In this document: positions 1-64,000 of the stretch, piece after piece
Layout of the letters: each line of letters begins with the position of its first letter
How positions within the stretch are numbered: the stretch's first letter is position 1
From: Thermodesulfobacteriota bacterium
GTDB lineage: Bacteria; Desulfobacterota; Binatia; UBA9968; JAJDTQ01
Direction: 5' to 3'
DNA length: 64,000 bases
NCBI GenBank assembly: GCA_965116735.1
Contig: OZ220712.1
Location: 4,866,534 to 4,930,533 of the forward strand
Position numbers and translations under genes: made by a program
The notes under the pieces: model-generated
The model's input: the letters and a program-made list of their open reading frames with translations, nothing else
Told to the model about the DNA's origin: nothing
Database searches by the model: none

Positions 1-11
1 AGGGGCTTGAG

Positions 12-614
12 GTGAAGCTGGTGGTGGGCCTGGGCAACCCGGGCCGGCGATACGCGAACACGCGGCACAATCTCGGGTTCTTGTTGCTGGATCGCATCGC
101 GGAAGCCAGGGGCATCCGGGTCGGTGACGCCCGTTGCGAGTCCCTGGTGGGACGAGGCGAGAGGGAGTGGGATACGGTCTCCGCCGAGTGGTGGCCGCCG
201 CTGGTGCTGGCCAAGCCGCAGACCTACATGAACAACAGCGGTTTGGCCGTCGCCGCGCTCTTGAAGCGCTTTCAGGTCCGGGGCGCGGACCTGGTGGTGG
301 CCTACGACGACCTGGACCTGCCCTTCGGCCGCCTGCGCATCCGCTGCGGCGGGTCCGCCGGCGGACACCGGGGCCTGGCGTCGATCCTGCAGCATGTGGC
401 CGACCGTGACTTCGTCCGGCTCCGCATCGGCATCGGCCGTCCGCCCGCGGGCGTGGACCCGGTGGAATACGTGCTGCGCCCGTTCTCGGCCGAGGAGCGG
501 CAATCGTTGGAGGAGGTCCTGTCCAGGGCCGAGGAAGCGCTGGAAGCAATCGTACTGAAGGGCCCGGTACGGGCCATGGAAGATTTCAATCGACAAGAGC
601 CTGCCCCGCGGTAG
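12..614 (+). CDS. pth: peptidyl-tRNA hydrolase
   Basis: GTG start. The 200-aa product begins MKLVVGLGNPG..YANTRHNLGF, a canonical Pth N-terminus with the catalytic His region. Confidence 0.9.
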   Translation: MKLVVGLGNPGRRYANTRHNLGFLLLDRIAEARGIRVGDARCESLVGRGEREWDTVSAEWWPPLVLAKPQTYMNNSGLAVAALLKRFQVRGADLVVAYDDLDLPFGRLRIRCGGSAGGHRGLASILQHVADRDFVRLRIGIGRPPAGVDPVEYVLRPFSAEERQSLEEVLSRAEEALEAIVLKGPVRAMEDFNRQEPAPR

Positions 615-658
615 ATTCCGAGCTGCCCGGGCAGGCTTCTCAATAGAGGAGAGGGGTT

Positions 659-2707
<2,049 letters not shown>

Positions 2708-2762
2708 CACAGGACGCCAGGTTGTAAAGGGACCACCCCTGTGTTAAGAAAATCCGACGATT

Positions 2763-3299
2763 ATGGCTGAAGAAACAACCCATTACGAGACGCTTTTCAT
2801 CGTCCACCCGGTCCACAGCGGCAAGAACAAGGAGCTCTGTGACAGGTACCTGGGAGTTCTGGAAGGGCGAGGAGCAACGGTTACGCATTTCGAGGAATGG
2901 GGCATGCGCGACCTTGCCTACGCCATCGAGAAGCAGGGCAGAGGCTTCTACAACCTGGTGCAGTACCAGGCTTCGGCCGGGACCAGCGAGGAGCTCGAAC
3001 GGCTGATGCGGCTGAGCGACGAGGTCATGCGCTGCATGACCGTAGTCCTGGACGAGGACGTGCAATCCCTGGCGCGGACGGATGCCCCTGCGCCTGTTTC
3101 GGAACCGGAAGCGGCACCGGAGCCGACGGCGGCACCGGAAACAGAATCGGCACCTGCGGAAACGGCACCTGCGCCGGAATCAACCGCATCACCGGAACCG
3201 GCCTCGGCATCAGCGCCGGAATCGGAGCCGGAACCGGCCCCGGAGCCGGCGGAAGAACCCAAGGAACCCAAGGAAGTCCAGGAAGGCTCGGAAGCCTAG
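2763..3299 (+). CDS. rpsF: 30S ribosomal protein S6 with long Pro/Glu/Ala-rich C-terminal tail
   Basis: The N-terminal 100 aa match the S6 fold (YETLFIVHP...WGMRDLAYAI..GFYNLVQY). The C-terminal ~80 aa are a low-complexity PEPAPE tail. Confidence 0.85.
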   Translation: MAEETTHYETLFIVHPVHSGKNKELCDRYLGVLEGRGATVTHFEEWGMRDLAYAIEKQGRGFYNLVQYQASAGTSEELERLMRLSDEVMRCMTVVLDEDVQSLARTDAPAPVSEPEAAPEPTAAPETESAPAETAPAPESTASPEPASASAPESEPEPAPEPAEEPKEPKEVQEGSEA

Positions 3300-3352
3300 C
3301 GGCTTCAGGGACGCGGAACGGACCGATAGAACAGCGGGACGGCTAGGAAAAG

Positions 3353-3631
3353 ATGGCAGAATATCGCGGGAGAAGAGGTTCGGAAGATCACGATTCGCCG
3401 CCTCGCCGGCGCGGCATGTCGCGCCGCAAGGTGTGCCGCTTCTGCGCCAACAAGGATCTTCGTTTCGACTACAAGGACACCAAGCTCCTGAGCGGGTTCA
3501 TGACCGAGCGCGGCAAGATCACGCCGAGCCGCATCACCGGGACCTGTTGCTGGTGTCAACGACGCTTGTCCAAGGCAATCAAGCGGGCCCGTCTGGTAGC
3601 GTTACTCCCCTATACCACCGTAAAGCTCTGA
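3353..3631 (+). CDS. rpsR: 30S ribosomal protein S18
   Basis: [26 protein letters not shown]...QRRL..AIKRAR..ALLPY is the S18 signature. The start may be the internal ATG near 3416, giving 71 aa. Confidence 0.85.
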
Positions 3632-3723
3632 TCCGGCGTCCCCCGCCTGGCGGCCTGTGACATGCGAACGCGCGGCAAATCGCGGGACCTCCCCGCCGTG
3701 GGCGGGCCGCGACGGGTCGGCTT

Positions 3724-4668
3724 ATGAAAGGGCTTGACACGCTGAAGTGGTTCGGCCTGGGCTTGGCCGCAACCCTGCTGCTCTTCTTCGCGGGGCTGAG
3801 GGTGCCGGTCGCCGGTCTGGTCGTGCTTCCGCTGGTGATCTTCCCGGCCCTGTACGTGGGCGTCAGGGTAGGGAAGCAGGCGGGGCTCCTGCTGCCGGCG
3901 GCGGCGGTGTTGTTCGTTTTCGCCATGGCCGGCCTGGAAGCCGCGGCAGTCTACCTGATCTTCGCGCTGGTGACGTTCTTGCTGTTCTTCTCCTTCGGGC
4001 GAGGGTGGTCCATTGCCACCATGGTGAGCGGCAACGCCATCTGCACGGTGGCGGTCATGCTGGTGGTGGCGACGGCGTTCGCGGGCTCGCTCTCGACCCT
4101 GTGGACGACGCTGAAGGCCGGCGCCCACGCCCAGGTCCTCGCGACCCTGGAAGTCTACCAGCGCATGGGCTTGGCCGGCGAAACCATCGAGTTCCTGCGG
4201 GAGCAGGCGGAACAGATGGCGGCGCTGTTCGTCCAGATGCTGCCCGCGATGATCTTTTTCGCCATCGGGGTCGCGGTGCTGGTGAACCTGGGGCTGCTGT
4301 CGTGGCAGTTCCCGCAGTATCGCGCGTTTTTCTTCGAGGCCGGAGACCTCAAGGAGTGGAAGTCGCCGGATCACATGGTATGGCTGTTGCTGGTTCCCAG
4401 CCTGGCGCTTTTTCTGCCCCTGGGAGAGGTGCTGCGCGCGCTGGCGGTGAACGTAGTCTTCGTATGCACCGTGTTCTACTTCTTCCACGGCCTTGCCATC
4501 GTCTCGTACTATTTTCATCACAAGAAGGTGCCGATGTTTTTTCGGGTGCTGGGATACCTGCTCATCGTCTTCGAGCAGGTTCTCACGGTGCTGGTCATCG
4601 GCCTGGGGTTCTTCGATCTGTGGGGCGATTTCCGTCGCCTCAAGCGGCGCACCGCGGGCCTGACCTGA
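3724..4668 (+). CDS. DUF2232 (YybS-like) integral membrane protein
   Basis: The 314-aa multi-TM protein is encoded between rpsR and rplI, the conserved position of yybS/DUF2232 genes. Confidence 0.55.
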   Translation: MKGLDTLKWFGLGLAATLLLFFAGLRVPVAGLVVLPLVIFPALYVGVRVGKQAGLLLPAAAVLFVFAMAGLEAAAVYLIFALVTFLLFFSFGRGWSIATMVSGNAICTVAVMLVVATAFAGSLSTLWTTLKAGAHAQVLATLEVYQRMGLAGETIEFLREQAEQMAALFVQMLPAMIFFAIGVAVLVNLGLLSWQFPQYRAFFFEAGDLKEWKSPDHMVWLLLVPSLALFLPLGEVLRALAVNVVFVCTVFYFFHGLAIVSYYFHHKKVPMFFRVLGYLLIVFEQVLTVLVIGLGFFDLWGDFRRLKRRTAGLT

Positions 4669-4678
4669 AGGAGATTCG

Positions 4679-5275
4679 ATGGAAGTCGTTCTGAAGGAAG
4701 ACATTGAAAACCTGGGCCACATGGGCGACGTGGTGAAGGTCAAGGACGGTTACGCCCGCAACTACCTGCTGCCCCGCGGCCTCGTGGTGCTGGCCAACCA
4801 GAAGAACCTCAAGGCCCTGGAGCACGAGCAACGCATGATCGCCCAACGCCGCGAGCGCCTCACCAAGGAGGCGCAAGGCATCAGCGACAACCTCGCGGGA
4901 GTGTCCCTTGAGTTCACCGCCAAGGTGGGCGAGGAAGGCAGGCTCTTCGGCTCGGTGACCACCATGGACATCGAGAAGGCCCTCAAGGAGCAGGGCTTCG
5001 AGGTCGAGCGCCGCAGAATCGTCCTCGACGCCCCCATCAAGAACGTGGGCGATTACGAGGTCCCCATCCGCCTGCGGCCCGAAGTGATGCCCAGCATCAA
5101 AGTGAAGGTGATGTCGGAGGATCAGCCGGAGGGCGGGGAAGCTCAGGCCGAGGCCGCGGTTAGTGAGGCTGAAACCGCTTCTGCCGAAGCTGTCGATGGT
5201 GATGCGCCGTCGAGCGAAGGTGAAGAGGGGTCCACTGAGGGAGACCGCAGCGAACCTTCAACCGCGTCCGAATAG
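4679..5275 (+). CDS. rplI: 50S ribosomal protein L9 with acidic C-terminal extension
   Basis: MEVVLKEDIENLGHMGDVVKVKDGYARNYLLP is the L9 N-terminus. There is a C-terminal extension of about 45 aa rich in E/A/S. Confidence 0.9.
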   Translation: MEVVLKEDIENLGHMGDVVKVKDGYARNYLLPRGLVVLANQKNLKALEHEQRMIAQRRERLTKEAQGISDNLAGVSLEFTAKVGEEGRLFGSVTTMDIEKALKEQGFEVERRRIVLDAPIKNVGDYEVPIRLRPEVMPSIKVKVMSEDQPEGGEAQAEAAVSEAETASAEAVDGDAPSSEGEEGSTEGDRSEPSTASE

Positions 5276-5396
5276 ATGTCCCCGGCCTTCGACAAAGTGA
5301 TGGCCGGGCTCGATGATGCCCGTGCATACCTGAAGGGCGCCCGCGACGGTTTCGAGTTGCATGAAGTTGAAGTGCCGGAGCCGCCTCTCACAACCG

Positions 5397-6320
5397 CTAG
5401 TCCATCAACTCCACCGCCGCCGCGCTGATGTGCTCGGCGGAGAGTCCGTACTTCCCGTAGAGTCCCTCGGTGTCGCCGGATTCGGCGAACTCGGTGACGC
5501 CGACGCGCCGGACGCGGCCGCGGCCGAGCTCTGCCACGGCTTCGGCCACGGCGCTGCCGAGGCCGCCGGCGATGCCGTGGTCCTCCACGGTGACGATCCT
5601 GCCGTGGCTTGACGCCACGGATTCGATGAACTCGGTGTCGATGGGCTTGATGGTGTGGATGTTGACCACCTGGGCGTTGATGCCTTGTTCGGCCAGCAGG
5701 TCGGCGGCCTTGAGGACGTTCTCAATGACCGCGCCGGTTCCCACGAGTGACACGTCCGCGCCTTCGCGCAACACCACGGCCTTGCCGAAACGGAACTCGT
5801 AGCCCTCGCCGTTGACGTCGGCGACCTTCTGGCGGGTGAGCCTGAGGAACACCGGGCCTTCGTGCTGCGTGATGTACTCCACCGCGCCGCGGGTCTCGAT
5901 GGCGTCCGCGGGTTGCACCACCGCCATGTTGGGCAGCGTGCGCATGAGCCCCACGTCCTCGGTGGCCATCTGGCTGTAGCCGTCCTCGCCGATGCCGATG
6001 CCGGCGTGGGTGCCGACGATCTTGACGTTGGCGCGGTTGTAGGCCACGGCCATGCGGATCTGCTCGAAGCGGCCCACCACGAAGCAGGCGAAGCTGCAGA
6101 TGAAGGGGATCTTGCCGGCCAGGGCCATGCCGGCCCCGACGCCCACCATGTTTCCCTCGGCGATGCCGACGTCGAAGAAGCGGTCGGGATGCTTGCGCGA
6201 GAATTCGTCGGTCATGGTGGACTTCCGGAGGTCGGCGTCGAGGACGACGATGTCCGGGTTGTCGTCGGCCAGCCGGCTGACGGTTTCGCCGAAGGTTACG
6301 CGTGTTGCGGTTGCGCTCAT
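5397..6320 (-). CDS. transketolase, C-terminal (pyrimidine-binding) subunit
   Basis: The 307-aa product matches the C-terminal half of a split transketolase (GIAEGNMVGVGAGMA, VGTHAGIGIGEDG). Confidence 0.85.
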   Translation of the reverse strand: MSATATRVTFGETVSRLADDNPDIVVLDADLRKSTMTDEFSRKHPDRFFDVGIAEGNMVGVGAGMALAGKIPFICSFACFVVGRFEQIRMAVAYNRANVKIVGTHAGIGIGEDGYSQMATEDVGLMRTLPNMAVVQPADAIETRGAVEYITQHEGPVFLRLTRQKVADVNGEGYEFRFGKAVVLREGADVSLVGTGAVIENVLKAADLLAEQGINAQVVNIHTIKPIDTEFIESVASSHGRIVTVEDHGIAGGLGSAVAEAVAELGRGRVRRVGVTEFAESGDTEGLYGKYGLSAEHISAAAVELMD

Positions 6321-6376
6321 GTGCTCTTCCTTGCTGCCTGGGGAAGCCTGTATCCGCCCACGACGGGTGCGGGCAC

Positions 6377-6402
6377 GGGCGGGTTTGAAACCCGCCCCTA
6401 CA
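6377..6402. repeat. REP-like palindromic element, family 1 (gggcgggtttgaaacccgcccctaca)
   Basis: A perfect 10-bp stem (gggcgggttt/aaacccgccc) lies between the two transketolase subunit genes. Related copies occur at 15397-15422 (inverted), 26858-26883, 52623-52641 and 61873-61902. Confidence 0.75.
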
Positions 6403-6429
6403 ACGTCACGGCCGTCTCCTACACGCCTA

Positions 6430-7260
6430 TCAAGGCGCCGCCGGCGCGCCGTTGACGATCTCTTCGATGGCGCGGTCGCCTTCTTCTCGGCTGGGGGCCT
6501 TGCCGTGCCACTCCCAGCGGTTCTCCATGAAGCTGACGCCCTTGCCCTTGACGGTCTGGCAGACGATCATGGTAGGGCCGTTGTGGTGCTCTTCCGCGGT
6601 CTTCAGCGCGTCGAGGATGGCGGGGAAGCTGTGGCCGTCGATTTCCAGGGTGTTCCAATTGAAGGCGCGCCACTTGTCCAGCAGCGGCTCCAAGCTCATG
6701 ATGTCGTCCGTCACGCCGCTCAACTGGATGTGGTTGTAGTCCATGAGCACGCAAAGGTTATCGAGCTTGAAGCGGGGCGCGGACATGGCCGCCTCCCAGA
6801 TCTGTCCGGCCTGGCATTCGCCGTCGCTGATGACGCAGTAGGTGCGGTAGTCCTTGCCGCCGGTCTTGCCGGCCAGCGCCATTCCCACGGCCACCGACAG
6901 ACCCTGTCCGAGGGAGCCGGTGGAGGCCTCGACATAGGGGAAGCGGTGCCGGTCCGGGTGTCCCTGCATCCGGCTGTTGAGCTTGCGCAGGCTCAGCGTC
7001 TCCTCCCGCTCGAGGTAGCCGGCCCGCGCCAGGGCGGCGTAGACCGCGGGCACGCAGTGCCCCTTGGAGAGCACGAAGCGGTCCCGGTCCGGCCAGTCGG
7101 GCTGGTCCGGGCGGTGGCGCATCTGGTGGAAGTAGAGCGCGGTCACGATGTCCGTGCAGGACAGCGAGCCGCCGGGATGGCCGGAGCCCGCCTCCACCAG
7201 CATGCGGATCACGTCGACCCTGATTTCCTTGGCTATGGCCTCGAGTTCCGGGATCGTCAT
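6430..7260 (-). CDS. transketolase, N-terminal (TPP-binding) subunit
   Basis: The 276-aa product carries the GHPGGSLS TPP-binding motif and lies immediately upstream of the C-terminal subunit gene. Confidence 0.85.
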   Translation of the reverse strand: MTIPELEAIAKEIRVDVIRMLVEAGSGHPGGSLSCTDIVTALYFHQMRHRPDQPDWPDRDRFVLSKGHCVPAVYAALARAGYLEREETLSLRKLNSRMQGHPDRHRFPYVEASTGSLGQGLSVAVGMALAGKTGGKDYRTYCVISDGECQAGQIWEAAMSAPRFKLDNLCVLMDYNHIQLSGVTDDIMSLEPLLDKWRAFNWNTLEIDGHSFPAILDALKTAEEHHNGPTMIVCQTVKGKGVSFMENRWEWHGKAPSREEGDRAIEEIVNGAPAAP

Positions 7261-7263
7261 AGG

Positions 7264-8079
7264 TTACACCATGGTCTGCCCGCCGCAGATGTTGAGAGCC
7301 TGTCCGGTAATGCCGGACGCCTTGTCCGATGCCAGGTACACCGCGAAGCGGGCGATCTCCTCCGGGTCCAGGAAGCGCCGGATCGGCACGCCCGCGAGCG
7401 CCTGTTGCTTGAACGACTCGGGATCCGTTCCCTGTTGCGCGGCGATCTGCTCGATGCCGGCGCGGGACATCTCCGTGTCCACCCAGCCGGGGCAAAGGGC
7501 GTTGACGGTGATGCCGCGGGAGACCAGCTCCAGCGCCAGCGCCCGGGTGAAGCCGATGAGGCCGTGCTTGCTGGCACAGTAGGCGGCATAGCCGGGGACG
7601 CCGAACTTGCCGAGCACCGAGGACATGTTGATGATGCGGCCGTCACCGTCCCCGCTCATGATGCCCAGCACTTCCTTGGTCAACAGGTAGACGCCGGTCA
7701 GATTCGTATCGACGATGGTATGCCACAGACCGTCGTCGGGGTCATCCATGGGCGTCATACCCGAGGTCCCGGCATTGTTCACCAGGATATGAACCCGGCC
7801 CCAGCGGTCCCGGATCGTGTTCACGCAATCGCGGATGCCGGTCCTGTCCCTGACGTCGACCGGAACCGGCAGCACCGAATGGCCTTCGGCCCGGAACTCC
7901 TCGGCCACCGCCTCGAGCCTCGCTCCATCGCGCGCCGCGATGACGACCCGGGCGCCCTCCTGGGCCATGGCCCGCGCCACCGCCTTGCCGATGCCGGTGC
8001 CGCCGCCCGTGACCAGCGCTACTCTCTCCGACAATTCCATGGCTCCAACCGTCCCCTCGGAATCAGAATCGACCGACAA
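7264..8079 (-). CDS. SDR-family oxidoreductase (3-oxoacyl-ACP reductase-like)
   Basis: VALVTGGGTGIGKA Rossmann motif, NNAG, and the catalytic YAAYCASK motif. The true start is probably MELSERVALVTGG at about 8040. Confidence 0.8.
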   Translation of the reverse strand: MSVDSDSEGTVGAMELSERVALVTGGGTGIGKAVARAMAQEGARVVIAARDGARLEAVAEEFRAEGHSVLPVPVDVRDRTGIRDCVNTIRDRWGRVHILVNNAGTSGMTPMDDPDDGLWHTIVDTNLTGVYLLTKEVLGIMSGDGDGRIINMSSVLGKFGVPGYAAYCASKHGLIGFTRALALELVSRGITVNALCPGWVDTEMSRAGIEQIAAQQGTDPESFKQQALAGVPIRRFLDPEEIARFAVYLASDKASGITGQALNICGGQTMV

Positions 8080-8091
8080 CGCGACGCGGGC

Positions 8092-8136
8092 AGGCCCTCA
8101 CCCGGCCTTCGGCCACCCTCTCCCGGAGGGAGAGGG
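8092..8136. repeat. solo arm of the same palindromic repeat family
   Basis: gccctcacccggccttcggccaccctctcccggagggagagggg lies between the sdhB stop and the SDR gene. It shares the gccctcaccc ... ccctctccc-N4-gggagaggg architecture. Confidence 0.6.
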
Positions 8137-8149
8137 GAAATTTGACTGG

Positions 8150-8926
8150 TCAGGACCCCTTGCCGCTCAGCGCCCCGAGCAGCCGCGCGATGGGGTCGTA
8201 GAACCGCGTCACCACGCGTTCCTTCAGGGGGATGATGGAGTTGTCGGTGATCTTGATGTGCTCCGGACAGACCTCGGTGCAGCACTTGGTGATGTTGCAG
8301 AAGCCCAGCCCGGCCTCCTTGCGCAGGAACTCCAGCCGGTCGTCGGTGTCCAGCGGGTGCATCTCCAGGCTCGCCACCCGCACGAAGAGACGCGGCCCCG
8401 CAAAGCTCGGCTTGTTGTCGTCGTGGTCGCGGATGACGTGGCAGACGTTCTGGCACAGGAAGCACTCGATGCACTTGTGGAATTCCTGCACCCGGTCGAT
8501 GTCCTCCTGGTACATGCGCCGGGTGCCGTCGGCCTCCTTGGGCTTGGGCTTGAACGGCGGGACGGTCTTGGCTTTCTCGTAGTTGTACGATACGTCGGTC
8601 ACGAGGTCGCGGATCAGCGGGAAGGTCTTGATGGGGGCCACGGTGATGGTCTCGCCGGGCTCGAACGTGTTCATGCGCGTCATGCACATGAGCCGCGGCT
8701 TGCCGTTGACCTCGGCGCTGCACGAGCCGCACTTTCCGGCCTTGCAGTTCCAGCGCACGGCAAGGTCGCCGGCGTGCATGGCCTGGATGGCGTGGATCAC
8801 GTCCAGCACCACCATGCCCTCCTGGAGCGGCACGGTGTAGTCCCTGAACTCCCCGCCGCCGGCGTCGCCGCGCCAGACTCGCATTTTCGCTTCGCCACCG
8901 TTTCCTGCGACCGCTGCTTCAGACAT
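8150..8926 (-). CDS. sdhB: succinate dehydrogenase/fumarate reductase iron-sulfur subunit
   Basis: 2Fe-2S motif CKAGKCGSC and 4Fe-4S cysteine clusters (CIECFLCQNVC, CNITKCCTEVCP). The start ATG at 8926 overlaps the stop of the upstream flavoprotein gene. Confidence 0.85.
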   Translation of the reverse strand: MSEAAVAGNGGEAKMRVWRGDAGGGEFRDYTVPLQEGMVVLDVIHAIQAMHAGDLAVRWNCKAGKCGSCSAEVNGKPRLMCMTRMNTFEPGETITVAPIKTFPLIRDLVTDVSYNYEKAKTVPPFKPKPKEADGTRRMYQEDIDRVQEFHKCIECFLCQNVCHVIRDHDDNKPSFAGPRLFVRVASLEMHPLDTDDRLEFLRKEAGLGFCNITKCCTEVCPEHIKITDNSIIPLKERVVTRFYDPIARLLGALSGKGS

Positions 8927-10727
8927 CAAACTTGCTCCTCGACGATCTTCCTGAGCTCCTCGGGCATCTCCGGCAGGGTCTCGAGGAGACCGAGATGGTT
9001 CCGTTCTGCTTGCGCGTAACCACGTTGACGCTGCCGTACTTGGGGTCGGGGTCGGGGTAGTCGTCCCGGGTGTGGCCGCCGCGGCTTTCCTTGCACTCAA
9101 GGGCCGACAGGGTGGCGGCCTCGGCCACGGCCAACAGGTTGCGCAGGTCCAGCGCCAGGTGCCAGCCGGGGTTGAAGCGCCGGCCGCCCTCGACCTTCAC
9201 CCGCTCCGCCCGGTCCTTGTACGCCGCGACCTCCTCCATCGCCTTCAGCATCTCGCTCTCGGTGCGGATGATGCCGACGAGGTTGTGCATGGTGCGCTGG
9301 AGGTCCATGTGGATGGCGTAGGGGTTCTCGTCGCCGCGGTCGGTGAAGGGCTCCAGCATCAGCGTCGTGATCCGGTCCACTTCGGCCGGATCGGCCTTTG
9401 CCGCCGCCTCCGCGCCCAGGGCGTAGTCCGCGGCCGATTCACCGGCGATACGTCCGAACACCAGCAGGTCGGACAGGGAGTTGCCGCCGAGCCGGTTGGC
9501 GCCGTGCAGCCCGCCGGCCACCTCACCCGCGGCGTACAGGCCCGGCACCGCGGTGGCGGAGGTGTCCGCGTCCACCCGGACGCCGCCCATGATGTAGTGG
9601 CAGGTTGGCCCCACCTCCATGGCTTCCTTGGTGATGTCCACGTCCGCCAGCTCCTTGAACTGGTGGTACATGGACGGCAGCCGCCGCATGATGTACTCCG
9701 AGTCGCGGCGGTTGGCGATGTCCAGGTAGACGCCGCCGTGCTCCGTCCCGCGGCCGGCCTTGACCTCGGAGTTGATGGCCCTGGCCACTTCATCCCGGGG
9801 CAGCAGGTCCGGGGTGCGGCGGTTGTTCTTCTTGTCCTGGTACCACGCGTCCGCCTCGGCCTCGTTGTCGGCGGTCTCCGCCTTGAAGAACTCCGGGATG
9901 TAGTTGAACATGAAGCGTTCGCCCTCGGAGTTGAGCAACGTGCCGCCGTCGCCGCGCACGCCCTCGGTCACCAGGATGCCGCGCACGCTGGGGGGCCAGA
10001 CCATGCCGGTGGGGTGGAACTGCACCTTCTCCATGTCGATGAGGTCGGCGCCCACCTCCATCGCCATGCCCATGCCGTCGCCGCTGTATTCCCAGGAATT
10101 GGAGGTCACCTGCCAGCACTTGCCGGAGCCGCCGGTGGCCAGCACCACGGCCTTGCAGTTGAACACGATCAGCTCGCCGCTCTCGCGCCAATAGCCCACC
10201 GCCCCGCTCACCCGGCCGTCGTTCATCAGCAGGTGCTGGATGTTGCACTCCATGTAGACGTCGATGCCCAGCGCCACGGCGCGCTGCTGGAGCGTGCGGA
10301 TCATTTCCAGGCCGGTGCGGTCGCCCACGTGCGCCAGCCGCGCGTAGCGATGGCCGCCGAAGTCGCGTTGCAGGATCAGCCCCTCGTCGGTGCGGTCGAA
10401 CAGCGCGCCCCATTCCTCCAACTCCAGCACCCGGTCGGGGGCCTGCTGGGCGTGGATCTGCGCCATGCGCCAGTTGTTCAGGAGCTTGCCGCCGCGCATG
10501 GTGTCGCGGAAGTGGACCTTCCAGTTGTCCTCCGGCCAGACGTTCCCCATGGCCGCGGCGATGCCGCCCTCGGCCATGACCGTGTGGGCCTTGCCCAGCA
10601 GCGACTTGCAGATGATGGCGGTCCTGCAGCCCTTGTCGTGGGCCTCGATGCCGGCCCGCAACCCGGCGCCGCCGGCCCCCACCACCACCACGTCGTAGTC
10701 GTGCGTCTCGTAGCTCTCCCCGGCCAT
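8919..10727 (-). CDS. sdhA: succinate dehydrogenase/fumarate reductase flavoprotein subunit (covalent-FAD type)
   Basis: DVVVVGAGGAGLRAG dinucleotide-binding motif, covalent-FAD His in GKAHTVMAEGG, HYIMGG and ESRGGHTRDDYP. The last ~20 codons as called look out of frame (see findings). Confidence 0.85.
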   Translation of the reverse strand: MAGESYETHDYDVVVVGAGGAGLRAGIEAHDKGCRTAIICKSLLGKAHTVMAEGGIAAAMGNVWPEDNWKVHFRDTMRGGKLLNNWRMAQIHAQQAPDRVLELEEWGALFDRTDEGLILQRDFGGHRYARLAHVGDRTGLEMIRTLQQRAVALGIDVYMECNIQHLLMNDGRVSGAVGYWRESGELIVFNCKAVVLATGGSGKCWQVTSNSWEYSGDGMGMAMEVGADLIDMEKVQFHPTGMVWPPSVRGILVTEGVRGDGGTLLNSEGERFMFNYIPEFFKAETADNEAEADAWYQDKKNNRRTPDLLPRDEVARAINSEVKAGRGTEHGGVYLDIANRRDSEYIMRRLPSMYHQFKELADVDITKEAMEVGPTCHYIMGGVRVDADTSATAVPGLYAAGEVAGGLHGANRLGGNSLSDLLVFGRIAGESAADYALGAEAAAKADPAEVDRITTLMLEPFTDRGDENPYAIHMDLQRTMHNLVGIIRTESEMLKAMEEVAAYKDRAERVKVEGGRRFNPGWHLALDLRNLLAVAEAATLSALECKESRGGHTRDDYPDPDPKYGSVNVVTRKQNGTISVSSRPCRRCPRSSGRSSRSKFDV

Positions 10728-11485
10728 CAGATGATCCTCAGATCCTGGATCATGCCGTGGGCCAGCAGCCGGACGTAGACGTCGGTCAGGCCCACCCACA
10801 CGAGGCTCACCCAGGCGATCTGCATGTGCTTCTCGTTCAGCTTGGTGACGATGCCCCAGACCTTGAAGCGACCGGGTGCGGCCTTGAAGCTGTTGAGCCC
10901 GCCTCCGCACAGGTGCCGGCAGGAGTGGCAGGAGAAACTGTAGAGGGACAGCAGGGCGGCGTTGGCGATCAGCACCAGCGTTCCCAGGCCGATGCCGAAG
11001 CTGCCGCCGAAGTTGAACGCGATGATGGCGTCCCACCACAGGAACACCAGGATCGGTATCGATGCCCAGAAGAAGTAGCGGTGGACGTTCTGCAGGATGA
11101 ACGGAAAACGTGTCTCGCCGGAGTAGCTGCTGGCCGCATCCTTCACCGCGCACGCTGGCGGCGACCAGAAGAACGACCGGTAGTAGGCCTTGCGGTAGTA
11201 GTAGCAGGTCAGGCGGAAGCCGCCCGGGATCCACAAGATCAGGATCGCCGGCGACCAGTTGTACCACGACCCGAACAGCGGCACGCTCACGTGCTCGCAG
11301 TTGATGGCGAGGCAGGGCGAGTAGAACGGCGAAAGGTACGGCGCCGCGTAGTAGTTGCCGTTCTGGAGCGCGGCCCAGGTCGAATAGACCGCAAACGCGC
11401 CCAGACCCAACACCACCAACATGGGCTCCACCCACCAGGTGTCCTGCCGCAGGGTTCTCTTGTTGTCGATTGCTACGGTACTCAT
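10727..11485 (-). CDS. sdhC: succinate dehydrogenase cytochrome b / membrane anchor subunit
   Basis: The 252-aa polytopic membrane protein with conserved His/Cys lies immediately upstream of sdhA-sdhB. The order anchor-flavoprotein-FeS matches actinobacterial Sdh1-type operons. Confidence 0.65.
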   Translation of the reverse strand: MSTVAIDNKRTLRQDTWWVEPMLVVLGLGAFAVYSTWAALQNGNYYAAPYLSPFYSPCLAINCEHVSVPLFGSWYNWSPAILILWIPGGFRLTCYYYRKAYYRSFFWSPPACAVKDAASSYSGETRFPFILQNVHRYFFWASIPILVFLWWDAIIAFNFGGSFGIGLGTLVLIANAALLSLYSFSCHSCRHLCGGGLNSFKAAPGRFKVWGIVTKLNEKHMQIAWVSLVWVGLTDVYVRLLAHGMIQDLRII

Positions 11486-11522
11486 GATTTGACGGTGTCC
11501 GCGCTCCTTTTCGCGTGTGGCC

Positions 11523-11726
11523 TCACTGCTTCTTCCGGACCACCTCGTAGCCCAGCTCGTCGATGCCGGACAGGATCTCCGCCAGGGCCGTCTCGTCCTC
11601 CACCCACGCGTGGCCGAGCCGGACCTTCACGGCGTAGTAGTAGCCGAAGGGACGCTGCGCCTTGCGGAACTTGAACAGTTCCCGGGCCAGGTTGACGGGA
11701 TTGGGCTTGTGCTCGTCCTTGCCCAT
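11523..11726 (-). CDS. small conserved-looking hypothetical protein (67 aa)
   Basis: The ORF has natural amino-acid composition (MGKDEHKPNPVNLARELFKFRKAQRPFGYYYAVK..). It sits 4 nt downstream of the HdrB-like gene and 37 nt upstream of sdhC. Confidence 0.4.
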   Translation of the reverse strand: MGKDEHKPNPVNLARELFKFRKAQRPFGYYYAVKVRLGHAWVEDETALAEILSGIDELGYEVVRKKQ

Positions 11727-11729
11727 CCT

Positions 11730-12608
11730 CTAAGTGAGCATGTCGATCTTGTCGTTGACCGCCTTGGTGGACACGATGTGCCGGCTGAGCTGCATCTCGT
11801 CGGGGTCGAACCCCAGCGCCAGCCCCACGAGCTGCGGCAGATGGATGATCGGCAAGTCGATCTTCTCACCCTTCTGGCTCTCGGCTCTCGGCTGGTTGCC
11901 GTCGAGGTTCAGATGGCACAGCGGACAGGGGGTCACCATGCAGTCGGCGCCGTTGCCCTTTGACTCGCCGGCGTGCTTGGACACCATGCCCAGCGACGCC
12001 TCCTCGTTGGCGGTGAGGATCGGGAAGCCGCAGCACTTGGTCTTGCCGCTGATGTCGACGTTCTCCGCCCCCAGGATGCGGGTGAGGTCCTCCAGGTAGG
12101 TCCGGCGGCCGCCCACCTCCTTGGTGGGCACCATGATGTTGCCGGGCCGGCGTATGAAGCAGCCGTAGAACGGCGAGACCTTGAGGCCGTTCAGGGGACG
12201 CTCGATCAGTGCCTGGAGCTTCTCGATGCCGTAGTCCTCGAACAGGACCCACAGCATGTGCGTGACCTCGGTGGTGCCCTGGTACGAAAGTCCTTCCTCG
12301 GCCAGGTACTCGCGGTTGATCTCTTCCCGGTACTCGGGGTCTTGCAGCCGGTGGTTGGCCTGGCTGAAGACGCCCTGGCAGGTGCTGCAGATGGTCATGA
12401 TGGGAAGCCCCATCTGCTCCGCCTTGGCGAAGGTCCGCGCGTTGATGGGGTCCGACAGTTGCGTCGGCATGCAGCCGGCTCCGGTGCACGACACGTCGGT
12501 CATCTCCTCGAGCTCGATGTCGAGCTTCTCGGCCACCTTGACGGCCGCGGAGTAGAGCTCGGGACAGCCGCCCTTGGCCACACATCCGGGATAGAACGCG
12601 TATTTCAC
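11730..12608 (-). CDS. HdrB-like CCG-domain protein (SdhE/TfrB C-terminal-like subunit)
   Basis: The 292-aa product has two CCG cysteine-rich domains (YPGCV..GGC..., FYGCF...KCCGF...TPCPLCHLN). Its GTG start at 12608 forms a GTGA overlap with the upstream Fe-S gene, and ggaggag is an RBS. Confidence 0.75.
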   Translation of the reverse strand: MKYAFYPGCVAKGGCPELYSAAVKVAEKLDIELEEMTDVSCTGAGCMPTQLSDPINARTFAKAEQMGLPIMTICSTCQGVFSQANHRLQDPEYREEINREYLAEEGLSYQGTTEVTHMLWVLFEDYGIEKLQALIERPLNGLKVSPFYGCFIRRPGNIMVPTKEVGGRRTYLEDLTRILGAENVDISGKTKCCGFPILTANEEASLGMVSKHAGESKGNGADCMVTPCPLCHLNLDGNQPRAESQKGEKIDLPIIHLPQLVGLALGFDPDEMQLSRHIVSTKAVNDKIDMLT

Positions 12609-13561
12609 TTGGACTCCTCCGCTTTCTCGATAATGCGCTTGATCTGGTCGGCCCCCGGGCGTTTCTCGTGACGGCCGGGCATCTTCCCGCGCCGCAGCGC
12701 GCGCACCGCGGTGGGCAGAAGCTTCATCAGTCCCCCCACGTTGGTCAACCCTTCGGTCTCCATGACCAGCTTGCGCTCGTCGAGCCAGCCGGTCTGCTTC
12801 ACCGAGTTGATGAAGCTCGCGTGGTGCCGGCCGACCTTCTCGTTCTTGATGCCTTCCTTGAAGGACACGTCGCGCATTTCCATGATCTTGGTGGAGGGAG
12901 TCAGCCTGCGCGGGCACTTGCCGTCGGCCTCGTAGCAGTGGACGCAATCCCAAAGCCCCTGGGGCTGCTCCACCACCTTCATGCGGGCGTCCATCTGGGC
13001 GCCGCTCTCCCGCGGGTCCATCACGAAGCGGTAGCTCTTGACCATGGCGCCGGGCCCCAGGAAGTCGAAGTTCACCGGCAGCACCGCGCACCCTTCGTCG
13101 CACAGGCCGCACTGGTAGCAGCTCATGGTCTTGCGCACGTCCGCCATGTCCTTCTCGGACACGATGTTCTCGGTGGGCGCGAACTCCTCGTCGGGCTCCA
13201 TCCAGGGCTTTACGGCGGCCATCTTGTCCCAGGTGAAGGCGTCCATGTCGAACACCAGGTCCTTGATCACCGCGATGTTGCGCACCGGGTCCAACTGGAC
13301 CTCCGGGGCCTTCTTGGTGACGTCGCCGATCCGGGTGGTGCAGGTGAACTGGGCCTTGTAGTTGATGCGCACCGCGCACTCGCCGCAGGTGCCCTGGCAG
13401 CAGGAGGCGCGGAAGGCCAGGGAGTCGTCCTGCTCGTCCCGGATCTTCTGGAGCCCGTCCAGGACCGTGGCGTCCTCGGGCAAGTCGACTTGGTAGGTGG
13501 CGTAGCCCGACTCGCCGCCGTTCTCCGGGTCCTTGCGATTGATCTTGTAGGTGACTTCCAT
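12605..13561 (-). CDS. fumarate reductase/succinate dehydrogenase-like iron-sulfur subunit with C-terminal extension
   Basis: 2Fe-2S motif CCQGTCGEC plus CYQCGLCDEGC and CVHCYEADGKCP cluster motifs. The 318-aa length is longer than canonical SdhB. Confidence 0.8.
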   Translation of the reverse strand: MEVTYKINRKDPENGGESGYATYQVDLPEDATVLDGLQKIRDEQDDSLAFRASCCQGTCGECAVRINYKAQFTCTTRIGDVTKKAPEVQLDPVRNIAVIKDLVFDMDAFTWDKMAAVKPWMEPDEEFAPTENIVSEKDMADVRKTMSCYQCGLCDEGCAVLPVNFDFLGPGAMVKSYRFVMDPRESGAQMDARMKVVEQPQGLWDCVHCYEADGKCPRRLTPSTKIMEMRDVSFKEGIKNEKVGRHHASFINSVKQTGWLDERKLVMETEGLTNVGGLMKLLPTAVRALRRGKMPGRHEKRPGADQIKRIIEKAEESK

Positions 13562-13627
13562 GAGTCCTCCTTGGCCGGCGCCTCCCGCCCTTGTCCGCGC
13601 GCGGACGTGCGGGCGTGGTGCCCGCCG

Positions 13628-15238
13628 TTACGCCGATACCGGCCGGGTATCGAGCTTCGGCGAGCCGTCCTGCGAGCGCACCACGGTGTGCGCCTTCCAG
13701 TTCGAATCGTCCTTCTCCGGATGGTCGCTTCTGAGATGGGCGCCGCGGCTCTCGGCGCGGCCCCGGGCCGCCAGCGCCGTGGCCTCCGCCAGCTTGAGGA
13801 GGTTCCCCAGCTCGACATGGCCGGCCAGCGCATAGTTGTAGATCCGCGACTTGTTGTTGACGCGAAGCGCGGCGTGGCGCTGTTGCAGCGCGCGGATCTT
13901 GTCCTGGGCCTCGGCCAGCCCCGCGTCCGTGCGGGTCACTCCGAGGTTGGCGCTCATCAGCTCGCCCAGTTCGCGATGGATGGTGCCCATGGTGTCGCCG
14001 GAGGAGCCTCCGGAGGTGATCTCCGCCAGCCGTTCGTTGTCCCGCGCGGCGGAGCCGGCCGCCTCCCTGGCGCCCGCCGCCTTGGCGTGACCGGCCGCGG
14101 CTTCGCCCACCCGCTTGCCGAACACCACCGCTTCGGTGAGGGTGTTGCCCGGAAGCCGTCCGGCGCCGTTGAGCCCGTTGTGGGCGCACTCGCCGACCGC
14201 GTAGAGCCCGGCCACCGAGGTCTCGCCGGCCGCGTTGGTCTCGATGCCGCCCATGGGCCGGTGCGCCACCGGCTGAACCGGAACCGGGTTCTGGGACGCG
14301 TCGATGCCGGCCATGGATTTGACCACCTCCAGCGCCCCGGGAAAGCGCGACGCCAGATCCGCTACCGGGCGGAGGTCGAGTGACACCGGCCCGCCGCCGT
14401 TGTGGCCTGCCTTGTGGACCGCCGCCGCGAGCTGCGCCCTGGAGAGTCCCGCGACATCCACCACCGTGTCGCCCGACTCGTTGACGAGTTGCGCGCCTTC
14501 GCTCAGGGCCGCCTCGCTGACGAGCGCCGTCCGGTCCGCGCTGTACACCGTGGGATGGAACTGCACCATCTCCAGGTCCACCAGCCCGACGCCCAGGTCG
14601 TAGGCCAGCATGAGGCCGTCGCCGGTGGTGCCCACGGCCGAGGTGCACGGACGGTACAACTGGGTGGCGCCGCCGGTGGCGAGGACCACCGCCCCGGCCG
14701 CGAAGGTTTCGAGCTGGCCGCTCCGGTGCCCCAGGGCCACCGCTCCGGTGCACGCCCCGCCGTCCTGGATCAGAGACGTGACGAACCATTCGCTGAAACA
14801 GGGGATGTCCTCTCTCTGGAATTGCTCGTGCAGCACATGGAGCACCATGTGTCCGGTGCGGTCGTCGGCGTAGGCCGCGCGGCTGACGCTGCTGGAGCCC
14901 AGCGCGCGTCGGTCGATACGGCCGTCGGCATCGCGGTTGAAGGGCACGCCGACGCGCTCGAGCCAGATCACCTCCCGGGCCGCGTCCGAGGCCAGGATGT
15001 TCACGGCTTCGGTGTCGCACAGGCCGTCGCCGGCGCTTCTGATATCCTGGGCGAATTTTTCCGCGGAGTCGTCGCTGCCCAGGGGCGCATTCAGGCCGCC
15101 CGGCGACAGCGCCGAGTTGGTTCGCAGCGGATGGACCTTGCTCAGCACCGCCACCGACGCCCCGGCGCGCTTGGCGGCAATGGCCGCGCGCAGACCGGAT
15201 GCGCCTCCACCGATAACGAGAACGTCAAATTGCGGCAC
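13628..15238 (-). CDS. fumarate reductase/succinate dehydrogenase/L-aspartate-oxidase-family flavoprotein (non-covalent FAD)
   Basis: DVLVIGGGASGLRAA, HRPMGG and ESRGAHLRSDHP motifs. It lacks the His used for covalent FAD attachment (LRTNSALSPGG). Confidence 0.8.
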   Translation of the reverse strand: MPQFDVLVIGGGASGLRAAIAAKRAGASVAVLSKVHPLRTNSALSPGGLNAPLGSDDSAEKFAQDIRSAGDGLCDTEAVNILASDAAREVIWLERVGVPFNRDADGRIDRRALGSSSVSRAAYADDRTGHMVLHVLHEQFQREDIPCFSEWFVTSLIQDGGACTGAVALGHRSGQLETFAAGAVVLATGGATQLYRPCTSAVGTTGDGLMLAYDLGVGLVDLEMVQFHPTVYSADRTALVSEAALSEGAQLVNESGDTVVDVAGLSRAQLAAAVHKAGHNGGGPVSLDLRPVADLASRFPGALEVVKSMAGIDASQNPVPVQPVAHRPMGGIETNAAGETSVAGLYAVGECAHNGLNGAGRLPGNTLTEAVVFGKRVGEAAAGHAKAAGAREAAGSAARDNERLAEITSGGSSGDTMGTIHRELGELMSANLGVTRTDAGLAEAQDKIRALQQRHAALRVNNKSRIYNYALAGHVELGNLLKLAEATALAARGRAESRGAHLRSDHPEKDDSNWKAHTVVRSQDGSPKLDTRPVSA

Positions 15239-15396
15239 TGGGGATCCCCTTTTCTTTGGCGAGAGGAACGCAAATTCCTTGCGTTTTCACGGGGTATAGC
15301 AAAACCCGCTCGGACGCGTCAAGGTGGGTTTTTCAAGCGTGATGCACGCCTCTCCGACGGGTGACAACCAGGGTGTGACGGAGTCCGATCCGGCGA

Positions 15397-15422
15397 TGTA
15401 GGGGCGGGTTTCAAACCCGCCC
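15397..15422. repeat. REP-like element family 1, inverted-orientation copy
   Basis: tgtaggggcgggtttcaaacccgccc is the exact reverse complement of the 6377 copy. It lies in the divergent region between the sdh-like cluster and udg. Confidence 0.75.
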
Positions 15423-15475
15423 GCGTCGCGTCCACGCACCGCTGTCGCGGCCTTCGCGGCTTCCGGGCCGGTGGC

Positions 15476-16198
15476 GTGCAGGCGGCCGATGCGCTATGCC
15501 GGAAGGCCATGGAACGGGACTCCCTGGCGCGCGTCAACCGGGCGGCAATCCGCTGCCGAAAGTGCCCCCGGCTGGTGGCTTGGCGGGCCGAAACCGCCGC
15601 CAATCCGCCGCGCCGCTATCATGGCTACAAGTACTGGGGCCGGCCGCTTCCCGGCTTCGGCGACGGCGACGCGAGGCTCCTGATCGTGGGTCTGGCGCCC
15701 GCCGCTCACGGCGGCAACCGCACCGGCCGGATGTTCACCGGAGACCGCAGCGGCGACTGGCTCTACCGCGCGCTCTACGAGCACGGCTTCGCCAACCAGG
15801 CCGAGTCCGTGGACCGCGACGACGGCCTGGAACTCACCGACTGCTACATCTCCGCCGCGGTCCGCTGCGCGCCCCCCGCCAACAAGCCCGCCCGCGACGA
15901 GTTCGACAACTGTCGCGGCTACCTGGTCCGCGACCTCCGGCTGCTCCCGCGTCTACGGGTGGTTCTCGCGCTGGGCAAGATCGCCTTCGACTCCTACCTC
16001 AAGGCTGCGGCCGAGGCAGGGCAACCGATCCCCCGGCCCCGCCCGCAATTCGGCCACGGCATCCGCCACGACCTCGACAACGGCTTGACCCTTCTGGGCT
16101 CCTACCACCCCAGCCAGCAGAACACCTTCACCGGCAAGCTCACTGTGCCCATGTTCCACGACATCTTTCGCACGGCCCGGGAACTTCTGGACGGCTAG
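15476..16198 (+). CDS. uracil-DNA glycosylase, family 4/5 (UdgB-like)
   Basis: Cys-rich N-terminus (CRKCPRL) and GLAPAAHGGNRTGRMFTGD motif A. HPS..N motif B is near the C-terminus. Confidence 0.75.
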   Translation: MQAADALCRKAMERDSLARVNRAAIRCRKCPRLVAWRAETAANPPRRYHGYKYWGRPLPGFGDGDARLLIVGLAPAAHGGNRTGRMFTGDRSGDWLYRALYEHGFANQAESVDRDDGLELTDCYISAAVRCAPPANKPARDEFDNCRGYLVRDLRLLPRLRVVLALGKIAFDSYLKAAAEAGQPIPRPRPQFGHGIRHDLDNGLTLLGSYHPSQQNTFTGKLTVPMFHDIFRTARELLDG

Positions 16199-16298
16199 GG
16201 TACGATGTCGGGCTCGACCGGAGGATGCAGGAGAGCAAAAAGGGAGGCCGAAGGTGTCGTTTGCGGCGAATATGGCATTTATGTTAGATGAGTAAGCA

Positions 16299-16769
16299 TT
16301 GTCGTTGCCAATGGGAAATCGAGTCATGAAGGACGGAGAGACTAGGTTCGCGAGCGGCCGGGATGCAGTTCTTGCCGACCAGATCGGCAGGAAACTGGCA
16401 GAGTTGCCGGATGGGACTGAGCCGGTTCCGGTTCGATTTGGTGCGGCCGGCGAGGAAACGGTCGAGATTCCTGCCCAAGCGCTACGGCTTCTGCGGGAGA
16501 TTCTGGACCAGATGGCGCGTGGCAATACAGTTGCGTTGACACCGGTTCAGACCGAGTTGACCACACGGCAGGCGGCCGATCTCCTGCAGGTTTCGAGGAC
16601 GTTCCTGGTACGGCTGCTCGACGAGGGACGAATCCCATGCCGTAAGGTCGGCTCACATCGGCGTGTGCGGACCGAAGACATTCTCGCCTATCGTCGGGAT
16701 ACGGAATCTCGTCGTCGTGATGCGCTGGACGAGTTGACTGCCCAGGATCAGAGACTCGGCTTACAATAG
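16299..16769 (+). CDS. HTH_17 / excisionase-family DNA-binding protein (putative antitoxin)
   Basis: The C-terminal LTTRQAADLLQVSRTFLVRLLDEGRIPCRKVGSHRRV is a MerR/excisionase-type HTH. It lies 3 nt upstream of the PIN gene, in the low-GC island. Confidence 0.65.
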   Translation: MSLPMGNRVMKDGETRFASGRDAVLADQIGRKLAELPDGTEPVPVRFGAAGEETVEIPAQALRLLREILDQMARGNTVALTPVQTELTTRQAADLLQVSRTFLVRLLDEGRIPCRKVGSHRRVRTEDILAYRRDTESRRRDALDELTAQDQRLGLQ

Positions 16770-16772
16770 CCG

Positions 16773-17342
16773 ATGAACCGATTGACGGCGTTTCTCGACG
16801 CCAACGTCCTGTATCCCGCTGGCCTTCGAGACTTTCTCCTGCGGCTGGCGGATCAATACTTGTACCAACCGCTTTGGAGCGTCGCGATTCATGAAGAATG
16901 GATCGCCAACCTTCTCGCCGACCGGCCCGATCTCACAGTCGACAGGCTGGAGCGTACCCGTACAATCATGGACGAGCACTTTCCCGAGGCGGTCGTTTCC
17001 GGTTACGAAACTCTCATCGCGGAACTCGACCTCCCTGACGTCCGCGACCGTCATGTTCTGGCGGCGGCGATCCACGGTTGCGCCAGCGTAATCGTGACCT
17101 TCAACCTGCGGGATTTTCCCGCAGGCCGACTGGCGCCACATGGGCTAGACGCACAACATCCCGATGACTTCATTGGCCGTCTTCTCGAATCTCAGCCCGA
17201 AGCGGTTCTTGCTGCCGTCCGCGGCCATCGTGCCGCATTGAGGAACCCTCCGCGGTCATCGATAGAACATCTGGCTGCGCTTGAGGGACTGGGGCTCGGT
17301 CGAACGGCCTCAGTTCTCTGGAATCACAAGGATGTCATCTAG
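16773..17342 (+). CDS. PIN-domain protein (putative VapC-like toxin)
   Basis: Acidic PIN residues occur in LDANVLY, DRHVLAAAI and TFNLRDF. The gene is paired with the upstream HTH gene. Confidence 0.7.
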   Translation: MNRLTAFLDANVLYPAGLRDFLLRLADQYLYQPLWSVAIHEEWIANLLADRPDLTVDRLERTRTIMDEHFPEAVVSGYETLIAELDLPDVRDRHVLAAAIHGCASVIVTFNLRDFPAGRLAPHGLDAQHPDDFIGRLLESQPEAVLAAVRGHRAALRNPPRSSIEHLAALEGLGLGRTASVLWNHKDVI

Positions 17343-18531
17343 CGTTCAATCAGCGGACAGTGATGCAGGCGTTTCCTGCGTCTTGGACGTCTACCCCGAA
17401 GACACGTTGGATTACCTTGAAGAGGCTGTTTCTGCGGGACGTCATTTCTCATATGCGATTCCCTACGTTGCCGGCCAAACGATCAAGAAGCAACTCTGCC
17501 TGATTCAGGTGATCGGGTACGAATACATCGAGCGCCGGGTGTGGGGCTCACTTTACGCTTGTATCGCCGATTCTGGGCGCAGAGTTACAACGGCCCAACG
17601 TCATCTCACGCTGACCAACTTCGTCCGGGTCTCGGACGTTTCCTACAAGCAGTTGATGGAAAATATCCCGGAGAGCTCTGCTGAACACCTTCTTCGCGAC
17701 TTCGGGGTTGATTTCCGAACCCTTCCAGCGAAAACGGGTCAACAGGTATGGCGTGCTCTCAAAGACCTCAGCGGAAAGAGGGCTGAATTGGAGGAACTCG
17801 AAGTTCACACCCGCCGAATCAATCTCAATCCAGCCACGGAGCGGGCAGAAACGTTGGCCGCCGAGAAGGATGCCACTGGCCTTAGTCTAGAAATCGCCGG
17901 ATTCAAGAGAAGCAATATCCTTAGGAGTTGGGCACCTCAAGCCGGCAGGATTGGCGATTCCTTTCTTCGTGGATTGCCGCAGTACCGGACCTATGAGGAC
18001 AGCGCTATTGCACGCGATCAGCATGCCTTTCCGGGATGGGAGCTTATCCAGCACGAAGTCACCGGCATCGCCGAATTCAGCGATGACCAAAATAGGAGAC
18101 TGACCATTATCAATGCTAATCGAAATGACCTCGAAAAGGCACTCGGTGTCGACCTGATATATTTTCATCGTGGATTTGAGGCATTCACGTTTGTTCAGTA
18201 CAAGATGATGGACCGAAAAACCAAAGATGGTGAACCTTATCACAACCCAAGGTCACGCCAGGACTACAAAGAGCTCCAGAGAATGCGTCGCCTATGGCAC
18301 GGCGTCAGGAAGTCCAACGTCGGGGACTCGGAGCAGGACTATCGTCTTGGTCTTTGTCCGATCTTTTTCAAACTCTGTAGGCGAATTGTCCTTGAGCCGG
18401 ACGAAGGAGGGATCATCAGCGGGGCCTATGTTCCGCTGGACCAGTGGCAGAAACTGGTGATTTCGCCGAAAATCAAAGGCCCCACGGGGGGCGTCGTCTC
18501 GGGCATTTCAATCTCGAAGGCCGGTACCTGA
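17332..18531 (+). CDS. hypothetical protein with PD-(D/E)xK-like motif; probable frameshifted 3' end
   Basis: The 399-aa ORF overlaps the PIN gene stop by 11 nt, and GC is about 52%. The C-terminal region GVDLIYFHRGFEAFTFVQYK resembles a restriction-endonuclease-fold core. The reading frame appears to continue in a second frame (18444-18692) after a G6 run. Confidence 0.5.
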   Translation: MSSSVQSADSDAGVSCVLDVYPEDTLDYLEEAVSAGRHFSYAIPYVAGQTIKKQLCLIQVIGYEYIERRVWGSLYACIADSGRRVTTAQRHLTLTNFVRVSDVSYKQLMENIPESSAEHLLRDFGVDFRTLPAKTGQQVWRALKDLSGKRAELEELEVHTRRINLNPATERAETLAAEKDATGLSLEIAGFKRSNILRSWAPQAGRIGDSFLRGLPQYRTYEDSAIARDQHAFPGWELIQHEVTGIAEFSDDQNRRLTIINANRNDLEKALGVDLIYFHRGFEAFTFVQYKMMDRKTKDGEPYHNPRSRQDYKELQRMRRLWHGVRKSNVGDSEQDYRLGLCPIFFKLCRRIVLEPDEGGIISGAYVPLDQWQKLVISPKIKGPTGGVVSGISISKAGT

Positions 18532-18692
18532 CGACGACGGCATTCGTCGAACTCGTGCAACGGGGCTTGGTCGGCACAAAGACTCTAGACACCCAATTTG
18601 TAGCGGACATTGTGGAAAGACTGGTTGCCGAGGACCACTCCGTGATTTACGCAGTAGAACAACTAAGGAGCAGAGCCACGCGACGAAGTTGA
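18444..18692 (+). other. frame-shifted continuation (or overlapping small ORF) of the 399-aa hypothetical gene
   Basis: The frame has protein-like composition (FNLEGRYLTTTAFVELVQRGLVGTKTLDTQFVADIVERLVAEDHSVIYAVEQL). Adding one G to the G6 run at 18486-18491 would fuse it to the upstream ORF. Confidence 0.35.
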
Positions 18693-18797
18693 GGCACCCA
18701 CCGGCCGGGCGAAGTCGCGCGGATCCTTCGCCATGGGACGATGGGCGGGCTTCTGCTTCTTCTCGGGCTTTGGCATCGGCTCTCCTCTCATTGCTTC

Positions 18798-19127
18798 TTA
18801 GAGGGTGCCCTTGAAAATTTCGAGAGCTACTGCCTTTAGGACATCCATGGTCCAATTCCCTCCGTGCTGCGCGATTCGATCCTTCACCCTTGTCCACAGC
18901 CGATCATCGCGAACCGAATCAAGGAAGTCGTGGCCTTCGTTCGTAATCCGGAATGCGGTTTCTTTGACGGCGTGTAGAAGGCCCGCATCACACAGAAGTT
19001 GAACATGCTGCCAGCGTTTCTGGGCGACGGCGTCCATCCCAAGGGTGAGTCGTTCCACCACGAGGAAGGACGGTTCCGCCTCGTATTCAAGGAGGATTGT
19101 CCTCATGTAGTCAAGGTCGCGCTTCAT
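18798..19127 (-). CDS. DUF2513-like hypothetical protein
   Basis: The 109-aa product (MKRDLDYMRTILLEYEAE...NEGHDFLDSVRDDRLWTRVKDRI) lies 60 nt downstream of the XRE-type gene in the low-GC island. Confidence 0.45.
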   Translation of the reverse strand: MKRDLDYMRTILLEYEAEPSFLVVERLTLGMDAVAQKRWQHVQLLCDAGLLHAVKETAFRITNEGHDFLDSVRDDRLWTRVKDRIAQHGGNWTMDVLKAVALEIFKGTL

Positions 19128-19186
19128 ATCGTCATATCTGTCATGTCAGTGACTGCCTCAAGATCGTGCCATGAACCGCGCGCGGC

Positions 19187-19585
19187 TCAGATCAGATCAT
19201 CAAGCTCAACATCTAACGCTGTGGCGATAGAGGAGAGTGTTTTCGCCGACCCGGTTCGTTTGCCCGTCTCAATTTGCGAAAGGTACACGTGATTGATGCC
19301 TGCGGCCTCAGCGAGCTGCTTCTGGGTCAGGCGACGATAGTCCCGGTATACCCTGATGGGATTTTCCCCCGCCAACAGACGATCCACCACCGTGGCGGGA
19401 AACGACTCGCTTCCGGCAGACTTCGCGAGGTCGTAGAGTTCTTCGTCCGTCATTGCGCCTTCGTCGTCCATGGAAGCTAGTCGTTTGTACTCTCCCCACG
19501 GGATCACTGCGTATGCCGGCTTCCCGTTCTTGTCGACAATGACTTGGGGCTTGCTCACGGGGTTCTCCCTGGGCGCGTGTAGCAT
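19187..19585 (-). CDS. XRE-family HTH protein with N-terminal antitoxin-like domain
   Basis: The N-terminus QVIVDKNGKPAYAVIPWGEYKRL is antitoxin-like. The C-terminus LTQKQLAEAAGINHVYLSQIETGKR is an XRE HTH. Confidence 0.65.
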   Translation of the reverse strand: MLHAPRENPVSKPQVIVDKNGKPAYAVIPWGEYKRLASMDDEGAMTDEELYDLAKSAGSESFPATVVDRLLAGENPIRVYRDYRRLTQKQLAEAAGINHVYLSQIETGKRTGSAKTLSSIATALDVELDDLI

Positions 19586-19735
19586 TCAATCATCGAAATC
19601 GCGAGTGCTATACTTCATTTAGCGGGTTATATAGCAAAACGCTTTCATCGCGTCGAGCCGGTTCCAAGGCGGCGGGGTTGACTTGCTGTAGCCAATCGAC
19701 TACGCATTAGGCTTCATCCGTACTGGAGAGACGAA

Positions 19736-20020
19736 ATGTCCGCAAAAGAACACAAGGCGAGCGACTACCTCAAGACGCCCGAGGATATCGTTGCCTATCT
19801 GAACGCCGTGATCGAAGAGATGGGCGATGATCCGCGTCTGCTGATGAGGGCGTTTCGTAACGTGGCCGAGGCGCAGGGCGGCGTCTCCGCGCTCGCGCGT
19901 GAAGCCAAGCTGGACCGAGTGGCGCTGTCCCGTGCGCTCTCGGGCCAGAGAAATCCGCGGCTCGACACGCTCGCGAAGGTCTCCGCCGCGTACGGCGTCA
20001 AGTTGCGGTTTTCAACATGA
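19736..20020 (+). CDS. HigA-family addiction-module antidote protein (orphan)
   Basis: The 94-aa product (KTPEDIVAYLNAVIEE...PRLLMRAFRNVAEAQGGVSALAREAKLDRVALSRALSG) has the typical antidote fold. No cognate killer gene lies upstream. Confidence 0.6.
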   Translation: MSAKEHKASDYLKTPEDIVAYLNAVIEEMGDDPRLLMRAFRNVAEAQGGVSALAREAKLDRVALSRALSGQRNPRLDTLAKVSAAYGVKLRFST

Positions 20021-20118
20021 GGGTGAGTCGGTTTCTCGTCAACGACCGAAACGCTTGCGGTATGCACAATAGAGTTGCAATAAACCGTAACAGACGAATC
20101 CAAAGAGGAGGACTTGAT

Positions 20119-20412
20119 ATGTCCATCGTCAGATTGATCCACGTCAACGTCGACCCCGGCCAAGCCGCGGAGGCGGAGCGCATCTGGAAGGAGGATTGCG
20201 GCCCGCGGATGCTCGCTCAGCAGGGCTGCAAGTCCGAGCAATTGCTGAAGTGCATCGATTCCCCGGGGGAATACATCTCCTACGCCGAGTGGGAGAGTCA
20301 GGAAGACATCGACCGCTATCGCGACAGCGAGGACCACAAGGCGATCCAGACACATGCGCGCGCGCTTCAGGGCGCGCGGGCCGTGGTCAAGCGGTACGAT
20401 CCCATCGACTGA
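20119..20412 (+). CDS. antibiotic-biosynthesis-monooxygenase (ABM) domain protein
   Basis: The 97-aa product (MSIVRLIHVNVDPGQ...YISYAEWESQEDIDRYRDSEDHK) has the ABM fold pattern. A strong RBS aggagga lies 8 nt upstream. Confidence 0.7.
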   Translation: MSIVRLIHVNVDPGQAAEAERIWKEDCGPRMLAQQGCKSEQLLKCIDSPGEYISYAEWESQEDIDRYRDSEDHKAIQTHARALQGARAVVKRYDPID

Positions 20413-20456
20413 GTCTTTCTCGGAGGCAGGGATACTGAGTCATCGCTACCTGGTTC

Positions 20457-23378
20457 GTGACGGGGTGGCGGCGAGGAGCATTTCCCATGGCGCGTGAAGT
20501 GCAGGATTACCGGGAGACCGAGGCCGAGCTCCGCAAGCGGGTGGAGGGCGAGGTCCGGTTCGACCACTACTCGCGGCTGCTCTACGCCACCGACGCGTCC
20601 ATCTACCAGATGGAGCCCGTGGGCGTGGTCATTCCGCGGCACAAGGGCGATGTCCAGGCGGTCATGGAGGTGGCCAACCGGCACCGGGTGCCGGTGCTGG
20701 CCCGAGGCGGCGGCACTTCGCTGGCGGGCCAGACCGTGGGCCACGCCATCGTCATGGACTTCTCCAAGTACATGAACCAGGTGCTGGAGACGAACCGGGA
20801 GGAGCTCTGGTGCCGGGTCCAGCCCGGGCTCGTGCAGGACGCGCTGAACGCCCATGCCGCGCCCATGGGGATGCTCTTCGGTCCGGACACCTCCACCTCC
20901 AACCGCGCCACCATCGGCGGCATGATCGGCAACAACTCCGCCGGCGCCCATTCCGTCGTCTACGGCAAGACCCTGGACCACGTGCTGGAGTTGACGGTGC
21001 TCCTGGCGGACGGCAGCGAGGCGGTGCTGACGGACCTCTCGGCGGACGGGCTCGCAGCCAGGCAGGGAGGGAAGGGGCTGGAAAACCGCATCTACCAGCA
21101 GCTCCCGCCGCTGGTGGAATCCGCCGGCAGGCTCATCGCGGAGCGCTACCCCAAGCTCATGCGGAGGGTGTCGGGCTACAACCTCGACGAGTTCACCAAG
21201 GACCAGCCGTTCAACCTCTCGCGCTTGATCGTGGGCTCCGAGGGCACCCTGGCGTGCGTGGTGGAAGCCAAGATGCGGCTGGTGCCCAAGCCGAAGTTCA
21301 CCGCGCTGGACGTCATCCACTTCCACGACCTCCAGGACGCGCTGGGGGTGTCGGAAACCATCCTCGCCACCGACCCCTACGCCATGGAGCTGACCGACAA
21401 GCCCATCCTGGACCTGGCGCGCAACAACATCGAGCAGTCCAAGCGGCTGGGCTTCGTGCAGGGCGACCCCGACGCCATCCTGATGGTGGAGTACGACGGC
21501 GACACCCTCGAGGAGGTCCGCGACAAGGTCGACAAGCTGGAGGTGATCCGCCGGCGCGAGCACATGGGCTATGCCGCCTCCCTCGCCTACGAGCCGCGGG
21601 AGGTGCAGGCGATCTGGGGCGTGCGCAAGGCCGGCCTGGGGCTCCTGCTGGGCGTCAAGGGAGAGAAGAAGCCCATCGCTTTCGTCGAGGACACCGCGGT
21701 GGACCCGGTCAAGCTACCCGAGTTCATCAAGCGTTTCCGCGGCATCCTCAGCAGCCACGGCGTCCGCGCCGGCTACTACGGCCACTGCTCCGTGGGCTGC
21801 ATGCACATCCGCCCCTTCATCAACCTCAAGGAAGCCGGCGAGGTGGAGAAGATGACGCAGATCTCATGCGAGATCTCGGACCTGGTGATGGAGTTCGGCG
21901 GCGCCATGTCCGGCGAGCACGGCGACGGACTGGCCCGGAGCCACCTGAACGAGAAGCTCTTCGGCCCCGAGCTGTACCAGGAGTTCCGCAAGGTCAAGCG
22001 GCTGTTCGACCCGGACAACCTGCTCAACCCCGGCAAGATCGTGGACGCGCCGGCCATGACCGATTCGCTCCGCTACGGCACTTCCTACAAGACCTGGCAG
22101 CCCGACACCATGCTGGACTTCAGCGACCAGGGCGGCTTCGTGGCCGCGGTGGAGATGTGCAACGGCACCGGCGCCTGCCGCAAGACCCTGGGCGGCACCA
22201 TGTGCCCGTCGTACATGGCCACGATGGAGGAGGAGCACTCCACCCGCGGGCGCGCCACCGCGTTCCGGGCCGTGCTCTCCGGCAAGGTGCCCCGTTCGGA
22301 GTTCACCGGCGAGCGGCTCCACGAGGTGCTGGACCTCTGCCTCGAGTGCAAGGGCTGCAAGGCCGAGTGCCCGTCCAACGTGGACATGGCCAAGCTCAAG
22401 TACGAGTTCCTGCACCACTACCAGCAGGTCCACGGCGTCTCGCTTCGGAGCCGCCTGTTCGGCCGCATCGGCGCCCTGAGCCGCTGGGGCTCGCTGCTGG
22501 CGCCGGTCGCGAACCGGATCAACGGCAGCTTCGCCAACCGCTGGCTTCTGGACCGCTTCCTGGGTATTGACCGCAGGCGCCCGCTGCCGAGCTTCGCGCG
22601 CAACAACTTCGAGACATGGTGGAACAAGCGCGATGCCGCGGGAAGCGGCGCCCGCGGCTCGGTGATCCTGTTCCACGACACCTTCAACACCTACAACACG
22701 CCCGACGTGGCGGTGGCGGCCACCCGCCTGCTGGAGTATCTCGGCTACCGGGTGATGACCGTGCCGCGGCGCTGCTGCGGCCGCCCGATGATCTCCAAGG
22801 GCATGCTTCAGGACGCCAAGGACCACGCCGCCTGGAATGTCGCCCGGCTGCTGCCCCACGTGGAGCAGGGAGTGCGGGTGGTGGGCCTGGAGCCCTCCTG
22901 CATCCTGACGCTCCGGGACGAGTACCCCGACCTTCTGCGCAACGAGCCGTCGCGCATGGTGGCGGGCCACACGCTGCTCATCGAGGAGTTGTTGATGCGG
23001 GACGAGGCGGCGGGCGCGTTGAAGAACGGCGACGCCGCCAGGCCGCCGGTGGTGCTGCACGGCCACTGCCACCAGAAGGCGCTGGTGGGCATGGCGCCCA
23101 CGGTCTCGGTGCTGCGGGAAGCGGGCCACGACGTGCGCGAGGTGGATTCCGGCTGCTGCGGCATGGCCGGCTCCTTCGGCTTCGAGAAGGAGCACTACGA
23201 CGTGTCCGTGGCCATCGCCAACCGCCGCCTGGTGCCGGCGGTGGAGGCCGCGCCCGAGGACGCGCGCGTGGTGGCGTCGGGAATCTCCTGCCGGCAGCAG
23301 ATCGAGCACCTCACCGGGCGCCGGGCGCTCCATCCGGTGGAGGTGCTGTGGGAAGACGTCCGGGAAGCCGAGGGCTGA
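20457..23378 (+). CDS. FAD-linked oxidase fused to Fe-S/CCG domains (YdiJ-like dehydrogenase)
   Basis: N-terminal FAD-binding PCMH domain (RGGGTSLAGQ), a C-terminal 4Fe-4S dicluster motif (CxxCxxC...CP) and CCG domains. The ORF is 973 aa; the likely start is MAREVQ at about 20487. Confidence 0.8.
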   Translation: MTGWRRGAFPMAREVQDYRETEAELRKRVEGEVRFDHYSRLLYATDASIYQMEPVGVVIPRHKGDVQAVMEVANRHRVPVLARGGGTSLAGQTVGHAIVMDFSKYMNQVLETNREELWCRVQPGLVQDALNAHAAPMGMLFGPDTSTSNRATIGGMIGNNSAGAHSVVYGKTLDHVLELTVLLADGSEAVLTDLSADGLAARQGGKGLENRIYQQLPPLVESAGRLIAERYPKLMRRVSGYNLDEFTKDQPFNLSRLIVGSEGTLACVVEAKMRLVPKPKFTALDVIHFHDLQDALGVSETILATDPYAMELTDKPILDLARNNIEQSKRLGFVQGDPDAILMVEYDGDTLEEVRDKVDKLEVIRRREHMGYAASLAYEPREVQAIWGVRKAGLGLLLGVKGEKKPIAFVEDTAVDPVKLPEFIKRFRGILSSHGVRAGYYGHCSVGCMHIRPFINLKEAGEVEKMTQISCEISDLVMEFGGAMSGEHGDGLARSHLNEKLFGPELYQEFRKVKRLFDPDNLLNPGKIVDAPAMTDSLRYGTSYKTWQPDTMLDFSDQGGFVAAVEMCNGTGACRKTLGGTMCPSYMATMEEEHSTRGRATAFRAVLSGKVPRSEFTGERLHEVLDLCLECKGCKAECPSNVDMAKLKYEFLHHYQQVHGVSLRSRLFGRIGALSRWGSLLAPVANRINGSFANRWLLDRFLGIDRRRPLPSFARNNFETWWNKRDAAGSGARGSVILFHDTFNTYNTPDVAVAATRLLEYLGYRVMTVPRRCCGRPMISKGMLQDAKDHAAWNVARLLPHVEQGVRVVGLEPSCILTLRDEYPDLLRNEPSRMVAGHTLLIEELLMRDEAAGALKNGDAARPPVVLHGHCHQKALVGMAPTVSVLREAGHDVREVDSGCCGMAGSFGFEKEHYDVSVAIANRRLVPAVEAAPEDARVVASGISCRQQIEHLTGRRALHPVEVLWEDVREAEG

Positions 23379-23385
23379 GGCGGTC

Positions 23386-24609
23386 ATGGGCAGGATCGCG
23401 GCGTTACGCTGTCCGCAGTGCGGCTGGGAGGCGGTAACCGACGACACCTTCGCGTGCGGCTCCTGCGGGGCCGTGCTGGAGGTCCGCATGGACCTCGGAC
23501 ATCTCACCCGCTCTGACGTACGCATCATCCGCTCCAGCGCCGACAAAACCCTGTGGCGCTGGTTCGACTTCTTTCCAGTCAAGAGCCGCGGCTCGGTGGT
23601 GTCCCTGGGCGAGGGCTATACGCCGCTCATGCGTTGCCGGCGCCTGGGCGAGCACCTGGGGATGGAACGGCTCTACGTCAAGAACGACACGCTCCTGCCC
23701 ACGGGCTCCCTCAAGGACCGCAGTAACAGCGTGGGCATCTCCCGCGCGGTGGAGCTGGGCTTCGACACCGTGGCGGTGCCGTCCACCGGCAACGCCGCCG
23801 CGTCGGTGGCCGCCTACGCCGCGGCCGCGGGTTTACGCAGCGTCGTCATGGTGCCGGCCGGCACCGATGCGGCCAAGGTGACCCAGGCCTATGCCTGCGG
23901 CGCCGAGGTGGTGACGGTGGAGGGAAGTCTCGACGAGATCGGGCCGTTCTACCGGGAGGCGGTCAAGGAGTTCGGCTGGTACGATTGTCTGTCCACCAAC
24001 CCGTACCGCAACGAGGGCAAGAAGTCCTACGCCTTCGAGTTGTTCGATCAACTGGAAGAGCACGTGCCCAATTGGATCATCCACCCTACCGCCGGCGGGG
24101 CCGGCCTCGTGGCCATGTGGAAGGGCTACCAGGAGTTGCAAGGCCTCGGCTGGGTGCACCGGTTTCCCAGGCTGGTGGCGGCCCAGAGCGAGGCCGCGGC
24201 CCCCATCACGGCGGCGTTGAACACCAACAGCGCCACGGTGGAGCCGGTGGCAGCGGGCGCCACGGTGGCGGAGAGTATCCGGGTGGGCAACCCGCATGCG
24301 CTGGGGCTGCGCGCCCTGCGCGCGGTGCGGGCCAGCAACGGCACCGGCGTGGCGCTGACGGACGGTGAGACCCTCGAGGCCCGGGACCTGCTGGGGCGTT
24401 TGGCCGGAGTGTTCGCCGAGCCCTCGGCCGCGGTGTCGCTGGCCGCGGCGGCGCGGCTGCGCCGCGAGGGCGTTATCCGCGCCGACGACATGGTCGTGTG
24501 CAACATCACCGGCCACGGCCTCAAGCAGGTCGCCAGCGTCACTATTCCACCGGAGCAACTGCAACCGGTTGAGCCGAGCCTGGACGCCTTGAAGGCGCGG
24601 CTCGGGTGA
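23386..24609 (+). CDS. threonine synthase-like PLP enzyme with N-terminal zinc ribbon
   Basis: N-terminal CPQCGW...CGSCG zinc ribbon. The PLP lysine lies in TGSLKDR, and the fold is TrpB-like. Confidence 0.8.
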   Translation: MGRIAALRCPQCGWEAVTDDTFACGSCGAVLEVRMDLGHLTRSDVRIIRSSADKTLWRWFDFFPVKSRGSVVSLGEGYTPLMRCRRLGEHLGMERLYVKNDTLLPTGSLKDRSNSVGISRAVELGFDTVAVPSTGNAAASVAAYAAAAGLRSVVMVPAGTDAAKVTQAYACGAEVVTVEGSLDEIGPFYREAVKEFGWYDCLSTNPYRNEGKKSYAFELFDQLEEHVPNWIIHPTAGGAGLVAMWKGYQELQGLGWVHRFPRLVAAQSEAAAPITAALNTNSATVEPVAAGATVAESIRVGNPHALGLRALRAVRASNGTGVALTDGETLEARDLLGRLAGVFAEPSAAVSLAAAARLRREGVIRADDMVVCNITGHGLKQVASVTIPPEQLQPVEPSLDALKARLG

Positions 24610-24774
24610 ACGAGGACACGGTTCGGAAATGACTTGGCGCCTTGGACAAGACATTTCCGTTCGCCCTGAGCCCTTCGACGAGGCTCAGGACAGGCGTAGC
24701 GAAGCGAAGTCGAAGAGCGCCGTTTCCAGCTCACCTCATGCGGGATCAGGAATGTCGGAAAGCGAAGGACAGCC

Positions 24775-25815
24775 ATGAAGTTCGGATACTACCTGCTCAA
24801 CACCTACGTTCCCGAGCTGGACGGAGATTCGCGCGAACTCTATGCCCGCTGGCTGGAGCAGATCGACGCCGCCGAGGAAATGGGCTTCGACAGCCTCTGG
24901 GTTACCGAGCACCACTTCCGGCTGTTCGGCGGCATGATGCCCAGTCCGCAGATGCTTCTGTCGGCGGCGTCGCAACGCACCCGGCGGCTCCAACTCGGCT
25001 CGGCGGTCTCGCTGGTGCCCATGCACCACCCGCTGCAGATCGCTGAGGACTACGCCATGCTGGACCTCCTGTCCGGCGGGCGTCTGCTCTTCGGCGCCGG
25101 CCGGGGCATGAGCCCCCACGAGTACGAGGTGTATGGACACGACTGGCCTACCGCGCAGCCGCGGCTGGTGGAGGCACTGGACGTCATCCGCATGGCCTGG
25201 ACCGAGGAGACCGTGGAGTGGGACGGGGAGTTCTTCAGCTACCACGGCATGACCGTCCGGCCCAGGCCGCACCAGCAGCCCCATCCGCCCATCTACGTGC
25301 CCGCCAACCGGGACCTCGACAACTTCCGCATGATCGGAAGCCACGGCTACCACCTCATGACCCTGCCGTGGATCGGCAGCAACCAGGAGCAGCGTCCGCG
25401 CATCGAGGTCTACCTGGAAAGCCTGCGGGAAGCGGGCTACTCCGAGGAAGACCACGACGTCTTCGTCATGTACCCGATCTACGTGGGCGAGGACGACGAC
25501 CGGGCTCGCGCCGAGGTGGAGGACGCCTGGCACCGTTGGCGCGAGTTCGCCCTCGACGAGGTCCGCCTCGACCCCGCCCGCGCGCCCATGGTGGACAGGA
25601 TCTACGGGCGCCTGGCCTACGACATGATGGTGCAGGACAACCGCGGCGTCTTCGGCGGCCCCGACACCTGCATCCAGCACCTCAAGGTCATCATCGATGT
25701 CGTCGGCCCCAAACACATCGGACTGTGCTTCCACTTCGGCGGCCTCAAGCAGGACAAGGTCCTCGCCTCCATGGAGCGCTTCAGCCGCCACGTGGCGCCG
25801 GCGTTCGAGGTCTAG
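24775..25815 (+). CDS. LLM-class (luciferase-like) flavin/F420-dependent oxidoreductase
   Basis: The 346-aa product has FDSLWVTEHH near the N-terminus and a TIM-barrel LLM pattern. Confidence 0.8.
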   Translation: MKFGYYLLNTYVPELDGDSRELYARWLEQIDAAEEMGFDSLWVTEHHFRLFGGMMPSPQMLLSAASQRTRRLQLGSAVSLVPMHHPLQIAEDYAMLDLLSGGRLLFGAGRGMSPHEYEVYGHDWPTAQPRLVEALDVIRMAWTEETVEWDGEFFSYHGMTVRPRPHQQPHPPIYVPANRDLDNFRMIGSHGYHLMTLPWIGSNQEQRPRIEVYLESLREAGYSEEDHDVFVMYPIYVGEDDDRARAEVEDAWHRWREFALDEVRLDPARAPMVDRIYGRLAYDMMVQDNRGVFGGPDTCIQHLKVIIDVVGPKHIGLCFHFGGLKQDKVLASMERFSRHVAPAFEV

Positions 25816-25868
25816 CCCGCGCGCACCGCCATCCCGGGGAGGCAACCCCGTGAAGGTAGTCTGTGCTT

Positions 25869-26726
25869 TCAGGGATACTTCGCCGGGACGAAGGTCTGGT
25901 CCGTGATGGGCGGGCGGACGTAGGCGCCGGCATCCGTCCGTTTCGGCAGCTTGATCGGTTCGGGCGTCAAGTCCTGATGGGGGATCAGGCTCAGCAGGTG
26001 GCTGATGCAGTTCAGCCGCGCGTGCTTCTTCACGTCCGCCTCGACCACGTACCACGGCGCCTGCTTGATGTCGGTGTGGGCGAACATCTCGTCCTTCGCT
26101 CTCGAATAGTCGACCCAGCGCCGCCGTGATTCCAGGTCCATCGGGCTCAGCTTCCAGCGTTTGTGCTTGGCTTTGAGCCGGCTCTGGAAGCGCCGCTCCT
26201 GTTCCTCGTCGGCGATCGAGAACCAGTACTTGATCAGTATGATTCCGGAGCGCACCAGCATGCGCTCGAACTCCGGGCAGCTACGCAGGAACTCCTGGTA
26301 TTCCTCGTTGGTGCAAAAGCCCATGACCCGCTCGACCCCAGCGCGGTTGTACCAACTGCGGTCGAACAGCACCATCTCTCCAGCGGCCGGCAGATGGGGA
26401 ACGTAACGCTGAAAGTACCACTGGGTCTGCTCGCGCTCGGTGGGCGCCGGCAACGCCACCACGCGGCAGATCCGGGGGCTCAGGTGCTGGGTGATGCGCT
26501 TGATGACGCCGCCCTTGCCCGCCGCGTCGCGACCCTCGAACAGCACCACCACCTTGAGCCCGTTTTGCTTGATCCATTCGAGCATGGTCACGAGCTCGAT
26601 CTGGAGCCTGAGAAGGTCCTTCTCGTAACGTCTGTTGTCGATTTTCTTCGGCCGAGGCGCGGCCGCGCCGGCGCCGTCACCGACCGAGTCCTTCGTCTTC
26701 TTCTCATGCTTGTTCGTCTTGGCCAT
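25869..26726 (-). CDS. ppk2: polyphosphate kinase 2
   Basis: Walker A FEGRDAAGKGG and PPK2 motifs (WYFQRYVPHLP, FDRSWY). The start is MAKTNK. Confidence 0.85.
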   Translation of the reverse strand: MAKTNKHEKKTKDSVGDGAGAAAPRPKKIDNRRYEKDLLRLQIELVTMLEWIKQNGLKVVVLFEGRDAAGKGGVIKRITQHLSPRICRVVALPAPTEREQTQWYFQRYVPHLPAAGEMVLFDRSWYNRAGVERVMGFCTNEEYQEFLRSCPEFERMLVRSGIILIKYWFSIADEEQERRFQSRLKAKHKRWKLSPMDLESRRRWVDYSRAKDEMFAHTDIKQAPWYVVEADVKKHARLNCISHLLSLIPHQDLTPEPIKLPKRTDAGAYVRPPITDQTFVPAKYP

Positions 26727-26857
26727 GTCTGCTCCTTTGAACGCACATGAATGCATCGCGCGGGCGACTCGCGAAGCCAGAAATACTCGAAAAGCAGGTT
26801 GCTTGTCCAGGACAGCAAGGTCTGCTCGGACGGGTCTGCCGTGCTGGTTCGAGGCAC

Positions 26858-26883
26858 GGGCCGGTTGGAAACCCGCCCCTACA
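26858..26883. repeat. REP-like element family 1, variant copy
   Basis: gggccggttggaaacccgcccctaca lies in the divergent ppk2/argS intergenic region. Confidence 0.65.
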
Positions 26884-26974
26884 CCTGATTGTCCATGCCT
26901 CCCTGCTCAGGCGCGGGGCTTTGTGTTAGACTCGGCGGGATGATCTCGACGGGAAGCATGGGACGGGTTGCGTC

Positions 26975-28675
26975 ATGAGGGTCGAGGACTTCCGCGGGGA
27001 GGCGGCCCGGGTCATCGCCCGGCACGCGGAGCTCGAGAGCGACGCGGTGGAGCGCATGCTGACGGTGCCGCCGAAGCCGGACATGGGCGATTTCGCGTTC
27101 CCGTGCTTCACCCTCGCCAAGAAGCTGCGCAAGGCCCCGCCGGTCATCGCGAAAGAGATCGCCGAGAAGGCGGCCGGAGAGCTGGAGCTGCTGCGCGGCG
27201 CCCAGGCCCTGGGCGGCTACGTGAACTTGTCGGTGGACCGGACGCGCTACGCCGAGGCGGTGCTGCGCGAGGCGGTCACGGCGGGCGAGGCGTACGGCTG
27301 CAGCCGGGACGGCGCCGGCCACACCGTCGCCATCGACTACTCCTCCCCCAACATCGCCAAGCCCTTCCACGTGGGCCACCTGCGCTCCACCATCATCGGC
27401 GGCGCCCTGGTGCGCATCTTCGAGGCCCTCGGCCACAAGGTCGTGGGCATCAACCACGTGGGCGACTGGGGGACCCAGTTCGGCAGGCAGATCGTGGGCC
27501 TCAAGCGGTTCGGAAGGCCCGAGGACGCCGACGACCTCATGAGCCTCAACCGCCTGTACGTCAAGTTCCACGAGGAGGCGGACGGCGCCCCGGAGCTGGT
27601 GGAGGAGGCACGGGAATGGTTCCGCCGCCAGGAGGCCGGGGACGAGGTGGCGCTGGCGCTGTGGCGCAGGATCCGCGACACCAGCCTCGACTACTTCAAG
27701 CAGATATACGAACGGCTCGGCGTGCGTTTCGATTCCTACACGGGCGAGTCGTTCTTCAACGACAAGATGGACGCGGTCATCGAGGAAGCCCGCGCCAAGG
27801 GCCTGGCCACGGTGTCGGAAGGGGCGCTCATCATCGACCTGTCGGCGGAGGGCATCGACACACCGGCCCTGCTGGAGAAGGCCGACGGCACCACCCTCTA
27901 CCTCACCCGGGACGTGGCCGCCGCCCGGTACCGGCACGACACCTACGGCTGCGACCGCATCGTGTACGTGGTGGCGAGCGGCCAGTCGCTGCACTTCCGG
28001 CAGCTCTTCGCCGTGTTGAAGCTGCTCGGCCACCCCTGGGCCGAGGACTGCGTGCACGTGAACTTCGGGCTGGTCCAGGGCATGTCAACCCGCAAGGGCA
28101 ACGTCATCTACCTGGAGGAGCTGCTGGACGAGGCACGGGACCGGGCGCTGGCGTACATGCGCGGCCAGATCGAAAAGCGGCTCGACCTCGACGACGAGGA
28201 GACCGTGGCCGAGGCCGTCGGCATCGCCGCCATTTTCTTCGCGGACTTGTCCAAGCAGCGGATCAAGGACTACCGTTTCGACTGGGACCTGGCCATCTCC
28301 TTCGACGGCGACACCGGCCCCTACCTGATGAGCGCCCATGCCCGCATCGCCGGCATCCTGCGGAACTGCGGCCTCGATCCGGACCCGGATGCCGACGCCG
28401 CTCCGCTGGCGGAACCCGAGGCCCATCGGCTGGTGAGCCTGGTGGCCCGCTACCCCGACGTGCTGCGTGAAGCGGGCCGCCTCTACGAGCCCTCCGTGCT
28501 CGCCAACTACCTGCTGGAGCTGGCCCGCGGCCTGCACTCGAGCTACGCGGTCCTTCGGGTCAAGGGAGAGGAGGCCGGCAAGGCACAGGCCCGGCTGCTG
28601 CTCTTTACCGCGGTGAAGCAGGTGCTCCACAGCGGCCTCACGATCCTCGGCATCCAGCCCCTGGAGCGCATGTAG
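26975..28675 (+). CDS. argS: arginine--tRNA ligase
   Basis: The 566-aa product has a class I HIGH region (PNIAKPFHVGHLRS) and the ArgS anticodon-binding C-terminus. Confidence 0.92.
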   Translation: MRVEDFRGEAARVIARHAELESDAVERMLTVPPKPDMGDFAFPCFTLAKKLRKAPPVIAKEIAEKAAGELELLRGAQALGGYVNLSVDRTRYAEAVLREAVTAGEAYGCSRDGAGHTVAIDYSSPNIAKPFHVGHLRSTIIGGALVRIFEALGHKVVGINHVGDWGTQFGRQIVGLKRFGRPEDADDLMSLNRLYVKFHEEADGAPELVEEAREWFRRQEAGDEVALALWRRIRDTSLDYFKQIYERLGVRFDSYTGESFFNDKMDAVIEEARAKGLATVSEGALIIDLSAEGIDTPALLEKADGTTLYLTRDVAAARYRHDTYGCDRIVYVVASGQSLHFRQLFAVLKLLGHPWAEDCVHVNFGLVQGMSTRKGNVIYLEELLDEARDRALAYMRGQIEKRLDLDDEETVAEAVGIAAIFFADLSKQRIKDYRFDWDLAISFDGDTGPYLMSAHARIAGILRNCGLDPDPDADAAPLAEPEAHRLVSLVARYPDVLREAGRLYEPSVLANYLLELARGLHSSYAVLRVKGEEAGKAQARLLLFTAVKQVLHSGLTILGIQPLERM

Positions 28676-28678
28676 CCC

Positions 28679-29407
28679 GTGAAGTTCCTGCTGACCAACG
28701 ACGACGGCATCGACGCGCCCGGCCTCGAGGTGCTGGAGCGGGCCGTGCGCGAATGGGGCGAGGTCGTTGTGGTGGCGCCGGCGGAGGTTCAGTCCGGCGT
28801 GGGCCACAAAGTCACCACGGACCGGCCCATCGCCGTGGAGCGCACCGATGACGGATGGTACAGCGTCCGGGCCAGCCCCGCGGACTGCGTCCGGATCGGC
28901 CTCACGGAGATCGCGCCGGATGCCTCCTGGGTGCTGTCGGGCGTCAACCGCGGAGCGAACCTGGGCGCCGACATCTACACCTCGGGCACCGTGGCGGCGG
29001 CCCGCGAGGCCGCGCTGCTGGGCTGCCGCTCCCTCGCCATCTCACAGTACGTGGCCAAGGGACGGCCGGTGGACTGGGAAGTCACGCACCGCCGGGCAGC
29101 GCCGGTGCTGAGAAGGATGCTCGCCGGCGAGTTGGCCAAGGGCGAGTTCTGGAACGTGAACCTGCCGCACCCGCCCACCGACGGGGCCGTGGACCTGGCG
29201 TTCTGCGCCCTGGACACCAAGCCCCTCGGCGTGGCCTACCGGAAGGAAGAAGGGGCGTTCGTCTACGATGCGGTGTACCAGGAACGCCCGCGGCAGCCGG
29301 GCCGGGACGTGGACGTGTGCCTGGGCGGGCGCGTGGCGGTGACGAAGCTGGTGCTGGACATCGCCGGGGAGGCAGTGAACCCCTCGGAAGAAGGACTCTT
29401 GCCGTGA
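28679..29407 (+). CDS. surE: 5'/3'-nucleotidase SurE
   Basis: GTG start. VKFLLTNDDGIDAPG is the SurE N-terminal signature. Confidence 0.85.
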   Translation: MKFLLTNDDGIDAPGLEVLERAVREWGEVVVVAPAEVQSGVGHKVTTDRPIAVERTDDGWYSVRASPADCVRIGLTEIAPDASWVLSGVNRGANLGADIYTSGTVAAAREAALLGCRSLAISQYVAKGRPVDWEVTHRRAAPVLRRMLAGELAKGEFWNVNLPHPPTDGAVDLAFCALDTKPLGVAYRKEEGAFVYDAVYQERPRQPGRDVDVCLGGRVAVTKLVLDIAGEAVNPSEEGLLP

Positions 29408-29667
29408 ACTATGTCGACGTTTTTCGGACGGTGGACGTGTCCACCCTGGCCGTCGTCAAGTCCGTCCTGGACAGCGCCGGCATCACCTACGTCGTGCAAG
29501 GCGAGTCGGCGTTGACTCTGCTGCCGGTGGGCCCCTTGTGGGGCGGCTTCGGCTCGGCCGGCGTGGCCGCGGTGATCCAGGTGCCGGAAGACGAGGCCGA
29601 AGAGGCCCTGGAGTTGCTGCAAGAAGTCACCGAACCGGAAGAAACCGACCCGGAAGGCGACGATTAA
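29404..29667 (+). CDS. DUF2007-like small protein
   Basis: GTG start with a GTGA overlap onto the surE stop. The product is 87 aa with an acidic C-terminus. Confidence 0.45.
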   Translation: MNYVDVFRTVDVSTLAVVKSVLDSAGITYVVQGESALTLLPVGPLWGGFGSAGVAAVIQVPEDEAEEALELLQEVTEPEETDPEGDD

Positions 29668-30449
29668 CGCCTGCGCTCGGCGACCAGGCGGAACACCTCG
29701 GGATGGAGCGAGGGGTTGGCGGCGACAACCCCGTTACGCAGGGTGTCCGCCTGATTGAACCAGAACGGCCGGCCGTCCAGGTCCGTTACCACGGCGCCGG
29801 CTTCCTCGGCCAGCAGCACCCCGGCGCACACGTCCCATTCGTTCTTCGGCGCGAGGCTCACGATGAGGTCGGCGCGGCCGCCGGCGAACTCGGCGAGCTT
29901 GTGGGCGATGCTGCCGGTGGGCTTGATCTTCAGGATCCCCTCGAACTCCGCGAAGAGGCCCCGACGGGTTTCGCTCCGGCTCGCCACCAAAGTGGCGCCC
30001 TCCAGTTCGGCGCGATCGGACGCCCGCACGGGCTGTCCGTCGGCGAAGGTCCCGGAGCCGCGGCGGCAATACGTCATGCGGCCGGTGGCCGGGTTGTAGG
30101 CCACCGCCACCACCGGGGTCGTGCCCCGCACCAGCGCCACGGAAACGGCGAACTCGTCGATCCCCCGGATGAACTCCATGGTCCCGTCCAGCGGGTCCAC
30201 GATCCATACCCATTCGTTGGTCAGCCGCTCGGCGCCGTCGGTCGACTCCTCCGACAACCAGCCGGTCTCGGGAAACGTCCCCAGCAGCGTTTCGTGCAGC
30301 ACCTGGTTGGCCTCGATGTCCGCGGTGGTGACGGGGTTGCCGCCGCTCTTGTGACGGATGTCGTATTCCGACGTGTAGTAGGAGAGAAGCTTCTCGCCGG
30401 CCTGTCGTGCCGCCTCCCGCGCCGTGGTCAGCGCGTGTTCGAGGTCCAT
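29664..30449 (-). CDS. inositol monophosphatase / 3'(2'),5'-bisphosphate nucleotidase (CysQ-like)
   Basis: WIVDPLDGT and WDVCAG metal-binding motifs. Confidence 0.75.
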   Translation of the reverse strand: MDLEHALTTAREAARQAGEKLLSYYTSEYDIRHKSGGNPVTTADIEANQVLHETLLGTFPETGWLSEESTDGAERLTNEWVWIVDPLDGTMEFIRGIDEFAVSVALVRGTTPVVAVAYNPATGRMTYCRRGSGTFADGQPVRASDRAELEGATLVASRSETRRGLFAEFEGILKIKPTGSIAHKLAEFAGGRADLIVSLAPKNEWDVCAGVLLAEEAGAVVTDLDGRPFWFNQADTLRNGVVAANPSLHPEVFRLVAERRR

Positions 30450-30527
30450 GCGTGTTCTCCTGTGTTGAGGGTGCGGGGGCCGGCGGCTATCCGGTGGCCG
30501 AGCCGCGTATCGACGCGGCGCGGCGCG

Positions 30528-31004
30528 TCACACCGCCAGCTCCACCAGCCTGGGCCGCAGGCTACGGCTGTCCAAACGGACGGTGGCCACGGCCACCGGC
30601 AGGGTGAAGCGCCGTGGCCCGGCGCTGCCCGGATTCAGGTAGATCACCCCGTCGCGTCGCTGGATGGACGGCTTGTGCGAATGGCCGCTGATCACCAGGC
30701 GGCAGCCTTCCGGCGCCGCCGTCAATGCCTTGAGATTGTGGATCACGTGGATGCGCGCGCCGCCCACCTCCACGGTGCGTTCCTCGGGCAGCTCGTCGGC
30801 CCAGGCGCCCCGGTCGACGTTGCCCCGCACCGCGGCCACCGGGGCCAGGGCGCGAAGGCGCTCCAACACCTCGGGCGCGCCCACGTCCCCGGCGTGGATG
30901 ATCAGGTCCGAGCCGCGCAAGGCCCCCAGCGCCTGGGGGCGCACCAGACCGTGAGTGTCCGAGATGACACCGATGCGGCACGCCCCCGTATCCTGGCTTG
31001 TCAT
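30528..31004 (-). CDS. metallophosphoesterase (YfcE-like)
   Basis: GDTHG, GD.G and GHSH calcineurin-like motifs in a 158-aa product. Confidence 0.75.
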   Translation of the reverse strand: MTSQDTGACRIGVISDTHGLVRPQALGALRGSDLIIHAGDVGAPEVLERLRALAPVAAVRGNVDRGAWADELPEERTVEVGGARIHVIHNLKALTAAPEGCRLVISGHSHKPSIQRRDGVIYLNPGSAGPRRFTLPVAVATVRLDSRSLRPRLVELAV

Positions 31005-31055
31005 GCGTTGCTTGCGCTCTTTCGCGTACCGCCGCGTCGTAACGCCAACCGGACT

Positions 31056-31814
31056 TCACGCGACCCGTATCACCCGCTTGCCTTGCATGATCTCGGGGTC
31101 GTGGTTGGGGAACGACAGCTCCGGACTCGACGCCACCTGGAGCGCCCGGTCCAGCGCCACCACCGAGTCCGGCAGGTTGAAGTACCAGCCCACCGGGATG
31201 CGCTCGCGCAGGTTGCGGTAGGTGTAGGCGATGTCGCCGCACAGCACGGCCTTGCCCCGCGCCGTCTCCACGGCGACCATCTGGGAGCCGGGGGTGTGGC
31301 CGCCAGCCCTCAGGAGCTCCACCCCGGGGACCAGTAGGTGGTCGCCGTCCACCAGCGTGACGCGGGCGTCGTCCACGAGCCGTTGCAGCGCCGGACGCAC
31401 CTTGGGCCGGATCAGCTTGTTCAGGTAGTCGAAGCGCATCATCGGCCCGGTCCAGAACTCGTACTCGTCTTTCTGGATGACGAAGTTCGCCTTGGGAAAG
31501 AAGTCGAAACCGGTGAAGTGGTCGATGTGGAAATGGGTGACGATGACGGTGGCCACGTCTTCGGGTCGTATCCCGAGTTCACCGAGCAACTCCGCCGGCT
31601 CCCGAAACTCCTTGCCCTGGGCCCACTCCGCGGGGACGTAGTCGGGATGGTACGCCGTATCCACCACCACCGGGCCGTCCGGGGTCTCGATGCACCAGAC
31701 GATATAGGGTACCGGCTCGTCCCGCTCCGCGTCGCTTCGGATGCACGGCATGATGCCCGAGGGGCGCCAGTTCTCGGCGATGCCGACGGTCATGGCAAAG
31801 ATCTTGTGGTCCAT
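31056..31814 (-). CDS. MBL-fold metallo-hydrolase (lactonase-like)
   Basis: THFHIDHFTG is the HxHxDH metallo-beta-lactamase motif. Confidence 0.75.
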   Translation of the reverse strand: MDHKIFAMTVGIAENWRPSGIMPCIRSDAERDEPVPYIVWCIETPDGPVVVDTAYHPDYVPAEWAQGKEFREPAELLGELGIRPEDVATVIVTHFHIDHFTGFDFFPKANFVIQKDEYEFWTGPMMRFDYLNKLIRPKVRPALQRLVDDARVTLVDGDHLLVPGVELLRAGGHTPGSQMVAVETARGKAVLCGDIAYTYRNLRERIPVGWYFNLPDSVVALDRALQVASSPELSFPNHDPEIMQGKRVIRVA

Positions 31815-32008
31815 GAAGGCCTCCCTGTGGCGGGCCGGCGGCCCGAACCGCCGTTGGTAACCCTAACAGCGGCACCGCCGCCCGTCCACCGTCACCCGTG
31901 GGAGCCCGTGCGGCTCCGGTCCTCGTTTCCCTGCGTCCGGGGCAACGTGTATACTCCGCCCATGGGTTCGGAGGAGGCCAGGGCGCGTTGCGCGGGGAGG
32001 TTTTCGCG

Positions 32009-32824
32009 GTGAGCGGCGCACCCGGGGCGGCGGAGTTGCGGGAGATGCTGTCCGAGGCCCGCGGCATCGTCCGGCAGACGCGGGCGCTGATCGACGCCGC
32101 GCTGGAGAAGGGCTTCACCCACCGCTCCAAGGCCGACGGCAGCTTCGTGACGGACGTGGATATCGCCGTGGAGGAGAAGGCCCGGACCCTGCTGGCGTCG
32201 CGCTTTCCCGCCCACCGCATCATCGGCGAGGAGCTGTCAGACACCGAAGGCGGCCAGGCCCTTACCTGGGTCATCGATCCCATCGACGGCACCAAGAGCT
32301 TCCGGCACGGCGTGCCGCTGTACGGCACGCTGCTGGCCCTGCTCCACGGCGAAGACCCGGTCCTCGGCATCATCGACCTGCCGGGCCTGGACAGGACCTA
32401 CAGCGCGGCAAGGGGCCTCGGGACCCGCTGCAACGATGAGGATCTCAAGCTGCGAGATCTGCGCGCCGACGAGCTTCTGGAAAAGGAAATCATCAGCATC
32501 GGGGACCGGCAGCAGTTCGTCAGCGCCGGCCGCGTGGACGTGTTCGACGCGTTGATGGAGGGCCACCCCGCGGTGCGGACCTACACCGACTGCTTCGGCC
32601 ACGCGCTGGCCCTCGAGGGTTCGGTGGGAGCCATGGTGGACTTCGACCTGCGTCTCTGGGACACCATGGCCAGCAAGGTGTTGATGGAGGAGGCCGGCGG
32701 CCGTTACGTGAGCTTCCAGAGGGCGGGGAAGGACCTTCGCGACCGCCGTTTCGACGTCGTTCTGGGCAAGCCGCGAGTCGTGGAGTGGGTCCTCGACCGC
32801 ATCGCGGGCCAAGCCGAGCCATAG
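32009..32824 (+). CDS. inositol monophosphatase-family protein
   Basis: EELSD...WVIDPIDGTKSF and TMASK motifs. The start is uncertain (GTG 32009 or ATG 32045). Confidence 0.7.
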   Translation: MSGAPGAAELREMLSEARGIVRQTRALIDAALEKGFTHRSKADGSFVTDVDIAVEEKARTLLASRFPAHRIIGEELSDTEGGQALTWVIDPIDGTKSFRHGVPLYGTLLALLHGEDPVLGIIDLPGLDRTYSAARGLGTRCNDEDLKLRDLRADELLEKEIISIGDRQQFVSAGRVDVFDALMEGHPAVRTYTDCFGHALALEGSVGAMVDFDLRLWDTMASKVLMEEAGGRYVSFQRAGKDLRDRRFDVVLGKPRVVEWVLDRIAGQAEP

Positions 32825-33448
32825 ATGTTAACACACGCCAGGAGGTATTCCTTGAGACACTTTGGGACGGCACTCAAGTGCCTTGTAGCGGCCATCGTTT
32901 TATTTCTGGGCGCCGCGGCGTTCGGCCCAACAGCAGAGGGAGGAGACAGACCTGTGGTGATTTTTTCAACGTCGATGGGCGACATCACGATCGAGTTACT
33001 TACCGAGGAAGCCCCGATCACGGCGAAGAACTTTCTCGACTACGTCGACGCCGGTTTCTTTGACGGCACCATCTTTCATCGGGTCATTCCCGGTTTCGTG
33101 ATCCAGGGCGGCGGCTTTACCGCCGACATGAACCAGAAGGAGACCCGGGCGCCCATCAAGAACGAGGCCGACAACGGCGTCAAGAACGCCCGCGGCACGC
33201 TGTCCATGGCGCGGACGTCGGACATCAACAGCGCCACCTCCCAGTTCTTCATTAACCTGAAGGACAACGAGTTCCTGGACCACGGCACCCGGGACTTCGG
33301 CTACGCGGTGTTCGGCAAGGTGGTGGAGGGCATGGACGTGGTGGACCAGATCGCCGGCGTGAAGACCGGCGACCGCGGCCATCACAGCGACGTGCCGATG
33401 GAGCCCATCGTCACCAACACCGCCCGGCGCAAGGAGTCCGCGAAGTAG
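32825..33448 (+). CDS. secreted cyclophilin-type peptidyl-prolyl cis-trans isomerase
   Basis: Signal peptide followed by FHRVIPGFVIQGGG and SMAR...NSA.SQFFI cyclophilin motifs. Confidence 0.85.
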   Translation: MLTHARRYSLRHFGTALKCLVAAIVLFLGAAAFGPTAEGGDRPVVIFSTSMGDITIELLTEEAPITAKNFLDYVDAGFFDGTIFHRVIPGFVIQGGGFTADMNQKETRAPIKNEADNGVKNARGTLSMARTSDINSATSQFFINLKDNEFLDHGTRDFGYAVFGKVVEGMDVVDQIAGVKTGDRGHHSDVPMEPIVTNTARRKESAK

Positions 33449-33453
33449 GCAGC

Positions 33454-34155
33454 CTAGGCGGTCCGCCACTCACAGATCGCTTCCACCACTTCCCGCCAGA
33501 TGTCCTCGGCCTCCCGGCCCAGGCGTTTGGGGACGCGGAAGTCGTGGTTGCCGCCTTCGATGACGTGGGTCCGGGCCGGCGCCTGGACCCGCTTCAGCAC
33601 CTCGTCCAACAGGTCGAGGCGACAGAAGGGGTCGTTGGTGCCTTCCACGAACAGCATGGGCGCGGCGATCTTCACGAGGTTGTCGGCCCGGAGCCGGTCG
33701 TGGCGCTTGGGCGCGTGCAGCGGGTAGCCGAGGAAGACGAGCCCCGCCAAGCCTTGCTCCCCGGCGTCCGCCTCCTTGGCGGCGATGTTGGCGGCGATGC
33801 GGCCGCCCATGGATTTGCCGCCGATGAAGAGCCGCCCCGGCGCCGGGCGGAGAGTCTCCCGCACGTGGGCCAGCACCCGCTCGAAGGCGTCCTCCAGCCG
33901 GGGGCCGGGGTCGGGGGCCTTCCGGCCCAGCTCCTTGTACGGGAAGTTGAACTTCACCGAGAGCCAGCCCGACCGCGCCAACGACTCGTGAAAGAAGGTC
34001 ATGAACGGGTGGTGCATGTCCGTGCCCGCGCCGTGGGCGAGGACGATGACGTCGGTCTGGCCGGCGCGGTACGCGGCCGGCTCGGCTACCACCGCGGACA
34101 CCTGCATGCCGCGGTCCACGGGGATCGTCTCGGTGTGTTGACGGAGAGCGGTCAT
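33454..34155 (-). CDS. alpha/beta hydrolase (dienelactone-hydrolase-like)
   Basis: GGKSMGG nucleophile elbow and a C-terminal H in GGNHDF. Confidence 0.7.
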   Translation of the reverse strand: MTALRQHTETIPVDRGMQVSAVVAEPAAYRAGQTDVIVLAHGAGTDMHHPFMTFFHESLARSGWLSVKFNFPYKELGRKAPDPGPRLEDAFERVLAHVRETLRPAPGRLFIGGKSMGGRIAANIAAKEADAGEQGLAGLVFLGYPLHAPKRHDRLRADNLVKIAAPMLFVEGTNDPFCRLDLLDEVLKRVQAPARTHVIEGGNHDFRVPKRLGREAEDIWREVVEAICEWRTA

Positions 34156-35099
34156 GTCGTTCCTTCAGTGGACCGTCTCGCCGCCTGAAGGTCCTCCAGC
34201 TTGAGGGTATCGTAGAGGTAGTTGTTGAGCGGGGTGGCGACGCCGTGGACACGGCCCATGCGCGACACGTAGCCGCACAGCGAGTCGATCTCGAGGCGCC
34301 TCCCCGCCTCCAGGTCATGGCACATGCTCCCCTTGCCGGAGGGGTCCTGTTGCGCCATGAAGCGGTAGTTGGCGGCGTCGGATTCCGGCTCCAGCGGGAT
34401 CCCCATGGCCAGCGCCAGTTGGTAGACCTCCCGCATCACCTCCCGCGCCATGCGCGCGGTGCCGTCGTAGCCGAGGATCTCGCCCAAGGGCCGCCGGGTC
34501 AGCGCGGTCATGCCGCTCACCGCGCAGATCAGGATGAATTTGTTCCATAGCTCGATGCGGATGTCCCCGGAGAGGCGGGCGTCGACCTGGGCTTCGCGCA
34601 TGACGCCGACGATCTCCTGGCCCCTGGGACTGCCGCCACCGCCCAGGCGGCCGAACACGATCTTGCGAGGCCCGGCGGTCTGGTGGATCCTGCCCGGCGC
34701 CGCGATGGTGCTGAAGACGTAGGCGGCCCCCTCCATGACCCGGTTCTCGCCGAACTCCCGCGCCAGCAACTCGCCGTTGTCGACGCCGTTCTGGAGGGAG
34801 ATGACGACGGTTTCCGGTCCGATCATCGGCCTCATGAAGGGGATCACCGTGTCGTTGGCGGTCGTCTTGACGCAGTAAAGGATTACGTCGCACCGCCCGG
34901 CCTCTGCCGCATCGTCGGTGAACAGCGTATCCCGGACGTTGAACGCGCCCGGCTCCACCGACTCCACGGCGAGCCCGTGTTCCCTCAGCGCCTGGAGATG
35001 GCCGCCCCTGGCGATGAAGCACACCGGCAGCCCCGCCCGGGCCAGCAGCCCGCCGAAGTAACCCCCCACGCCGCCGGTCCCCATGATCCCGAACCGCAT
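34152..35099 (-). CDS. panE: 2-dehydropantoate 2-reductase
   Basis: MRFGIMGTGGVGGYFGG Rossmann motif and the ApbA C-terminal domain. The long upstream ORF extension is out-of-context Arg-rich junk. Confidence 0.75.
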   Translation of the reverse strand: MRFGIMGTGGVGGYFGGLLARAGLPVCFIARGGHLQALREHGLAVESVEPGAFNVRDTLFTDDAAEAGRCDVILYCVKTTANDTVIPFMRPMIGPETVVISLQNGVDNGELLAREFGENRVMEGAAYVFSTIAAPGRIHQTAGPRKIVFGRLGGGGSPRGQEIVGVMREAQVDARLSGDIRIELWNKFILICAVSGMTALTRRPLGEILGYDGTARMAREVMREVYQLALAMGIPLEPESDAANYRFMAQQDPSGKGSMCHDLEAGRRLEIDSLCGYVSRMGRVHGVATPLNNYLYDTLKLEDLQAARRSTEGTT

Positions 35100-35116
35100 G
35101 ATCTTCCGTATCCGTT

Positions 35117-36067
35117 CTAGGGGACGAGCACGATCTTGCCGAAGAACTCGCTGCGCTCCATGAGGTCGTGGGCGCGGGCGGCCTCGCGGAGCGGCAGTAC
35201 CTCGGACACGACGCCGCGGAGCTTTCCGCCGCGCACCAGGGTCATGACCGCGGGCATGTCGTCCCGCGGCCGCATGGTGGTGCCCATGAGGGTCAGCTCG
35301 CGGGTCCAGAGCTGCCCCAGGTGCAGCTCCACCCGGTGGCCGGCGGTGACCCCGGAGTTGATGAAGCGGCCGCCCCGCCGGAGGCTGGCGAAGCACTCCC
35401 CCCAGACCGCCGCGCCCACGTGCTCGAAGAGGACGTGCACGCCCTCGCCGCCGGTCAGCTCCAGGACCTTCTTGCTGAACTCGGGGAACACCTTGTAGTT
35501 GATGCCCGCGTCCGCGCCCAGCTCGGCGGCCTTGTCGAGCTTCCATTGAGCGCTGGCGGTGGTGATGACCCGCGCTCCCAACAGCTTGCCGAGCTGGATG
35601 GCGCCGCTGCCGATGCCGCTGCCCGCGGCGATCACCAGCAGGTCCTCTCCCGACTTCAGCATGGCCCGGCGCACCAGCATGCGCCAGGCGGTGCCGAAGG
35701 GCACCGCGATGCACGCCGCTTCCTCGAACGACATCCACTCGGGGAAGGGGTAGGCGTCGGCGGCTTCCATCCGCGCGAGTTCCGCGTAGCCGCCGCCTCT
35801 GCACCGCCCGAGCGCCCGGTCGCCGATCTTGAAGGTGGTTACCTCCGGCCCGGTCCTCACCACCTCGCCGGCGACCTCCAGACCCGGGACGTGGGGCAGG
35901 GTCGGCTTGACACCGTGGGTGCCCGCTCGGGCGAACAGGTCCCGGCGGTTGAGCGCTGCCGCCTTGACCTGGACCAGCAGGTCGCCGGCGCCGATTACGG
36001 GTTCGGCAACGTCGCCGTAGGTCAGGACCTCGGGGCCGCCGGTTTCAGGGATGAAGACCGCCTTCAT
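35117..36067 (-). CDS. MDR-family quinone oxidoreductase / zinc-independent alcohol dehydrogenase
   Basis: MKAVFIPETGGPEVL and AAGSGIGSGAIQLGK nucleotide-binding motif. Confidence 0.75.
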   Translation of the reverse strand: MKAVFIPETGGPEVLTYGDVAEPVIGAGDLLVQVKAAALNRRDLFARAGTHGVKPTLPHVPGLEVAGEVVRTGPEVTTFKIGDRALGRCRGGGYAELARMEAADAYPFPEWMSFEEAACIAVPFGTAWRMLVRRAMLKSGEDLLVIAAGSGIGSGAIQLGKLLGARVITTASAQWKLDKAAELGADAGINYKVFPEFSKKVLELTGGEGVHVLFEHVGAAVWGECFASLRRGGRFINSGVTAGHRVELHLGQLWTRELTLMGTTMRPRDDMPAVMTLVRGGKLRGVVSEVLPLREAARAHDLMERSEFFGKIVLVP

Positions 36068-36102
36068 GGTTCGGGTGTCCTTGCGGTAAACAGGGATGCG
36101 CC

Positions 36103-36825
36103 TCAGAAGCGCGCCTTCTGCAGCTCCTCCAGAAAGTTCCCATACTCTTCCTCGCCGCCGCTCTCCCAATGCTCGAGCAGCGCCGAGCCCACGATGGCGA
36201 TCTCGCAACTGCCGTGAAGCTGCCGCACGTCGTCGCCGCCAGCGATGCCGAAGCCCAGGGCGAGGGGCACGTCGGTGGCGGCGCGGTAGCGGGCCGCGAG
36301 GGCGTCGATGCCCGCCTTCAGGTCGGTGCGCTTGCCCGTCACCCCGCGCCGCGCCACGCCGTAGACGAAACCGCGGCCGTGGCGCCCGATCTCGGCCAGC
36401 CGCGCGTCGGTGTTGGTGGGCGTGAACAGCGCCACCGGCGTCAACCCGTGGGTCTCGCTCAGCGGGAAGAGGTCGTGGTACTCCTCGATGGGCAGGTCGG
36501 GGACGATGAAGCCCGCCCCCCCAGCCGCCCTCAGCCGCTCGCAGAAGGCGCGGTGGGTGAGCCGGAACACGGTGTTGTAGTAGCCCATCATCACGTGAGG
36601 GAACCCGAAGCGCTCGGTGGCCCGCGCCATGAACTCGAAGTACTGGTCGGTGGAAAGGCCCCTTCTGAGCGCTTCCTGGTTGGCCCGGGCGAACACCGGC
36701 CCGTCGGCGATGGGCTCGCTGAAGGGCATCTGCAACTCCACCAGATCCACGTCCGCCCGCTCCATCCGCTCCAGCATCCGCCAGTTCACGTCGAGCGACG
36801 GATAGCCCACGATGACGTGGGTCAT
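36103..36825 (-). CDS. trpA: tryptophan synthase alpha chain
   Basis: The 240-aa product has the LVELQMPFSEPIADGP active-site region. Confidence 0.9.
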   Translation of the reverse strand: MTHVIVGYPSLDVNWRMLERMERADVDLVELQMPFSEPIADGPVFARANQEALRRGLSTDQYFEFMARATERFGFPHVMMGYYNTVFRLTHRAFCERLRAAGGAGFIVPDLPIEEYHDLFPLSETHGLTPVALFTPTNTDARLAEIGRHGRGFVYGVARRGVTGKRTDLKAGIDALAARYRAATDVPLALGFGIAGGDDVRQLHGSCEIAIVGSALLEHWESGGEEEYGNFLEELQKARF

Positions 36826-36875
36826 CAGCAGGATCTTACGCGAGCCCAACCGGCTTTGTATGTAGGTCCGGAGGC

Positions 36876-38123
36876 TCAACGGCCGGCTTTCCTCTGCAGG
36901 AACCGTTGCCAGCCGGGGTCCTTGAGCGCCTCGGCGATGGTGAAGATGTCCTTGTCGCCGCGGCCGGAAAGGGTCAGCAGCACGGTCTTGTCCCTGCTCA
37001 TGCCCGGGGCCTCGCGGATGGCGCCGGCGACGGCGTGGGCGCTTTCCAGGGCCGCGATGATGCCTTCCCGGCGCAGGAGCGTCTGGAACGCCTCCAGCAC
37101 CTCGCCGTCGGTGGCCGCCTCGTAGCGGACCCGTCCACTCTCCCGCAGGCAAGCGAGGATCGGGCTCACGCCGATGTAGTCCAGCCCCGCGGCCACGGAG
37201 TGGGTGTGGCGCATCTGGCCTTCCTCGTCCTGGAGGAAGTAGGTCTTGTAGCCCTGGGCCACGCCGGGACTGCCGTCCGTGCCCGCGAGCCGGGCGGCGT
37301 GGCGCCCGGTTTCCAGTCCTTCGCCGCCGGCCTCGATCCCGACGAGTTCCACCTCCCCGTCGTCCAGGAAGCCCAGAAAGGTGCCGGTGGCGTTGGAGCC
37401 GCCGCCGACGCAGCAGTACACCCGGTCCGGCAGGCGCCCGGTGGCGGCCAGCATCTGCTCGCGGCACTCCTGCCCGATGATCTGCTGGAACCAGGCCACC
37501 ATCTGCGGGAACGGGTGCGGCCCGCAGGCGGTCCCCAGCACGTAGTGGGTGTCGTCCATGGAGAACGCCCAGTCCCGCAGGCACTGGTTGATGGCGTCCT
37601 TCAGGGTGGCCGAGCCGTCCTCCACCGATACCACCTCGGCGCCCAGCCGCTCCATCCAGAAGACGTTGGGCCGCTGCCGCTCCACGTCCACCGCGCCCAT
37701 GTAGATGGTGCACTTGAGCCCCAGCCGCGCCGCCATGGTGGCGGTGGCGACGCCGTGCTGCCCGGCGCCGGTCTCGGCGATGACGCGCTTCTTGCCCATG
37801 CGCGCCACCAGCAGCCCCTGGCCCATGACGTTGTTGATCTTGTGCGAGCCGGTCTGGTTGAGGTCCTCCCGCTTCATGTAGATGGCGGGACCGCCCAAGG
37901 CTTCGCTCAGGTTCCTGAGAGGGGTGAGGGGCGTCGGCCGGCACGAGTAGGTCTGCATGACCGTCCGGAACTCCTCCCAGAACGACGGGTCCCTGCGCGC
38001 GTCCTCGAAGGCGGCGATCAGCTCGTCCAGGGTCGTGCGCAGGATCTCCGGCGTGAACGCGCCGCCGTAGGCGCCGAAGTAACCGGTGCGTGCTTCCACG
38101 TTTTTCAGCAAACTGTCGAGCAT
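36876..38123 (-). CDS. trpB: tryptophan synthase beta chain
   Basis: The 415-aa product has the PLP lysine in LNQTGSHKINN and GGGSNA. Confidence 0.92.
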   Translation of the reverse strand: MLDSLLKNVEARTGYFGAYGGAFTPEILRTTLDELIAAFEDARRDPSFWEEFRTVMQTYSCRPTPLTPLRNLSEALGGPAIYMKREDLNQTGSHKINNVMGQGLLVARMGKKRVIAETGAGQHGVATATMAARLGLKCTIYMGAVDVERQRPNVFWMERLGAEVVSVEDGSATLKDAINQCLRDWAFSMDDTHYVLGTACGPHPFPQMVAWFQQIIGQECREQMLAATGRLPDRVYCCVGGGSNATGTFLGFLDDGEVELVGIEAGGEGLETGRHAARLAGTDGSPGVAQGYKTYFLQDEEGQMRHTHSVAAGLDYIGVSPILACLRESGRVRYEAATDGEVLEAFQTLLRREGIIAALESAHAVAGAIREAPGMSRDKTVLLTLSGRGDKDIFTIAEALKDPGWQRFLQRKAGR

Positions 38124-38229
38124 GGTCTGAGGACGGACACGCAAAGGAGAGGTTGTCTTTCGGAAGTACCGCTCACGGAACGGTTTAAGGAGACTTGGCG
38201 AGTAAGTCAAACAGCGCGGGTTCCATGAA

Positions 38230-39560
38230 GGCCGGTCGGAAATGCTATCATTGGAACAAAGAGCACGTGCACGAGGAGGCCCGTTCTTCCCTCCGTCATT
38301 CCGCGACCCTCCGTCATTTGTATGTTGAGAAAGCCTCTCAGATCGGCCAATTTGAGGGGTAGGCATGCGGGGGGAGCCGCACGTCATAGGGTGAGAGTCT
38401 TTAGGGGCTCTGCACCGGGCGGGAGTAGGACACCCCGCATGCCAGTTGTCGCTCCGAACAGATACCGGGGGGTAGTGGCCCCGCATAAGCAAGTGTGGAG
38501 GACAGCGTCATCCTAGCAGAAGAGGAGGCGGGCATGAAGGTATATGCAGGGCTAGATGTAGGCAAGCGGGAGTTGGTGGTGTGGGTGATGGGCGAGGGGT
38601 TGCGGCGGTTCAGGAATGAGGCAGGGGGCATCCGGGAGATGCGGGAGTGGCTGAGAGCGGAGGGGGTGAAGCAGGTGGTGTGTGAGGCGACGGGGGGCTA
38701 CGAGCGGGGGGTGGTAGCGGGACTGAAGGGGAGTGGGGTGGCGGTGCACGTGGCGCATCCGACGCGGGTACGGGGGTTTGCGCAGGCGCTGGGGCGTGGG
38801 GCCAAGACCGATCCTATGGACGCGGAGGTGCTGGCGCATTACGGCGCGATGATGAAGGTGGAGGGGGAGGAGGAGGGGGACGGTGCCAGTGAGGAGTTAC
38901 GGGAGGTGTTGGGACGTAGGCAGCAGTTGGTGCAGCAGCGAGTGCAGGAACTCAATCGGCTGGAGAAGGGGCTTCGGGGGGCGAACAAGAAGTCCTGTGA
39001 GCGCCATGTGGCATGGCTGGACAAGGAGATCGCGCGGCTGGACAAGGCCCTCCAGGCGCTGTGGCGGCGTCACCCGGAGTTGCGGGAACGGGCGGCCCTG
39101 TATCAGAGCGTGAAGGGCGTGGGAGAGCTCACCGCGGCCACCTTGCTCGGGTACTTGCCCGAACTGGGCCGAGGGTGCGGCAGAGGCTTGACCTCCTTGG
39201 CGGGCTTGGCGCCTTGGTCCCACGACAGCGGCCGGCGTCAAGGCTACCGCGCCATCCGCGGTGGCCGTGGCACCGTCCGTCGGGCCTTGTACATGGCCGC
39301 GCTGTCAGCGACACGGTGCAACCCCGAACTGGGTGGTTTCTATCGTCGGTTGCGGCGCCGCGGCAAGCCCGCAAAGGTGGCCCTGGTGGCGGTGATGCGA
39401 AAGCTCTTGTTGCAACTCCATGCCATCGCACGCCGTGGCACCCCGTGGTTGCCGACCCCCAACCCACAGCCACTTAGCCCTTGACTCCCATCACAGATAC
39501 TCCCGCGAAAGCGGGAATCCAGGGGGCGGGGTGGTGGAGGGTGGCGCGAACGAAGGGAGG
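38230..39560 (+). mobile_element. IS110-family insertion sequence (boundaries approximate)
   Basis: The element comprises a DEDD-type transposase gene plus about 300 bp of structured 5' non-coding sequence. IS110 elements lack terminal inverted repeats, so the ends cannot be fixed from sequence alone. Confidence 0.6.
38534..39484 (+). CDS. IS110-family transposase
   Basis: MKVYAGLDVGKREL is the DEDD/RuvC-like N-terminus. The C-terminal Transposase_20-like region has GVG..TAA.L.......F.....L....GL.P...SG. Confidence 0.85.
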   Translation: MKVYAGLDVGKRELVVWVMGEGLRRFRNEAGGIREMREWLRAEGVKQVVCEATGGYERGVVAGLKGSGVAVHVAHPTRVRGFAQALGRGAKTDPMDAEVLAHYGAMMKVEGEEEGDGASEELREVLGRRQQLVQQRVQELNRLEKGLRGANKKSCERHVAWLDKEIARLDKALQALWRRHPELRERAALYQSVKGVGELTAATLLGYLPELGRGCGRGLTSLAGLAPWSHDSGRRQGYRAIRGGRGTVRRALYMAALSATRCNPELGGFYRRLRRRGKPAKVALVAVMRKLLLQLHAIARRGTPWLPTPNPQPLSP

Positions 39561-39567
39561 CCCGTTG

Positions 39568-40464
39568 ATGAAGATACTGGTGACCGGAGCGACTGGACTG
39601 GTGGGCAGTGCGTTGGTCCCGTTTCTTGCCGGCGGCGGCCATGAAGTGGTGCGCTTGGGCCGGACCGCGCCGGAAGCCAGCGACATCCGCTGGGACCCGG
39701 ACGCCGGGGTGATCGAGACGGGCGCACTGGAGGGATTCGACGGGGTCGTCCACCTGGCCGGCGAAAACATCGCCACCGGGCGCTGGACCGCGGAGAAGAA
39801 GCGCCGCATCAAGGAGAGCCGCGTGAGGGGCACGTCGTTGCTGGCCGCCACGCTGGCGGGTCTCGAACGGCCGCCGCGGGTGCTGGTCTCCGCCTCGGCC
39901 ATCGGCTTCTATGGCGACCGCGGCGAAGAGGATCTCACCGAGGGGAGCGCGGCGGGCTCCGGATTCCTTTCCGAGGTGTGCCGCGAGTGGGAGGCGGCCA
40001 CCGGAGCCGCGGAAGGGAAGGGCATCCGGGTGGCCCATGCCCGGTTGGGCGTCGTGCTCAGCAAGAACGGGGGCGCCCTGGCCAAGATGTTGACCCCCTT
40101 CAGGCTCGGCGCCGGAGGCATCATCGGCAACGGCCGGCAGTATATGAGCTGGATCACCCTGGACGACACCGTGGCCGCCATCGGTCACCTGCTGTCCACC
40201 GAATCGGCGGCGGGGCCCGTGAACGTGGTGGCGCCCGTGCCCGTGACCAACCACGAGTTTACCAAGACTCTCGGCCGCGTGCTGCGGCGTCCCACCCTGT
40301 TCCCGATGCCCGGGTTCGCGGCGCGGCTCGCCTTCGGCGAGATGGCCGACGCGTTGCTGCTGGCCAGCACTCGCGTCAAGCCCGCCGGCCTGCTGGACTC
40401 CGGGTACGCGTTCCGTCACGGCTCCCTGGAAGAAGGTTTGCGCCACGTCCTCGGCGCGCGGTGA
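39568..40464 (+). CDS. TIGR01777-family NAD-dependent epimerase/dehydratase (YfcH-like)
   Basis: MKILVTGATGLVGSAL Rossmann motif and a DUF1731-like C-terminus. Confidence 0.75.
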   Translation: MKILVTGATGLVGSALVPFLAGGGHEVVRLGRTAPEASDIRWDPDAGVIETGALEGFDGVVHLAGENIATGRWTAEKKRRIKESRVRGTSLLAATLAGLERPPRVLVSASAIGFYGDRGEEDLTEGSAAGSGFLSEVCREWEAATGAAEGKGIRVAHARLGVVLSKNGGALAKMLTPFRLGAGGIIGNGRQYMSWITLDDTVAAIGHLLSTESAAGPVNVVAPVPVTNHEFTKTLGRVLRRPTLFPMPGFAARLAFGEMADALLLASTRVKPAGLLDSGYAFRHGSLEEGLRHVLGAR

Positions 40465-41159
40465 TGGATCCGTCCGCGCTCAGTTTCGCCGGCGTCTCGA
40501 AGGTGTACGACGGGGCGGGCTCCGCGGAGCGCTACGCGCTGCGCGACGTCTCCTTCGAGATCGCCTCGGGCCAGACCGCGGCCATCGTCGGCCGCAGCGG
40601 CAGCGGCAAGTCCACGCTGCTGCACCTCGCCGCCGGCATCGACGTGCCCACCCGCGGGTCGGTGGCGGTGCGCGGCACGCCCCTGGAGGGTCTCAACGAG
40701 ACCGCCCGCACCCGGCTCCGCCGGCGCGACATCGGGTTCGTCTTTCAGTTGTTCCACCTCCTTCCACACCTGACGGTGCGGGACAACGTCGCCCTGCCGG
40801 ACCTCATCGCGGGGGTGCGGGAACGGGACTACCGCGAGCGGGTGGCGGCGCTGCTGGAGCGGGTGGACCTTCCCGACCGGGCCGATGACCCGGTGGCCGG
40901 GCTGAGCGGCGGCGAGATGCAGCGGGTCGCCATCTGCCGGGCGCTGCTGCGCCGGCCTCGCCTGTTGCTGGCGGACGAGCCCACCGGCAGCCTGGACGAC
41001 GCCAGCGGCGGGGTGGTGATGGACCTCATGCTGAAAATGGTGGCGGAGGAGGGCGCCACCCTGGTCTACGCCACCCACAGCCGCGAGCTGGCGTCCATGG
41101 CGGACCGCACCCTGCGGCTCCACAGCGGCCTTCTGGAGGAGGCCGACGCCCCCGGGTGA
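40464..41159 (+). CDS. ABC transporter ATP-binding protein (MacB/LolD-type)
   Basis: Walker A GRSGSGKST, the LSGGEMQRVAICRAL signature, and Walker B LLLADEPT. A TGATG overlap links it to the upstream gene. Confidence 0.85.
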   Translation: MDPSALSFAGVSKVYDGAGSAERYALRDVSFEIASGQTAAIVGRSGSGKSTLLHLAAGIDVPTRGSVAVRGTPLEGLNETARTRLRRRDIGFVFQLFHLLPHLTVRDNVALPDLIAGVRERDYRERVAALLERVDLPDRADDPVAGLSGGEMQRVAICRALLRRPRLLLADEPTGSLDDASGGVVMDLMLKMVAEEGATLVYATHSRELASMADRTLRLHSGLLEEADAPG

Positions 41160-43693
41160 ACGCCGGAACGATGGTACGCTACTTCTACAGGACCGTGTCC
41201 GCCCACTGGCGCACCAATCCCGTGCTCTACGCTCTTACCGTCCTCGGCGTGGCCCTGGGGGTGGCCTCGGTCATCAGCATCCGCATCCTCAACCAGAGCG
41301 CAGTGGCTTCATTTGCCGCCGGGGTCCGCACCATCGGCGGCGCGGCGGATATCGTCGTCACCGGCAAGGGCGGCACTCTTCCCGACGCGGCGTACCCGCT
41401 TGTCCGGGGCACGCCTGGGGTAACCGCGGCCTGGCCGGTCTTCGAGACCACGGTAGCGGTGGATGGACGGCCCGGCACGTTCGCGCGGCTTCTGGGTGTG
41501 GACCTGCTGGCGCCCGCCCCGGACCTTTGGGGGGCGTTTTCGGGATTCGCGCCGGGCGCGCCGGCCGCCGCCGGCCGCGGCTGGGCGGCGGCCACCCCGG
41601 AGCTGGCAAGGGTCATGGGATGGGTGCCGGGCGACCGCTTCAAGGTCCGTGACGGCGCCGGCTCGCGACAGCTCCGGTTCGGGGCGTTGATCGACTTCGA
41701 GCGGTGGGGCGCGTCCGGAGAGCGCCAGGCGCTGGTGATGGACATCGCGGACGCCCAGTCCCTGTTCGGCGGCGCCGGGACCCTCCACCGCATCGGCGTG
41801 GCGGCGGCCGAGGGCGCCGATCTTCCGGCGCTGGCGGCCCGAATCGAGGACAGGCTCGACGGCCGGGCGGACGCGGTGACACCGTCGGAGCGCACCGGCC
41901 AGGCGCGGGAGCTCCTCGGGGCGTTCCGGTTGAACCTTACCGCCATGAGCCTGGTGAGCCTCCTGGTGGGGACGTTCCTTGTGTTCAGCAGCATGCGCGC
42001 CTGTCTGGTGTGGCAGCGCAGGGAGTTCGGGGTGCTGCGGTCCTTGGGTTCAACCCCGGGCCAGGTCCTGGCGCTGATCCTGGGAGAGGCCGCGTTGCTC
42101 GGGGTCATGGGAGTGGGCATCGGCATTCTTGCGGGCTACTGGACCGCGGTCTGGAACCTGGAGGCGGTGAGTTCCACCCTGACCAACGTCTACATGCTCC
42201 GGGAGATCGAGTCGTTGGAGCTCTCGGGCGGCACCCTGGCGCTGGCCGTGTTCGCGGGCCTGGGGGGCGCTCTGAGCGGCACCTTGCTGCCTGCCCTGGA
42301 CGTGTGGCGAAGGGACACGCGGACGCTGCTCGATACCTTGCCGGCCCAGTCGGCGGGAACGGCCGGCACTCGCGTGCTCTTCCGTCTCGGCCTCGTGCTC
42401 GTCGCCGGGGCGCTGGCGTGGTACTGGCTGATCGGCTGGCGCTGGCGGCTCACGGGCTTCGTCCTTTCCACCGCCGTGATGCTGTGTCTGCCGCTGTTGA
42501 CCCCTTGGCTGGTGCAGCGTCTTACCGCGTGGATCCGGGTCCCGGACTTCGGCTTCCGGTATGGGGTCCGGAGCCTCGGGGCGACCCTGGCCAACACCTC
42601 GTTCTCGGTATCGTCCCTGGCCATGGCCGTGTGCCTGCTGGTGGGCATCACCCTGCTGGTGGAGAGTTTCCGCGAGACCCTGGTGCGCTGGGTGGACCGT
42701 TCACTCACCGCCGACGTCTTCGTGACCGCGACCGTCGGAGCGCGGCCCGGGCCGGACGCGACCCTGAGCGCGCAACTCGTGGAGCGGCTGGCGAGCAGGC
42801 CCGACGTGGAGGGAGTCGGTCCGCTGCGCCGCCTGTTCCTGGACGTGGAGGGCCGGCGCGTGGCGGTGGTGGGCGTAGACCTCAACCGTCCGGCGGCGCG
42901 GCAGCGCCTGGCGCTTCTGTCGGGCGGGGATGGCGCGGAGCGCGCGATGCGGGAGCGCGGCATCCTCATCGGCGAGCCGCTGTCCTCGAGCGCGTCGGTC
43001 ACGGTGGGGGATACGATAGAGATCGCAGGGGCGCAGGGACCGGTGCGCCTGCCGGTGTCGGGGATCTACCGGGACTACACGCAGGGCGGCTCGGTCACCA
43101 TGGATCTCGGCCTCATGGCGGAAACGTTGGGTCCCGGTGACCTCACCAGCATCGCGCTTCAACTGAGGCTGGGCGCGGACCCGGAAGCGGTGGCGGCGGG
43201 CATCGAAAGCCGGCATCCGGGCGGCTCCCTGCGAGTGCGTAGCAACCGCCACCTGAAGGAGGACATTCTCCGCGTCTTCGACCAGACCTTCGCGGTGACC
43301 CGGATCCTCCAGGTCATGAGCCTGATCATCGCGGCCTGCGCCATCACCCTGACGCTCCTGGTGGTGGCGCAGGAGAAGGCGAGCGAGATCGCCCTGTACC
43401 GCACGCTGGGCGCCTTTCGCAGGCAGGTGTTCTTGCTGTTCGTCAGCAAGGGGACCGCCATGGCATTCCTGGGTCTGGTGCTGGGCTTCGCCGGCGGCAT
43501 CGGCCTCGGTGCGATCCTGATCTTCGTCATCCAGAAGAGCTACTTCGGCTGGAGCATCGAGTGGGCCTGGCCGTGGTGGCCGCTGGCCGGAGAGGCCCTC
43601 GCCATCGTATGCGCCGCGGTGCTGGCGAGCCTCTACCCGGCGTTCAAGGCCAGCCGAACACCGGCCAACGAGCTGTGCCATGCGGATGCGTGA
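41156..43693 (+). CDS. ABC transporter permease with duplicated FtsX domains
   Basis: The 845-aa product has two MacB-like periplasmic plus FtsX 4-TM modules. Confidence 0.8.
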   Translation: MNAGTMVRYFYRTVSAHWRTNPVLYALTVLGVALGVASVISIRILNQSAVASFAAGVRTIGGAADIVVTGKGGTLPDAAYPLVRGTPGVTAAWPVFETTVAVDGRPGTFARLLGVDLLAPAPDLWGAFSGFAPGAPAAAGRGWAAATPELARVMGWVPGDRFKVRDGAGSRQLRFGALIDFERWGASGERQALVMDIADAQSLFGGAGTLHRIGVAAAEGADLPALAARIEDRLDGRADAVTPSERTGQARELLGAFRLNLTAMSLVSLLVGTFLVFSSMRACLVWQRREFGVLRSLGSTPGQVLALILGEAALLGVMGVGIGILAGYWTAVWNLEAVSSTLTNVYMLREIESLELSGGTLALAVFAGLGGALSGTLLPALDVWRRDTRTLLDTLPAQSAGTAGTRVLFRLGLVLVAGALAWYWLIGWRWRLTGFVLSTAVMLCLPLLTPWLVQRLTAWIRVPDFGFRYGVRSLGATLANTSFSVSSLAMAVCLLVGITLLVESFRETLVRWVDRSLTADVFVTATVGARPGPDATLSAQLVERLASRPDVEGVGPLRRLFLDVEGRRVAVVGVDLNRPAARQRLALLSGGDGAERAMRERGILIGEPLSSSASVTVGDTIEIAGAQGPVRLPVSGIYRDYTQGGSVTMDLGLMAETLGPGDLTSIALQLRLGADPEAVAAGIESRHPGGSLRVRSNRHLKEDILRVFDQTFAVTRILQVMSLIIAACAITLTLLVVAQEKASEIALYRTLGAFRRQVFLLFVSKGTAMAFLGLVLGFAGGIGLGAILIFVIQKSYFGWSIEWAWPWWPLAGEALAIVCAAVLASLYPAFKASRTPANELCHADA

Positions 43694-44813
43694 GAAGATG
43701 GCATGTGTCCTGGCGCTGGCCGCGGCGGTGCTTTGGCCCGGGATCGCTCCCCACGCCTGGACCCCGGCTCAACCCGGCTACGAGTGGTCGTTTCCCCGGG
43801 ATCACTGGGCGCGCGGCGGCTACAAGACCGAGTGGTGGTACTTCACGGGACATCTCCGCACCGCGGGAGAATCCGCCCGTCTCTTGGGCTACCAGTTCAC
43901 TTTCTTCAGGATCGGCGTGTCGGAAGACGCCCGTAGTGGCGGTTCCGCCTGGGCCGCCAACGACATCATCATGGGTCACGCCGCCCTTACCGACCTGGAA
44001 ACCGGCCGGCACCGCTTCAGCGAGCTGGTGGCGCGGGCCGCGCCCCTGCTGGCCGGCTTCGGCCGCCATCCGGACCCGCGCATCGCCTGGAGCGTCGGTC
44101 CTCCGGGCACGCCCGACGAATGGCAGCTCCGCTGGAACGGCGACGGTTTCGACTTCATCATGTCGGACGCCGGGAAGTCCTTCGGCTTCCAGCTTTCCAC
44201 CCGCCCGCTCAAGCCCGTGGTGTTCCAGGGTCCCGGCGGCCTGAGCCGCAAAGGGGAGGGCGCCACCGAGGCCAGCCACTACTACAGCTTCACCCGCATG
44301 GCCACCACCGGCACGGTCCGCCTGGAAGGAAAGGAGTGGGAGGTCAGCGGCACGAGCTGGATGGACAAGGAGTTCGGCTCCAACCAGCTCGGCGAGGAGA
44401 CCGAAGGGTGGGACTGGTTCAGCCTCCAGCTCGACGACGGCCGCGAGGTCATGCTCTACGTCCTCCGAAACCGCGACGGCGGCACGCGCTACGCCGGCGC
44501 TACGCTGGTGGACCCTGAGGGCGGCGTGCGCTATCTCCGTCCGGGCGAGTGGGAGTTGAACACGACCGGTCGATGGAACAGCCCTGCCACGGGCGCACCT
44601 TATCCCGCCCGCTGGACTCTCGATATCCCGTCCGCCAGCATCCGCACGGTCATCACCCGCAAGGTCGCGGATCAGGAGAACCGTAGCGTGCTGATCCCGA
44701 ACCTGTTCTACTGGGAAGGTTCCGTCCAAGTGGAGTCCAGGGAAGGGGAGAAAATCGGACAGGGCTACGTGGAGTTGACGGGGTATGGCGAGGATAGCCG
44801 ACCGCCGATTTGA
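43680..44813 (+). CDS. AttH/CrtC-like lipocalin-fold lipoprotein associated with the ABC system
   Basis: Signal peptide plus a hydroxyneurosporene-synthase/AttH-like beta-rich domain. It is encoded directly after the ABC ATPase and permease, matching the attEFGH arrangement. Confidence 0.6.
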   Translation: MRMREKMACVLALAAAVLWPGIAPHAWTPAQPGYEWSFPRDHWARGGYKTEWWYFTGHLRTAGESARLLGYQFTFFRIGVSEDARSGGSAWAANDIIMGHAALTDLETGRHRFSELVARAAPLLAGFGRHPDPRIAWSVGPPGTPDEWQLRWNGDGFDFIMSDAGKSFGFQLSTRPLKPVVFQGPGGLSRKGEGATEASHYYSFTRMATTGTVRLEGKEWEVSGTSWMDKEFGSNQLGEETEGWDWFSLQLDDGREVMLYVLRNRDGGTRYAGATLVDPEGGVRYLRPGEWELNTTGRWNSPATGAPYPARWTLDIPSASIRTVITRKVADQENRSVLIPNLFYWEGSVQVESREGEKIGQGYVELTGYGEDSRPPI

Positions 44814-44942
44814 AATACGTGCCTTCGAAACCGGAAAAGAAGGAGCTTGTGCATCGCGTCGTAACGGTGGCACGCGAGGTGCAACGAGAACCCTCACCGG
44901 TGGCACTGTACGGCCGTCCGCGGTCCGGGCTCAAGGCCGCCG

Positions 44943-45086
44943 GTGGTTGAGCAGCAAGTGATCGTTGGTGTCTTGGACGACATGGACGCCGAAATCACTG
45001 CACTGGAAGCTAGGCTCTCCAAGGCCCGCCAGATCAAGCAGGGCATGATGCAGGAACTGCTCGCCGGAAGGACTCGGCTTGTATGA
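44943..45086 (+). pseudogene. hsdS: type I R-M specificity subunit (hsdS) C-terminal remnant
   Basis: Translation ...LEARLSKARQIKQGMMQELLAGRTRLV* matches the conserved HsdS C-terminal coiled-coil tail. There is no upstream target-recognition domain or hsdM. Confidence 0.5.
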
Positions 45087-46513
45087 AAGAAGCCCAGCAC
45101 ACCGAATGGAAACAGAGTTGGCGCGACGAGTATCTGCGTTGGATCTGCGGCTTTGCCAATGCCGAGGGAGGTGTGCTGATCATCGGGCGCAATGATAGGG
45201 GAGTTGCGGTCGGCGTGAATAATGCCAGGAGGCTACTGGAGGAACTGCCCAACAAGGTACGCGATCTCCTCGGCATCGTGGTCGCTGTCAACTTGGTGAT
45301 GGAAGCGGGCAAGGAGTTGGTTGAAATCCGCGTCGAGCCCTATCCGAGTCCGATCAGTTACAAAGGCGAATACCACTATCGCAGCGGCAGCACCAAGCAG
45401 GTACTGAAGGGAGCAGCGCTCCAGCGTTTCCTGATGCGCAGGCAAGGGCGGCATTGGGATGACGCGCCTGTGCCTGGGTTCGACGCCGCGGATTGCAGCC
45501 AGGACGCATTCCGATTGTTCAGGACCAGGGCCATGGAAAGCAGGCGCGTCAGTGAAGAGGCGCTAAGGGACGAGAATGAGTCCTTGCTGGAAAGCCTGCA
45601 ACTCAGAGACGGGCAGTACTTCAAACGGGCGGCGACCCTGCTCTTCTCCGAGAACCCGGAACGCCATGTCAGCGGCGCCTACATCAAGATCGGTTTCTTC
45701 ATCACTGATGACGATTTGCGGTATCAGGACGAGATCCACGGCAACCTTTTCATGCAGGCTGAGAAAACGCTCGATCTCATGTTCTCCAAGTACCTGAAGG
45801 CGTACATCAGCTATGAAGGTCTCCAGCGGCTGGAGAAGTTCCTCTTCCCTTATCCGGCCGTGCGTGAAGCGCTGCTCAATGCCGTGGTCCATAAAGACTA
45901 CAGCAGCGGTATACCGATCCAGGTCAGTGTGTACGATGACAAGATAGTGCTGTGGAATTCCGGGCAGTTACCGCAGGATTGGACACTTGAACGACTCCTG
46001 GGCAAACATCCTTCAGCTCCCTACAACCCGCTCATCGCCGGTGCCTTCTTTCGCGCCGGCTACATTGAAGCCTGGGGTCGCGGCATCGAGAAGATCAATC
46101 GCGAGTGCCGCGAGCATGGCATTGATCCGCCCCTTTATGACAGCGGCATGTCCGGTTTGATGGTGACCTTCCGTGCCAACCCTCAGCACTTGGTTGCAGC
46201 GCTCGGTGAGGCTGGGGCAAACCGGATCTTGGAAGGCGGGGTCGGAGAAAAGGTCGGAGAAAAGGTCGGAGAAAAGGTCGGAGAAAAGGTCGGAGAAAAG
46301 GTCGGAGAAAAGGTCGGAGATAAACTGACACCCAACCAGCAGCAGATTCTGGACCTGCTGAGGCAGCATCCTCACATGTCGGCAATCGAGCTGGCACAGC
46401 AGATTGGGATTTCCAGCCGAAAGACAGAGCAGAACATCGCCAGACTGAAGGAACTGCGACTCCTCGAGCGTATCGGGCCCGCCAGAGGCGGCCACTGGGA
46501 GGTGTTGCAGTGA
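45083..46513 (+). CDS. AlbA_2 (Schlafen-like) / HATPase_c_4 / C-terminal wHTH protein of R-M loci
   Basis: The 476-aa product has the N-terminal EWKQSW..E....ICGFANAEGGVLIIG divergent-AAA/AlbA_2 motif and a C-terminal HTH (LTPNQQQILDLL..HPHMSAIELAQQIGISSRKTEQNIARLKE). It is embedded between the hsdS and hsdR remnants. Confidence 0.7.
   Translation: MKEAQHTEWKQSWRDEYLRWICGFANAEGGVLIIGRNDRGVAVGVNNARRLLEELPNKVRDLLGIVVAVNLVMEAGKELVEIRVEPYPSPISYKGEYHYRSGSTKQVLKGAALQRFLMRRQGRHWDDAPVPGFDAADCSQDAFRLFRTRAMESRRVSEEALRDENESLLESLQLRDGQYFKRAATLLFSENPERHVSGAYIKIGFFITDDDLRYQDEIHGNLFMQAEKTLDLMFSKYLKAYISYEGLQRLEKFLFPYPAVREALLNAVVHKDYSSGIPIQVSVYDDKIVLWNSGQLPQDWTLERLLGKHPSAPYNPLIAGAFFRAGYIEAWGRGIEKINRECREHGIDPPLYDSGMSGLMVTFRANPQHLVAALGEAGANRILEGGVGEKVGEKVGEKVGEKVGEKVGEKVGDKLTPNQQQILDLLRQHPHMSAIELAQQIGISSRKTEQNIARLKELRLLERIGPARGGHWEVLQ
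46241..46324 (+). repeat. 12-bp tandem repeat (gtcggagaaaag) x6 + 1 degenerate, in-frame (VGEK)n
   Basis: Six perfect copies plus one variant copy lie inside the AlbA_2 gene, encoding GVGEKVGEKVGEKVGEKVGEKVGEKVGDK. Confidence 0.9.
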
Positions 46514-46822
46514 GCAGCGTGGGCCAACCCGAGCGCGTGACCCAGAACCGAGTGATCGCCCTGTTCCGCGGTTCAGTTCATTTTCGCAGGCAACGATTCC
46601 GAGGGGTTGCGGTACGGCGCCATCGGGACGCCGGAAAAGTTCTTCCTCAAGTGGAAGGAGGACGAGGACGACAACAGCCGGCTCAAGCTCGGCAAGTACC
46701 TGCTCAAGATGTGCCGCAAGGACCGGCTGATCGAGTTGATGCACGACTTCGTGCTGAAAGAAGGAGGGAGGGCATGTCATGGACAAGCATGTGATCGATC
46801 CGCAGGTCTACGACCTGTATGA
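46510..46822 (+). pseudogene. hsdR: type I restriction endonuclease subunit R (hsdR) fragments
   Basis: The GTG start overlaps the AlbA_2 stop (GTGA). Frame 1 gives MSSVGQPERVTQNRVIALFRG, an HsdR N-terminus. Frame 2 gives VQFIFAGNDSEGLRYGAIGTPEKFFLKWKED...RLIELMHDFVL, the motif block that follows the HsdR nuclease domain. The frames are not contiguous and the helicase domains are absent. Confidence 0.5.
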
Positions 46823-47663
46823 CGAGTACTGCCACAGCAACATGGAGCGCCGAGAGTTCCTCCGACGCGCGGCCGCCCTCGTCGTTGTCGGCGGGTCGGC
46901 GCTGGCGATGGCGGAGGCGATGCTGCCGCGCTACGTAAGGGCGCAGACGATTTCCTTTACCGACAAGCGCATCAAGGCGCGCTATGTCACGCACGATTCG
47001 CCCGGCGGCAACTCCGGAAAGATGCGCGGCTACCTGGTGCAGCCGGCCGGGGCGGGCCCTTTTCCCGCCGTTCTCGTCATTCACGAGAACCGGGGGCTGA
47101 ACCCGCATATCGAAGATGTCGCCCGGCGCGCGGCGGTGGCCGGGTTTCTCGCCCTGGCCCCGGACGGTCTCTCGCCCATCGGCGGCTATCCCGGCAATGA
47201 CGATGACGGCAAGAAGATGCAGAGGAGCCTCGACCGCGGCAAGCTGCGCACGGACCTCCTCAACAGCGCCCGGTATCTCAAGGCCCACGAGCTATCCAAC
47301 GGGAAGCTGGGCGCCACCGGCTTCTGCTTCGGCGGCGGCGTGGTCAATTACCTCGCGGTGCAGATGGGAAGCGATCTGAGTGCCGGCGTGCCGTTCTACG
47401 GCTCCGCCCCGAAGTCGGCCGACGATGTCGCCAAGATCAAGGCCGCGCTGCTTATCCAGTACGCGGAGAACGATCCGCGCATCAACAAGCGGGCTCCGGC
47501 CTATCACGCCGCGCTGGAGGCCAACGGCGTGGCATACGAGGCGCATACCTATCCGGGAACGCGTCACGGCTTTCACAACAATTCGACGCCGCGCTACGAC
47601 GAAGCCGCCGCCAAGCTGGCATGGGAGCGGACGGTGGCCTTCTTCAAGAAGCACCTGTCGTAG
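46779..47663 (+). CDS. dienelactone hydrolase-family protein with Tat signal
   Basis: RREFLRRAAALVVVGGSALA is a twin-arginine signal. The DLH fold has the GFCFGGG nucleophile motif. Confidence 0.8.
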   Translation: MDKHVIDPQVYDLYDEYCHSNMERREFLRRAAALVVVGGSALAMAEAMLPRYVRAQTISFTDKRIKARYVTHDSPGGNSGKMRGYLVQPAGAGPFPAVLVIHENRGLNPHIEDVARRAAVAGFLALAPDGLSPIGGYPGNDDDGKKMQRSLDRGKLRTDLLNSARYLKAHELSNGKLGATGFCFGGGVVNYLAVQMGSDLSAGVPFYGSAPKSADDVAKIKAALLIQYAENDPRINKRAPAYHAALEANGVAYEAHTYPGTRHGFHNNSTPRYDEAAAKLAWERTVAFFKKHLS

Positions 47664-47747
47664 TCGAGCGGACCAACGTTGTGCGTAGGGGAAACCGGCG
47701 GTCTTGCGGCCGCCGGTTTCGTTCTTGAAGGGCTATACCGCGGGCCT

Positions 47748-48983
47748 CTACTCCGCCTGCAACGCCACGATGGGATCCACGCGGGCCGCGTGCCGGGCCG
47801 GCTGGAGGCCGAAGAAGATGCCGGCGAGGGACGAGACGGCGATGCCGCTGGCCGCGGCGGCGGCGGAGAGCGAGAAATCCCATTCCGTGAGCGCGCAGAT
47901 GGCCCAGGTGAACGCGGAACCGGCCGCGACGCCGAGGAGGCCGCCGGTCACGCAGAGCAGCACGGACTCCACCAGGAACTGATTGCGGATGTCGCTCCGG
48001 CGGGCTCCCATGGCGCGCCGGATGCCGATTTCCCGGCGCCGCTCGGCCACCGACACCAGCATGGTGTTCATCACGCCGATGCCGCCCACTACAAGGGAGA
48101 TGCCGCCGATGGCGGCGAGCAGCAGCGTCATGAGCCGCATCTGCGATTCGACCTGCTCGATGAGCTCCTTGGCGCTTGCGACGTCGAGCTTCAGACGCGG
48201 CGCTCTCGTGCGGAACCACGACCGCACGGCGCGGGTTGCCGCCGCATGGTGGACGCCGGCGCGGGTGCGGGCGATGACCAGACGGACCTCCGGCCTGTCG
48301 CCGAGGCGTCGCGCGGTGGTGATGGGAATGAACACGGAGCGGTTCGCATCGAGATGGAACGACAGCGCGTAGTGGTCCACGGCGTCCCGCAGCACGCCGG
48401 CCACGGTGAAGGGAAGGCCGGCGGCCACGATGGGCTCGCCCACGACTCGCCGGGCGCCCGCGCGGCGCATGGCGCGGGCCACCTCCGCGCCCACTACGGC
48501 GAAATACCGGTGGTCGTCGAAGTCGGAAATGAACCGGCCACGGTCGAGCCGGAGGTCGTTGACGTCCGCGAACGCCGCCGTAACCCCCTGGAGAGTGACG
48601 TGGCCCACGCGCCTCCCGGCGTACCTGACGGCCCGGCCGGAGGTGATTCTGGGCGCGGCGGCTACGATGGAGGGAACCTCCTCCGCGAGCTGCATGGCGT
48701 CCGAGAGCGCGATGCCGCGCCCGTCGTCGCCGGATGGTGCAATGGCGAGGATGTCGGTGCCCAGGGACTCCAACTCGGCCCGCGACTTGGCCTTGGCGAT
48801 ATCGCCCAACGAGATCATGGTGATCACCGACGCGATGCCCACGGCGACGCCAACGAGCGCCAGCACGGTGCGCATCCTCGTCCTGGAGAGGCTTTGCGCC
48901 GCCTCGCGCGCATCGGTTCTCAGGAGTGCGAAGGCTCTTCCCATGGCGTTGCGGACCCGCTTCCATTTCCATTTCCGGGCCAT
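47748..48983 (-). CDS. MacB-like ABC transporter permease (FtsX family)
   Basis: The 411-aa product has an N-terminal TM, a periplasmic domain, and a C-terminal FtsX 3-TM bundle. Confidence 0.8.
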   Translation of the reverse strand: MARKWKWKRVRNAMGRAFALLRTDAREAAQSLSRTRMRTVLALVGVAVGIASVITMISLGDIAKAKSRAELESLGTDILAIAPSGDDGRGIALSDAMQLAEEVPSIVAAAPRITSGRAVRYAGRRVGHVTLQGVTAAFADVNDLRLDRGRFISDFDDHRYFAVVGAEVARAMRRAGARRVVGEPIVAAGLPFTVAGVLRDAVDHYALSFHLDANRSVFIPITTARRLGDRPEVRLVIARTRAGVHHAAATRAVRSWFRTRAPRLKLDVASAKELIEQVESQMRLMTLLLAAIGGISLVVGGIGVMNTMLVSVAERRREIGIRRAMGARRSDIRNQFLVESVLLCVTGGLLGVAAGSAFTWAICALTEWDFSLSAAAAASGIAVSSLAGIFFGLQPARHAARVDPIVALQAE

Positions 48984-49645
48984 TCACGTAGCATTCCGTC
49001 GCTCAGGCTGGCGCGGCGCGCGCAGCGCCGGGCGATGGACGGATCGTGCGTGATGACGACGATGGCGGTCCGGTCCCGCCGGTTCAGCTCCACCAGCAGG
49101 TCCATGACTTCCCGCGCGTTGCCGGAGTCGAGGGTGCCCGTGGGCTCGTCCGCCAAAATCACCGCCGGATCGCCCGCCAGCGCCCGAGCGATGGCGATCC
49201 GCTGCCTTTGTCCGCCCGACAACTGGCCGGGCAGATGGTAGCTTCTTGCCGTCATCCCGACTTTCTCCAGCATGGCGCGCGACCGCCGGGCAATCTCGCC
49301 GCGCCCCAGGCCCCGGTAGGCCAGCGGCAGGCCGACGTTCTCCAGCGCCGTCAGGTGCGGCATCAGGTTGAAGGACTGGAATATGAAACCGATGTGCGCG
49401 TTACGCAGCGCCGACAGCTCGTCGTCGGTCATTCCGGATACGTCCCGGCCGCCCAGCAGGTAGGTGCCTGCCGTCGGCCGGCTGAGCAGACCCAGCACGT
49501 TCATCAGGGTCGATTTGCCGCTCCCCGAAGGCCCGGTGATGGAAAGCAGGTCGCCGTCCCGGACCTGGAGACTGACCCGCCGCAGCACCTCGATACGAGC
49601 CGCCCCCAGCGTGTAGGATTTCTCTATGTCGATGAGCGTCAACAT
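48920..49645 (-). CDS. ABC transporter ATP-binding protein (MacB-type)
   Basis: Walker A GPSGSGKST, the signature LSGGQRQRIAIARAL, and Walker B ILADEPT. Confidence 0.85.
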   Translation of the reverse strand: MLTLIDIEKSYTLGAARIEVLRRVSLQVRDGDLLSITGPSGSGKSTLMNVLGLLSRPTAGTYLLGGRDVSGMTDDELSALRNAHIGFIFQSFNLMPHLTALENVGLPLAYRGLGRGEIARRSRAMLEKVGMTARSYHLPGQLSGGQRQRIAIARALAGDPAVILADEPTGTLDSGNAREVMDLLVELNRRDRTAIVVITHDPSIARRCARRASLSDGMLREWPGNGNGSGSATPWEEPSHS

Positions 49646-49662
49646 GGGAAGGAACCACCCGT

Positions 49663-51036
49663 TCACGTGCCGGGAAGCACAATCATCTCGCCCGCCTCCA
49701 GGCCCCGCGTCACCTCTGCCGAGCGGAGCGTGGTGAGCCCCACTTCCACCTCTCGGTCGCGTACCTCGCCGGTGGCCCGGTCCAGGACCCGGACCCAGCC
49801 CCGGCCGTCTCTCTTTTCCAGGGCGTCGATGGGGACCATCAACGCGGCCGGGTTGTGATAGACCGTGACGTCGAGCCTGCTCGACATTCCGGCCCGTAGA
49901 CGCTTTCCGGCGGTTTCATCGAGAGCGTCCAGCGTCACGGTAACCTCGAACCTGGGCGTCCGCGACAGCCGGTCACGCACCGGGTGGGCGGACACGCCGG
50001 ATACCGTCCCCTGTAGTTCGAGGCCGCGGAAGGCGTCGCCCGTTACCGCGACCCGCTGGCCGGCATCGATCTTTGTGACCTCCATCTCGTCCACCGGCGC
50101 CACCACCGACAGCCGTTGGTGGTCGGCGATGGTCAGCAGAACCTCGCCCTCCTTGACCGCGCGGCCCGGAATCACGGCCGGCTCGCGGTCCGTGGGCGCC
50201 AGAATCGTGCCGGCGATGGGCGCTGAAATGGAGTCCATACCGAGCCTTTCCTCGTCCACCCGAAGCTGGTTCCGCGCCTTCTTGAACTCGATCTCCGCCA
50301 CCCGGATGGCTTCCGGGCCGCCCTTCGCCCGCACGGCCACCAGGTCTTGCGCCGCCGCGTCGAAGTCGAGCAACTGGTTCATGTACTGCCGCTTCTGATG
50401 TTCGTGGTCCGAAGCAGGGATGAGTCCTTGCTCCAGCAGGAAGGAGGAGGTCTCGAGCTCCGCCTGCTGGTCCTCCAGCGCCATCTTCGCCTTGGCGAAT
50501 GTTCTGAGGGCGCTGGCGACCTCGGGACCGCGCTCCCAATTACGGACCTCGCGCAACGCCTTCCGGGCCTTTTCGTATTCGAGGCGGCTCTCCTGATGCT
50601 TGAGCCGGATGTCGTCGAGATCGAGCTCCAGCAGCCGTTGCCCCTCCGCGACGTGCCGGCCGTAGTCGAAAGCGATCGCCTTCACGTGGCCGTCCGCCGG
50701 GCTGGATACCCGTACCGTGCGCCAGGGAGTGAGGCGCCCCATCAGCGAAACGGTCGATTCGAGCTCACGCGGTTCCACCACCGCGGTACGCGGTTCCGGG
50801 GAGCCTCCGATGCCGGCCGACGCGGGCGTCGATCCGGGCAGGCCGGGGAGGTGCGGCCAGGCGGACCCCCACCAACTCCACATGCCCGCCCCCAGGAACA
50901 TCCCGAGCACGAGCGCCAACGCCGCCCTCGCTCTCTGCCCCCTCCTCAGCGCAACGGCTTGCTCGTTGCCGACCTGTTCCAGTCTCCGGTAGGCCCGCTG
51001 GAGATCCGCGTACTGTTCTTCCAACGGTTTCGCCAT
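49663..51036 (-). CDS. HlyD/MacA-family periplasmic adaptor subunit
   Basis: Coiled-coil hairpin, lipoyl and beta-barrel regions (RVSSPADGHVKAI ... SAPIAGTIL). The start is MAKPLEEQ. Confidence 0.8.
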   Translation of the reverse strand: MAKPLEEQYADLQRAYRRLEQVGNEQAVALRRGQRARAALALVLGMFLGAGMWSWWGSAWPHLPGLPGSTPASAGIGGSPEPRTAVVEPRELESTVSLMGRLTPWRTVRVSSPADGHVKAIAFDYGRHVAEGQRLLELDLDDIRLKHQESRLEYEKARKALREVRNWERGPEVASALRTFAKAKMALEDQQAELETSSFLLEQGLIPASDHEHQKRQYMNQLLDFDAAAQDLVAVRAKGGPEAIRVAEIEFKKARNQLRVDEERLGMDSISAPIAGTILAPTDREPAVIPGRAVKEGEVLLTIADHQRLSVVAPVDEMEVTKIDAGQRVAVTGDAFRGLELQGTVSGVSAHPVRDRLSRTPRFEVTVTLDALDETAGKRLRAGMSSRLDVTVYHNPAALMVPIDALEKRDGRGWVRVLDRATGEVRDREVEVGLTTLRSAEVTRGLEAGEMIVLPGT

Positions 51037-51044
51037 GTCGGTTC

Positions 51045-52427
51045 CTACGGGCGAACGCCGGCGGGCGCCTCGCCGGCCCTTTCGACTTCGATGCCCCATC
51101 GGTCGAGCGTAATACCCAGCGCCCGATCCAACGCCGTCAGCGCGTCCTGGTATCCCAGCGTCGCGTTCAACTCCCGGTTCTGTGCCTGCACCAAGTCGTC
51201 TTCCACGGCTGTGAGCCGGTAGGTCGAGGTCAGCCCCTGGTCCAGCTTCCTCTGTTCCACGTCCAGCTTCTGCTCCGCCAACTCACGGGCCTGCCGCGCG
51301 AGTTCCGTCCGGCGCAACCCGAGCGCGACCTCATGCACGGCCTGGCGCACCGCGATGTGGACGGTCTGGCGGGACTCCGCGAGATCCATCTTCGCCTGCC
51401 GGACCGCGTTGGCTGCTCTCAGCACCGCGAGCTTCGGCGTCCGTTCCCCGAGCGGGATGTTCAGCGTGATGCCCACGCTGTGATCGGGCCGCCCATCGGA
51501 GCGCTTCACGGCGGCGTTCAACGACAGGTCCCAAAGCAGATCGTTCTTCGCCTTGCGCAGATCGATCTCGGCCGTCTCGACGCCCAGTAGCGCCTTCAGG
51601 TGGTCCGGCCGGTGTGCAAGCGCGGTTCGAAGGCCTTGCTCCAGGTTCGGCCGCGCCGGCCTCACGGCAGACTTGAAGGACGGGCGGATCCGGGAAACCC
51701 CGTCAATGTCGAGAATGTCGATGAGCGCGGCGTTGGCCGCCTGCAGGCTGTTCTCACTCTCGATCAGCGCCAGTTCCCGGTTGGCCACCTCTGCTTCGGT
51801 CTGGACGATGTCGCGAGCGGCCATGCGGCCCGCCCGTATCAATGAACGGTTGGTCGCGAGTTGTTTTCGGGCCCGGCTGAGGGACTCGCGGTTGATCTCG
51901 ATCTGCCGGTTGGCTCGGATTACCGCCCGGTAGCCTCGGATCACCGAGGTCACGACGCCGGCGATGGTGTCACGGAGGGAAAGGATGTGGATCTTCTCTT
52001 CGATCCGCGCGCGCCGCAGCGGCGCGGTATCGATGTCCGGCCCGAAACCCTTCAGCAGGGGCTGCGTCAACTCCAGCTCCCACGAGCCCGACCCCTCGTC
52101 CTCGCCCGCGACGGGCTCCGACCAACGGAGCGCGAACATTCCGCCGGTGGGTATGCGAATGCTGGGACCGAAGGAAGCTTCCACCGCGTCTTGGCCGTTC
52201 CTTTCGGCGCGCGCGGAGGCCTCGACGCTCGCGCGCGGCCGGTAGCGGTCTTCCGCCACCGCCAGCGCGAACTTCTGCGTTGTGCGCCGCAGCCGGGCGC
52301 CTGTCAGGTTGCGGTTGTTGCGGAGCGCCAGCCGGATGGTCTCGTCCAGCGTGAGCGCCATCTCGGCGACGGCGGTTTGGGGTTGAGCGTCACGGTCGGC
52401 CGAAGGGGCGGCGAAGCCCGTGGCCAA
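51045..52427 (-). CDS. TolC-family outer-membrane efflux protein (5' end / signal peptide unresolved)
   Basis: Two TolC repeats with coiled-coil segments. The called TTG start lies inside an obvious signal peptide (LAVSGLLAARLLAARLLAALFLTLPLATG), and the ATG+RBS at 52557 is in another frame. Confidence 0.75.
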   Translation of the reverse strand: MATGFAAPSADRDAQPQTAVAEMALTLDETIRLALRNNRNLTGARLRRTTQKFALAVAEDRYRPRASVEASARAERNGQDAVEASFGPSIRIPTGGMFALRWSEPVAGEDEGSGSWELELTQPLLKGFGPDIDTAPLRRARIEEKIHILSLRDTIAGVVTSVIRGYRAVIRANRQIEINRESLSRARKQLATNRSLIRAGRMAARDIVQTEAEVANRELALIESENSLQAANAALIDILDIDGVSRIRPSFKSAVRPARPNLEQGLRTALAHRPDHLKALLGVETAEIDLRKAKNDLLWDLSLNAAVKRSDGRPDHSVGITLNIPLGERTPKLAVLRAANAVRQAKMDLAESRQTVHIAVRQAVHEVALGLRRTELARQARELAEQKLDVEQRKLDQGLTSTYRLTAVEDDLVQAQNRELNATLGYQDALTALDRALGITLDRWGIEVERAGEAPAGVRP

Positions 52428-52712
52428 CGGCAGCGTCAGGAAGAGTGCTGCCAGCAGGCGTGCTGCCAGCAGGCGTGCTGCCAGGAGTCCCGAAACGGCC
52501 AGGCGGCGGGTGTCAGGGCCGGTGGTTTTCGACGCGAACGTCGTTTGAATTGGCCATACTGCCTCCTGCTTTCAGTGTGGCAGATGGCGCAACGTTTTCA
52601 ATACGGCATGCTCACGGCGCACGGGCGGGGTTTCAAGCCCGACTTCGGTCGTGGTATCGGTTCGGGGGCGGACAATGATCGGCGGAAACGCGGATGGAGT
52701 CGGAGGTAGCCC

Positions 52713-54164
52713 ATGACAGACCCCGCGTGGCTTCCAGCAACCCGTTTGGCGAGTCTCATCCGCCGGCGCAAGCTCGGCTGCCTCGAATTGCTGGACCACT
52801 ATCTGGATCGGGTCGAACGTTTCAACCCGGCCCTGAACGCGATCATCGCCACCGACGTGCCGCGGGCGCGGCGGCGCGCGCGGGAGGCGGACCGGGCGCT
52901 GGACCGAGGCGAGCGTTGGGGGCCGCTGCACGGCGTGCCCATGACCGTCAAGGATTCCTTTGACGTGGCCGGGTTGCCGACCACGTGGGGTGTGCCGGCG
53001 CAACGGAACAACGTCGCCCGCGCCGACGCGCTCCCGGTCGAGCGTGTGCGTGACGCCGGCGCGATCATCTTCGGCAAGACCAACGTGCCCATCTGGCTCG
53101 CCGACGCCCAGAGCTTCAACGACATCTACGGCACCACACGCAACCCCTGGAATCCGGAGCGGTCGCCGGGGGGCTCCTCGGGCGGCTCGGCCGCGGCCCT
53201 GTCGGCCGGGTTGACCGCCCTGGAGATGGGCAGCGACATCGCCGGCTCGGTGCGGAACCCGGCCGCCTGGTGCGGCCTGTTCGCGCACAAGCCGACCATG
53301 GGCATCTGTCCCGCCCACGGGCACGCGCTCGACGGCAACCGGGCGCCTTTGGATATGCTGGTCATCGGTCCGCTGGCGCGGAGCGCCGCGGACCTTTCCC
53401 TGCTTCTGTCGGTGATCGCGGTTCCGGACGAGATCGACGCGGCCGGCCTCCGGCTTACCCTGCCCGCGCCGCGGAAGAAGAAGCTGGAAGAATACCGGGT
53501 GGCGCTTCTCCTCGAGGACGACACCGTGCCGACGGCGAGCGACATCGGTGCGCTCCACCGGGCGCTGGCCCGCTTTCTTCGCCGCAACAAGGTCAAGGTC
53601 GCCATCGGCGCCCGTCCCGACTTCGACGCGGCGGACTCCCACCGCGTCTTCGACGTGTTGCTGCGGGCCGCCACCTCCGGACGACAGACGGACGAGGTGT
53701 TCGCCGCCAACCGGAAAGCGCGGCAAAGGCTCGCTCCGGGAGACGACGGCAAACGGGCGCGCATGCTTCGCGGCGTCACGCTGTCCCACCGGGACTGGCT
53801 CCGGCTCGACGAGATGCGGCACCGGATCCGGTGGAAGTGGCACGAGTTCTTCCAGCGCCACGACCTGCTGCTGGCCCCCATCACCGTATCGGCGGCCATG
53901 GGCCACGACCACAAGCCGCCCTACCAACGCTCGGTGCCGGTGGACGGCGTCCCGCGGCCGTTCATGAACCAGGTCTCCCTGCCGGGGTACTCCAACCTCG
54001 CCTACCTGCCGTCGTCCGTAGCGCCCATCGGACTCGACGGCGACGGGCTTCCGCTGGGCATTCAGATCATCGGCCCGCAGTACGGCGACCTGACCTGCAT
54101 TCACTTCGCGCGGCTGTTGGAGCGGCACTATCGAAGGTTTTCGCCGCCGCCGGGATATGAATGA
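52713..54164 (+). CDS. amidase-signature family amidase
   Basis: GGSSGGSAAALSAG Ser-cisSer-Lys signature. The product is 483 aa. Confidence 0.8.
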   Translation: MTDPAWLPATRLASLIRRRKLGCLELLDHYLDRVERFNPALNAIIATDVPRARRRAREADRALDRGERWGPLHGVPMTVKDSFDVAGLPTTWGVPAQRNNVARADALPVERVRDAGAIIFGKTNVPIWLADAQSFNDIYGTTRNPWNPERSPGGSSGGSAAALSAGLTALEMGSDIAGSVRNPAAWCGLFAHKPTMGICPAHGHALDGNRAPLDMLVIGPLARSAADLSLLLSVIAVPDEIDAAGLRLTLPAPRKKKLEEYRVALLLEDDTVPTASDIGALHRALARFLRRNKVKVAIGARPDFDAADSHRVFDVLLRAATSGRQTDEVFAANRKARQRLAPGDDGKRARMLRGVTLSHRDWLRLDEMRHRIRWKWHEFFQRHDLLLAPITVSAAMGHDHKPPYQRSVPVDGVPRPFMNQVSLPGYSNLAYLPSSVAPIGLDGDGLPLGIQIIGPQYGDLTCIHFARLLERHYRRFSPPPGYE

Positions 54165-54188
54165 TTCCGGCGGGACGAGGAGGACTTC

Positions 54189-54737
54189 ATGAAGACGCCT
54201 GTCGCTTTCGTCGTGGTCTTCGCGTGCCTTGCCGTCCATGCCGCCGTCGCCGCGGAGATGCCCGCCGGCCCGGTTGTGCTGACCGTCACTGGCAACATCG
54301 TCAAGTTCAACCGGCCTGCCTACGATGACCAGCGCGACATGTTTTTCAAGTATCACAAGCGCCCTTTCGGCAAGGCGTTCGTGTTCGACCGTCCCATGCT
54401 CGAAGGTCTCGGCGTCGCCGAGGTGCGCGTCGGCGACACGAGCTGGGGCGGCCCCAGGAGCGCAAGCGGCCCACGCCTGGCCGATGTCCTCGACGCCGCG
54501 GGTTGCCGTGGAAGCGCGCTCGATGGGCTGGCGCTCGACGGGTTCCGCTTCCGGTTGTCGGAGGCGGAAATCAAGGCACGCGATTGGATCGTGGCGACAC
54601 GGGCCGACGGCCGGCCCCTCGGCATCGGGGACCGCGGTCCCCTGTGGCTGGTCTTCGACCCGCCGGGCAGTCGCCCGGCCAAGGCAAAGGAGATCGGCCT
54701 CGGACCTTGGGCGCTGTTCTTCATCGAGTGCCTGTGA
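54189..54737 (+). CDS. exported hypothetical protein
   Basis: Signal peptide MKTPVAFVVVFACLAVHAAVAA. The 182-aa product has no recognisable catalytic motif. Confidence 0.45.
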   Translation: MKTPVAFVVVFACLAVHAAVAAEMPAGPVVLTVTGNIVKFNRPAYDDQRDMFFKYHKRPFGKAFVFDRPMLEGLGVAEVRVGDTSWGGPRSASGPRLADVLDAAGCRGSALDGLALDGFRFRLSEAEIKARDWIVATRADGRPLGIGDRGPLWLVFDPPGSRPAKAKEIGLGPWALFFIECL

Positions 54738-54839
54738 GCAGGGTTTCCGCGCGTTTGTGCGGCAACGTGGAACGGTCTAGAATTTCGTAGTCATCGGATT
54801 GTTCCACCATTTCTCAGGGCAGACCAACGGGAGGACGAG

Positions 54840-55667
54840 ATGTCGGACATCAACGAAGTCGGCGCAACGGCATTCTTTATCGCGGGCATCCGGGAGCAGG
54901 AAAAGGATCGGGAACACCCGCTGTTCAAGGACCCTTACGCGGAGTGGTTCGTCAACGACGAGATTCGGCAGAAGGTCGGTCAGGTCTTTGCGCTGCTCCC
55001 GGAAGGGATGGAGCTGGTCCGTTATCGCTCCGCTCTGTTCGACGATATCATCCGCCGCGAGATAGAGAAGGGCATGCGGCAGATCGTCATCCTCGGCTCC
55101 GGGTTCGACATGCGGCCGCACGTGTTCGAGGACGAGGGGGTGCGTTTCTGCGACGTGGACCAGCCCGCGGTGCTGGCGTTCAAGGGGAAGGTGCTGGAAG
55201 GCCACGGCGTGACCCCCTGCGCGGGTATCCCGTGCAACTACCTGCAGGCCGATCTGCCCGCGGAATTGGCGAAGGCAGGATTCGACCTCGACGCCCCCGT
55301 CCTGATCATCTGGGAAGGCAACACCATGTACCTGCCGGAGGACCTGATCTACGGCTTCCTCAACCGCCTGCGCGAGGGGGTACGGTCGTTCAGGATCGCC
55401 TTCGATTTCTTCGCCAGGAGCGTCATCGACCGCACCACCGGCGACGAGACCATTACCGCCACGACCGACGCGTTCGAGAACACCTTGAACGTGAAATGGG
55501 TGACGGGTTTCGACGGCCTTTCCGGTGTCGAGGAGCGTACCGGCTTGAAGACGGTCGAGTCCGGCAGCCTGTTGGACTTCGGCAAACGGGTGGCGCCCGA
55601 CTATCCGACGGACATCCCGCAGTTGGAGCTGTACCTGTACGGAATCATGAGTCACGGGGCGGACTGA
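54840..55667 (+). CDS. class I SAM-dependent O-methyltransferase (TIGR00027 family)
   Basis: ATAFFIAGIREQE ... VILGSGFDMRP SAM-binding motif. The pattern resembles the mycobacterial multi-copy methyltransferase family. Confidence 0.75.
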   Translation: MSDINEVGATAFFIAGIREQEKDREHPLFKDPYAEWFVNDEIRQKVGQVFALLPEGMELVRYRSALFDDIIRREIEKGMRQIVILGSGFDMRPHVFEDEGVRFCDVDQPAVLAFKGKVLEGHGVTPCAGIPCNYLQADLPAELAKAGFDLDAPVLIIWEGNTMYLPEDLIYGFLNRLREGVRSFRIAFDFFARSVIDRTTGDETITATTDAFENTLNVKWVTGFDGLSGVEERTGLKTVESGSLLDFGKRVAPDYPTDIPQLELYLYGIMSHGAD

Positions 55668-55703
55668 GCGGTTGCGGCCGTCTCCGCGACCCACCATGGA
55701 GCG

Positions 55704-58127
55704 GTGATGCGACTACCGGAACCCCTCCCGCCGGATCAGCTCTACACGAAGTGTGATCCCGGGGAACTGCCGCCCGCCGGCGAAACCGCGGACGGGTCGG
55801 ACGACCTCGGCCAGGAGCGCGCCCTCGACGCGGTGCGCTTCGGCGTCGACATCCGGCGCCACGGCTACAACATCTTCGTCTACGGCGCCCCGGGCACCGG
55901 CAAGTACCCGCTCACCCGGCGCCGGATCGAGGAGGCGGCCGCCGCCATGGCGGCGCCCCCCGACTGGTGCTACGTCCACAACTTCCAGGAGACCCACAAG
56001 CCCAGGGCGCTGCGGCTTCCGGCCGGCAGGGGTTGCCGGCTGCGGCGCGACATGGAGCAGCTCATCCGCGAGCTCCGCGCCGCCATTCCCGCGGCGTTCG
56101 AGAGCGAGGACTACCAGGCCCGGGCCCAGGCCCTTCAGGCGCAGTTGAGCCAGCGTCAGGAAGCCGCGTTCAACGAGCTGCAGGAGCGCGCCAAGGCCCG
56201 CAACGTCGGGCTCATCCGGACCCCCGCGGGGCTTGCGCTGGCGCCTGTCGCCAAGGGCGAGGTGGTGAACCCGGAAGCCTTCCGCCAGTGGCCCGAGGAG
56301 ACGCAGACGTCGGTGCGCGCCGACATCGCCGAGCTGGAGAAGGAGCTTCAGGAAATCCTCAAGAAGGTGCCGCAGTGGGACCGCGAGCGGCGCGAGCAGT
56401 TGCGGAGCCTCAACCAGGAAGTGGTGAGCCACGCGGTGGGCCAGTTCATCGAGGAGCTGAGCAAGGACTACGAGGATCTTCCGGAGGTCATCGACTACAT
56501 CGAGCAGGTGCGCGCGGACCTGCTGGAGAATGCCGAGGAGTTTCGCGCGCCCGAGCCCCAGGAGCCGCAACAGGGTGTGCCGGCCGTACGGGGCGGTCCG
56601 CGGGAGCCGTCGTTCCGCCGCTACCAGGTGAACGTCATCGTCGACAACGGCGCGCGCGAGGGCGCGCCCGTGGTGTACGAGGACCTTCCCACCCACGGCA
56701 ACGTTATCGGGCGCATCGAGCAGATGGCCCAGTTCGGCGCCCTGACCACCGACTTCACCCTCATCAAGCCCGGCGCGCTCCATGCCGCCAACGGCGGCTA
56801 TTTGATGGTGGACGCACGCAAGCTGTTCATGCAGCCCATCATCTGGGAGGAGATCAAGCGCGCGCTCCAGTCGAGCGAGATCCGCATCCAGGGGCTGACC
56901 GAGGCCATGGGCTTCGCCAACACCGTCACCTTGCAGCCGGAGCCCATTCCCCTGGACGTCAAGGTGGTGCTCCTGGGCGACCCCACGACCTACTACCTGC
57001 TGAGCCAGGCGGACCCCGACTTTCCGGAGTTGTTCAAGGTGGCCGCGGACTTCGACGACCAGGTGCCGCGGAATCACGGCAACACCGCGCGCTACGCCGG
57101 GATGATCGCCGCCACCGCCCGCCGCGAGGGGTTGCGACCGCTTTCCAGGGACGCCACCGCGCGGGTCATCGAGCAGGCGGCACGGCTGGCCGCCGACTCG
57201 GAGCGGCTGACCCTGCGCCTCCGCGCCATCGACGATCTGCTCTACGAGGCCGACTACTGGGCCGACCAGGAGGGCAACGGTGAAATCGCCGTGCGGGACG
57301 TGGAGCGCGCCATCGAGGCGCAGACCCGCCGGGCCGACCGCATCCGCGAGCGCAGCCAGGAGCAGATCCTGCGCGACACCCTGCTCATCGACACCGACGG
57401 CGAGGCGGTGGGCCAGGTCAACGGCCTCTCCGTGCTGCAGCTCGGCGAATTCGCCTTCGGCAAGCCCAGCCGCATTACCGCCCGGGTGCGGTTGGGGCGG
57501 GGCGAGGTGCTCGACATCGAGCGCGAGGTCGAGATGGGCGGGCCGCTCCATTCCAAGGGTGTCCTCATCCTCTCGGGCTTTCTCGGCGCGCGCTTCGCCC
57601 GCCGCCATCCCCTGGCGCTGTCGGCCAGCCTGGTATTCGAGCAGTCCTACGGCGGAGTGGACGGCGACAGCGCGTCGTCCACCGAGCTCTACGCGCTCCT
57701 GTCGGCACTGTCCGGGCTCCCCATCCGGCAGTCCCTGGCGGTCACCGGATCGGTCAACCAACTCGGCCAGGTCCAGGCCATCGGCGGCGTCAACGAGAAG
57801 ATCGAGGGGTTCTACGACATCTGCGCGGCGCGGGGACTCACCGGGCGGCAGGGTGTGCTGATCCCCGCGTCCAACGTCAAGCACCTGATGCTGCGCCGGG
57901 ACGTGGTGGACGCCGCCGCCCAGGGAGAGTTCCACGTCTACCCGGTGGAGACCATCGACCAGGGCATCGAGCTTCTGACCGGCGTGGCGGCGGGCGACGC
58001 CGACGCCGAGGGAAACTTTTCCGCCGGCTCTGTCAACGGCCGGGCGCAGGCCACGCTGCTGGAGTTCGCGCGGAACGCCCGGAACTTCACGGCCGGCGGC
58101 GGATCGGACACGGAGGCCTCCTCATGA
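55704..58127 (+). CDS. Lon-related ATP-dependent protease (AAA+ N-domain, S16 C-domain)
   Basis: Walker A GAPGTGK. The C-terminal Lon proteolytic domain has the Ser-Lys dyad context (GDSASS ... VNEKIEGF). Confidence 0.8.
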   Translation: MMRLPEPLPPDQLYTKCDPGELPPAGETADGSDDLGQERALDAVRFGVDIRRHGYNIFVYGAPGTGKYPLTRRRIEEAAAAMAAPPDWCYVHNFQETHKPRALRLPAGRGCRLRRDMEQLIRELRAAIPAAFESEDYQARAQALQAQLSQRQEAAFNELQERAKARNVGLIRTPAGLALAPVAKGEVVNPEAFRQWPEETQTSVRADIAELEKELQEILKKVPQWDRERREQLRSLNQEVVSHAVGQFIEELSKDYEDLPEVIDYIEQVRADLLENAEEFRAPEPQEPQQGVPAVRGGPREPSFRRYQVNVIVDNGAREGAPVVYEDLPTHGNVIGRIEQMAQFGALTTDFTLIKPGALHAANGGYLMVDARKLFMQPIIWEEIKRALQSSEIRIQGLTEAMGFANTVTLQPEPIPLDVKVVLLGDPTTYYLLSQADPDFPELFKVAADFDDQVPRNHGNTARYAGMIAATARREGLRPLSRDATARVIEQAARLAADSERLTLRLRAIDDLLYEADYWADQEGNGEIAVRDVERAIEAQTRRADRIRERSQEQILRDTLLIDTDGEAVGQVNGLSVLQLGEFAFGKPSRITARVRLGRGEVLDIEREVEMGGPLHSKGVLILSGFLGARFARRHPLALSASLVFEQSYGGVDGDSASSTELYALLSALSGLPIRQSLAVTGSVNQLGQVQAIGGVNEKIEGFYDICAARGLTGRQGVLIPASNVKHLMLRRDVVDAAAQGEFHVYPVETIDQGIELLTGVAAGDADAEGNFSAGSVNGRAQATLLEFARNARNFTAGGGSDTEASS

Positions 58128-58972
58128 GCACTCCCGCGCCGGGCTTCGACGTCCGCCGGATCGTGGTGGCCTTCGAAAGCTCGTCGGCCGCCGCCGCCGC
58201 CCTGGAGGAGGCGGCCGGCTTGGCGGCGCGGCTGCACGCCGAGCTGGAAGGCGTGTACGTCCAGGACATCAACCTCGTGCATTTGGCCCGCCTCCCCCTG
58301 GGCCGGGAGATTCAGTTGCTGACCGGGAAGTCTCGGGACTTCACGGCCGCCGCCCTGGAGGCCGAGACCCGGACGCAGGAGTTCGTCGCCCGGCGGGCCG
58401 TGGCGGCGGCCGCGGCCCGGGCCCACGTGGCCTACGCGTTTCGCATTGCGCGCGGCCAGGTGGACGCGGAAGTCCTCAACGCGGCGGACAGCGGCGACCT
58501 GCTGGTTCTCGGCACCGGGGACCGGACGCCGTGGGGCGGCACGCGGCTCGACCCTGCTGCGCACGCGGCGGCCCAGCGCGCTCCGCGGTCGGTGCTGATC
58601 CCGAAGCCGGGAACGCGGGCCGGCGGCGTCCCGCTGGTGTGCTATGACGGCACCGTAGGCTCCCGGCGCGCCCTCGAGGCCGGGCTCCGGGTCTTCGGCA
58701 CTCACGAGGGGCGTCTTGCCGTCCTTTTGCTCGGCGACGATACGGCCGATGCCGAAAGGTTGCGCCGGCAGGTGGAGGCCCGGCTGGCGGCGCTGGGCGT
58801 CGCCCCGAGGTTCCTCTACGGCGCCCGTCAACGCGCTTCCGAGGTCTGCCAGTTGGCCAGCGAATCCGGCACCGGCGTGCTGGTCATGGCGGCCGATTGT
58901 CCCGCCCTCGACGAACCCCACCGGCAGGAAGTCCTCGAATCCGTCGCCTGTCCCGTCCTGCTCGTCCGCTAG
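58124..58972 (+). CDS. tandem universal stress protein (UspA) domain protein
   Basis: Two Usp-like halves ending ...VLVMA.DC...VLLV. An ATGA overlap links it to the Lon-like gene. Confidence 0.7.
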   Translation: MSTPAPGFDVRRIVVAFESSSAAAAALEEAAGLAARLHAELEGVYVQDINLVHLARLPLGREIQLLTGKSRDFTAAALEAETRTQEFVARRAVAAAAARAHVAYAFRIARGQVDAEVLNAADSGDLLVLGTGDRTPWGGTRLDPAAHAAAQRAPRSVLIPKPGTRAGGVPLVCYDGTVGSRRALEAGLRVFGTHEGRLAVLLLGDDTADAERLRRQVEARLAALGVAPRFLYGARQRASEVCQLASESGTGVLVMAADCPALDEPHRQEVLESVACPVLLVR

Positions 58973-59026
58973 CGGGCATCGCGACTGTGCTTCTTTGACG
59001 GCGTACGTCGCATGGTACGCTGAAGG

Positions 59027-59474
59027 CATGAGGATCCACCGCCTGCACTCGGAGCTGTGGCTGCCGCGAGAGCCCTCCGAGGTGTTCCCGTTCTTCGCCG
59101 ACGCCGCCAACCTTCAACGGATCACCCCGCCCTGGCTGCACTTCGAGATGCTCACGCGGGATCCCGTCAAAATGCGGGTGGGCACGCTCATCGATTACCG
59201 CCTGCGTATTCGGGGATTCCCCATCCGGTGGCGGTCGGAGATCACCGTCTGGGATCCGCCGCACCGTTTCGTGGACGAGCAAAGGCGCGGTCCGTATCGG
59301 CTCTGGGTGCACGAGCACACGTTCACGGCGCTGACCGGCGGCACCCTGGTGGGAGACACGGTGAGCTACGCGGTCCGTTTCGGCATGCTCGTCCACAAGT
59401 TCCTGGTGGCCCCGGACCTCCGCAGGATCTTCGAGTACCGAAAGCGACGTATCGAGGAACTGATCGGGAGCTAG
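59027..59474 (+). CDS. SRPBCC-family (polyketide cyclase/START-like) protein
   Basis: The 148-aa product has the characteristic W..E.....W pattern (ITVWDPPHRFVDEQRRGPYRLWVHEHTF). Confidence 0.7.
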
Positions 59475-59477
59475 CTG

Positions 59478-59628
59478 GCCCTCACCCCAACCCTCTCCCA
59501 GAGGGAGAGGGGGTCGGATTGGCCGCTCACGCAGCGGGGAGGGAGTCAGATCGGTCGCTCTCTCAGCGGGGGAAGGAGCCGGCGACTCCGAGCCCTCTCC
59601 CTCTGGGAGAGGGTTGGGTGAGGGTGCC
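59478..59628. repeat. composite palindromic element (MITE/REP-like): 33-bp inverted arms flanking two ~22-bp direct repeats
   Basis: Left arm gccctcaccccaaccctctcccagagggagaggg and right arm ccctctccctctgggagagggttgggtgagggtgc are near-perfect reverse complements. The internal direct repeats are cgctcacgcagcggggagggag and cgctctctcagcgggggaaggag. Confidence 0.7.
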
Positions 59629-59638
59629 CGGCCGGCCG

Positions 59639-60574
59639 CTATGGTTCGGGCATCCGGTGTGCGCCGAGAAAGCTCTGGCGCAGGACGTACTGGGCGCGGT
59701 GTTCGACCGCATGGCGCCGAATGAGCTCCAGGGGGGCGGACAGGCGGACCCGGCCCAAGTGATAGTCGTCCACCATCGCCGCAAGCCGTTGCCGGCTGTG
59801 TCGGTCCAGGTGTCTGGACAGGAAGCCCGTGAGATGCTGGAGCGCGTTGGTGTTGGTCTTTCTCGTCGCCGGCTGCTTCAGCGCTTCCATGAACGCGCTG
59901 CCGTAACGCACCGCCAAGGTCTCCGGCGAGCTCTTCCCGGCCTCGGCCAGGAGCCGCCCCAGAAGCCGCAGGTGCCGCTCGCTGTGCGCCATCAGGGCGA
60001 GCTTGTGGGAGGCATGGAAGTCCATGAGGCTCGACAACGACGGCCCGCTTCGGGTGCAGGCGAGCCATTCCCGGTACGCGTGGACGCGCTCGACGAAGTT
60101 CTCGCACCGCGGTGCATCGTCGAGGCGGTCTTCGGCTTCCACGGGCAGCAACGGGGCGGCATCGGCGAGCGCCCGGGCGAACAGCCCGTCGCCCTCGCTG
60201 TGATCTCCGCCGGACCGCGAGTAAACCGGAACCCGGTCCGGCCCGCAACTCGGGGAACCCTCCTTGAGAACGAAACCGGACACCCCGAGCCGCTCGATCT
60301 CGGCGGCCCGCCGGCGTCCGTACCGCCGCATGATCCCGGTCCAGTCCCGGCCCGAGCGCTTTCCCACCATGCGGGGCGCCCCGGGGTCTCCGACCAGGTC
60401 CACGGGCTCGCGCGGCACTCCCATCCCCACCTCCATCTCCGGGCACACGGCGACCATGTCAAAGAACTGCGACAACGTATCGGTCACGGTCCGGTGGCGT
60501 TTGTGGCCGCCGTCGTAGCGGACCCGATGGCCCAGGAGGCAACTACTGACGCCGACGCGGGGTTTAGCCAGCAT
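59639..60574 (-). CDS. DUF523/DUF1722-family protein (YbgA-like)
   Basis: Start MLAKPRVGVSSCLLG. A Cys-containing N-domain is followed by the helical DUF1722-like C-terminus. The long upstream ORF extension is ignored. Confidence 0.6.
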   Translation of the reverse strand: MLAKPRVGVSSCLLGHRVRYDGGHKRHRTVTDTLSQFFDMVAVCPEMEVGMGVPREPVDLVGDPGAPRMVGKRSGRDWTGIMRRYGRRRAAEIERLGVSGFVLKEGSPSCGPDRVPVYSRSGGDHSEGDGLFARALADAAPLLPVEAEDRLDDAPRCENFVERVHAYREWLACTRSGPSLSSLMDFHASHKLALMAHSERHLRLLGRLLAEAGKSSPETLAVRYGSAFMEALKQPATRKTNTNALQHLTGFLSRHLDRHSRQRLAAMVDDYHLGRVRLSAPLELIRRHAVEHRAQYVLRQSFLGAHRMPEP

Positions 60575-60827
60575 GATGGATCGAATATCTTGTGACGTTC
60601 GTGGGTAGGCTCCACACCCGTGTATCCTACCACAGGAGCGGGGCGAACGTGCGCGGGCGTTCCTGAACCAAGAAGCAGCGCCCATCCGGTGCCGGCCCGC
60701 GGCCGAGCGCTTCGCAGCCGGCAGGTTAAGCGGTAAGATGACAATAGGGTTGGCGCCCTCGGAGATGGAGTTCCCCGGCTTGGCGCGGGGCCGTGGCGCC
60801 CAGTTCGGGCCGGCCTGGAGGTGTCCC

Positions 60828-61823
60828 ATGATCAGGAGAGGTCTCCTCGTCATCGTCGTTCTTGCTCTGGCGGTTCCGGCGCATGTCTCCGGCCAGGAGT
60901 TCACCGCCGAGACCCTCGACGCCGTGGTGAAGATCCGCGCGGAGGTGCCGCCGGAGGCGCGCACGGCCGCTTCCCTCGGTCCGTTGCGGGAAGGCAGCGG
61001 CGTCCTCATCGACTCCAACGGCCTCGTCCTTACCATCGGCTACCTGGTTCTCGAGGCGTCGCACGTGGACGTCACCGACTCCCGCGGCAAGACCGTGCCG
61101 GCCCGGATCCTGGGTTACGATCATGCCACGGGGTTCGGCCTGCTCCGGGCCCGGTCTCCCTCGGGGGGGCTCCGGCCCCTGCCGCTGGGGTTGTCGGAGA
61201 ACCTGGGCCGGGGCGCGGAGGTGTTGGTCCTGAGCTACTCCGGCAACGGTCCTTCGGGGCAGGGGGCCTACGTGGTTTCGCGCCGGGAGTTCGCCGGCTA
61301 CTGGGAATACCTGCTCGAGCGCGCCATCTTCACCGCGCCCCACCACGCCAACTTCGGCGGCGCGGCCTTGATCGACAAGGGCGGCAACCTGCTGGGTATC
61401 GGCTCCCTCCAGGTGCCGGAAGCGATTCCCGGCCAACCGGTGCCGGGCAACATGTTCGTCCCCATCGACCTGCTGAAGCCGATCCTGTCGGACCTCGCGC
61501 AGAAGGGCAGCTCCGGCGCCAGGCGCAGGCCGTGGCTGGGCGCCCAGATGGAGGAGGTGGGGAGACACGTGGTGGTTCGTCGTATATCCAGGGGAGGGCC
61601 GGCGGCGCGTTCGGGCCTCGAGGCGGGGCAACTCATAGCCGGGGTGGCCGGCACACCGGTGGCGGGGCTCGCGGACCTCTACCGCAAGGTGTGGGCCCTG
61701 GGCGCGCCCGGAGTCAGCATCCCGCTCAACGTCCTCAAGGGGGTCCAGGTCGAAGAGGTGCAGGTCGTGTCGGGTGACCGCTACGACTATCTGCGATTGA
61801 AACCCACCGTCATGTCCCGCTGA
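60828..61823 (+). CDS. secreted trypsin-fold/PDZ protein lacking catalytic Ser and His (HtrA-like pseudoprotease)
   Basis: Signal peptide MIRRGLLVIVVLALAVPAHVSG. The HtrA GNSGGP motif is replaced by ANFGGA, and the His-position motif TNNHVV by TIGYLV. A PDZ-like C-terminus is present. Confidence 0.65.
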   Translation: MIRRGLLVIVVLALAVPAHVSGQEFTAETLDAVVKIRAEVPPEARTAASLGPLREGSGVLIDSNGLVLTIGYLVLEASHVDVTDSRGKTVPARILGYDHATGFGLLRARSPSGGLRPLPLGLSENLGRGAEVLVLSYSGNGPSGQGAYVVSRREFAGYWEYLLERAIFTAPHHANFGGAALIDKGGNLLGIGSLQVPEAIPGQPVPGNMFVPIDLLKPILSDLAQKGSSGARRRPWLGAQMEEVGRHVVVRRISRGGPAARSGLEAGQLIAGVAGTPVAGLADLYRKVWALGAPGVSIPLNVLKGVQVEEVQVVSGDRYDYLRLKPTVMSR

Positions 61824-61872
61824 CCATTGAACCGCGGCCGCGTTGCTCATCCTCGCGTGGCGTCGGCTACAC

Positions 61873-61902
61873 GGGCGGGTTTGAAACGAAACCCCCCCTA
61901 CA
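61873..61902. repeat. REP-like element family 1, variant copy
   Basis: acgggcgggtttgaaacgaaacccccctacaag lies downstream of the HtrA-like gene. Confidence 0.6.
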
Positions 61903-61962
61903 AGTTGACGCGCCTTGCCGACGGCGAGAATTCCTGCGCATATTCGTTAACGTACTTACGGA

Positions 61963-62841
61963 ATGCGACACCAGGAGAACGCCGTGACCGCCACCGAACG
62001 CCGCCGGCAGTACCGCAGCCTGCTCCAGGACTCCGGTTGTTATCACCCGGCTTCCGTCTTCGATCCCGTATCGGCCCGGCTCGCCGAGGCCGCGGGCTTC
62101 GAGATCGCCATGCTGGCGGGTTCCATGGCCTCGGCCACGGTGCTGGCGGCGCCGGACATCGTCGTGCTGACGCTGACGGAGTTGGCGGAGCAGGCGCGCC
62201 GCATCGTCCGGGCCGGACGGCTGCCGTTGATGGTGGACGCGGACCACGGCTACGGCAACGCTCTGAGCGTCATGAGGACGGTGGAGGAGCTGGAGGCGGC
62301 CGGCGTGGCGGCCCTGACCATCGAGGACACGCGTCTCCCCAGGAGGTTCGGCACGCAAGGGGACGAGTTCATCGCCCTGGAGGAATTCGGCGGGAAGATG
62401 CGCGCGGCGGCGGCGGCGCGGTCGGACCGGGAGCTGGTGATCCTGGGCCGGACCGGCGTGCTGCCGGCCCAGGGAGAAGAGGCGCTGGCGGAGCGCGTGA
62501 AGGCCTGCGAGGAGGCGGGAGCGGACGGCGTCTTCTTCACCGGGGTCCGAACCCGTGAGCAGGTCGCCGCCATCCGTGCCATGACCTCGCTGCCGGTGGT
62601 GTTGGGCACCACGCCGCCGGATCTCCATGACCGCGAGTTTCTCGCCTCCAACGGCGTCCGCATCGCCCTCCAGGGCCACATGCCGTTCCAGGTGGTGGTG
62701 CAGGCCCTGCATGTGTCCTACGAGCACCTGCGCGCCGGCCGCCCGCCCGCGGACCTCAAGGAAAGCGCTGCGGCGCCGGATTTGATGAAGCGCGTGCTGG
62801 GTCAGGACCGCTACGACGCCTGGACCGACGAGTTCCTGTAA
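61963..62841 (+). CDS. isocitrate lyase/PEP mutase-family enzyme (2-methylisocitrate lyase / oxaloacetate decarboxylase-like)
   Basis: The 292-aa TIM-barrel ICL/PEPM-family product has the active-site region LMVDADHGYGN. Confidence 0.8.
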   Translation: MRHQENAVTATERRRQYRSLLQDSGCYHPASVFDPVSARLAEAAGFEIAMLAGSMASATVLAAPDIVVLTLTELAEQARRIVRAGRLPLMVDADHGYGNALSVMRTVEELEAAGVAALTIEDTRLPRRFGTQGDEFIALEEFGGKMRAAAAARSDRELVILGRTGVLPAQGEEALAERVKACEEAGADGVFFTGVRTREQVAAIRAMTSLPVVLGTTPPDLHDREFLASNGVRIALQGHMPFQVVVQALHVSYEHLRAGRPPADLKESAAAPDLMKRVLGQDRYDAWTDEFL

Positions 62842-62930
62842 TCCCGCACCCCAGGGGAGTAGACAAGATTCAAGACTCCACCGCCACCAACGCGCGGCGT
62901 ATCGGCCAGGTCGCCCTCGGTTTCCTCCAC

Positions 62931-64000
62931 ATGGGCTTCAACCGAGGCATCCGGGGCACCTACGCGGTGTTCTACGTCGCCTTCCTCCAGGCCTTCGGGT
63001 GGTCCCGCGGGGTCACCGCCACGGCCCTGTCCATCTCGGTCCTGGCGGAAGGGTTTTCCATGCCGCTGGCGGGTTCCCTGGTGGACCGCTGGGGGTCCCG
63101 CAAGACCCTGGTGTTGGGCGGGTTGCTGCTGGCCGCGGGGCTGGCGTTCAGCGGCACGGTCTCGTCGCTTTGGCAGCTTTACCTGTGGGTCGGCGTGGTC
63201 ACGGCGCTGGGGCTCGGCCTCATGGGCATGGTGCCGCATGTCGCCATCATCGCGCGGCAGTTCAGCCGGCGCCGGGGCCTGGCCATGGGGCTCGCCTGGT
63301 CCGGCGGCGGGCTCGGGATCGCCGCCCTGCTGCCCGTGGCGCAACTCCTCGTCGACATCTGGGGTTGGCGGCTGGCCTACGCAGGCATGGGGGCGCTGTG
63401 CCTTGTCTTCGTGGTGTTGCCTTCGGGGGTTCTCATGCCCCGTGACAAGCCCGCGCCGCGGAAACGGGCGGAGCGGCGCGTTCCGGTGGAGGGGGAGTGG
63501 ACGGTCTGGGAGGCGTTGACCAGCACCATGTTCTGGCTGCTCTTCGTGTCTCGGGTGGTGGCCAGCATGGGCAACCAGATCATCACCAACCACCAGGTGG
63601 CTCACGCCGTGGATATCGGTTACACGCCGTTCTTCGCCGCTTCCGTCCTGGGCCTCATGGGGGTGTTCAGCATTTTCGGCCGGGTCCTCTTCGGTTATCT
63701 GACCGACGTGTTGAGCCACCAGATGGTTTACACGCTGGTACAGGCCGTCTCGTCGGTGGGGATCCTGGCTCTGGTGGCGGCCGACAGCACCGCTTACCCC
63801 GTGCTGTTGTATACGTACGCGGCCTGCTACGGGCTCGGCCAAGGGTCGAGGGCGCTGGTGCTTTCCGCCATCTCCGCCGACGTTTTTCTGGGCCGTGACT
63901 TCGGGGCGATCTACGGGTACTTTACCATGAGCATCGGCATCGGCGGCGCCGTGGGAATATGGCTCGGCGGCTTCCTGCACGACGTGTTCGGCAACTATAC
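62931..64000 (+). CDS. MFS transporter (3' end beyond window)
   Basis: The open frame runs to the window edge. MFS motif A GSLVDRWGSRKT lies between TM2 and TM3, and there are 10+ TM helices. The gene is absent from the ORF track only because no stop falls within the window. Confidence 0.7.
   Translation, partial: MGFNRGIRGTYAVFYVAFLQAFGWSRGVTATALSISVLAEGFSMPLAGSLVDRWGSRKTLVLGGLLLAAGLAFSGTVSSLWQLYLWVGVVTALGLGLMGMVPHVAIIARQFSRRRGLAMGLAWSGGGLGIAALLPVAQLLVDIWGWRLAYAGMGALCLVFVVLPSGVLMPRDKPAPRKRAERRVPVEGEWTVWEALTSTMFWLLFVSRVVASMGNQIITNHQVAHAVDIGYTPFFAASVLGLMGVFSIFGRVLFGYLTDVLSHQMVYTLVQAVSSVGILALVAADSTAYPVLLYTYAACYGLGQGSRALVLSAISADVFLGRDFGAIYGYFTMSIGIGGAVGIWLGGFLHDVFGNY

Follow-up and report, generated by a model that had tools for sequence, protein, structure and literature searches.

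Seven tightly packed minus-strand genes in a Binatia genome (g1-g7; Table 1) raise the question of why one organism would keep two complex II-type enzymes side by side, and of what each of them does. The window, i.e., the whole stretch of DNA analyzed (64,000 nt), carries these seven ORFs at 8150-15238, and all were verified at the positions listed in an earlier note on this DNA, which had described them as packed or overlapping. A gap of 66 nt separates g1 from g2, the stop codon of g2 and the GTG start of g3 overlap by 4 nt, the gaps between g3 and g4 and between g4 and g5 are 3 nt and 37 nt, respectively, g5 and g6 share 1 nt, and the start of g7 overlaps the end of g6. The cluster lies far outside chance, with HMM E-values of 1e-19 to 0 and each gene kept in dozens of relatives. 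The proposal of two unlike complex II-type enzymes in tandem agrees with the domain calls, the flavoprotein alignment, and the PDB matches, and the best reading of the sequence is of two self-sufficient complex II-type enzymes from different lineages, arranged head to tail (module 1, g1-g4; module 2, g5-g7) and deeply diverged from each other (~30% identity). To the whole explanation set out below, in which module 2 is a type F succinate:quinone oxidoreductase, module 1 acts on fumarate only, and both are probably served by one promoter, we assign a probability of roughly 0.55.

Table 1. Features of the locus in window coordinates, from the upstream element to the last gene.
Feature	Coordinates	Strand	Description
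Promoter-like element upstream of g1	15293..15322	-	TTGACG (15322-15317), 18-nt spacer, TATACC (15298-15293)
Inverted repeat, 7 bp	15267..15285	-	AACGCAA-N5-TTGCGTT, between promoter-like element and g1 start
g1	15238-13628	-	536 aa, GTG start, SdhA/FrdA-family flavoprotein of module 1
g2	13561-12605	-	318 aa, module 1 Fe-S subunit, long type E-like SdhB
g3	12608-11730	-	292 aa, GTG start, module 1 CCG-domain (HdrB/SdhE-like) subunit
g4	11726-11523	-	67 aa, conserved soluble protein, fourth gene of module 1
g5	11485-10727	-	252 aa, module 2 membrane anchor, type F SdhC
g6	10727-8919	-	602 aa, module 2 flavoprotein SdhA
g7	8926-8150	-	258 aa, module 2 Fe-S subunit SdhB

Module 2 is, by homology, a type F succinate:quinone reductase of the mycobacterial Sdh1 kind. 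Its anchor, g5, had been taken for a cytochrome b SdhC and the module for a classical heme-anchored enzyme, an identity that we ruled out: the sole PDB match of g5 is the M. smegmatis Sdh1 anchor (7D6V_C, E = 1.1e-70), a Pfam search with g5 returned no family match, and both ligands of a Rieske-type [2Fe-2S] cluster are kept (His135 and His220; His-C155 and His-C240 in Sdh1, PMC8054011). Transmembrane segments are predicted in g5. The likeness to M. smegmatis Sdh1 (PDB 7D6V, 7D6X) covers the full length of the anchor and extends to the three-subunit composition and the C-A-B gene order, and the SdhA and SdhB of module 2 exceed the cut-offs of curated Sdh1-type NCBIfam models (g6 with NF005866, 1014 bits against 819; g7 with NF009052, 443.7 bits against 256). 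The g6 protein (Pfam FAD_binding_2 and Succ_DH_flav_C) has the covalent-FAD histidine that had been proposed for it, at His48 (GKA-H-TV; alignment to E. coli FrdA), along with all canonical catalytic residues, and g7 (Fer2_3 and Fer4_8) displays the canonical cysteine pattern for [2Fe-2S], [4Fe-4S], and [3Fe-4S] clusters. The differences from Sdh1 lie in the host, which is not an actinobacterium, and in the last ~21 codons of g6, where the loss of 1 nt at 8985-8986 has shifted the frame in the window compared with every orthologue examined (L002, L007, and L028 in the alignment); the ancestral stop codon is at 8928-8926. [quoted passage not shown]

The flavoprotein of module 1, g1, likewise comprises FAD_binding_2 (2e-77) and Succ_DH_flav_C domains and has E. 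coli FrdA as its best PDB match (313 bits). In NCBIfam, g1, g2, and g3 all stay below the equivalog cut-offs. The position of the FAD-linking histidine is occupied by Asn41 (RT-N-SALSPGG; alignment to E. coli FrdA), confirming the earlier observation that this residue is missing, and the replacement by Asn is found in 118/119 sequences of the family. A further substitution, Leu245, falls on FrdA Arg248, and Leu is again present at this site (Arg381 in Fcc3) in 118 of the 119; the capping domain is also ~25 residues shorter than that of E. coli FrdA. The dicarboxylate-binding positions are conserved, with equivalents of FrdA E245, R287, H355, and R390 in all 119 sequences, of T244 in all 119 (as Thr or Ser), and of H232 in 115. 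Substitution of the arginine in FrdA (R248L) or Fcc3 (R381M) removes most of the activity. From the Asn in place of the FAD-linking histidine, we infer that g1 binds FAD non-covalently. When this histidine is replaced in E. coli QFR or yeast SQR, the enzyme no longer oxidizes succinate but still reduces fumarate, and 8-methylmenaquinol:fumarate reductase (MFR), a natural type E enzyme in which Ala stands here, catalyzes fumarate reduction only (PMC2680327). In Fcc3, motifs I and II hold both carboxylates and Arg381 belongs to motif III, in the proton-delivery path (bioRxiv 10.1101/2022.01.20.477176); a recent survey treats H233 and R249 of 1KF6 as diagnostic active-site residues (PMC13147460). 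Given the apparent lack of covalent FAD and the missing catalytic arginine, module 1 is probably fumarate-reducing only; since the proton-path arginine is Leu, the canonical fumarate reductase mechanism should not be assumed for it.

The partners of g1 fit the descriptions first given of them as a long Fe-S subunit (g2) and an HdrB-like CCG protein (g3). The former carries Fer2_3 and Fer4_8 domains, scores 224 bits with PRK12577 and 208 bits with PRK12576 (each under cut-off), and has 11 Cys that are invariant in 35 orthologues, with a third cluster motif of C-x2-C-x6-CP. The latter has two CCG stretches (Pfam CCG) and ten invariant Cys, the second CCG motif being complete and the first reading C-T-G; it aligns with the HdrB structure 5ODC_B (E = 4e-47), and its best NCBIfam matches are MFR SdhE (203 bits) and HdrB (184 bits). 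Hydropathy analysis showed no transmembrane helix in any of the four module 1 proteins, none of which has a Tat signal or N-terminal signal extension; nothing in the sequence of the module points to its electron donor, and no quinone site is recognizable. The 67-aa ORF, g4, had been listed after the CCG protein and not counted among the three polypeptides of the first module; it is no spacer between the modules but a conserved module 1 gene that follows g3 in 34/34 orthologous loci. All of the 392 database clusters matching g4 are unnamed and without a Pfam domain, and the two reverse look-ups both fell behind an SdhA/SdhB/CCG trio. The g4 protein has no Pfam or PDB match, yielded a poor AlphaFold model (pLDDT 55), and is soluble and cysteine-free; it may serve module 1 as a fourth subunit peculiar to this family or as a partner in assembly.

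Synteny in relatives, which the earlier note had suggested checking, bears on whether the two modules form a unit. While g1-g4 remain together in all 34 loci, the complex II beside them is of type F in some and a type D FrdABCD in others, and even close relatives can differ in this. In Binatia, module 1 always adjoins a canonical complex II, of type F in at least 20 loci and type D in 8, and the position of module 2 is held by type D FrdABCD, with Fumarate_red_C and Fumarate_red_D anchors, in L008/13/14, L024/25/27, L080, L081, and L088. FrdABCD, an enzyme with covalent FAD and a pair of small transmembrane subunits that contain no haem, is absent from the window. Some relatives have no second complex II beside module 1; the loci of one clade (L029-L033) have a fused EtfB-EtfA gene directly upstream instead, and a class II fumarase is directly upstream in L088. 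That module 2 can be swapped for the non-homologous FrdABCD, or be absent, suggests that each enzyme suffices by itself and that the two do not make up a single composite machine.

Regarding the origin of module 1, the nearest canonical relative (P0143/L082, 45% identity) keeps both the FAD-linking histidine and the arginine and shares the SdhA/SdhB/CCG trio as well as the motif variants of the Fe-S and CCG subunits, and module 1 is best read as a branch that has diverged within the type E (SdhA-SdhB-CCG) enzymes of bacteria. Within the clade marked by the Leu, sister lineages lack further substrate-binding residues but still have the Fe-S and CCG partners, which hints that this clade may be drifting from fumarate chemistry. 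The type E SQR of Acidianus and Sulfolobus (SdhABEF) and bacterial SdhABE share with module 1 the three core subunits and their gene order, a long SdhB (~320 aa), and a CCG subunit in which ten Cys are conserved and transmembrane helices are lacking. However, in canonical type E enzymes, of which the Thermoplasmata locus L035 is an example, the covalent-FAD His and the Arg are both present and the SdhB motif is CxxCxxCxxxCP, where the module 1 family has Asn, Leu, and C-x2-C-x6-CP, and the archaeal SdhF is described as hydrophobic, unlike the 67-aa protein. MFR (SdhABE of Wolinella succinogenes and Campylobacter jejuni) resembles module 1 in its flavoprotein, long Fe-S subunit, and CCG "anchor" without transmembrane helices, in the match of g3 to its SdhE, and in a naturally replaced FAD-linking His, with non-covalent FAD and fumarate reduction only (PMC2680327). 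It differs in being Tat-exported and periplasm-facing, whereas g1 is signal-less and begins four residues before GxGxxG, in having Ala rather than Asn at the His site, and in lacking a fourth subunit, whereas the module 1 family always has the 67-aa protein; module 1 also falls far below all three MFR equivalog cut-offs (326 vs. 1100, 143 vs. 600, and 203 vs. 500).

Among other readings of module 1, a type E-derived oxidoreductase shifted to another substrate or coupling is possible, though clearly less probable than a fumarate reductase. Candidates would be another C4-dicarboxylate, a 2-enoate, or a chemistry centered on the HdrB-like CCG site, with electrons entering or leaving through the flavoprotein, and such an enzyme may be functionally coupled to the adjoining complex II. 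The fixed Arg-to-Leu change, the shortened capping domain, the extra 67-aa subunit, the adjoining ETF gene of one clade, and the same-clade relatives whose degenerate active sites still come with Fe-S and CCG genes all fit this, as does the finding that FAD_binding_2 enzymes without the Fcc3 motif III residues, such as the Vibrio acrylate reductase, have other specificities (bioRxiv 10.1101/2022.01.20.477176). Yet the carboxylate-binding motifs I and II of g1 are kept, a fumarate/succinate-type signature, and known specificity switches in FAD_binding_2 enzymes involve motif II changes (bioRxiv 10.1101/2022.01.20.477176); moreover, the recurrent neighbors are fumarase and complex II, and no conserved neighbor points to an alternative. 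We consider it improbable that module 1 is a second, bidirectional type E SQR isoenzyme redundant with module 2. Its type E architecture and nearest relatives with canonical SdhA would allow this, and several complex II paralogues are common in bacteria, but the loss of the FAD-linking His across the family, where the proton-path Arg is gone too, speaks against it: this loss ends succinate oxidation in each enzyme tested, and MFR is unable to oxidize succinate (PMC2680327).

Slightly less improbable than a redundant isoenzyme, but still unlikely, is a TfrAB-like thiol:fumarate reductase with separate Fe-S and CCG polypeptides, in which a low-molecular-weight or protein thiol would be oxidized at the HdrB-like site. 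Of the initial likening of module 1 to both type E and TfrAB, the type E architecture stood, while the resemblance to TfrAB proved weak. The Methanothermobacter enzyme is indeed a fumarate reductase with an SdhA-like flavoprotein, SdhB-like clusters, HdrB-like CCG domains, and no membrane anchor, and module 1, too, is without a transmembrane anchor or recognizable quinone site; g3 aligns with HdrB end to end, with its C-terminal CCG motif complete, and the missing FAD-linking His would suit a reductase-only function. However, Fe-S and CCG parts are fused in TfrB, the electrons come from coenzymes M and B, and module 1 scores far under the Tfr cut-offs (TfrA, 331 bits against 718; TfrB, 121 bits for g2 and 25 for g3 against 385), with type E and MFR models scoring higher. 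The degenerate first CCG motif is common to relatives with a canonical SdhA flavoprotein, g4 offers no cysteine, and the CCG subunits of bacterial type E MFR use quinols rather than thiols (PMC2680327). By far the least probable reading is that g1 is an L-aspartate oxidase (NadB) beside unrelated Fe-S and CCG genes, the outcome that, together with a LutA identity of g3 and separate transcription, was named in advance as refuting; both identities are excluded. NadB also lacks the FAD-linking His, and SEAALSEGA in g1 resembles its TEALRGEGA, but we rejected this identity given that the nadB model (338.9 bits) stays under its cut-off of 452.75 and under the SdhA/FrdA models (456.8 bits for the sdhA_frdA subfamily), NadB-like representatives reach at most 252 bits against g1 compared to up to 455 for SdhA-like ones, Fe-S and CCG genes follow g1 in 34/34 loci, and an NJ tree places g1 within the SdhABE flavoproteins. 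LutA was rejected for g3, as it is not among the seven NCBIfam matches of this protein, which are led by MFR SdhE and HdrB.

Returning to the fumarate reductase reading, g1-g7 are probably transcribed from a single conserved promoter 5' of g1. The promoter-like block, conserved at this site only, is almost unchanged in 15/17 close relatives while its flanks vary, and we infer that it is a promoter; a consensus scanner missed it because the -10 hexamer ends in a base other than T. The 7-bp inverted repeat downstream of it, largely kept in relatives, may serve as an operator or form a hairpin in the 5' UTR, and the 37-nt gap between g4 and g5 has no element like the conserved g1 box. Against the preferred reading, a reductase and a dehydrogenase of one redox couple under one promoter would look wasteful; the Leu at the proton-path position, the shortened capping domain, the further residue losses in sister lineages, and the sub-cut-off NCBIfam scores of g1, g2, and g3 also weigh on that side.

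Module 1 would be located at the cytoplasmic side, possibly membrane-associated but without a transmembrane anchor, and would run from fumarate to succinate only. Electrons would enter at the CCG subunit via its Fe-S clusters and travel along the three clusters in the 318-aa protein to FAD, which would then reduce the bound C4-dicarboxylate; the donor would most likely be a quinol and, in one clade, may be an electron-transfer flavoprotein. The subfamily is widespread and uncharacterized, and its member here is probably a unidirectional cytoplasm-facing fumarate reductase, an analogue of the epsilonproteobacterial MFR, beside a dedicated succinate dehydrogenase.

In the window (G+C ~67%), the open reading frames of the seven minus-strand genes g1-g7 span positions 15238-8150 with short gaps or overlaps. 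In a Pfam and NCBIfam domain search, g1 and g6 fall in the SdhA/FrdA family of flavoproteins and g2 and g7 in the SdhB family of Fe-S proteins; g3 has a CCG domain, and neither g4 nor g5 had a match. The reading frames and domains bear out the earlier note, which had proposed a seven-gene cluster with two different complex II-type enzymes in tandem, here termed module 1 (g1-g4) and module 2 (g5-g7). Given that g1 and g6 are ~30% identical and g2 and g7 ~28%, a recent duplication was ruled out as the origin of the tandem. The g1 proteins of the closest relatives share 79-97% identity with that of the window and come from MAGs with the label Candidatus Binatia or 'Deltaproteobacteria'; RHO1_bin_74, RHO3_bin_65, and one uncultured Binatia MAG are the three nearest (97%).

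Table. Features of the window discussed in the text, in window positions.
Feature	Position	Strand	Length	Description
g1	15238-13628	minus	536 aa	flavoprotein, module 1
g2	13561-12605	minus	318 aa	Fe-S subunit, module 1
g3	12608-11730	minus	292 aa	CCG-domain subunit, module 1
g4	11726-11523	minus	67 aa	fourth gene, module 1
g5	11485-10727	minus	252 aa	anchor, module 2
g6	10727-8919	minus	602 aa	flavoprotein, module 2
g7	8926-8150	minus	258 aa	Fe-S subunit, module 2
Hairpin	8135-8117	minus		between g7 and SDR gene
Promoter-like box	15322-15293			upstream of g1
UDG gene	15476-16198	plus		uracil-DNA glycosylase family
Low-GC island	16200-20400			G+C 0.56-0.58 vs ~0.67
HTH_17/PIN_3 pair	16299-16769, 16773-17342			in low-GC island
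ORF	17281-18531		416 aa	in low-GC island, no Pfam match
Fusion gene	20457-23378		973 aa	FAD_binding_4/FAD-oxidase_C/Fer4/CCG
Transposase ORF	38495-39484	plus		IS110-like (by eye)

The sole PDB match of g5 in a PDB sequence search was the M. smegmatis Sdh1 anchor 7D6V_C (E 1.1e-70, residues 9-252 of 252 aligned). [quoted passage not shown] Counted along the alignment, these ligands correspond to His135 and His220 of g5, which also keeps each of the six Cys in the aligned M. smegmatis anchor sequence. The two other subunits exceed the cut-offs of Sdh1-type NCBIfam models (g6, 1014 bits vs. 819 on NF005866; g7, 443.7 bits vs. 256 on NF009052), with g6 retaining His48 for covalent FAD and a complete set of catalytic residues (H238, R258, R311, H377, and R412) and g7 the canonical cluster cysteines. 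Every feature of type F Sdh1 that can be read from sequence was found in module 2, which we assign as a type F complex II of the mycobacterial Sdh1 kind. Given the Sdh1-type anchor, its ligands, and the model scores, the previous description of module 2 as a classical heme-anchored enzyme with a cytochrome b SdhC is wrong. We have high confidence that module 2 would work as Sdh1 does, from succinate to quinone: succinate would be oxidised at the covalent FAD, and electrons would pass via [2Fe-2S], [4Fe-4S], [3Fe-4S], and the Rieske [2Fe-2S] to quinone. The Sdh1-type enzyme, studied as a tuberculosis drug target, is found outside Actinobacteria too. In g6, one C of a CCC run is absent at 8985-8986 (minus strand), leaving the last ~21 codons out of frame; all orthologues examined end in SVSLEPLPEMPEELRKIVEEQV followed by a stop codon overlapping the g7 ATG. 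This 1-nt deletion is either genuine or an artefact of the assembly.

Module 1 has the operon layout of type E enzymes, a flavoprotein, an Fe-S subunit, and a CCG-domain subunit in place of transmembrane anchors, and hydropathy windows revealed no transmembrane-like segment in g1-g4. The Fe-S subunit (g2) is of the long SdhB form (~320 aa), its best models being PRK12577 and PRK12576, both under cut-off, and its C-terminal helix (residues 275-292) is amphipathic. Its third cluster motif, C206-x2-C209-x6-C216-P, is present in g2 and in 35/35 orthologues, whereas the type E SdhB pattern CxxCxxCxxxCP (seen in the locus L035), the extra Cys of which implies a second [4Fe-4S] instead of [3Fe-4S], is absent from them all. 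The CCG subunit (g3) matched the anchor SdhE of methylmenaquinol:fumarate reductase (MFR; 203 bits), HdrB (184 bits), and PDB 5ODC_B (E 4e-47), and its family has ten invariant Cys (C9, 15, 41, 74, 77, 150, 192, 193, 228, and 231). Type E anchors have two CCG motifs (the 'ten-cysteine motif'); the first of these in g3 is C-T-G, not C-C-G. Both the C-x2-C-x6-CP and C-T-G variants are shared with the nearest relative with a canonical SdhA (the database representative P0143, locus L082), a flavoprotein 45% identical to g1 in which the FAD-linking His and the Arg are both present. Given these shared oddities, we consider the module 1 subfamily to be defined only by the His-to-Asn and Arg-to-Leu replacements and the 67-aa gene.

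The residue states of g1 were read from two alignments, one to E. coli FrdA (HMMER) and one of 121 family sequences, with counts given out of 119.

Table. FrdA residues and their counterparts in g1 and its flavoprotein family.
E. coli FrdA	g1	Family
His44 (FAD-linking)	Asn41	Asn in 118/119
Arg248	Leu245	Leu in 118/119
H232	H228	His in 115/119
T244	position 241	Thr or Ser in 119/119
E245	E242	conserved 119/119
R287, H355, R390	R267, H326, R361	conserved 119/119

In Shewanella Fcc3, the C1-carboxylate motif comprises His365 and Thr377, the C4-carboxylate motif Arg402, His504, and Arg544, and motif III the proton channel Glu378-Arg381-Arg402 (bioRxiv 10.1101/2022.01.20.477176). Both carboxylates are bound by motifs I and II, and these are intact in the g1 family; Arg381 of motif III has been lost, and the capping domain of g1 is ~25 residues shorter than that of FrdA. 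The FrdA R248L and Fcc3 R381M variants are severely impaired; the original mutagenesis of FrdA His232/Arg248 was not recovered in a literature search.

Following an exhaustive search of 1.84 billion representatives, g1 was placed by a rough neighbour-joining (NJ) tree in a small clade comprising some ten clusters at 50% identity, with Leu or Trp at the Arg position; P0143 and other canonical SdhABE flavoproteins belong to the sister group of this clade. Further active-site residues are missing from some clade members, which nonetheless retain their Fe-S and CCG partners. This is a distance tree from a fast alignment, used solely for nearest neighbours because long-branch attraction among degenerate sequences is possible. 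We also noted SdhA-like flavoproteins (P0146 in L085, P0156 in L086, and others) that have lost several substrate-binding residues (e.g., the pattern H-H-T-K-L-A-Q-E) and remain in SdhA/SdhB/CCG trios; such proteins could be complex II relatives that have been re-purposed or no longer catalyse a reaction.

Of the characterised systems, MFR comes closest to module 1, its FAD-linking His being naturally absent (Ala86, compared to Asn41 in g1). However, MFR SdhA has a Tat signal and periplasmic orientation, whereas g1 starts MPQFDVLVIGGG without an N-terminal signal extension, and all three curated MFR equivalogs were missed (SdhA, 326 vs. 1100 bits; SdhB, 143 vs. 600; SdhE, 203 vs. 500), which, together with subunit number, places module 1 outside MFR. 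It likewise differs from classical type E enzymes in its SdhB cysteine pattern and its flavin site, the archaeal type E SQR having covalent FAD where the g1 family has Asn (118/119). The TfrAB-likeness previously proposed for module 1 did not hold up, as TfrAB has a fused Fe-S/CCG subunit where module 1 has separate g2 and g3 genes, and the equivalog scores fell far under their cut-offs (TfrA, 331 vs. 718 bits; TfrB, 121 for g2 and 25 for g3 vs. 385). NadB was rejected for g1 (338.9 bits vs. a cut-off of 452.75), being a stand-alone enzyme where g1 has obligatory Fe-S and CCG partners; NadB-like sequences are much more distant from g1 (≤252 bits). LutA was rejected for g3 on model scores and synteny. 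The two assignments that the earlier note had listed, alongside separate transcription, as counting against its own reading, g1 as NadB and g3 as LutA, are thus both excluded by model scores and synteny. In the searchable literature, we found no description of the Asn/Leu subfamily, its 67-aa partner, the tandem, or the exchange of the adjoining complex II; the Binatota genome paper states only that complex II is present.

The seven window proteins were mapped onto 79 loci encoding g1 relatives, a check of synteny that the earlier note had recommended and that came out in its favour: g1, g2, g3, and the 67-aa gene occur in the same order in 34/34 orthologous loci (53-97% identity), labelled Binatia, Binataceae, 'proteobacterium', one Chloroflexi, and one Udaeobacter. 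Nor is the 67-aa ORF (g4) a spacer. Its family has 17 invariant positions across a diverse set, a profile search returned 392 clusters (of the best 120, none has a Pfam domain, and all named ones are 'hypothetical protein'), and reverse look-ups of two family members placed each behind an SdhA/SdhB/CCG trio. Pfam and PDB sequence searches (E up to 10 in both) gave nothing meaningful for g4, and an AlphaFold2 model from a 17-sequence alignment (pLDDT 55) was too poor for a fold search. From its conservation, synteny, and the reverse look-ups, g4 is assigned as a real, family-specific fourth gene of module 1.

Behind the four-gene unit, Binatia loci always carry a canonical complex II, the type of which varies. 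The slot directly after the 67-aa gene holds a type F enzyme in the window, 20 other loci, and L087, and a type D FrdABCD (Pfam Fumarate_red_C and Fumarate_red_D) in L008, L013, L014, L024, L025, L027, L080, L081, and L088. In L008, L013, and L014, g1 is as close to that of the window (86-88% identity) as in type F loci, and the flanks are the same (UDG upstream; SDR and split transketolase downstream), yet the slot is type D, indicating that it has exchanged non-homologous complex II types among close relatives. In L088, from a contig labelled Methylomirabilota, the gene immediately before the four-gene unit encodes a class II fumarase (L088:1-1353), and FrdABCD comes after the unit. A Binataceae-like clade (L029-L033) has no second complex II nearby; here, a fused EtfB-EtfA gene (~635 aa; Pfam ETF twice and ETF_alpha) lies ~25 nt upstream of the g1 orthologue on the same strand (e.g., L029:7987-9894).

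The downstream SDR and split-transketolase genes are not considered part of the system, as they are conserved after the cluster in close relatives only and replaced by other genes in relatives of 60% identity. On the other side, the uracil-DNA glycosylase (UDG) family gene is divergent from g1 in most Binatia loci examined; it directly neighbours g1 in most, lies farther away upstream in L003, L019, and L028, and is absent from the distant L025, and the contigs of L022 and L024 are too short to show it. We regard this neighbourhood as conserved synteny with no obvious functional link. The low-GC island of the window is inserted between the UDG gene and the FAD_binding_4/FAD-oxidase_C/Fer4/CCG fusion gene, which are contiguous in L080 and L081. 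Further along, the IS110-like ORF lies beside trpB/trpA-like ORFs and coincides with a GC-skew spike at 38-40 kb.

Conserved features upstream of g1 are a promoter-like box (TTGACG-18-TATACC) and an inverted repeat of 7 bp. The g4-g5 spacer (37 nt in the window) holds no comparable element; a promoter consensus scan of 5000-16500 returned no minus-strand site. In the spacer that separates the type F anchor gene from the 67-aa gene, GC-rich stem-loop inserts of 50-100 nt are present in 11 loci (L005, L006, L009-L012, L015-L018, and L020) and absent in the window, L001-L004, and L007. A conserved ACACGCGAAAAGGAGCGCG box was noted 18-35 nt upstream of the type F anchor ATG, unusually distant for a ribosome-binding site. 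The hairpin after g7 (CCTCTCCC-TCC-GGGAGAGG) has an 8-bp GC-rich stem without a T tract and a folding energy indistinguishable from shuffled sequence (z = -0.92), and an Rfam scan of 7900-15600 gave chance-level matches only. Co-transcription of the two modules is plausible.

Regarding function, E. coli QFR and yeast SQR with the FAD-linking His replaced are assembled and reduce fumarate without oxidising succinate, and the MFR of Wolinella and Campylobacter, a natural type E enzyme with Ala at this site, is a fumarate reductase only (PMC2680327). As both carboxylate motifs are intact in the g1 family and fumarase and complex II are neighbours, the most economical reading of module 1 is a fumarate reductase, to which we give a probability of roughly 0.55. 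The enzyme would face the cytoplasm, peripherally attached, and reduce fumarate with electrons entering via the CCG subunit. Its donor would be quinol, which also feeds MFR, or perhaps ETF in loci with an attached ETF gene. The main caveat to this reading is the Arg-to-Leu replacement.

The same replacement speaks for a changed substrate or coupling in module 1, as the Arg of the proton path, for which R249 of 1KF6 serves as a diagnostic active-site residue (PMC13147460), is Leu in g1, and the Vibrio acrylate reductase, which lacks the motif III residues, is active on another substrate (bioRxiv 10.1101/2022.01.20.477176). Against this stand the very carboxylate motifs and neighbours that favour fumarate, and we consider such a change unlikely. 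More speculative, and quite improbable in our estimation, is a wholly non-textbook role for the Asn/Leu family and its private 67-aa subunit, using a different proton path on a C4-dicarboxylate or an ETF or thiol partner at the HdrB-like site, with the placement upstream of complex II reflecting a functional couple. If true, the two enzymes could form, e.g., a fumarate/succinate shuttle linking a low-potential donor pool to a high-potential quinone pool.

Few respiratory enzymes have been studied as thoroughly as complex II, in which, to our knowledge, a covalent flavin link and a Glu-Arg-Arg proton path are treated as near-universal. The only source names of g1 homologues are 'succinate dehydrogenase/fumarate reductase', and automatic pipelines give both modules this one label, hiding that oxidation and reduction are probably divided between them. 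Complex II of type F or of type D can occupy the same genomic slot, and the 67-aa protein represents an uncharacterised subunit. The g1 family, widespread in the environment and seen in hundreds of database clusters and in records bearing the labels Binatia, Chloroflexi, Verrucomicrobia, and Methylomirabilota, has dropped the covalent flavin link and the Arg of the proton path with its substrate-binding residues strongly conserved, a natural experiment that shows what the covalent flavin and the proton path are needed for.

Follow-up and report, generated by a model that had tools for sequence, protein, structure and literature searches.

MspJI, which like AspBHI and LpnPI joins an SRA-like reader to a PD-(D/E)XK nuclease, is a protein of ~450 aa with a D...QxK catalytic motif. 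More widely, proteins that fuse a PUA-superfamily reader with an HNH or PD-(D/E)XK nuclease are known or predicted to be modification-dependent restriction enzymes (PMC6765204, PMC7641849, PMC7897488). The EVE enzymes tested among them are EVE-HNH proteins (VcaM4I and TspA15I), while EVE-PD(D/E)XK and YTH-like-PD(D/E)XK fusions have been predicted (PMC6765204, PMC7897488, PMC7641849). BREX loci have also been reported to carry auxiliary PD-(D/E)XK nucleases, among them Shedu-type ones (PMC12839542). Here, we compared these systems with a variable region in a 64-kb window (the whole stretch of 64,000 nucleotides that was analysed), which we consider likely to be a cassette hotspot mosaic, with a toxin-antitoxin pair joined to a type IV-like nuclease, orphan regulators and an ABM gene. 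The region is an ordinary accessory islet, and the nuclease family is its one new part. The features discussed below are as follows.

16199..20458, no strand: variable low-GC region of ~4.3 kb between udg (end 16198) and the FAD/Fe-S dehydrogenase gene (start about 20457-20487)
16242..18697, + strand: mobile cassette of 2.45 kb, with genes for a putative HTH_17-PIN toxin-antitoxin pair and, after it, a predicted EVE-like/PD-(D/E)xK nuclease, delimited by recurrence and shared ends
16255..16295, + strand: conserved upstream sequence GTGTCGTTTGCGGCGAATATGGCATTTATG..., a candidate promoter or operator
16326..16769, + strand: HTH_17 protein of the excisionase type, 147 aa, a putative antitoxin (Pfam HTH_17 5.7e-13; TIGR01764 1.5e-12)
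16773..17342, + strand: putative PIN-domain toxin of 189 aa, VapC-like and RSP_2648-type (Pfam PIN_3 30 bits, cutoff 27)
17332..18692, + strand: frameshifted gene for a predicted modification-dependent nuclease of 453 aa (no family match to its 399-aa ORF; intact homologues)
18480..18483, + strand: frameshift site, a run of four C
18798..19127, - strand: DUF2513 small winged-helix-like protein of 109 aa (Pfam DUF2513 1.7e-14; phrog_585 1.2e-17)
19187..19585, - strand: antitoxin-like HTH protein of the XRE family, 132 aa, extended at the N-terminus (HTH_3 3.5e-12; phrog_7241 1.1e-31 over the full length)
19736..20020, + strand: orphan HigA-type antidote of the HI1420 family, 94 aa (TIGR02684 63.6 bits, cutoff 53.7; Pfam dnstrm_HI1420 5e-16)
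20119..20412, + strand: ABM-domain protein of 97 aa (Pfam ABM 6e-14)

The stretch 16199-20118 had a GC content of 56.3%, compared with 67.4% in the rest of the window, and was the lowest in GC of all 3.9-kb stretches of the window (~3.7 SD below the mean), with a minimum of 50% at 18000-18400. The original prediction of a fall from about 67% to about 50-55% was right as to the drop, but its lower range was slightly low as an average. The codon-usage profile that it had proposed as a check agreed with a distinct island: GC3 was 0.57-0.68 in the island genes and 0.77 in higA, compared with 0.88 in udg and 0.95 in the downstream dehydrogenase gene. Likewise, the predicted limits of 16199-20118 fit the low-GC stretch, but the variable region extends past the ABM gene to ~20458, because this gene is itself present or absent among relatives. 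All domain calls in the predicted gene list were reproduced by family searches, and, as had been claimed, ORF and family searches found no integrase or transposase among the island ORFs. We considered a classical integrative genomic island and rejected it, since the region has no integrase or recombinase, no tRNA-adjacent insertion and no flanking direct repeats; no tRNA was found in the entire 64-kb window and no convincing flanking repeats around the island.

We next turned to ~23 related Candidatus Binatia loci spanning the udg-dehydrogenase junction. Homology to 23 Binatia loci ends at 16176-16204 and restarts between ~19186 and 20472 according to the cassettes shared; in relatives with none of the window's cassettes, it restarts at 20459-20472. 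The junction was empty in some relatives and in others held ABM only, a complete HigB-HigA pair, DUF433-DUF5615 or the XRE gene, the last with a ParE-like ORF next to it in three loci. The udg gene directly abuts the dehydrogenase gene in L011, L026 and L027, and the gap is only ~300 bp in L017, so the comparison of the udg-ABM junction that had been suggested found the island missing from relatives. Together with the other toxin-antitoxin cassettes at this site and the recurrence of the HTH_17-PIN-nuclease unit in five other contexts, this upholds the prediction of an acquired, accessory island. Judged from these alignments, the udg-dehydrogenase junction in Candidatus Binatia is a recombination and insertion hotspot that collects small selfish or defence cassettes, and the island is not a single acquired block but a mosaic whose parts move independently.

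The first part of this mosaic would be a mobile cassette in which the nuclease gene is joined to genes for an HTH_17 antitoxin and for a toxin that is a VapC-like PIN RNase. The cassette was found in five contexts besides the window, and its gene order, seen also in L019, L164 and L165, is kept over 76-94% nucleotide identity in six contexts. The copy in L001 (8892-11367) is 94% identical and lies in an unrelated context; L164, L165 and L166/L167, like L001, carry the cassette in other contexts, and its ends are sharp and shared: L001, L166 and L167 have the left end at 16242 in common with the window, and L001 also has the right end at 18697. Neighbouring genes differ among the contexts outside the window. 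L019 has the cassette at the identical position, with an intact nuclease gene and with a deletion that leaves only the first four codons of DUF2513. This recurrence with shared ends marks the cassette, at the sequence level, as mobile; no recombinase, terminal repeats or target duplication was found at it. The upstream sequence at 16255..16295 is conserved at the left end of the cassette in the window, L001 and L166 and is recognisable in L164 and L165, and may serve as a promoter or operator.

The HTH_17 and PIN genes resemble an ordinary type II toxin-antitoxin pair of the VapBC-like kind and may act as one. A small DNA-binding gene lies directly 5' of a co-oriented PIN gene, with a spacer of 3 nt, and the pair recurs in six Binatia-type and three plasmid contexts. 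Model NF046100 matched the PIN protein at 142 bits (1.7e-41), under its equivalog cutoff of 170, so that the protein is related to the family without being a certified member of it; VapC50_C is recorded on PIN homologues. The PIN family is widespread on plasmids, with matches to 296 plasmid records, and all three records inspected carried a two-gene HTH+PIN arrangement without the third gene. The window pair differs from such pairs in carrying this third gene, the nuclease. Both genes of the pair are under purifying selection (dN/dS 0.09-0.14 for HTH_17, which is intact in 6/6 cassette contexts, and 0.15-0.28 for PIN).

The third gene had been described as encoding a 399-aa unknown protein overlapping PIN. 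The overlap and the lack of a family match stand, but the length does not, as the true gene encodes 453 aa and is broken. In alignments, the intact copies in L001 and L019 have five C where the window has four, and an 82-aa ORF at 18444-18692 is the C-terminus of the large gene in a different frame. Our best reading is that the window gene has been either inactivated or mis-sequenced. The protein as sequenced lacks the conserved last ~66 residues, and is for that reason probably inactive. A sequencing or assembly error in the homopolymer, which would leave the gene intact in the organism and this cassette copy working, is a tenable if somewhat doubtful account. Adding one C restores an open 453-codon frame without stops, the 70 residues past the shift are 96% identical to the intact allele P0001, and the corrected gene has a dN/dS of 0.19-0.29, similar to PIN; moreover, related records resemble long-read assemblies, some with 2-3x coverage by their contig names. 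However, this is the sole uncompensated coding indel in ~18 kb aligned to three close relatives, and systematic homopolymer errors would be expected in runs longer than four to five C. In addition, the gene has been damaged independently in three further copies of the cassette, where it is shifted in frame near codon 49, interrupted by a TGA at codon 224 or cut short after residue ~85, and loss of the gene thus recurs.

The nuclease gene is broken in four of the six cassette contexts while the HTH_17-PIN pair is intact, which argues that the two functions are separable. This bears on the alternative that the three genes form one integrated toxin-antitoxin-coupled restriction module, in which the pair would regulate, guard or back up the nuclease, for instance if an attack on the nuclease or the antitoxin freed PIN to act as an abortive-infection arm. 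Such a module would fit the gene order kept across contexts, the shared cassette ends and the 11-nt overlap of the PIN stop with the nuclease start in the window, L001, L019 and L166. We nevertheless consider it unlikely, given that the two genes lie ~70 nt apart without overlap in L164 and L165, that the inspected plasmid pairs lack the third gene and that ~80 other loci carry the nuclease family without the HTH_17-PIN pair. As most family members do not lie beside such a pair, the linkage in this cassette appears lineage-specific.

On our best reading of the structural model, the large protein adds an unannotated family to the modification-dependent (type IV) restriction nucleases. This family comprises 1,933 cluster representatives of uniform length and gave no sequence match in Pfam, NCBIfam, PHROG, PADLOC or PDB, and no sequence-level link to EVE, YTH or any named nuclease family. 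The original prediction of an undescribed system thus holds for the family, but the architecture is of a known kind (a PUA-superfamily reader with PD-(D/E)xK) and the window copy is frameshifted. In the model, an EVE/YTH-like reader (residues 14-130) is followed by a helical linker (~131-235), a PD-(D/E)xK core (~236-350) and a conserved C-terminal domain (~351-445). The best structural matches of the N-terminal domain are EVE domains, two of them solved with modified DNA and one within a restriction enzyme, consistent with a PUA-superfamily reader of modified bases. Matches to the full model further include RecU, Hjc, I-Ssp6803I and type II restriction enzymes. Residues D274, Q289, Y290 and K291 are invariant and lie on consecutive strands as in PD-(D/E)xK enzymes, and the predicted nuclease domain appears catalytically competent; the low model confidence of the active-site loops 222-229 and 264-268 counts against our reading. 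The nuclease core is conserved, and the protein varies most in the reader domain, which has no invariant residues among 36 sequences.

In the mechanism that we propose, incoming DNA would be recognised through a modified base by the fast-evolving N-terminal domain and then cut by the PD-(D/E)xK domain (D274, Q289 and K291), possibly in defence against phages, without requiring a partner methyltransferase or NTPase. None of the island genes encodes either of these, and the methyltransferases encoded close to distant relatives are those of BREX or type IIG systems. Family members are patchily distributed, are carried on plasmids and are embedded in BREX-type, Gabija and SIR2-HerA loci; their neighbours include BrxC with PglXI, SIR2-HerA, GajA-GajB (Gabija), type IIG RM and PDC-S15.

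Like the PUA-reader restriction endonucleases, the protein unites an N-terminal EVE/YTH-like fold and a single nuclease domain in one polypeptide, lacks a methyltransferase or NTPase partner, has a fast-evolving reader and is located in defence islands. It differs from them in having no sequence match to Pfam EVE or to solved members, in its predicted PD-(D/E)xK domain where the tested EVE enzymes have HNH, and in its ~100-residue helical linker (with invariant E178/D180) and conserved ~95-residue C-terminal domain, neither of which has a named counterpart. With MspJI, AspBHI and LpnPI, it shares its size, the order of N-terminal reader and then nuclease, and the replacement of E by Q in the catalytic motif; comparison by sequence revealed no similarity to any PDB chain, and we do not assign it to the MspJI family. 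Shedu (SduA, DUF4263) also places a variable sensor before a PD-(D/E)xK nuclease, and the PADLOC models include Shedu. In a scan of 36 family members, Pfam (E<=1) gave no match, DUF4263 included, and PADLOC gave none to any model, its Shedu models at E<=0.1 included; membership of Shedu was rejected.

PUA-like domains often bind RNA, and binding of a free modified nucleotide has been reported for one of them (bioRxiv 10.64898/2026.01.15.699771); both are points against our reading. The EVE-like domain could instead sense modified RNA or a free modified nucleotide from infection and switch on the nuclease as an abortive-infection effector, and m6-dAMP is the reported trigger of a defence module that contains a PUA domain (bioRxiv 10.64898/2026.01.15.699771). 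However, the EVE matches described above and the direct fusion of reader and nuclease without a signalling domain, as in known modification-dependent restriction enzymes (PMC6765204), make this quite improbable. It is scarcely credible that the large protein has a housekeeping role in repair or recombination (as a RecU/Hjc-like resolvase) and that the island is unrelated to defence: most related genomes lack the gene, both at this site and at others, and it is patchy, plasmid-borne and found within defence loci, is repeatedly inactivated and is marked as foreign by its low GC.

Returning to the mosaic, its second part would be the XRE regulator with the DUF2513 gene, homologues of which stand alone elsewhere. 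The XRE gene is present in L014, L019, L021, L023 and L024, and no toxin partner for it was found in the window; its neighbour in L024 is a convergently oriented gene for a ParE-like toxin, confirmed by Pfam, and L014 and L023 have homologous ORFs at that position. The third part would be a HigA antidote that remained after loss of its HigB toxin. The window protein passes the family cutoff for the antidote of HigB-HigA (HI1419/HI1420) modules, but the HigB/Gp49-type toxin gene that such a module has directly 5' of HigA is not present in the window. The description of HigA as an orphan was confirmed by relatives that retain the toxin at the locus: a 111-aa Gp49/HigB-type ORF lies directly 5' of HigA in L007, L008, L012, L016, L020 and L022 (the L012 copy matches Pfam Gp49), and the homology of the window to the HigB-bearing loci starts only 14 nt before the HigA start codon. 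HigA and the divergent XRE gene are only 150 bp apart. The fourth part would be the ABM gene, which is absent at the junction in L007, L011, L014, L017, L022, L024, L026 and L027 and has native-like codon usage (GC3 0.85).

The original prediction described a drop in GC between udg, which ends at 16198, and the ABM gene, and this was borne out by the composition of the window. A sliding profile gave a GC fraction of 0.50-0.60 at approximately 16200-20400 versus 0.66-0.74 on both flanks, and 16199-20118 (56.3% GC, compared with 67.4% in the remaining window) is the minimum among all 3.9-kb stretches of the window, ~3.7 SD under the mean. Third-position GC is 0.57-0.68 in the island genes and 0.77 in the HigA gene, compared with 0.88 in udg and 0.95 in the downstream dehydrogenase gene. 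ORFs were listed and searched against the HMM libraries of Pfam, NCBIfam, PHROGs, and PADLOC, and all of the earlier domain calls in the island were reproduced.

Gene content of the udg-dehydrogenase junction in the window
16326-16769, plus strand, HTH_17 putative antitoxin gene (HMM libraries)
16773-17342, plus strand, PIN_3 putative toxin gene, nearest to the RSP_2648-type PIN family, though under that model's cutoff
from 17332, plus strand, large ORF lacking a family match
18798-19127, minus strand, DUF2513 gene (HMM libraries)
19187-19585, minus strand, XRE helix-turn-helix protein gene (HMM libraries)
19736-20020, HI1420-type antidote (HigA) gene (HMM libraries)
20119-20412, ABM gene (HMM libraries)

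Neither an integrase nor a transposase was found in the island by the ORF listing and HMM libraries, as had been predicted, and no tRNA gene lies anywhere in the 64-kb window. A search for repeats flanking the island gave nothing convincing, Rfam yielded zero matches in the island, and a scan for promoter- and terminator-like sites there was no higher than shuffled expectation.

The UDG protein retrieved approximately 23 Candidatus Binatia loci (79-94% identity), all in metagenome-assembled genomes, which places the window in that lineage. We compared the junction in these loci by aligning window positions 10000-28000 to each. The flanks are collinear between the window and these loci; similarity ends at 16176-16204 and, in relatives sharing no cassette, picks up again at 20459-20472, just 5' of the dehydrogenase gene. 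This resumption point varies with the cassettes that each relative has in common with the window.

Content of the udg-dehydrogenase junction in Binatia relatives
L011, L026, L027: empty
L017, L018: ~300 bp
L006, L013, L025, L028: ABM gene only
L007, L008, L012, L016, L020, L022: complete Gp49/HigB-type toxin plus HigA, with or without ABM
L014, L021, L023, L024: XRE gene
L010: DUF433-DUF5615 pair plus an XRE remnant
L019: nearly as in the window

Because junction content varies between otherwise collinear genomes, the island is accessory, and the prediction of an accessory addiction or defence islet was supported by this comparison, in which the contents differ and are missing altogether in some relatives. 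The related proposal of a horizontally acquired island holds as regards its accessory nature but not as regards a single acquired block: the junction is a cassette hotspot and the island a mosaic, with the ABM gene, formerly taken as its downstream end, counted in the variable part. The Binatia udg junction thus forms a natural series across syntenic genomes, from empty sites through complete toxin-antitoxin (TA) pairs to orphan antitoxins or a defence gene, and shows turnover of small TA and defence cassettes at a single hotspot without any recombinase. At the same hotspot, L025 carries a ~5-kb insertion (11127-16291) between ABM and the dehydrogenase gene. In L009, synteny with the window stops at udg and no dehydrogenase block occurs within 10 kb beyond position 10690, pointing to a rearrangement there.

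Two features locate the window's version within this series. The XRE-HigA junction of the window is common to L019 and L023, and homology to HigB-carrying genomes starts just 14 nt before the HigA start; therefore, HigB was lost in a common ancestor of the three. The first four DUF2513 codons remain in L019, fused to sequence downstream of the nuclease gene, so a deletion occurred in L019 while the window kept the older XRE-DUF2513 arrangement. XRE and DUF2513 were rejected as a conserved pair, given that the DUF2513 homologues in L168 and L169 have no accompanying XRE gene. A ParE-like toxin ORF adjoins the XRE gene convergently, not as an operon, in L014 (10774-11464), L023 (10875-11677), and L024 (10769-11465); a Pfam ParE_toxin match was obtained for the L024 copy and none for the L014 copy, and the assignment is confirmed only in L024. 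This convergent orientation is unusual for a TA pair. The N-terminus of the XRE protein shows a faint Phd/YefM-like match. In L015, a repeat-like sequence (10626-11033), whose spurious translations contain WIPAFAGMT, occupies the HigB position, and the HigA match begins at residue 12. Overall, the island is largely ordinary or decayed, comprising a standard PIN TA pair, two toxin-less antitoxin-like regulators, DUF2513, and a variable ABM gene. A caution for the window is that the island consists mostly of remnants and that, as sequenced, the gene of greatest interest is disrupted.

That gene, the large ORF, belongs with the HTH_17-PIN pair to a mobile three-gene cassette at 16242-18697, which is 94% identical to L001 8892-11367, where the neighbourhood is unrelated to that of the window and a transposase fragment follows. 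The same gene order occurs in three further settings, namely in L164 and L165, adjoining an HhH-GPD glycosylase gene, and in L166/L167, adjoining an nSTAND NTPase gene. The window, L001, and L166 have the left end (16242) in common; the right end (18697) lies five bases beyond the stop codon, and neither terminal repeats nor target duplications were seen at these ends. HTH_17 and PIN are intact in all cassette copies (dN/dS of 0.09-0.14 and 0.15-0.28, respectively), whereas only L001 and L019 have an undamaged nuclease gene. The other copies have independent lesions: a frameshift at approximately codon 385 in the window, a frameshift at approximately codon 49 in L164, a TGA at codon 224 in L165, and homology that stops after approximately residue 85 in L166/L167. 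Part of this pattern is possibly error, since some of the assemblies appear low-coverage.

For the window copy, the lesion could be traced to a single base. Homologues of the large gene encode 420-470 aa, and the last 70 residues of the best homologue (P0001; 453 aa, 93% identical) match an 82-aa ORF at 18444-18692 in a different frame. Nucleotide alignment revealed CCCC at 18480-18483 of the window versus CCCCC in L001 and L019, and adding one C restores an open frame of 453 codons. The corrected gene has a dN/dS of 0.19-0.29 relative to intact copies, resembling PIN, and the missing C is the sole uncompensated coding indel across ~18 kb of alignment with three close relatives. The frameshift may be either a very recent mutation or a sequencing error; phase variation is unlikely given so short a run (four to five C).

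The island had been proposed as the most likely site of something undescribed, and the unannotated nuclease family is the part that merits this attention. A profile built from 36 members retrieved 1,933 cluster representatives (1,021 at E <= 1e-30) with near full-length matches. The large protein itself had no match in Pfam, NCBIfam, PHROGs, or PADLOC, searches of 36-46 family members against Pfam and PADLOC gave zero matches, and a sequence profile search of the PDB hit nothing but ribosomal protein L4, by chance. All ten plasmid copies are labelled "hypothetical protein", no homologue was found in 50,697 phage records, and the contig encoding the protein P0041 was not found on record. The PD-(D/E)xK nucleases matched by the full model were RecU (6.9), Hjc (6.2), I-Ssp6803I (6.0), and D212 (5.9); several type II enzymes scored below these. 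Residues E222, D229, N263, E268, G272, D274, Y277, Q289, Y290, K291, R338, and K347 are invariant in the family alignment; in the model, D274 lies ahead of one strand and Q289-x-K291 on the following strand, which is a PD-(D/E)xK arrangement with Q replacing E. MspJI has the same variant. Variability is greatest in the predicted N-terminal EVE/YTH-like reader domain (mean majority fraction of 0.34), compared with a conserved nuclease core (0.55) and a conserved C-terminal domain (0.53), a pattern that fits a specificity domain.

Neighbours of the family gene, named with PADLOC and Pfam in approximately 80 metagenome loci, form a defence-island signature. Recurrent neighbours were BrxC (DUF6079) with a PglXI methyltransferase, a SIR2-HerA pair, GajA plus GajB, a type IIG restriction-methylase, and PDC-S15 (FRG domain). 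NTPases of the nSTAND and KAP types were also seen next to family members, as was a UvrD helicase accompanied by an SNF2 helicase and an MmeI-type enzyme. BREX-type loci (L109, L144, L147, L153, and L160) have the order BrxC, SIR2, HerA, family gene, PglXI. At several loci, a small membrane-like protein sits between the family gene and PglXI; in L147, L133, L138, and L145, a protein of ~220 aa that matches no family and has a hydrophobic N-terminus lies in this position. In seven metagenome loci (L094, L095, L106, L107, L155, L156, and L158), the family gene immediately precedes genes for a GajA-like ATPase and a GajB-like UvrD helicase, with a gap of roughly 60-180 bp. On the Dinoroseobacter plasmid pDSHI06 (L170 5752-10321), it lies ~40 bp 5' of a GajA-like/UvrD-like pair and also precedes a RES-Xre TA pair. 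The three genes may constitute a Gabija variant. On Paracoccus aminophilus pAMI8 (L171 5515-8507), a family member shares 4 nt with the start of a gene for a DUF6119 protein (Pfam, 1.6e-151), and S8 peptidase and ATP-binding protein genes lie alongside; this may be another partnership.

Enzymes that join a PUA-superfamily reader (SRA, EVE) to an HNH or PD-(D/E)XK nuclease are established or predicted modification-dependent restriction enzymes, and MspJI, AspBHI, and LpnPI are of the SRA-PD-(D/E)XK type. The nuclease family resembles these in fold, motif, and context but falls outside the MspJI family, Pfam EVE, and Shedu by all tests run, and neither its helical linker, with invariant E178/D180, nor its conserved C-terminal domain has a named counterpart. 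EVE-HNH enzymes include TspA15I and VcaM4I (PMC6765204, PMC7897488), EVE- and YTH-like-PD(D/E)XK proteins are predicted to be type IV enzymes whose readers evolve fast and which occur in defence settings (PMC7641849), and the auxiliary effectors of BREX loci are most often PD-(D/E)XK nucleases (PMC12839542). Alternatively, the EVE-like domain might sense a nucleotide signal, as a PUA module was recently reported to sense free m6-dAMP (bioRxiv 10.64898/2026.01.15.699771). We read the family as a new addition to the modification-dependent restriction enzymes, a function that we infer; its window copy rides with a TA pair and is broken as sequenced. If this is correct and the EVE-like reader is new, a nameless family of this size, with members embedded in BREX-type loci or adjoining Gabija and SIR2-HerA systems, would close a gap in defence-system annotation and be a testable addition to an enzyme class employed for mapping epigenetic marks.

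An integrated, self-stabilising defence module seems improbable to us. In such a module, the nuclease would provide modification-dependent restriction, the translationally coupled TA pair would addict the host to the cassette or serve as a backup abortive arm, and the repeated nuclease knock-outs would reflect self-damage once the host or a new methyltransferase modifies its own DNA. The PIN protein has matches in 296 plasmid records, an ordinary two-gene HTH+PIN pair in all three inspected, and ~80 other nuclease-family loci lack the pair; the linkage is therefore lineage-specific.

A GC-rich short palindrome, GGGGCGGGTTTCAAACCCGCCC, is intergenic at window positions 6364-6402, 15397-15425, and 61843-61902, occurs also in the unrelated contig L001 (18720-18758 and 19302-19334), and looks like a REP-type repeat common to the lineage.

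Follow-up and report, generated by a model that had tools for sequence, protein, structure and literature searches.

A full-length Schlafen-ATPase-winged-helix gene within the remains of a type I restriction-modification cassette in Candidatus Binatia

Why does one gene stay intact while the restriction-modification (R-M) operon around it falls apart? The question is raised by a 1.9-kb stretch of low GC content (0.54-0.61, vs 0.65-0.75 in its flanks) inside a 64-kb window, the whole piece of Binatia DNA that was analyzed (contig OZ220712.1). A first-pass annotation described the stretch as a decayed type I R-M locus that selectively retains an accessory gene with a function independent of R-M. 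Comparison with related genomes shows that a mobile type I R-M cassette had inserted between an AttH-like gene and a dienelactone hydrolase (DLH) gene and that the stretch is its remnant. The account favored here, with moderate confidence, is that of a decayed mobile cassette whose effector-type Schlafen gene probably survives because the decay is recent, because it sits centrally in the cassette, and because it has some value independent of R-M.

Anatomy of the remnant

The locus lies between the AttH/CrtC-like gene, which is the last gene of a MacB-type ABC transporter unit and has orthologs with 76-83% identity in ~25 Candidatus Binatia genomes, and the DLH gene, which is 93-96% identical to its Binatia orthologs (Table 1). 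The left flank of the remnant aligns with a relative that carries an intact cassette (window 44757-44900 vs L011 7102-7248, blastn).

Table 1. Features of the decayed cassette and its flanks (window coordinates)
Feature	Position	Strand	Evidence or remark
AttH/CrtC-like lipocalin gene, 377 aa	43680..44813	+	host flank; Pfam CrtC 7e-46, Lipocalin_9 8e-40
Non-coding left flank of the hot spot	44814..44942	.	common to genomes with an intact cassette at the same site
Left deletion junction	~44936-44944		alignment with relatives
hsdS 3' remnant, last 47 codons, C-terminal conserved helix	44943..45086	+	PADLOC, tblastn
Intact Schlafen(AlbA_2)-GHKL ATPase-winged HTH gene, 476 aa	45083..46513	+	Pfam, homologs, AF2, Foldseek
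Schlafen nuclease motif E3-x4-E8-x-K10	45089..45112	+	alignment of 56 homologs
Schlafen box C22-G-F-A-N-A27, counterpart of SAFAN	45146..45163	+	alignment of homologs
GHKL N-box E262-x3-N266, predicted ATP gamma-phosphate and Mg2+ ligands	45866..45880	+	alignment
Perfect 12-bp tandem repeat GGTCGGAGAAAA x6.8, encodes (VGEK)n linker	46240..46320	+	TRF
C-terminal winged helix-turn-helix, residues ~417-474, 'alpha' allele	46331..46504	+	HTH_24, AF2 model
hsdR 5' remnant, codons 1-20, GTG start at 46510	46510..46570	+	tblastn, DNA alignment
Junction of 476-bp frameshifting internal hsdR deletion, 2-bp microhomology (CG)	46569..46570	.	blastn, alignment
Internal hsdR piece, 62 codons (~aa 182-243 of 1044), in a different frame from the head	46571..46756	+	
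Right deletion junction in 7-bp microhomology CGTGCTG, common to hsdR and native DLH leader	46750..46756	.	
Native 22-nt DLH-gene leader (RBS)	46757..46778	+	comparison with relatives
Dienelactone hydrolase (DLH) gene, 294 aa	46779..47663	+	host flank; Pfam DLH 2.3e-45

The first-pass annotation had recognized an hsdS tail that runs into the start of a complete 476-aa gene, an hsdR N-terminus that begins on the stop of that gene, and a jump of the hsdR frame to an internal block. All of these are present (PADLOC, tblastn, Pfam), and the four elements of the locus, namely the hsdS tail, the Schlafen gene, the hsdR head, and the internal hsdR block, stand well beyond chance. The hsdS tail is matched by the PADLOC Specificity_I model (E 9.7e-20, positions 395-438 of 443) and by residues 340-390 of the 390-aa HsdS of the intact locus L003 (72.5% identity, tblastn E 5e-17). 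The tail ends in a TGA that overlaps the start codon of the Schlafen gene (4-bp overlap, ATGA). The hsdR head, whose GTG overlaps the Schlafen stop (GTGA), is 69% identical to residues 1-26 of L003 HsdR (tblastn). The frame jump corresponds to a frameshifting deletion that maps by blastn to L003 9452 to 9927 and L004 9461 to 9936 with a 2-nt overlap, after which the hsdR codons continue in another frame. The internal block is matched by the PADLOC REase_I model (E 6.6e-17, positions 193-247 of 1034) and is 91% identical at the amino acid level to residues 181-248 of the intact L004 HsdR (tblastn). The hsdS and hsdR fragments were identified by PADLOC profiles and by tblastn with the proteins of intact relatives. 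Pfam and NCBIfam returned no useful match for these short pieces, the sole one being TIGR00348 at E 0.006, and the hsdS tail is too short to be matched there.

The first-pass annotation had extended the locus from 44943 to 46822, which holds up to 46756. The last 66 nt (46757-46822) lie beyond hsdR and comprise the native DLH leader plus the 5' end of the DLH gene, read out of frame. This right junction was mapped by aligning window 46700-46800 with L017, L019, L069, and intact hsdR.

The remainder of the R-M system is gone from the window, as had been proposed. Beyond the significant fragment matches, tblastn with full-length HsdM, HsdS, HsdR, and YgjP detects nothing further in the 64 kb, and the 812-aa HsdM queries from L003, L086, and L088 find no match there. 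A full hsdS with two target-recognition domains is absent, the last ~47 of ~390-418 codons being left, 130 nt downstream of the end of the preceding gene. Nor is there an hsdR whose nuclease and SF2 helicase domains share a frame: of ~1044 codons, 1-20 and ~182-243 are left, each set in its own frame, and neither domain is found in the remnants. Assembly error is an unlikely cause of the frameshift, since the lesions are deletions that measure 0.5 kb in one case and several kb in others; the record of the exact Schlafen-ATPase protein on contigs from several assemblies counts against it as well.

The surviving gene and its known relatives

Domains and conserved motifs place the surviving gene, at full length, in the very common Schlatpase-HTH (pSlfn HisKinase-HTH) class. 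Its product carries an SLFN_AlbA_2 domain (PF04326, residues 3-107, 44.8 bits, Pfam cut-off 25.3) followed by an HATPase_c_4 domain (PF13749, residues 276-363, 73 bits, cut-off 26), which is the order of the Schlatpase class, and an HTH_24 domain (28.2 bits, 1.5e-6, cut-off 21.9). There are 6622 Schlafen-ATPase homologs at E<=1e-20, and a length of 476 aa is complete by comparison with the homologs, over 6600 of which measure 448-492 aa. Among 56 aligned homologs, E3, E8, W9, and K10 of the nuclease motif E3-AQHT-E8-W-K10 are invariant, as are G23, F24, N26, and A27 of the Schlafen box (C22-GFANA27) and, in the GHKL boxes, R261, E262, L265, N266, and the G-rich lid G326...G332-R-G334. The protein deviates from columns conserved in at least 90% of the family at 6 positions (family median 5). 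By alignment and modeling, the nuclease motif, Schlafen box, GHKL boxes, and winged helix-turn-helix (wHTH) are thus all intact.

The AF2 model of the protein has a pLDDT of 79. Foldseek relates its Schlafen fold to SLFN12, SLFN11, SLFN13-N, SLFN5-N, and the tRNase domain of SAMD9 (probability 0.9-1.0), and its ATPase part to the CA domains of histidine kinases. The modeled wHTH consists of three helices and a beta-hairpin and superimposes on MarR/SmtB structures with an rmsd of ~2 Å (Foldseek). It is separated from the ATPase by the repeat-encoded linker, in which the 12-bp units match one another at 100% (TRF) and residues 386-413 are disordered in the model (pLDDT <50). At least three tetrapeptide units are present in the linker of 86/114 homologs. 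A second wHTH allele occurs in L004, L021, and L016, and the alleles are swapped between near-identical cores. The wHTH on its flexible tetrapeptide-repeat linker might conceivably form a DNA-sensing or regulatory module.

The gene class is already known. The motif E(x)4(D/E)xK has been defined and the Schlafen box named (bioRxiv 10.64898/2026.05.29.728809), and Schlatpase or pSlfn HisKinase-HTH proteins have been tied to type I R-M and to defense islands (bioRxiv 10.64898/2026.05.29.728809; PMC13056530; PMC13462974). The window protein shares their domain order, Pfam families (PF04326 and PF13749), motifs, and short C-terminal HTH without architectural difference; the window copy lacks its R-M partner genes and adds one more member to the class, with those partners lost. 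The mechanistic template is RzAgo, the SLFN-pAgo of Runella zeae, whose Schlatpase undergoes ATP-driven tetramerization that leads to tRNA cleavage and in which E314 and N318, the equivalents of E262 and N266, are functional. ATP-dependent oligomerization with tRNA cleavage is known from RzAgo and other Schlafen fusions alone; RorSlfn5 and the Cash tRNases are further precedents. RzAgo and the window protein have the N-terminal Schlatpase module in common (the PADLOC pAgo model matches residues 15-298 at 3e-18). The sensor of RzAgo, however, is a long-B Argonaute core, whereas the window protein has only its 60-residue wHTH, so its trigger must differ. By analogy with characterized relatives, the Schlafen-ATPase activity would arrest translation.

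A second comparison is with PrrC and RloC. PrrC is embedded in a type IC locus (PMC12707154), and PrrC/RloC resemble the window protein in the prediction that an NTPase gates a nuclease directed at tRNA (PMC12707154). The slot hsdM-hsdS-X-hsdR is identical in the intact relatives of the window gene and is ancestral only for the window gene itself, whose operon is gone. Because the gene fills the prrC slot between hsdS and hsdR, its product would, by the same analogy, most likely be coupled to the restriction enzyme in the intact cassette, acting as a second-line effector. PrrC differs in that it combines an ABC-type ATPase with its own nuclease domain, bears no sequence or fold relationship to the window protein, and is kept latent by the R-M enzyme it accompanies, whereas the Schlatpase-HTH family is often solitary. 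Searches of the window protein with Pfam, NCBIfam, and PADLOC detected no PrrC/RloC or ABC-ATPase family. As far as its sequence goes, the protein is at most an analogue of PrrC.

TrlG from the temperature-restriction locus of Photorhabdus laumondii also consists of AlbA_2 and HATPase_c_4 and causes growth arrest (PMC7554251). Like the window gene, it is chromosomal and lies outside an R-M operon. It acts together with TrlF and TrlR, its partners in an operon of three genes, and has no fused wHTH. The only solved structure that matches the full length is DIP2311 from Corynebacterium diphtheriae (PDB 3LMM, Foldseek E 1e-23), a structural-genomics entry with 16-18% identity and a phmmer value of 1.2e-5 on the GHKL part, and a PDB sequence search with the window protein returned 3LMM only. 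Two Schlafen-HisKinase fusions gave no protection in E. coli against the phage panel used, which leaves the defense role of this architecture putative.

Intact cassettes, empty sites, and the age of the decay

The intact Binatia cassette has the order NTP_transf_8 gene, hsdM, hsdS, Schlafen/GHKL/wHTH gene, hsdR, and ygjP-like peptidase gene. The operon hsdM-hsdS-slfn-hsdR(-ygjP) is found intact in relatives with 80-86% identity and with the same 4-bp gene overlaps as in the window, and the breakpoints of the window locus can be mapped against it. In L003, L086, L087, and L088, the cassette has the ATGA overlaps and is flanked by recombinases and transposases. Going by these loci (L003, L086-L088), the window locus descends from a functional type I R-M system, in agreement with the first-pass description.

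Comparison of ~25 Binatia loci characterizes the MacB-AttH-DLH region of Candidatus Binatia as a hot spot at which the cassette occurs in every decay stage, from intact through flanked by stubs and truncated within the gene to empty. The site is empty in L006, L009, and L010, holds an intact R-M system at the position of the window's in L011, L012, and L015, and is decayed in L013, L016, L017, L019, L021, and L069, which together with the window makes seven decayed loci. The insertions on either side of AttH are not separate cassettes: one NTP_transf_8-hsdM... element recurs on each side. No hit came from scanning the region and the window for Rfam families (E<=0.1) and tRNA genes, so a tRNA-linked integration site is absent. 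Flanking repeats were considered as an att site or target duplication; the sole candidate, a 19-nt pair with 79% identity and a 10-nt exact core (44836, 46757), is about as good as a random match in 2.6 kb would be and was rejected.

The cassette is ~11 kb long, and the Schlafen gene sits near its middle with ~5.7 kb to its left and 4-5 kb to its right. Three illegitimate deletions removed at least 9 kb of it. The left one spanned ~5.7 kb, the distance in L015 between the left flank and the hsdS tail, which is filled by the NTP_transf_8 gene, hsdM, and most of hsdS. The hsdR-internal one accounts for 476 bp at a 2-bp microhomology, and the right one for at least 3 kb at a 7-bp microhomology, taking the DLH promoter region with it.

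The decay is recent on the evidence of the dead internal hsdR fragment, which still shows a signature of purifying selection (dN/dS 0.05 vs L004; 3 synonymous and 1 non-synonymous window-specific changes). An intact 1.4-kb open reading frame is therefore expected anyway. The Schlafen gene has a dN/dS of 0.06-0.10 (solitary copies), but a piece of hsdR that is already dead scores just as low, so the value cannot be credited to selection after the decay. For this reason, and with lineage-specific counts too small to tell the hypotheses apart, dN/dS was discarded as a test of retention.

Retention of the Schlafen gene

Selective retention with an R-M-independent function, as proposed in the first-pass annotation, is plausible and partly supported, the support coming from loci outside the window. 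These loci favor autonomy of the gene, whereas the recency of the decay, the central position, and the loss of the gene in the sister loci L013, L016, and L017 weaken the claim. The Schlafen gene or a scrap of it is kept in 7/7 decayed Binatia loci and an intact hsd gene in 0/7. Related genomes hint in this way at a tendency for the cassette to lose the Schlafen gene last; the gene is lost or truncated in the three sister loci and possibly in L002. A stub-gene-stub layout recurs in unrelated metagenome contigs (L102, L103, L148, L168). About 20 of 80 relatives are solitary, that is, without hsd neighbors, and some of them lie amid housekeeping genes, such as glyS/lgt and PBP1/serS/dsbA for the copies in L108 and L144. 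Such frequent solitary copies argue against an obligate dependence on the partner genes.

The same loci bear on a neutral explanation, in which the gene is a passenger without selection or R-M-independent function and erosion from both sides leaves the cassette center for last. Recent decay and the position of the gene at the physical center of the cassette suit this explanation, as do the microhomology junctions, which are typical of illegitimate deletion. The upstream deletion ends form a continuum (~2000 nt in L069, 140 in the window, 134 in L021, 44 in L019) that reaches inside the gene in L013, L016, and L017. In L069, the more relaxed constraint suggested for hsdM' (24 synonymous and 18 non-synonymous changes) relative to the Schlafen gene (10 and 3) is not statistically separable. 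The junctions of the window and of the solitary intact copies in L019 and L021 nevertheless differ on both sides, yet the reading frame and 44-140 nt upstream were spared each time; the stub-gene-stub layout extends to distant lineages, and many relatives are stably solitary among housekeeping genes with no hsd trace. Neutral survival is considered rather unlikely. Transcription offers another reason for keeping the island. A promoter-like block upstream of DLH (TTGCAT-16 nt-TAGAAT) is kept at all sites counted as empty in this comparison (L006, L009, L010, L016, L019, and L069) and also in L017, and is missing in the window. The genes from MacB to DLH are co-oriented, a consensus scan of 43500-47800 found no plus-strand promoter (the consensus may not suit Binatia), and the terminator-like sites in this interval are at chance level, none being convincing. 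In the window, the Schlafen gene is probably still expressed by read-through from the MacB-AttH unit and probably now also bridges transcription into DLH. That the island is kept because DLH, having lost its promoter, depends on this read-through would fit L017, which has the promoter and no Schlafen gene. Read-through needs no intact reading frame, however, so the undamaged gene is left unexplained; DLH is dispensable in L013, and each state is represented by a single example. This explanation is improbable.

Two further possibilities concern the nature of the gene. It could be mainly a wHTH transcription factor of the R-M operon, similar to a controller (C) protein and now useless or domesticated as a host regulator, as the MarR/ArsR-SmtB-like wHTH and the public annotation of relatives as 'transcriptional regulator' would suggest. 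C proteins, however, are Xre-type HTH proteins of ~80-100 aa that precede the restriction gene and act on C-box operators, whereas the window protein is an enzyme-like, three-domain protein of 476 aa with a MarR/ArsR-type wHTH and lacks the size, HTH type, and position upstream of R of a C protein. Nuclease and ATPase residues invariant in 56 homologs are unexpected for a mere repressor, and the wHTH swaps on near-identical cores look more like those of a specificity or sensor module, which makes a purely regulatory role very improbable. The gene could alternatively be mobile on its own, using the hsdS-tail and hsdR-head stubs as homology arms, with the window copy having landed outside an operon. 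The hsdS 3' and hsdR 5' ends are indeed the most conserved DNA around the gene, and the stub-gene-stub layout recurs. In-place deletion is documented by L069, L019, and L021, though, intact R-M systems occupy exactly the same site in L011, L012, and L015, and the internal hsdR codons ~182-243 kept in the window are unfit for a homology arm. The idea is hardly credible and was rejected on the deletion series and the internal fragment.

The preferred reading is a joint one, in which recent decay, a place near the middle of the cassette, and some value apart from R-M probably account together for the survival of the gene. A broader proposal can be put forward tentatively. Small Schlatpase-wHTH proteins might be autonomous modules that systematically survive last in decaying type I cassettes through a fitness benefit free of R-M, either as stand-alone abortive-infection tRNases or in TrlG-like growth control, with the swappable linker and wHTH as a changeable sensor or specificity module.

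The family concerned is large. One census counts 60,692 Schlafen+GHKL proteins and finds the HisKinase-HTH on 19% of bacterial Schlafens, and the small Schlatpase-wHTH is the second most common bacterial Schlafen architecture. The window case is fairly ordinary in itself. The Binatia hot spot amounts to a natural experiment, in which the cassette can be seen in its intact state, with half of it deleted, with the Schlafen gene or a scrap of that gene as the only remainder, and not at all. If the persistence of the gene does not reflect selection, the locus is an ordinary case of the rapid deletional turnover of defense islands. If it does, Schlatpase-HTH proteins would not be strictly dependent on a restriction partner, and experiments would be steered toward the proteins alone, beyond the context of the R-M operon.

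Remains of a restriction–modification cassette

The DNA between the AttH/CrtC-like and dienelactone-hydrolase (DLH) genes has a G+C content of 54-61%, compared with 65-75% in the surrounding DNA. It contains the four elements named by the first-pass annotation: an hsdS tail, a complete 476-aa gene (the Schlafen gene), an hsdR head, and an internal hsdR block (see the table). The hsdS tail matches the extreme C-terminus of the PADLOC Specificity_I model (E 9.7e-20, positions 395-438 of 443) and is 72.5% identical to the intact 390-aa HsdS of the relative L003 over aa 340-390. The internal block matches REase_I (E 6.6e-17) and shares 91% identity with the intact 1044-aa HsdR of a second relative, L004. 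The short hsdS and hsdR fragments are missed by Pfam and NCBIfam profiles. Full-length HsdM, HsdS, HsdR, and YgjP detect no further hsdM, hsdS, hsdR, or ygjP homology by tblastn in the 64-kb window. The finding is real and its structural interpretation correct, except that the last 66 nt of the annotated span (46757-46822), taken as hsdR, are the DLH leader and start, out of frame.

Features of the locus, conserved protein motifs, and associated nucleotidyltransferase genes
Feature	Position	Remark
AttH/CrtC-like gene	43680-44813	left neighbour of low-G+C region
hsdS 3' remnant, 47-codon ORF	44943-45086	PADLOC Specificity_I; tblastn with HsdS of L003
Schlafen gene, 476-aa ORF	45083-46513	ATG overlaps stop of hsdS remnant
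hsdR 5' remnant, 20 codons	from GTG 46510	GTG overlaps stop of 476-aa ORF; matches HsdR N-terminus
hsdR internal remnant, 62 codons, other frame	46571-46756	matches HsdR ~aa 182-243
DLH gene	46779-47663	right neighbour of low-G+C region
Schlafen nuclease motif	E3-x4-E8-x-K10	invariant, 56-homolog alignment
Schlafen box	G23, F24, N26, A27	invariant, 56-homolog alignment
GHKL N-box	E262-x3-N266	invariant, 56-homolog alignment
Glycine-rich lid	G326...G332-R-G334	invariant, 56-homolog alignment
NTP_transf_8 gene copies	L069 453-1460; L011 7428-8621; L015 7243-8510; L019 3265-4518; L017 1876-3140	

Among the candidates scored, more than 6600 homologs of the 476-aa protein reach E<=1e-20, nearly all of 448-492 aa. 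Its closest full-length relatives (L003, L086, L087, and L088; 80-86% identity) are encoded in intact operons of hsdM (799-812 aa), hsdS (390-418 aa), the Schlafen gene (464-468 aa), and hsdR (1041-1043 aa). Downstream of hsdR, L086, L087, and L088 have a gene for a YgjP-like metallopeptidase, and L086 and L087 an HNH gene too; the L003 contig stops inside hsdR. Recombinase and transposase genes flank L086 and L087. The 4-bp overlaps on both sides of the Schlafen gene are identical in the window and these intact relatives. The shared overlaps and the mobile-element flanks identify the locus, by sequence comparison, as what is left of a mobile type I R-M cassette in which the Schlafen gene is embedded between hsdS and hsdR, which bears out the annotation as a decayed R-M locus. 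In Binatia, a nucleotidyltransferase gene of the NTP_transf_8 type (335 aa; PF12281, E 1e-48) accompanies the cassette, on one or the other side of AttH in different genomes. This gene is separated from hsdM by pieces of whichever gene lies downstream of the insertion (AttH in L069, DLH in L011).

DNA comparison with L003 and L004 places a 476-bp deletion inside hsdR at 46569/46570, with a 2-bp microhomology and a resulting frameshift. At the right junction, hsdR homology runs to 46756 and breaks off within 7 bp of microhomology (CGTGCTG) to the native DLH leader of relatives. Lost with this deletion were the remaining hsdR, ygjP, and a conserved promoter-like block (TTGCAT-16 nt-TAGAAT) found upstream of DLH in every empty-site relative. 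At the left end, hot-spot flank common to L011 extends from 44814 to ~44936, and hsdS homology begins at ~44944; in L015, ~5.7 kb consisting of the NTP_transf_8 gene, hsdM, and most of hsdS separates flank and hsdS tail. Taken together, the left, internal, and right breakpoints indicate a loss of at least 9 kb in three illegitimate deletions. Compared with L006, L009, L010, L016, L017, L019, and L069 for the promoter-like block, the window DLH retains only a 22-nt leader (46757-46778).

No + strand promoter or convincing terminator was found between AttH and DLH. The Schlafen gene probably owes its transcription to read-through out of the MacB-AttH unit, and transcription across it probably now also feeds DLH because the promoter-like block of the latter is deleted; as its upstream sequence stands, DLH would thus have to depend on read-through.

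Decay at the Binatia hot spot

A query with the AttH-like protein retrieves ~25 Candidatus Binatia genomes at 73-83% identity. The site is empty in L006, L009, and L010, where AttH adjoins DLH at a distance of ~150 bp. Intact hsdM and hsdS occupy the same site in L011, L012, and L015, all of which stop before hsdR; L015 extends into the start of the Schlafen gene. L013 retains only Schlafen residues 186-476 and the hsdR head, and L017 only a scrap of the linker repeat, with the DLH promoter kept. A second insertion site for the same element lies between MacB and AttH. Here, L069 carries an in-frame hsdM(1-~305)::hsdS fusion, an intact Schlafen gene, and hsdR aa 6-118; the fusion (1721-3721), formed by a deletion, is a chimeric ORF of 666 aa in which the NPPF motif is preserved. 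L019 equals L069 less two deletions, after which the Schlafen ORF retains 44 nt on its upstream and 5 nt on its downstream side. L021 consists of a 45-codon hsdS tail, the Schlafen ORF, and 48 nt of hsdR, and L016 has a Schlafen gene with an internal deletion. At a third location (L004/L005), hsdM is lost and hsdS split, with the Schlafen gene and hsdR intact. None of the seven decayed hot-spot loci holds an intact hsd gene; the Schlafen gene is intact in four and in pieces in three.

The third location (1-7100 in both L004 and L002, Binatia OZ253480.1 and a relative) is a dense defence island with HEPN_AbiV, GmrSD, AAA_15, AbiEi, and HicAB. L002 has broken copies of both hsdR and the Schlafen gene (369 aa), in a 12x long-read assembly whose frameshifts may be errors. 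Between the window and the closest genome (L006), the AttH-like proteins share only 81% identity, versus 96% for the flanking MacB permease and DLH; AttH itself is unusually divergent or has undergone recombination at the hot spot. The MacB-AttH junction occurs in two types, with overlapping genes or a variable spacer. An IS110-family transposase gene (DEDD_Tnp_IS110/Transposase_20; window ~38534-39484, L001 3452-4402) lies ~5 kb upstream of the hot spot and adjoins trpA/trpB and an epimerase gene.

The Schlafen-GHKL-wHTH protein

The protein comprises SLFN_AlbA_2 (residues 3-107), HATPase_c_4 (276-363), and HTH_24 (416-457) domains, all exceeding Pfam gathering scores. Six departures from columns conserved at >=90% (family median five) give no sign of degeneration. 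In the AlphaFold2 model (mean pLDDT 79), three domains are folded and the linker at residues 386-413 is disordered. In Foldseek, the full-length model matches DIP2311 (PDB 3LMM, E 1e-23), its N-terminal domain the N-domains of SLFN12, SLFN11, SLFN13, and SLFN5 and the SAMD9 tRNase domain, its middle domain histidine-kinase catalytic domains, and its C-terminus MarR and SmtB winged helices.

The linker (46240-46320) is encoded by a perfect 12-bp tandem repeat of 6.8 copies, (VGEK)n. Such tetrapeptide repeats are a family trait, with at least three units in 86 of 114 full-length homologs and units that include VGEK, VEAR, SVEM, VETP, SVKT, TPIT, and TQET. Within the close clade, proteins vary in length by multiples of 4 aa, and the L017 scrap (7243-7389) has at least 11 copies, which suggests that linker length varies by slippage. 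Linker and wHTH (46320-46513) occur as two clearly different alleles, alpha (window, L003, L019, L069, L086-L088) and beta (L004, L021, L016), on N-terminal cores 92-94% identical in DNA. The module has therefore been exchanged by recombination within or close to the repeat, in a manner that recalls the shuffling of specificity domains in hsdS.

The combination of AlbA_2 and PF13749 has been named the "Schlatpase" supradomain and is present in 60,692 of 103,533 prokaryotic Schlafen proteins, most of them small proteins that may or may not end in an HTH; its exchange with type I R-M operons is recorded, and in RzAgo ATP-driven tetramerisation brings Schlafen domains together in pairs as an active tRNase (bioRxiv 10.64898/2026.05.29.728809). 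In a second survey, Schlafen-HisKinase-HTH proteins make up 19.2% of bacterial Schlafens, and 30.4% of Schlafen genes have no known defence gene nearby; of seven constructs tested in E. coli, only two were protective, neither of them a HisKinase fusion (PMC13056530). A third survey links Schlafens that carry ATPase and DNA-binding domains with loci for R-M, BREX, and type I CRISPR (PMC13462974). TrlG of Photorhabdus, with AlbA_2 and HATPase_c_4, causes growth arrest at 36 °C (PMC7554251). The window gene is one more member of this known, abundant class, whose function is unproven. Its ancestry, the deletions and their recency, the integrity of ORF and motifs, and the fold are demonstrated; beyond that, the protein most likely acts as an ATP-gated, oligomerisation-dependent Schlafen tRNase, in which the wHTH on its flexible tetrapeptide-repeat linker would serve DNA sensing or expression control. 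In an intact cassette, it would back up the restriction enzyme. PrrC is the classical tRNA nuclease inside a type I locus and is released on inhibition of the restriction enzyme (PMC12707154). The window gene is a positional analogue, not a homologue, of PrrC, and probably a functional analogue.

Selective retention or passive survival

The first-pass annotation took selective retention of the Schlafen gene to suggest an R-M-independent function. This is plausible, given the recurrent layout and the solitary copies, but is not established by the window locus, with its recent decay and centrally placed gene. The core of solitary Schlafen genes has pairwise dN/dS values of 0.06-0.10 at dS 0.17-0.31. 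The dead hsdR fragment, however, is equally low against L004 (0.05; 12 synonymous and three non-synonymous differences), so these values are no evidence of selection after decay. Changes specific to the window fragment (three synonymous, one non-synonymous) follow the pattern of intact hsdR genes. Constraint on hsdR therefore lasted through almost all of the terminal branch, which makes the decay recent. The truncated hsdM of L069 is relaxed (24 synonymous to 18 non-synonymous lineage-specific changes versus 11:4, 31:10, and 17:4 in intact relatives) and its Schlafen gene is not (10:3), in numbers too small to separate the hypotheses.

Neutral erosion from both ends would likewise spare the centre of the cassette; with ~5.7 kb to its left and 4-5 kb to its right, the Schlafen gene lies near that centre and would be the last to go. 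Three patterns speak against pure neutrality. Junctions on both sides differ among the window, L019, and L021, each of which spares the Schlafen ORF and 44-140 nt upstream, and the same stub-gene-stub layout recurs in the unrelated metagenome contigs L102, L103, L148, and L168 (58-63% identity). Moreover, ~20 of 80 metagenomic relatives lack hsd homology on either side, versus at least 40 that are embedded. Solitary copies lie between glyS/lgt and an unrelated gene (L108) and between a PBP1 gene and serS/dsbA (L144). A further solitary homolog (L120 4990-6246) is found ~1.7 kb from a Csm6-type HEPN protein (Cas_Cas02710, Csm6_6H), which hints at other defence contexts for the family.

Taken by itself, the window locus is an ordinary case of a mobile defence cassette that has recently decayed by deletion. 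Wider interest lies only in the comparative pattern around it: the series of decay stages at the hot spot, the repeated occurrence of the stub-gene-stub layout, and the large number of solitary copies. This pattern is suggestive, if short of conclusive.
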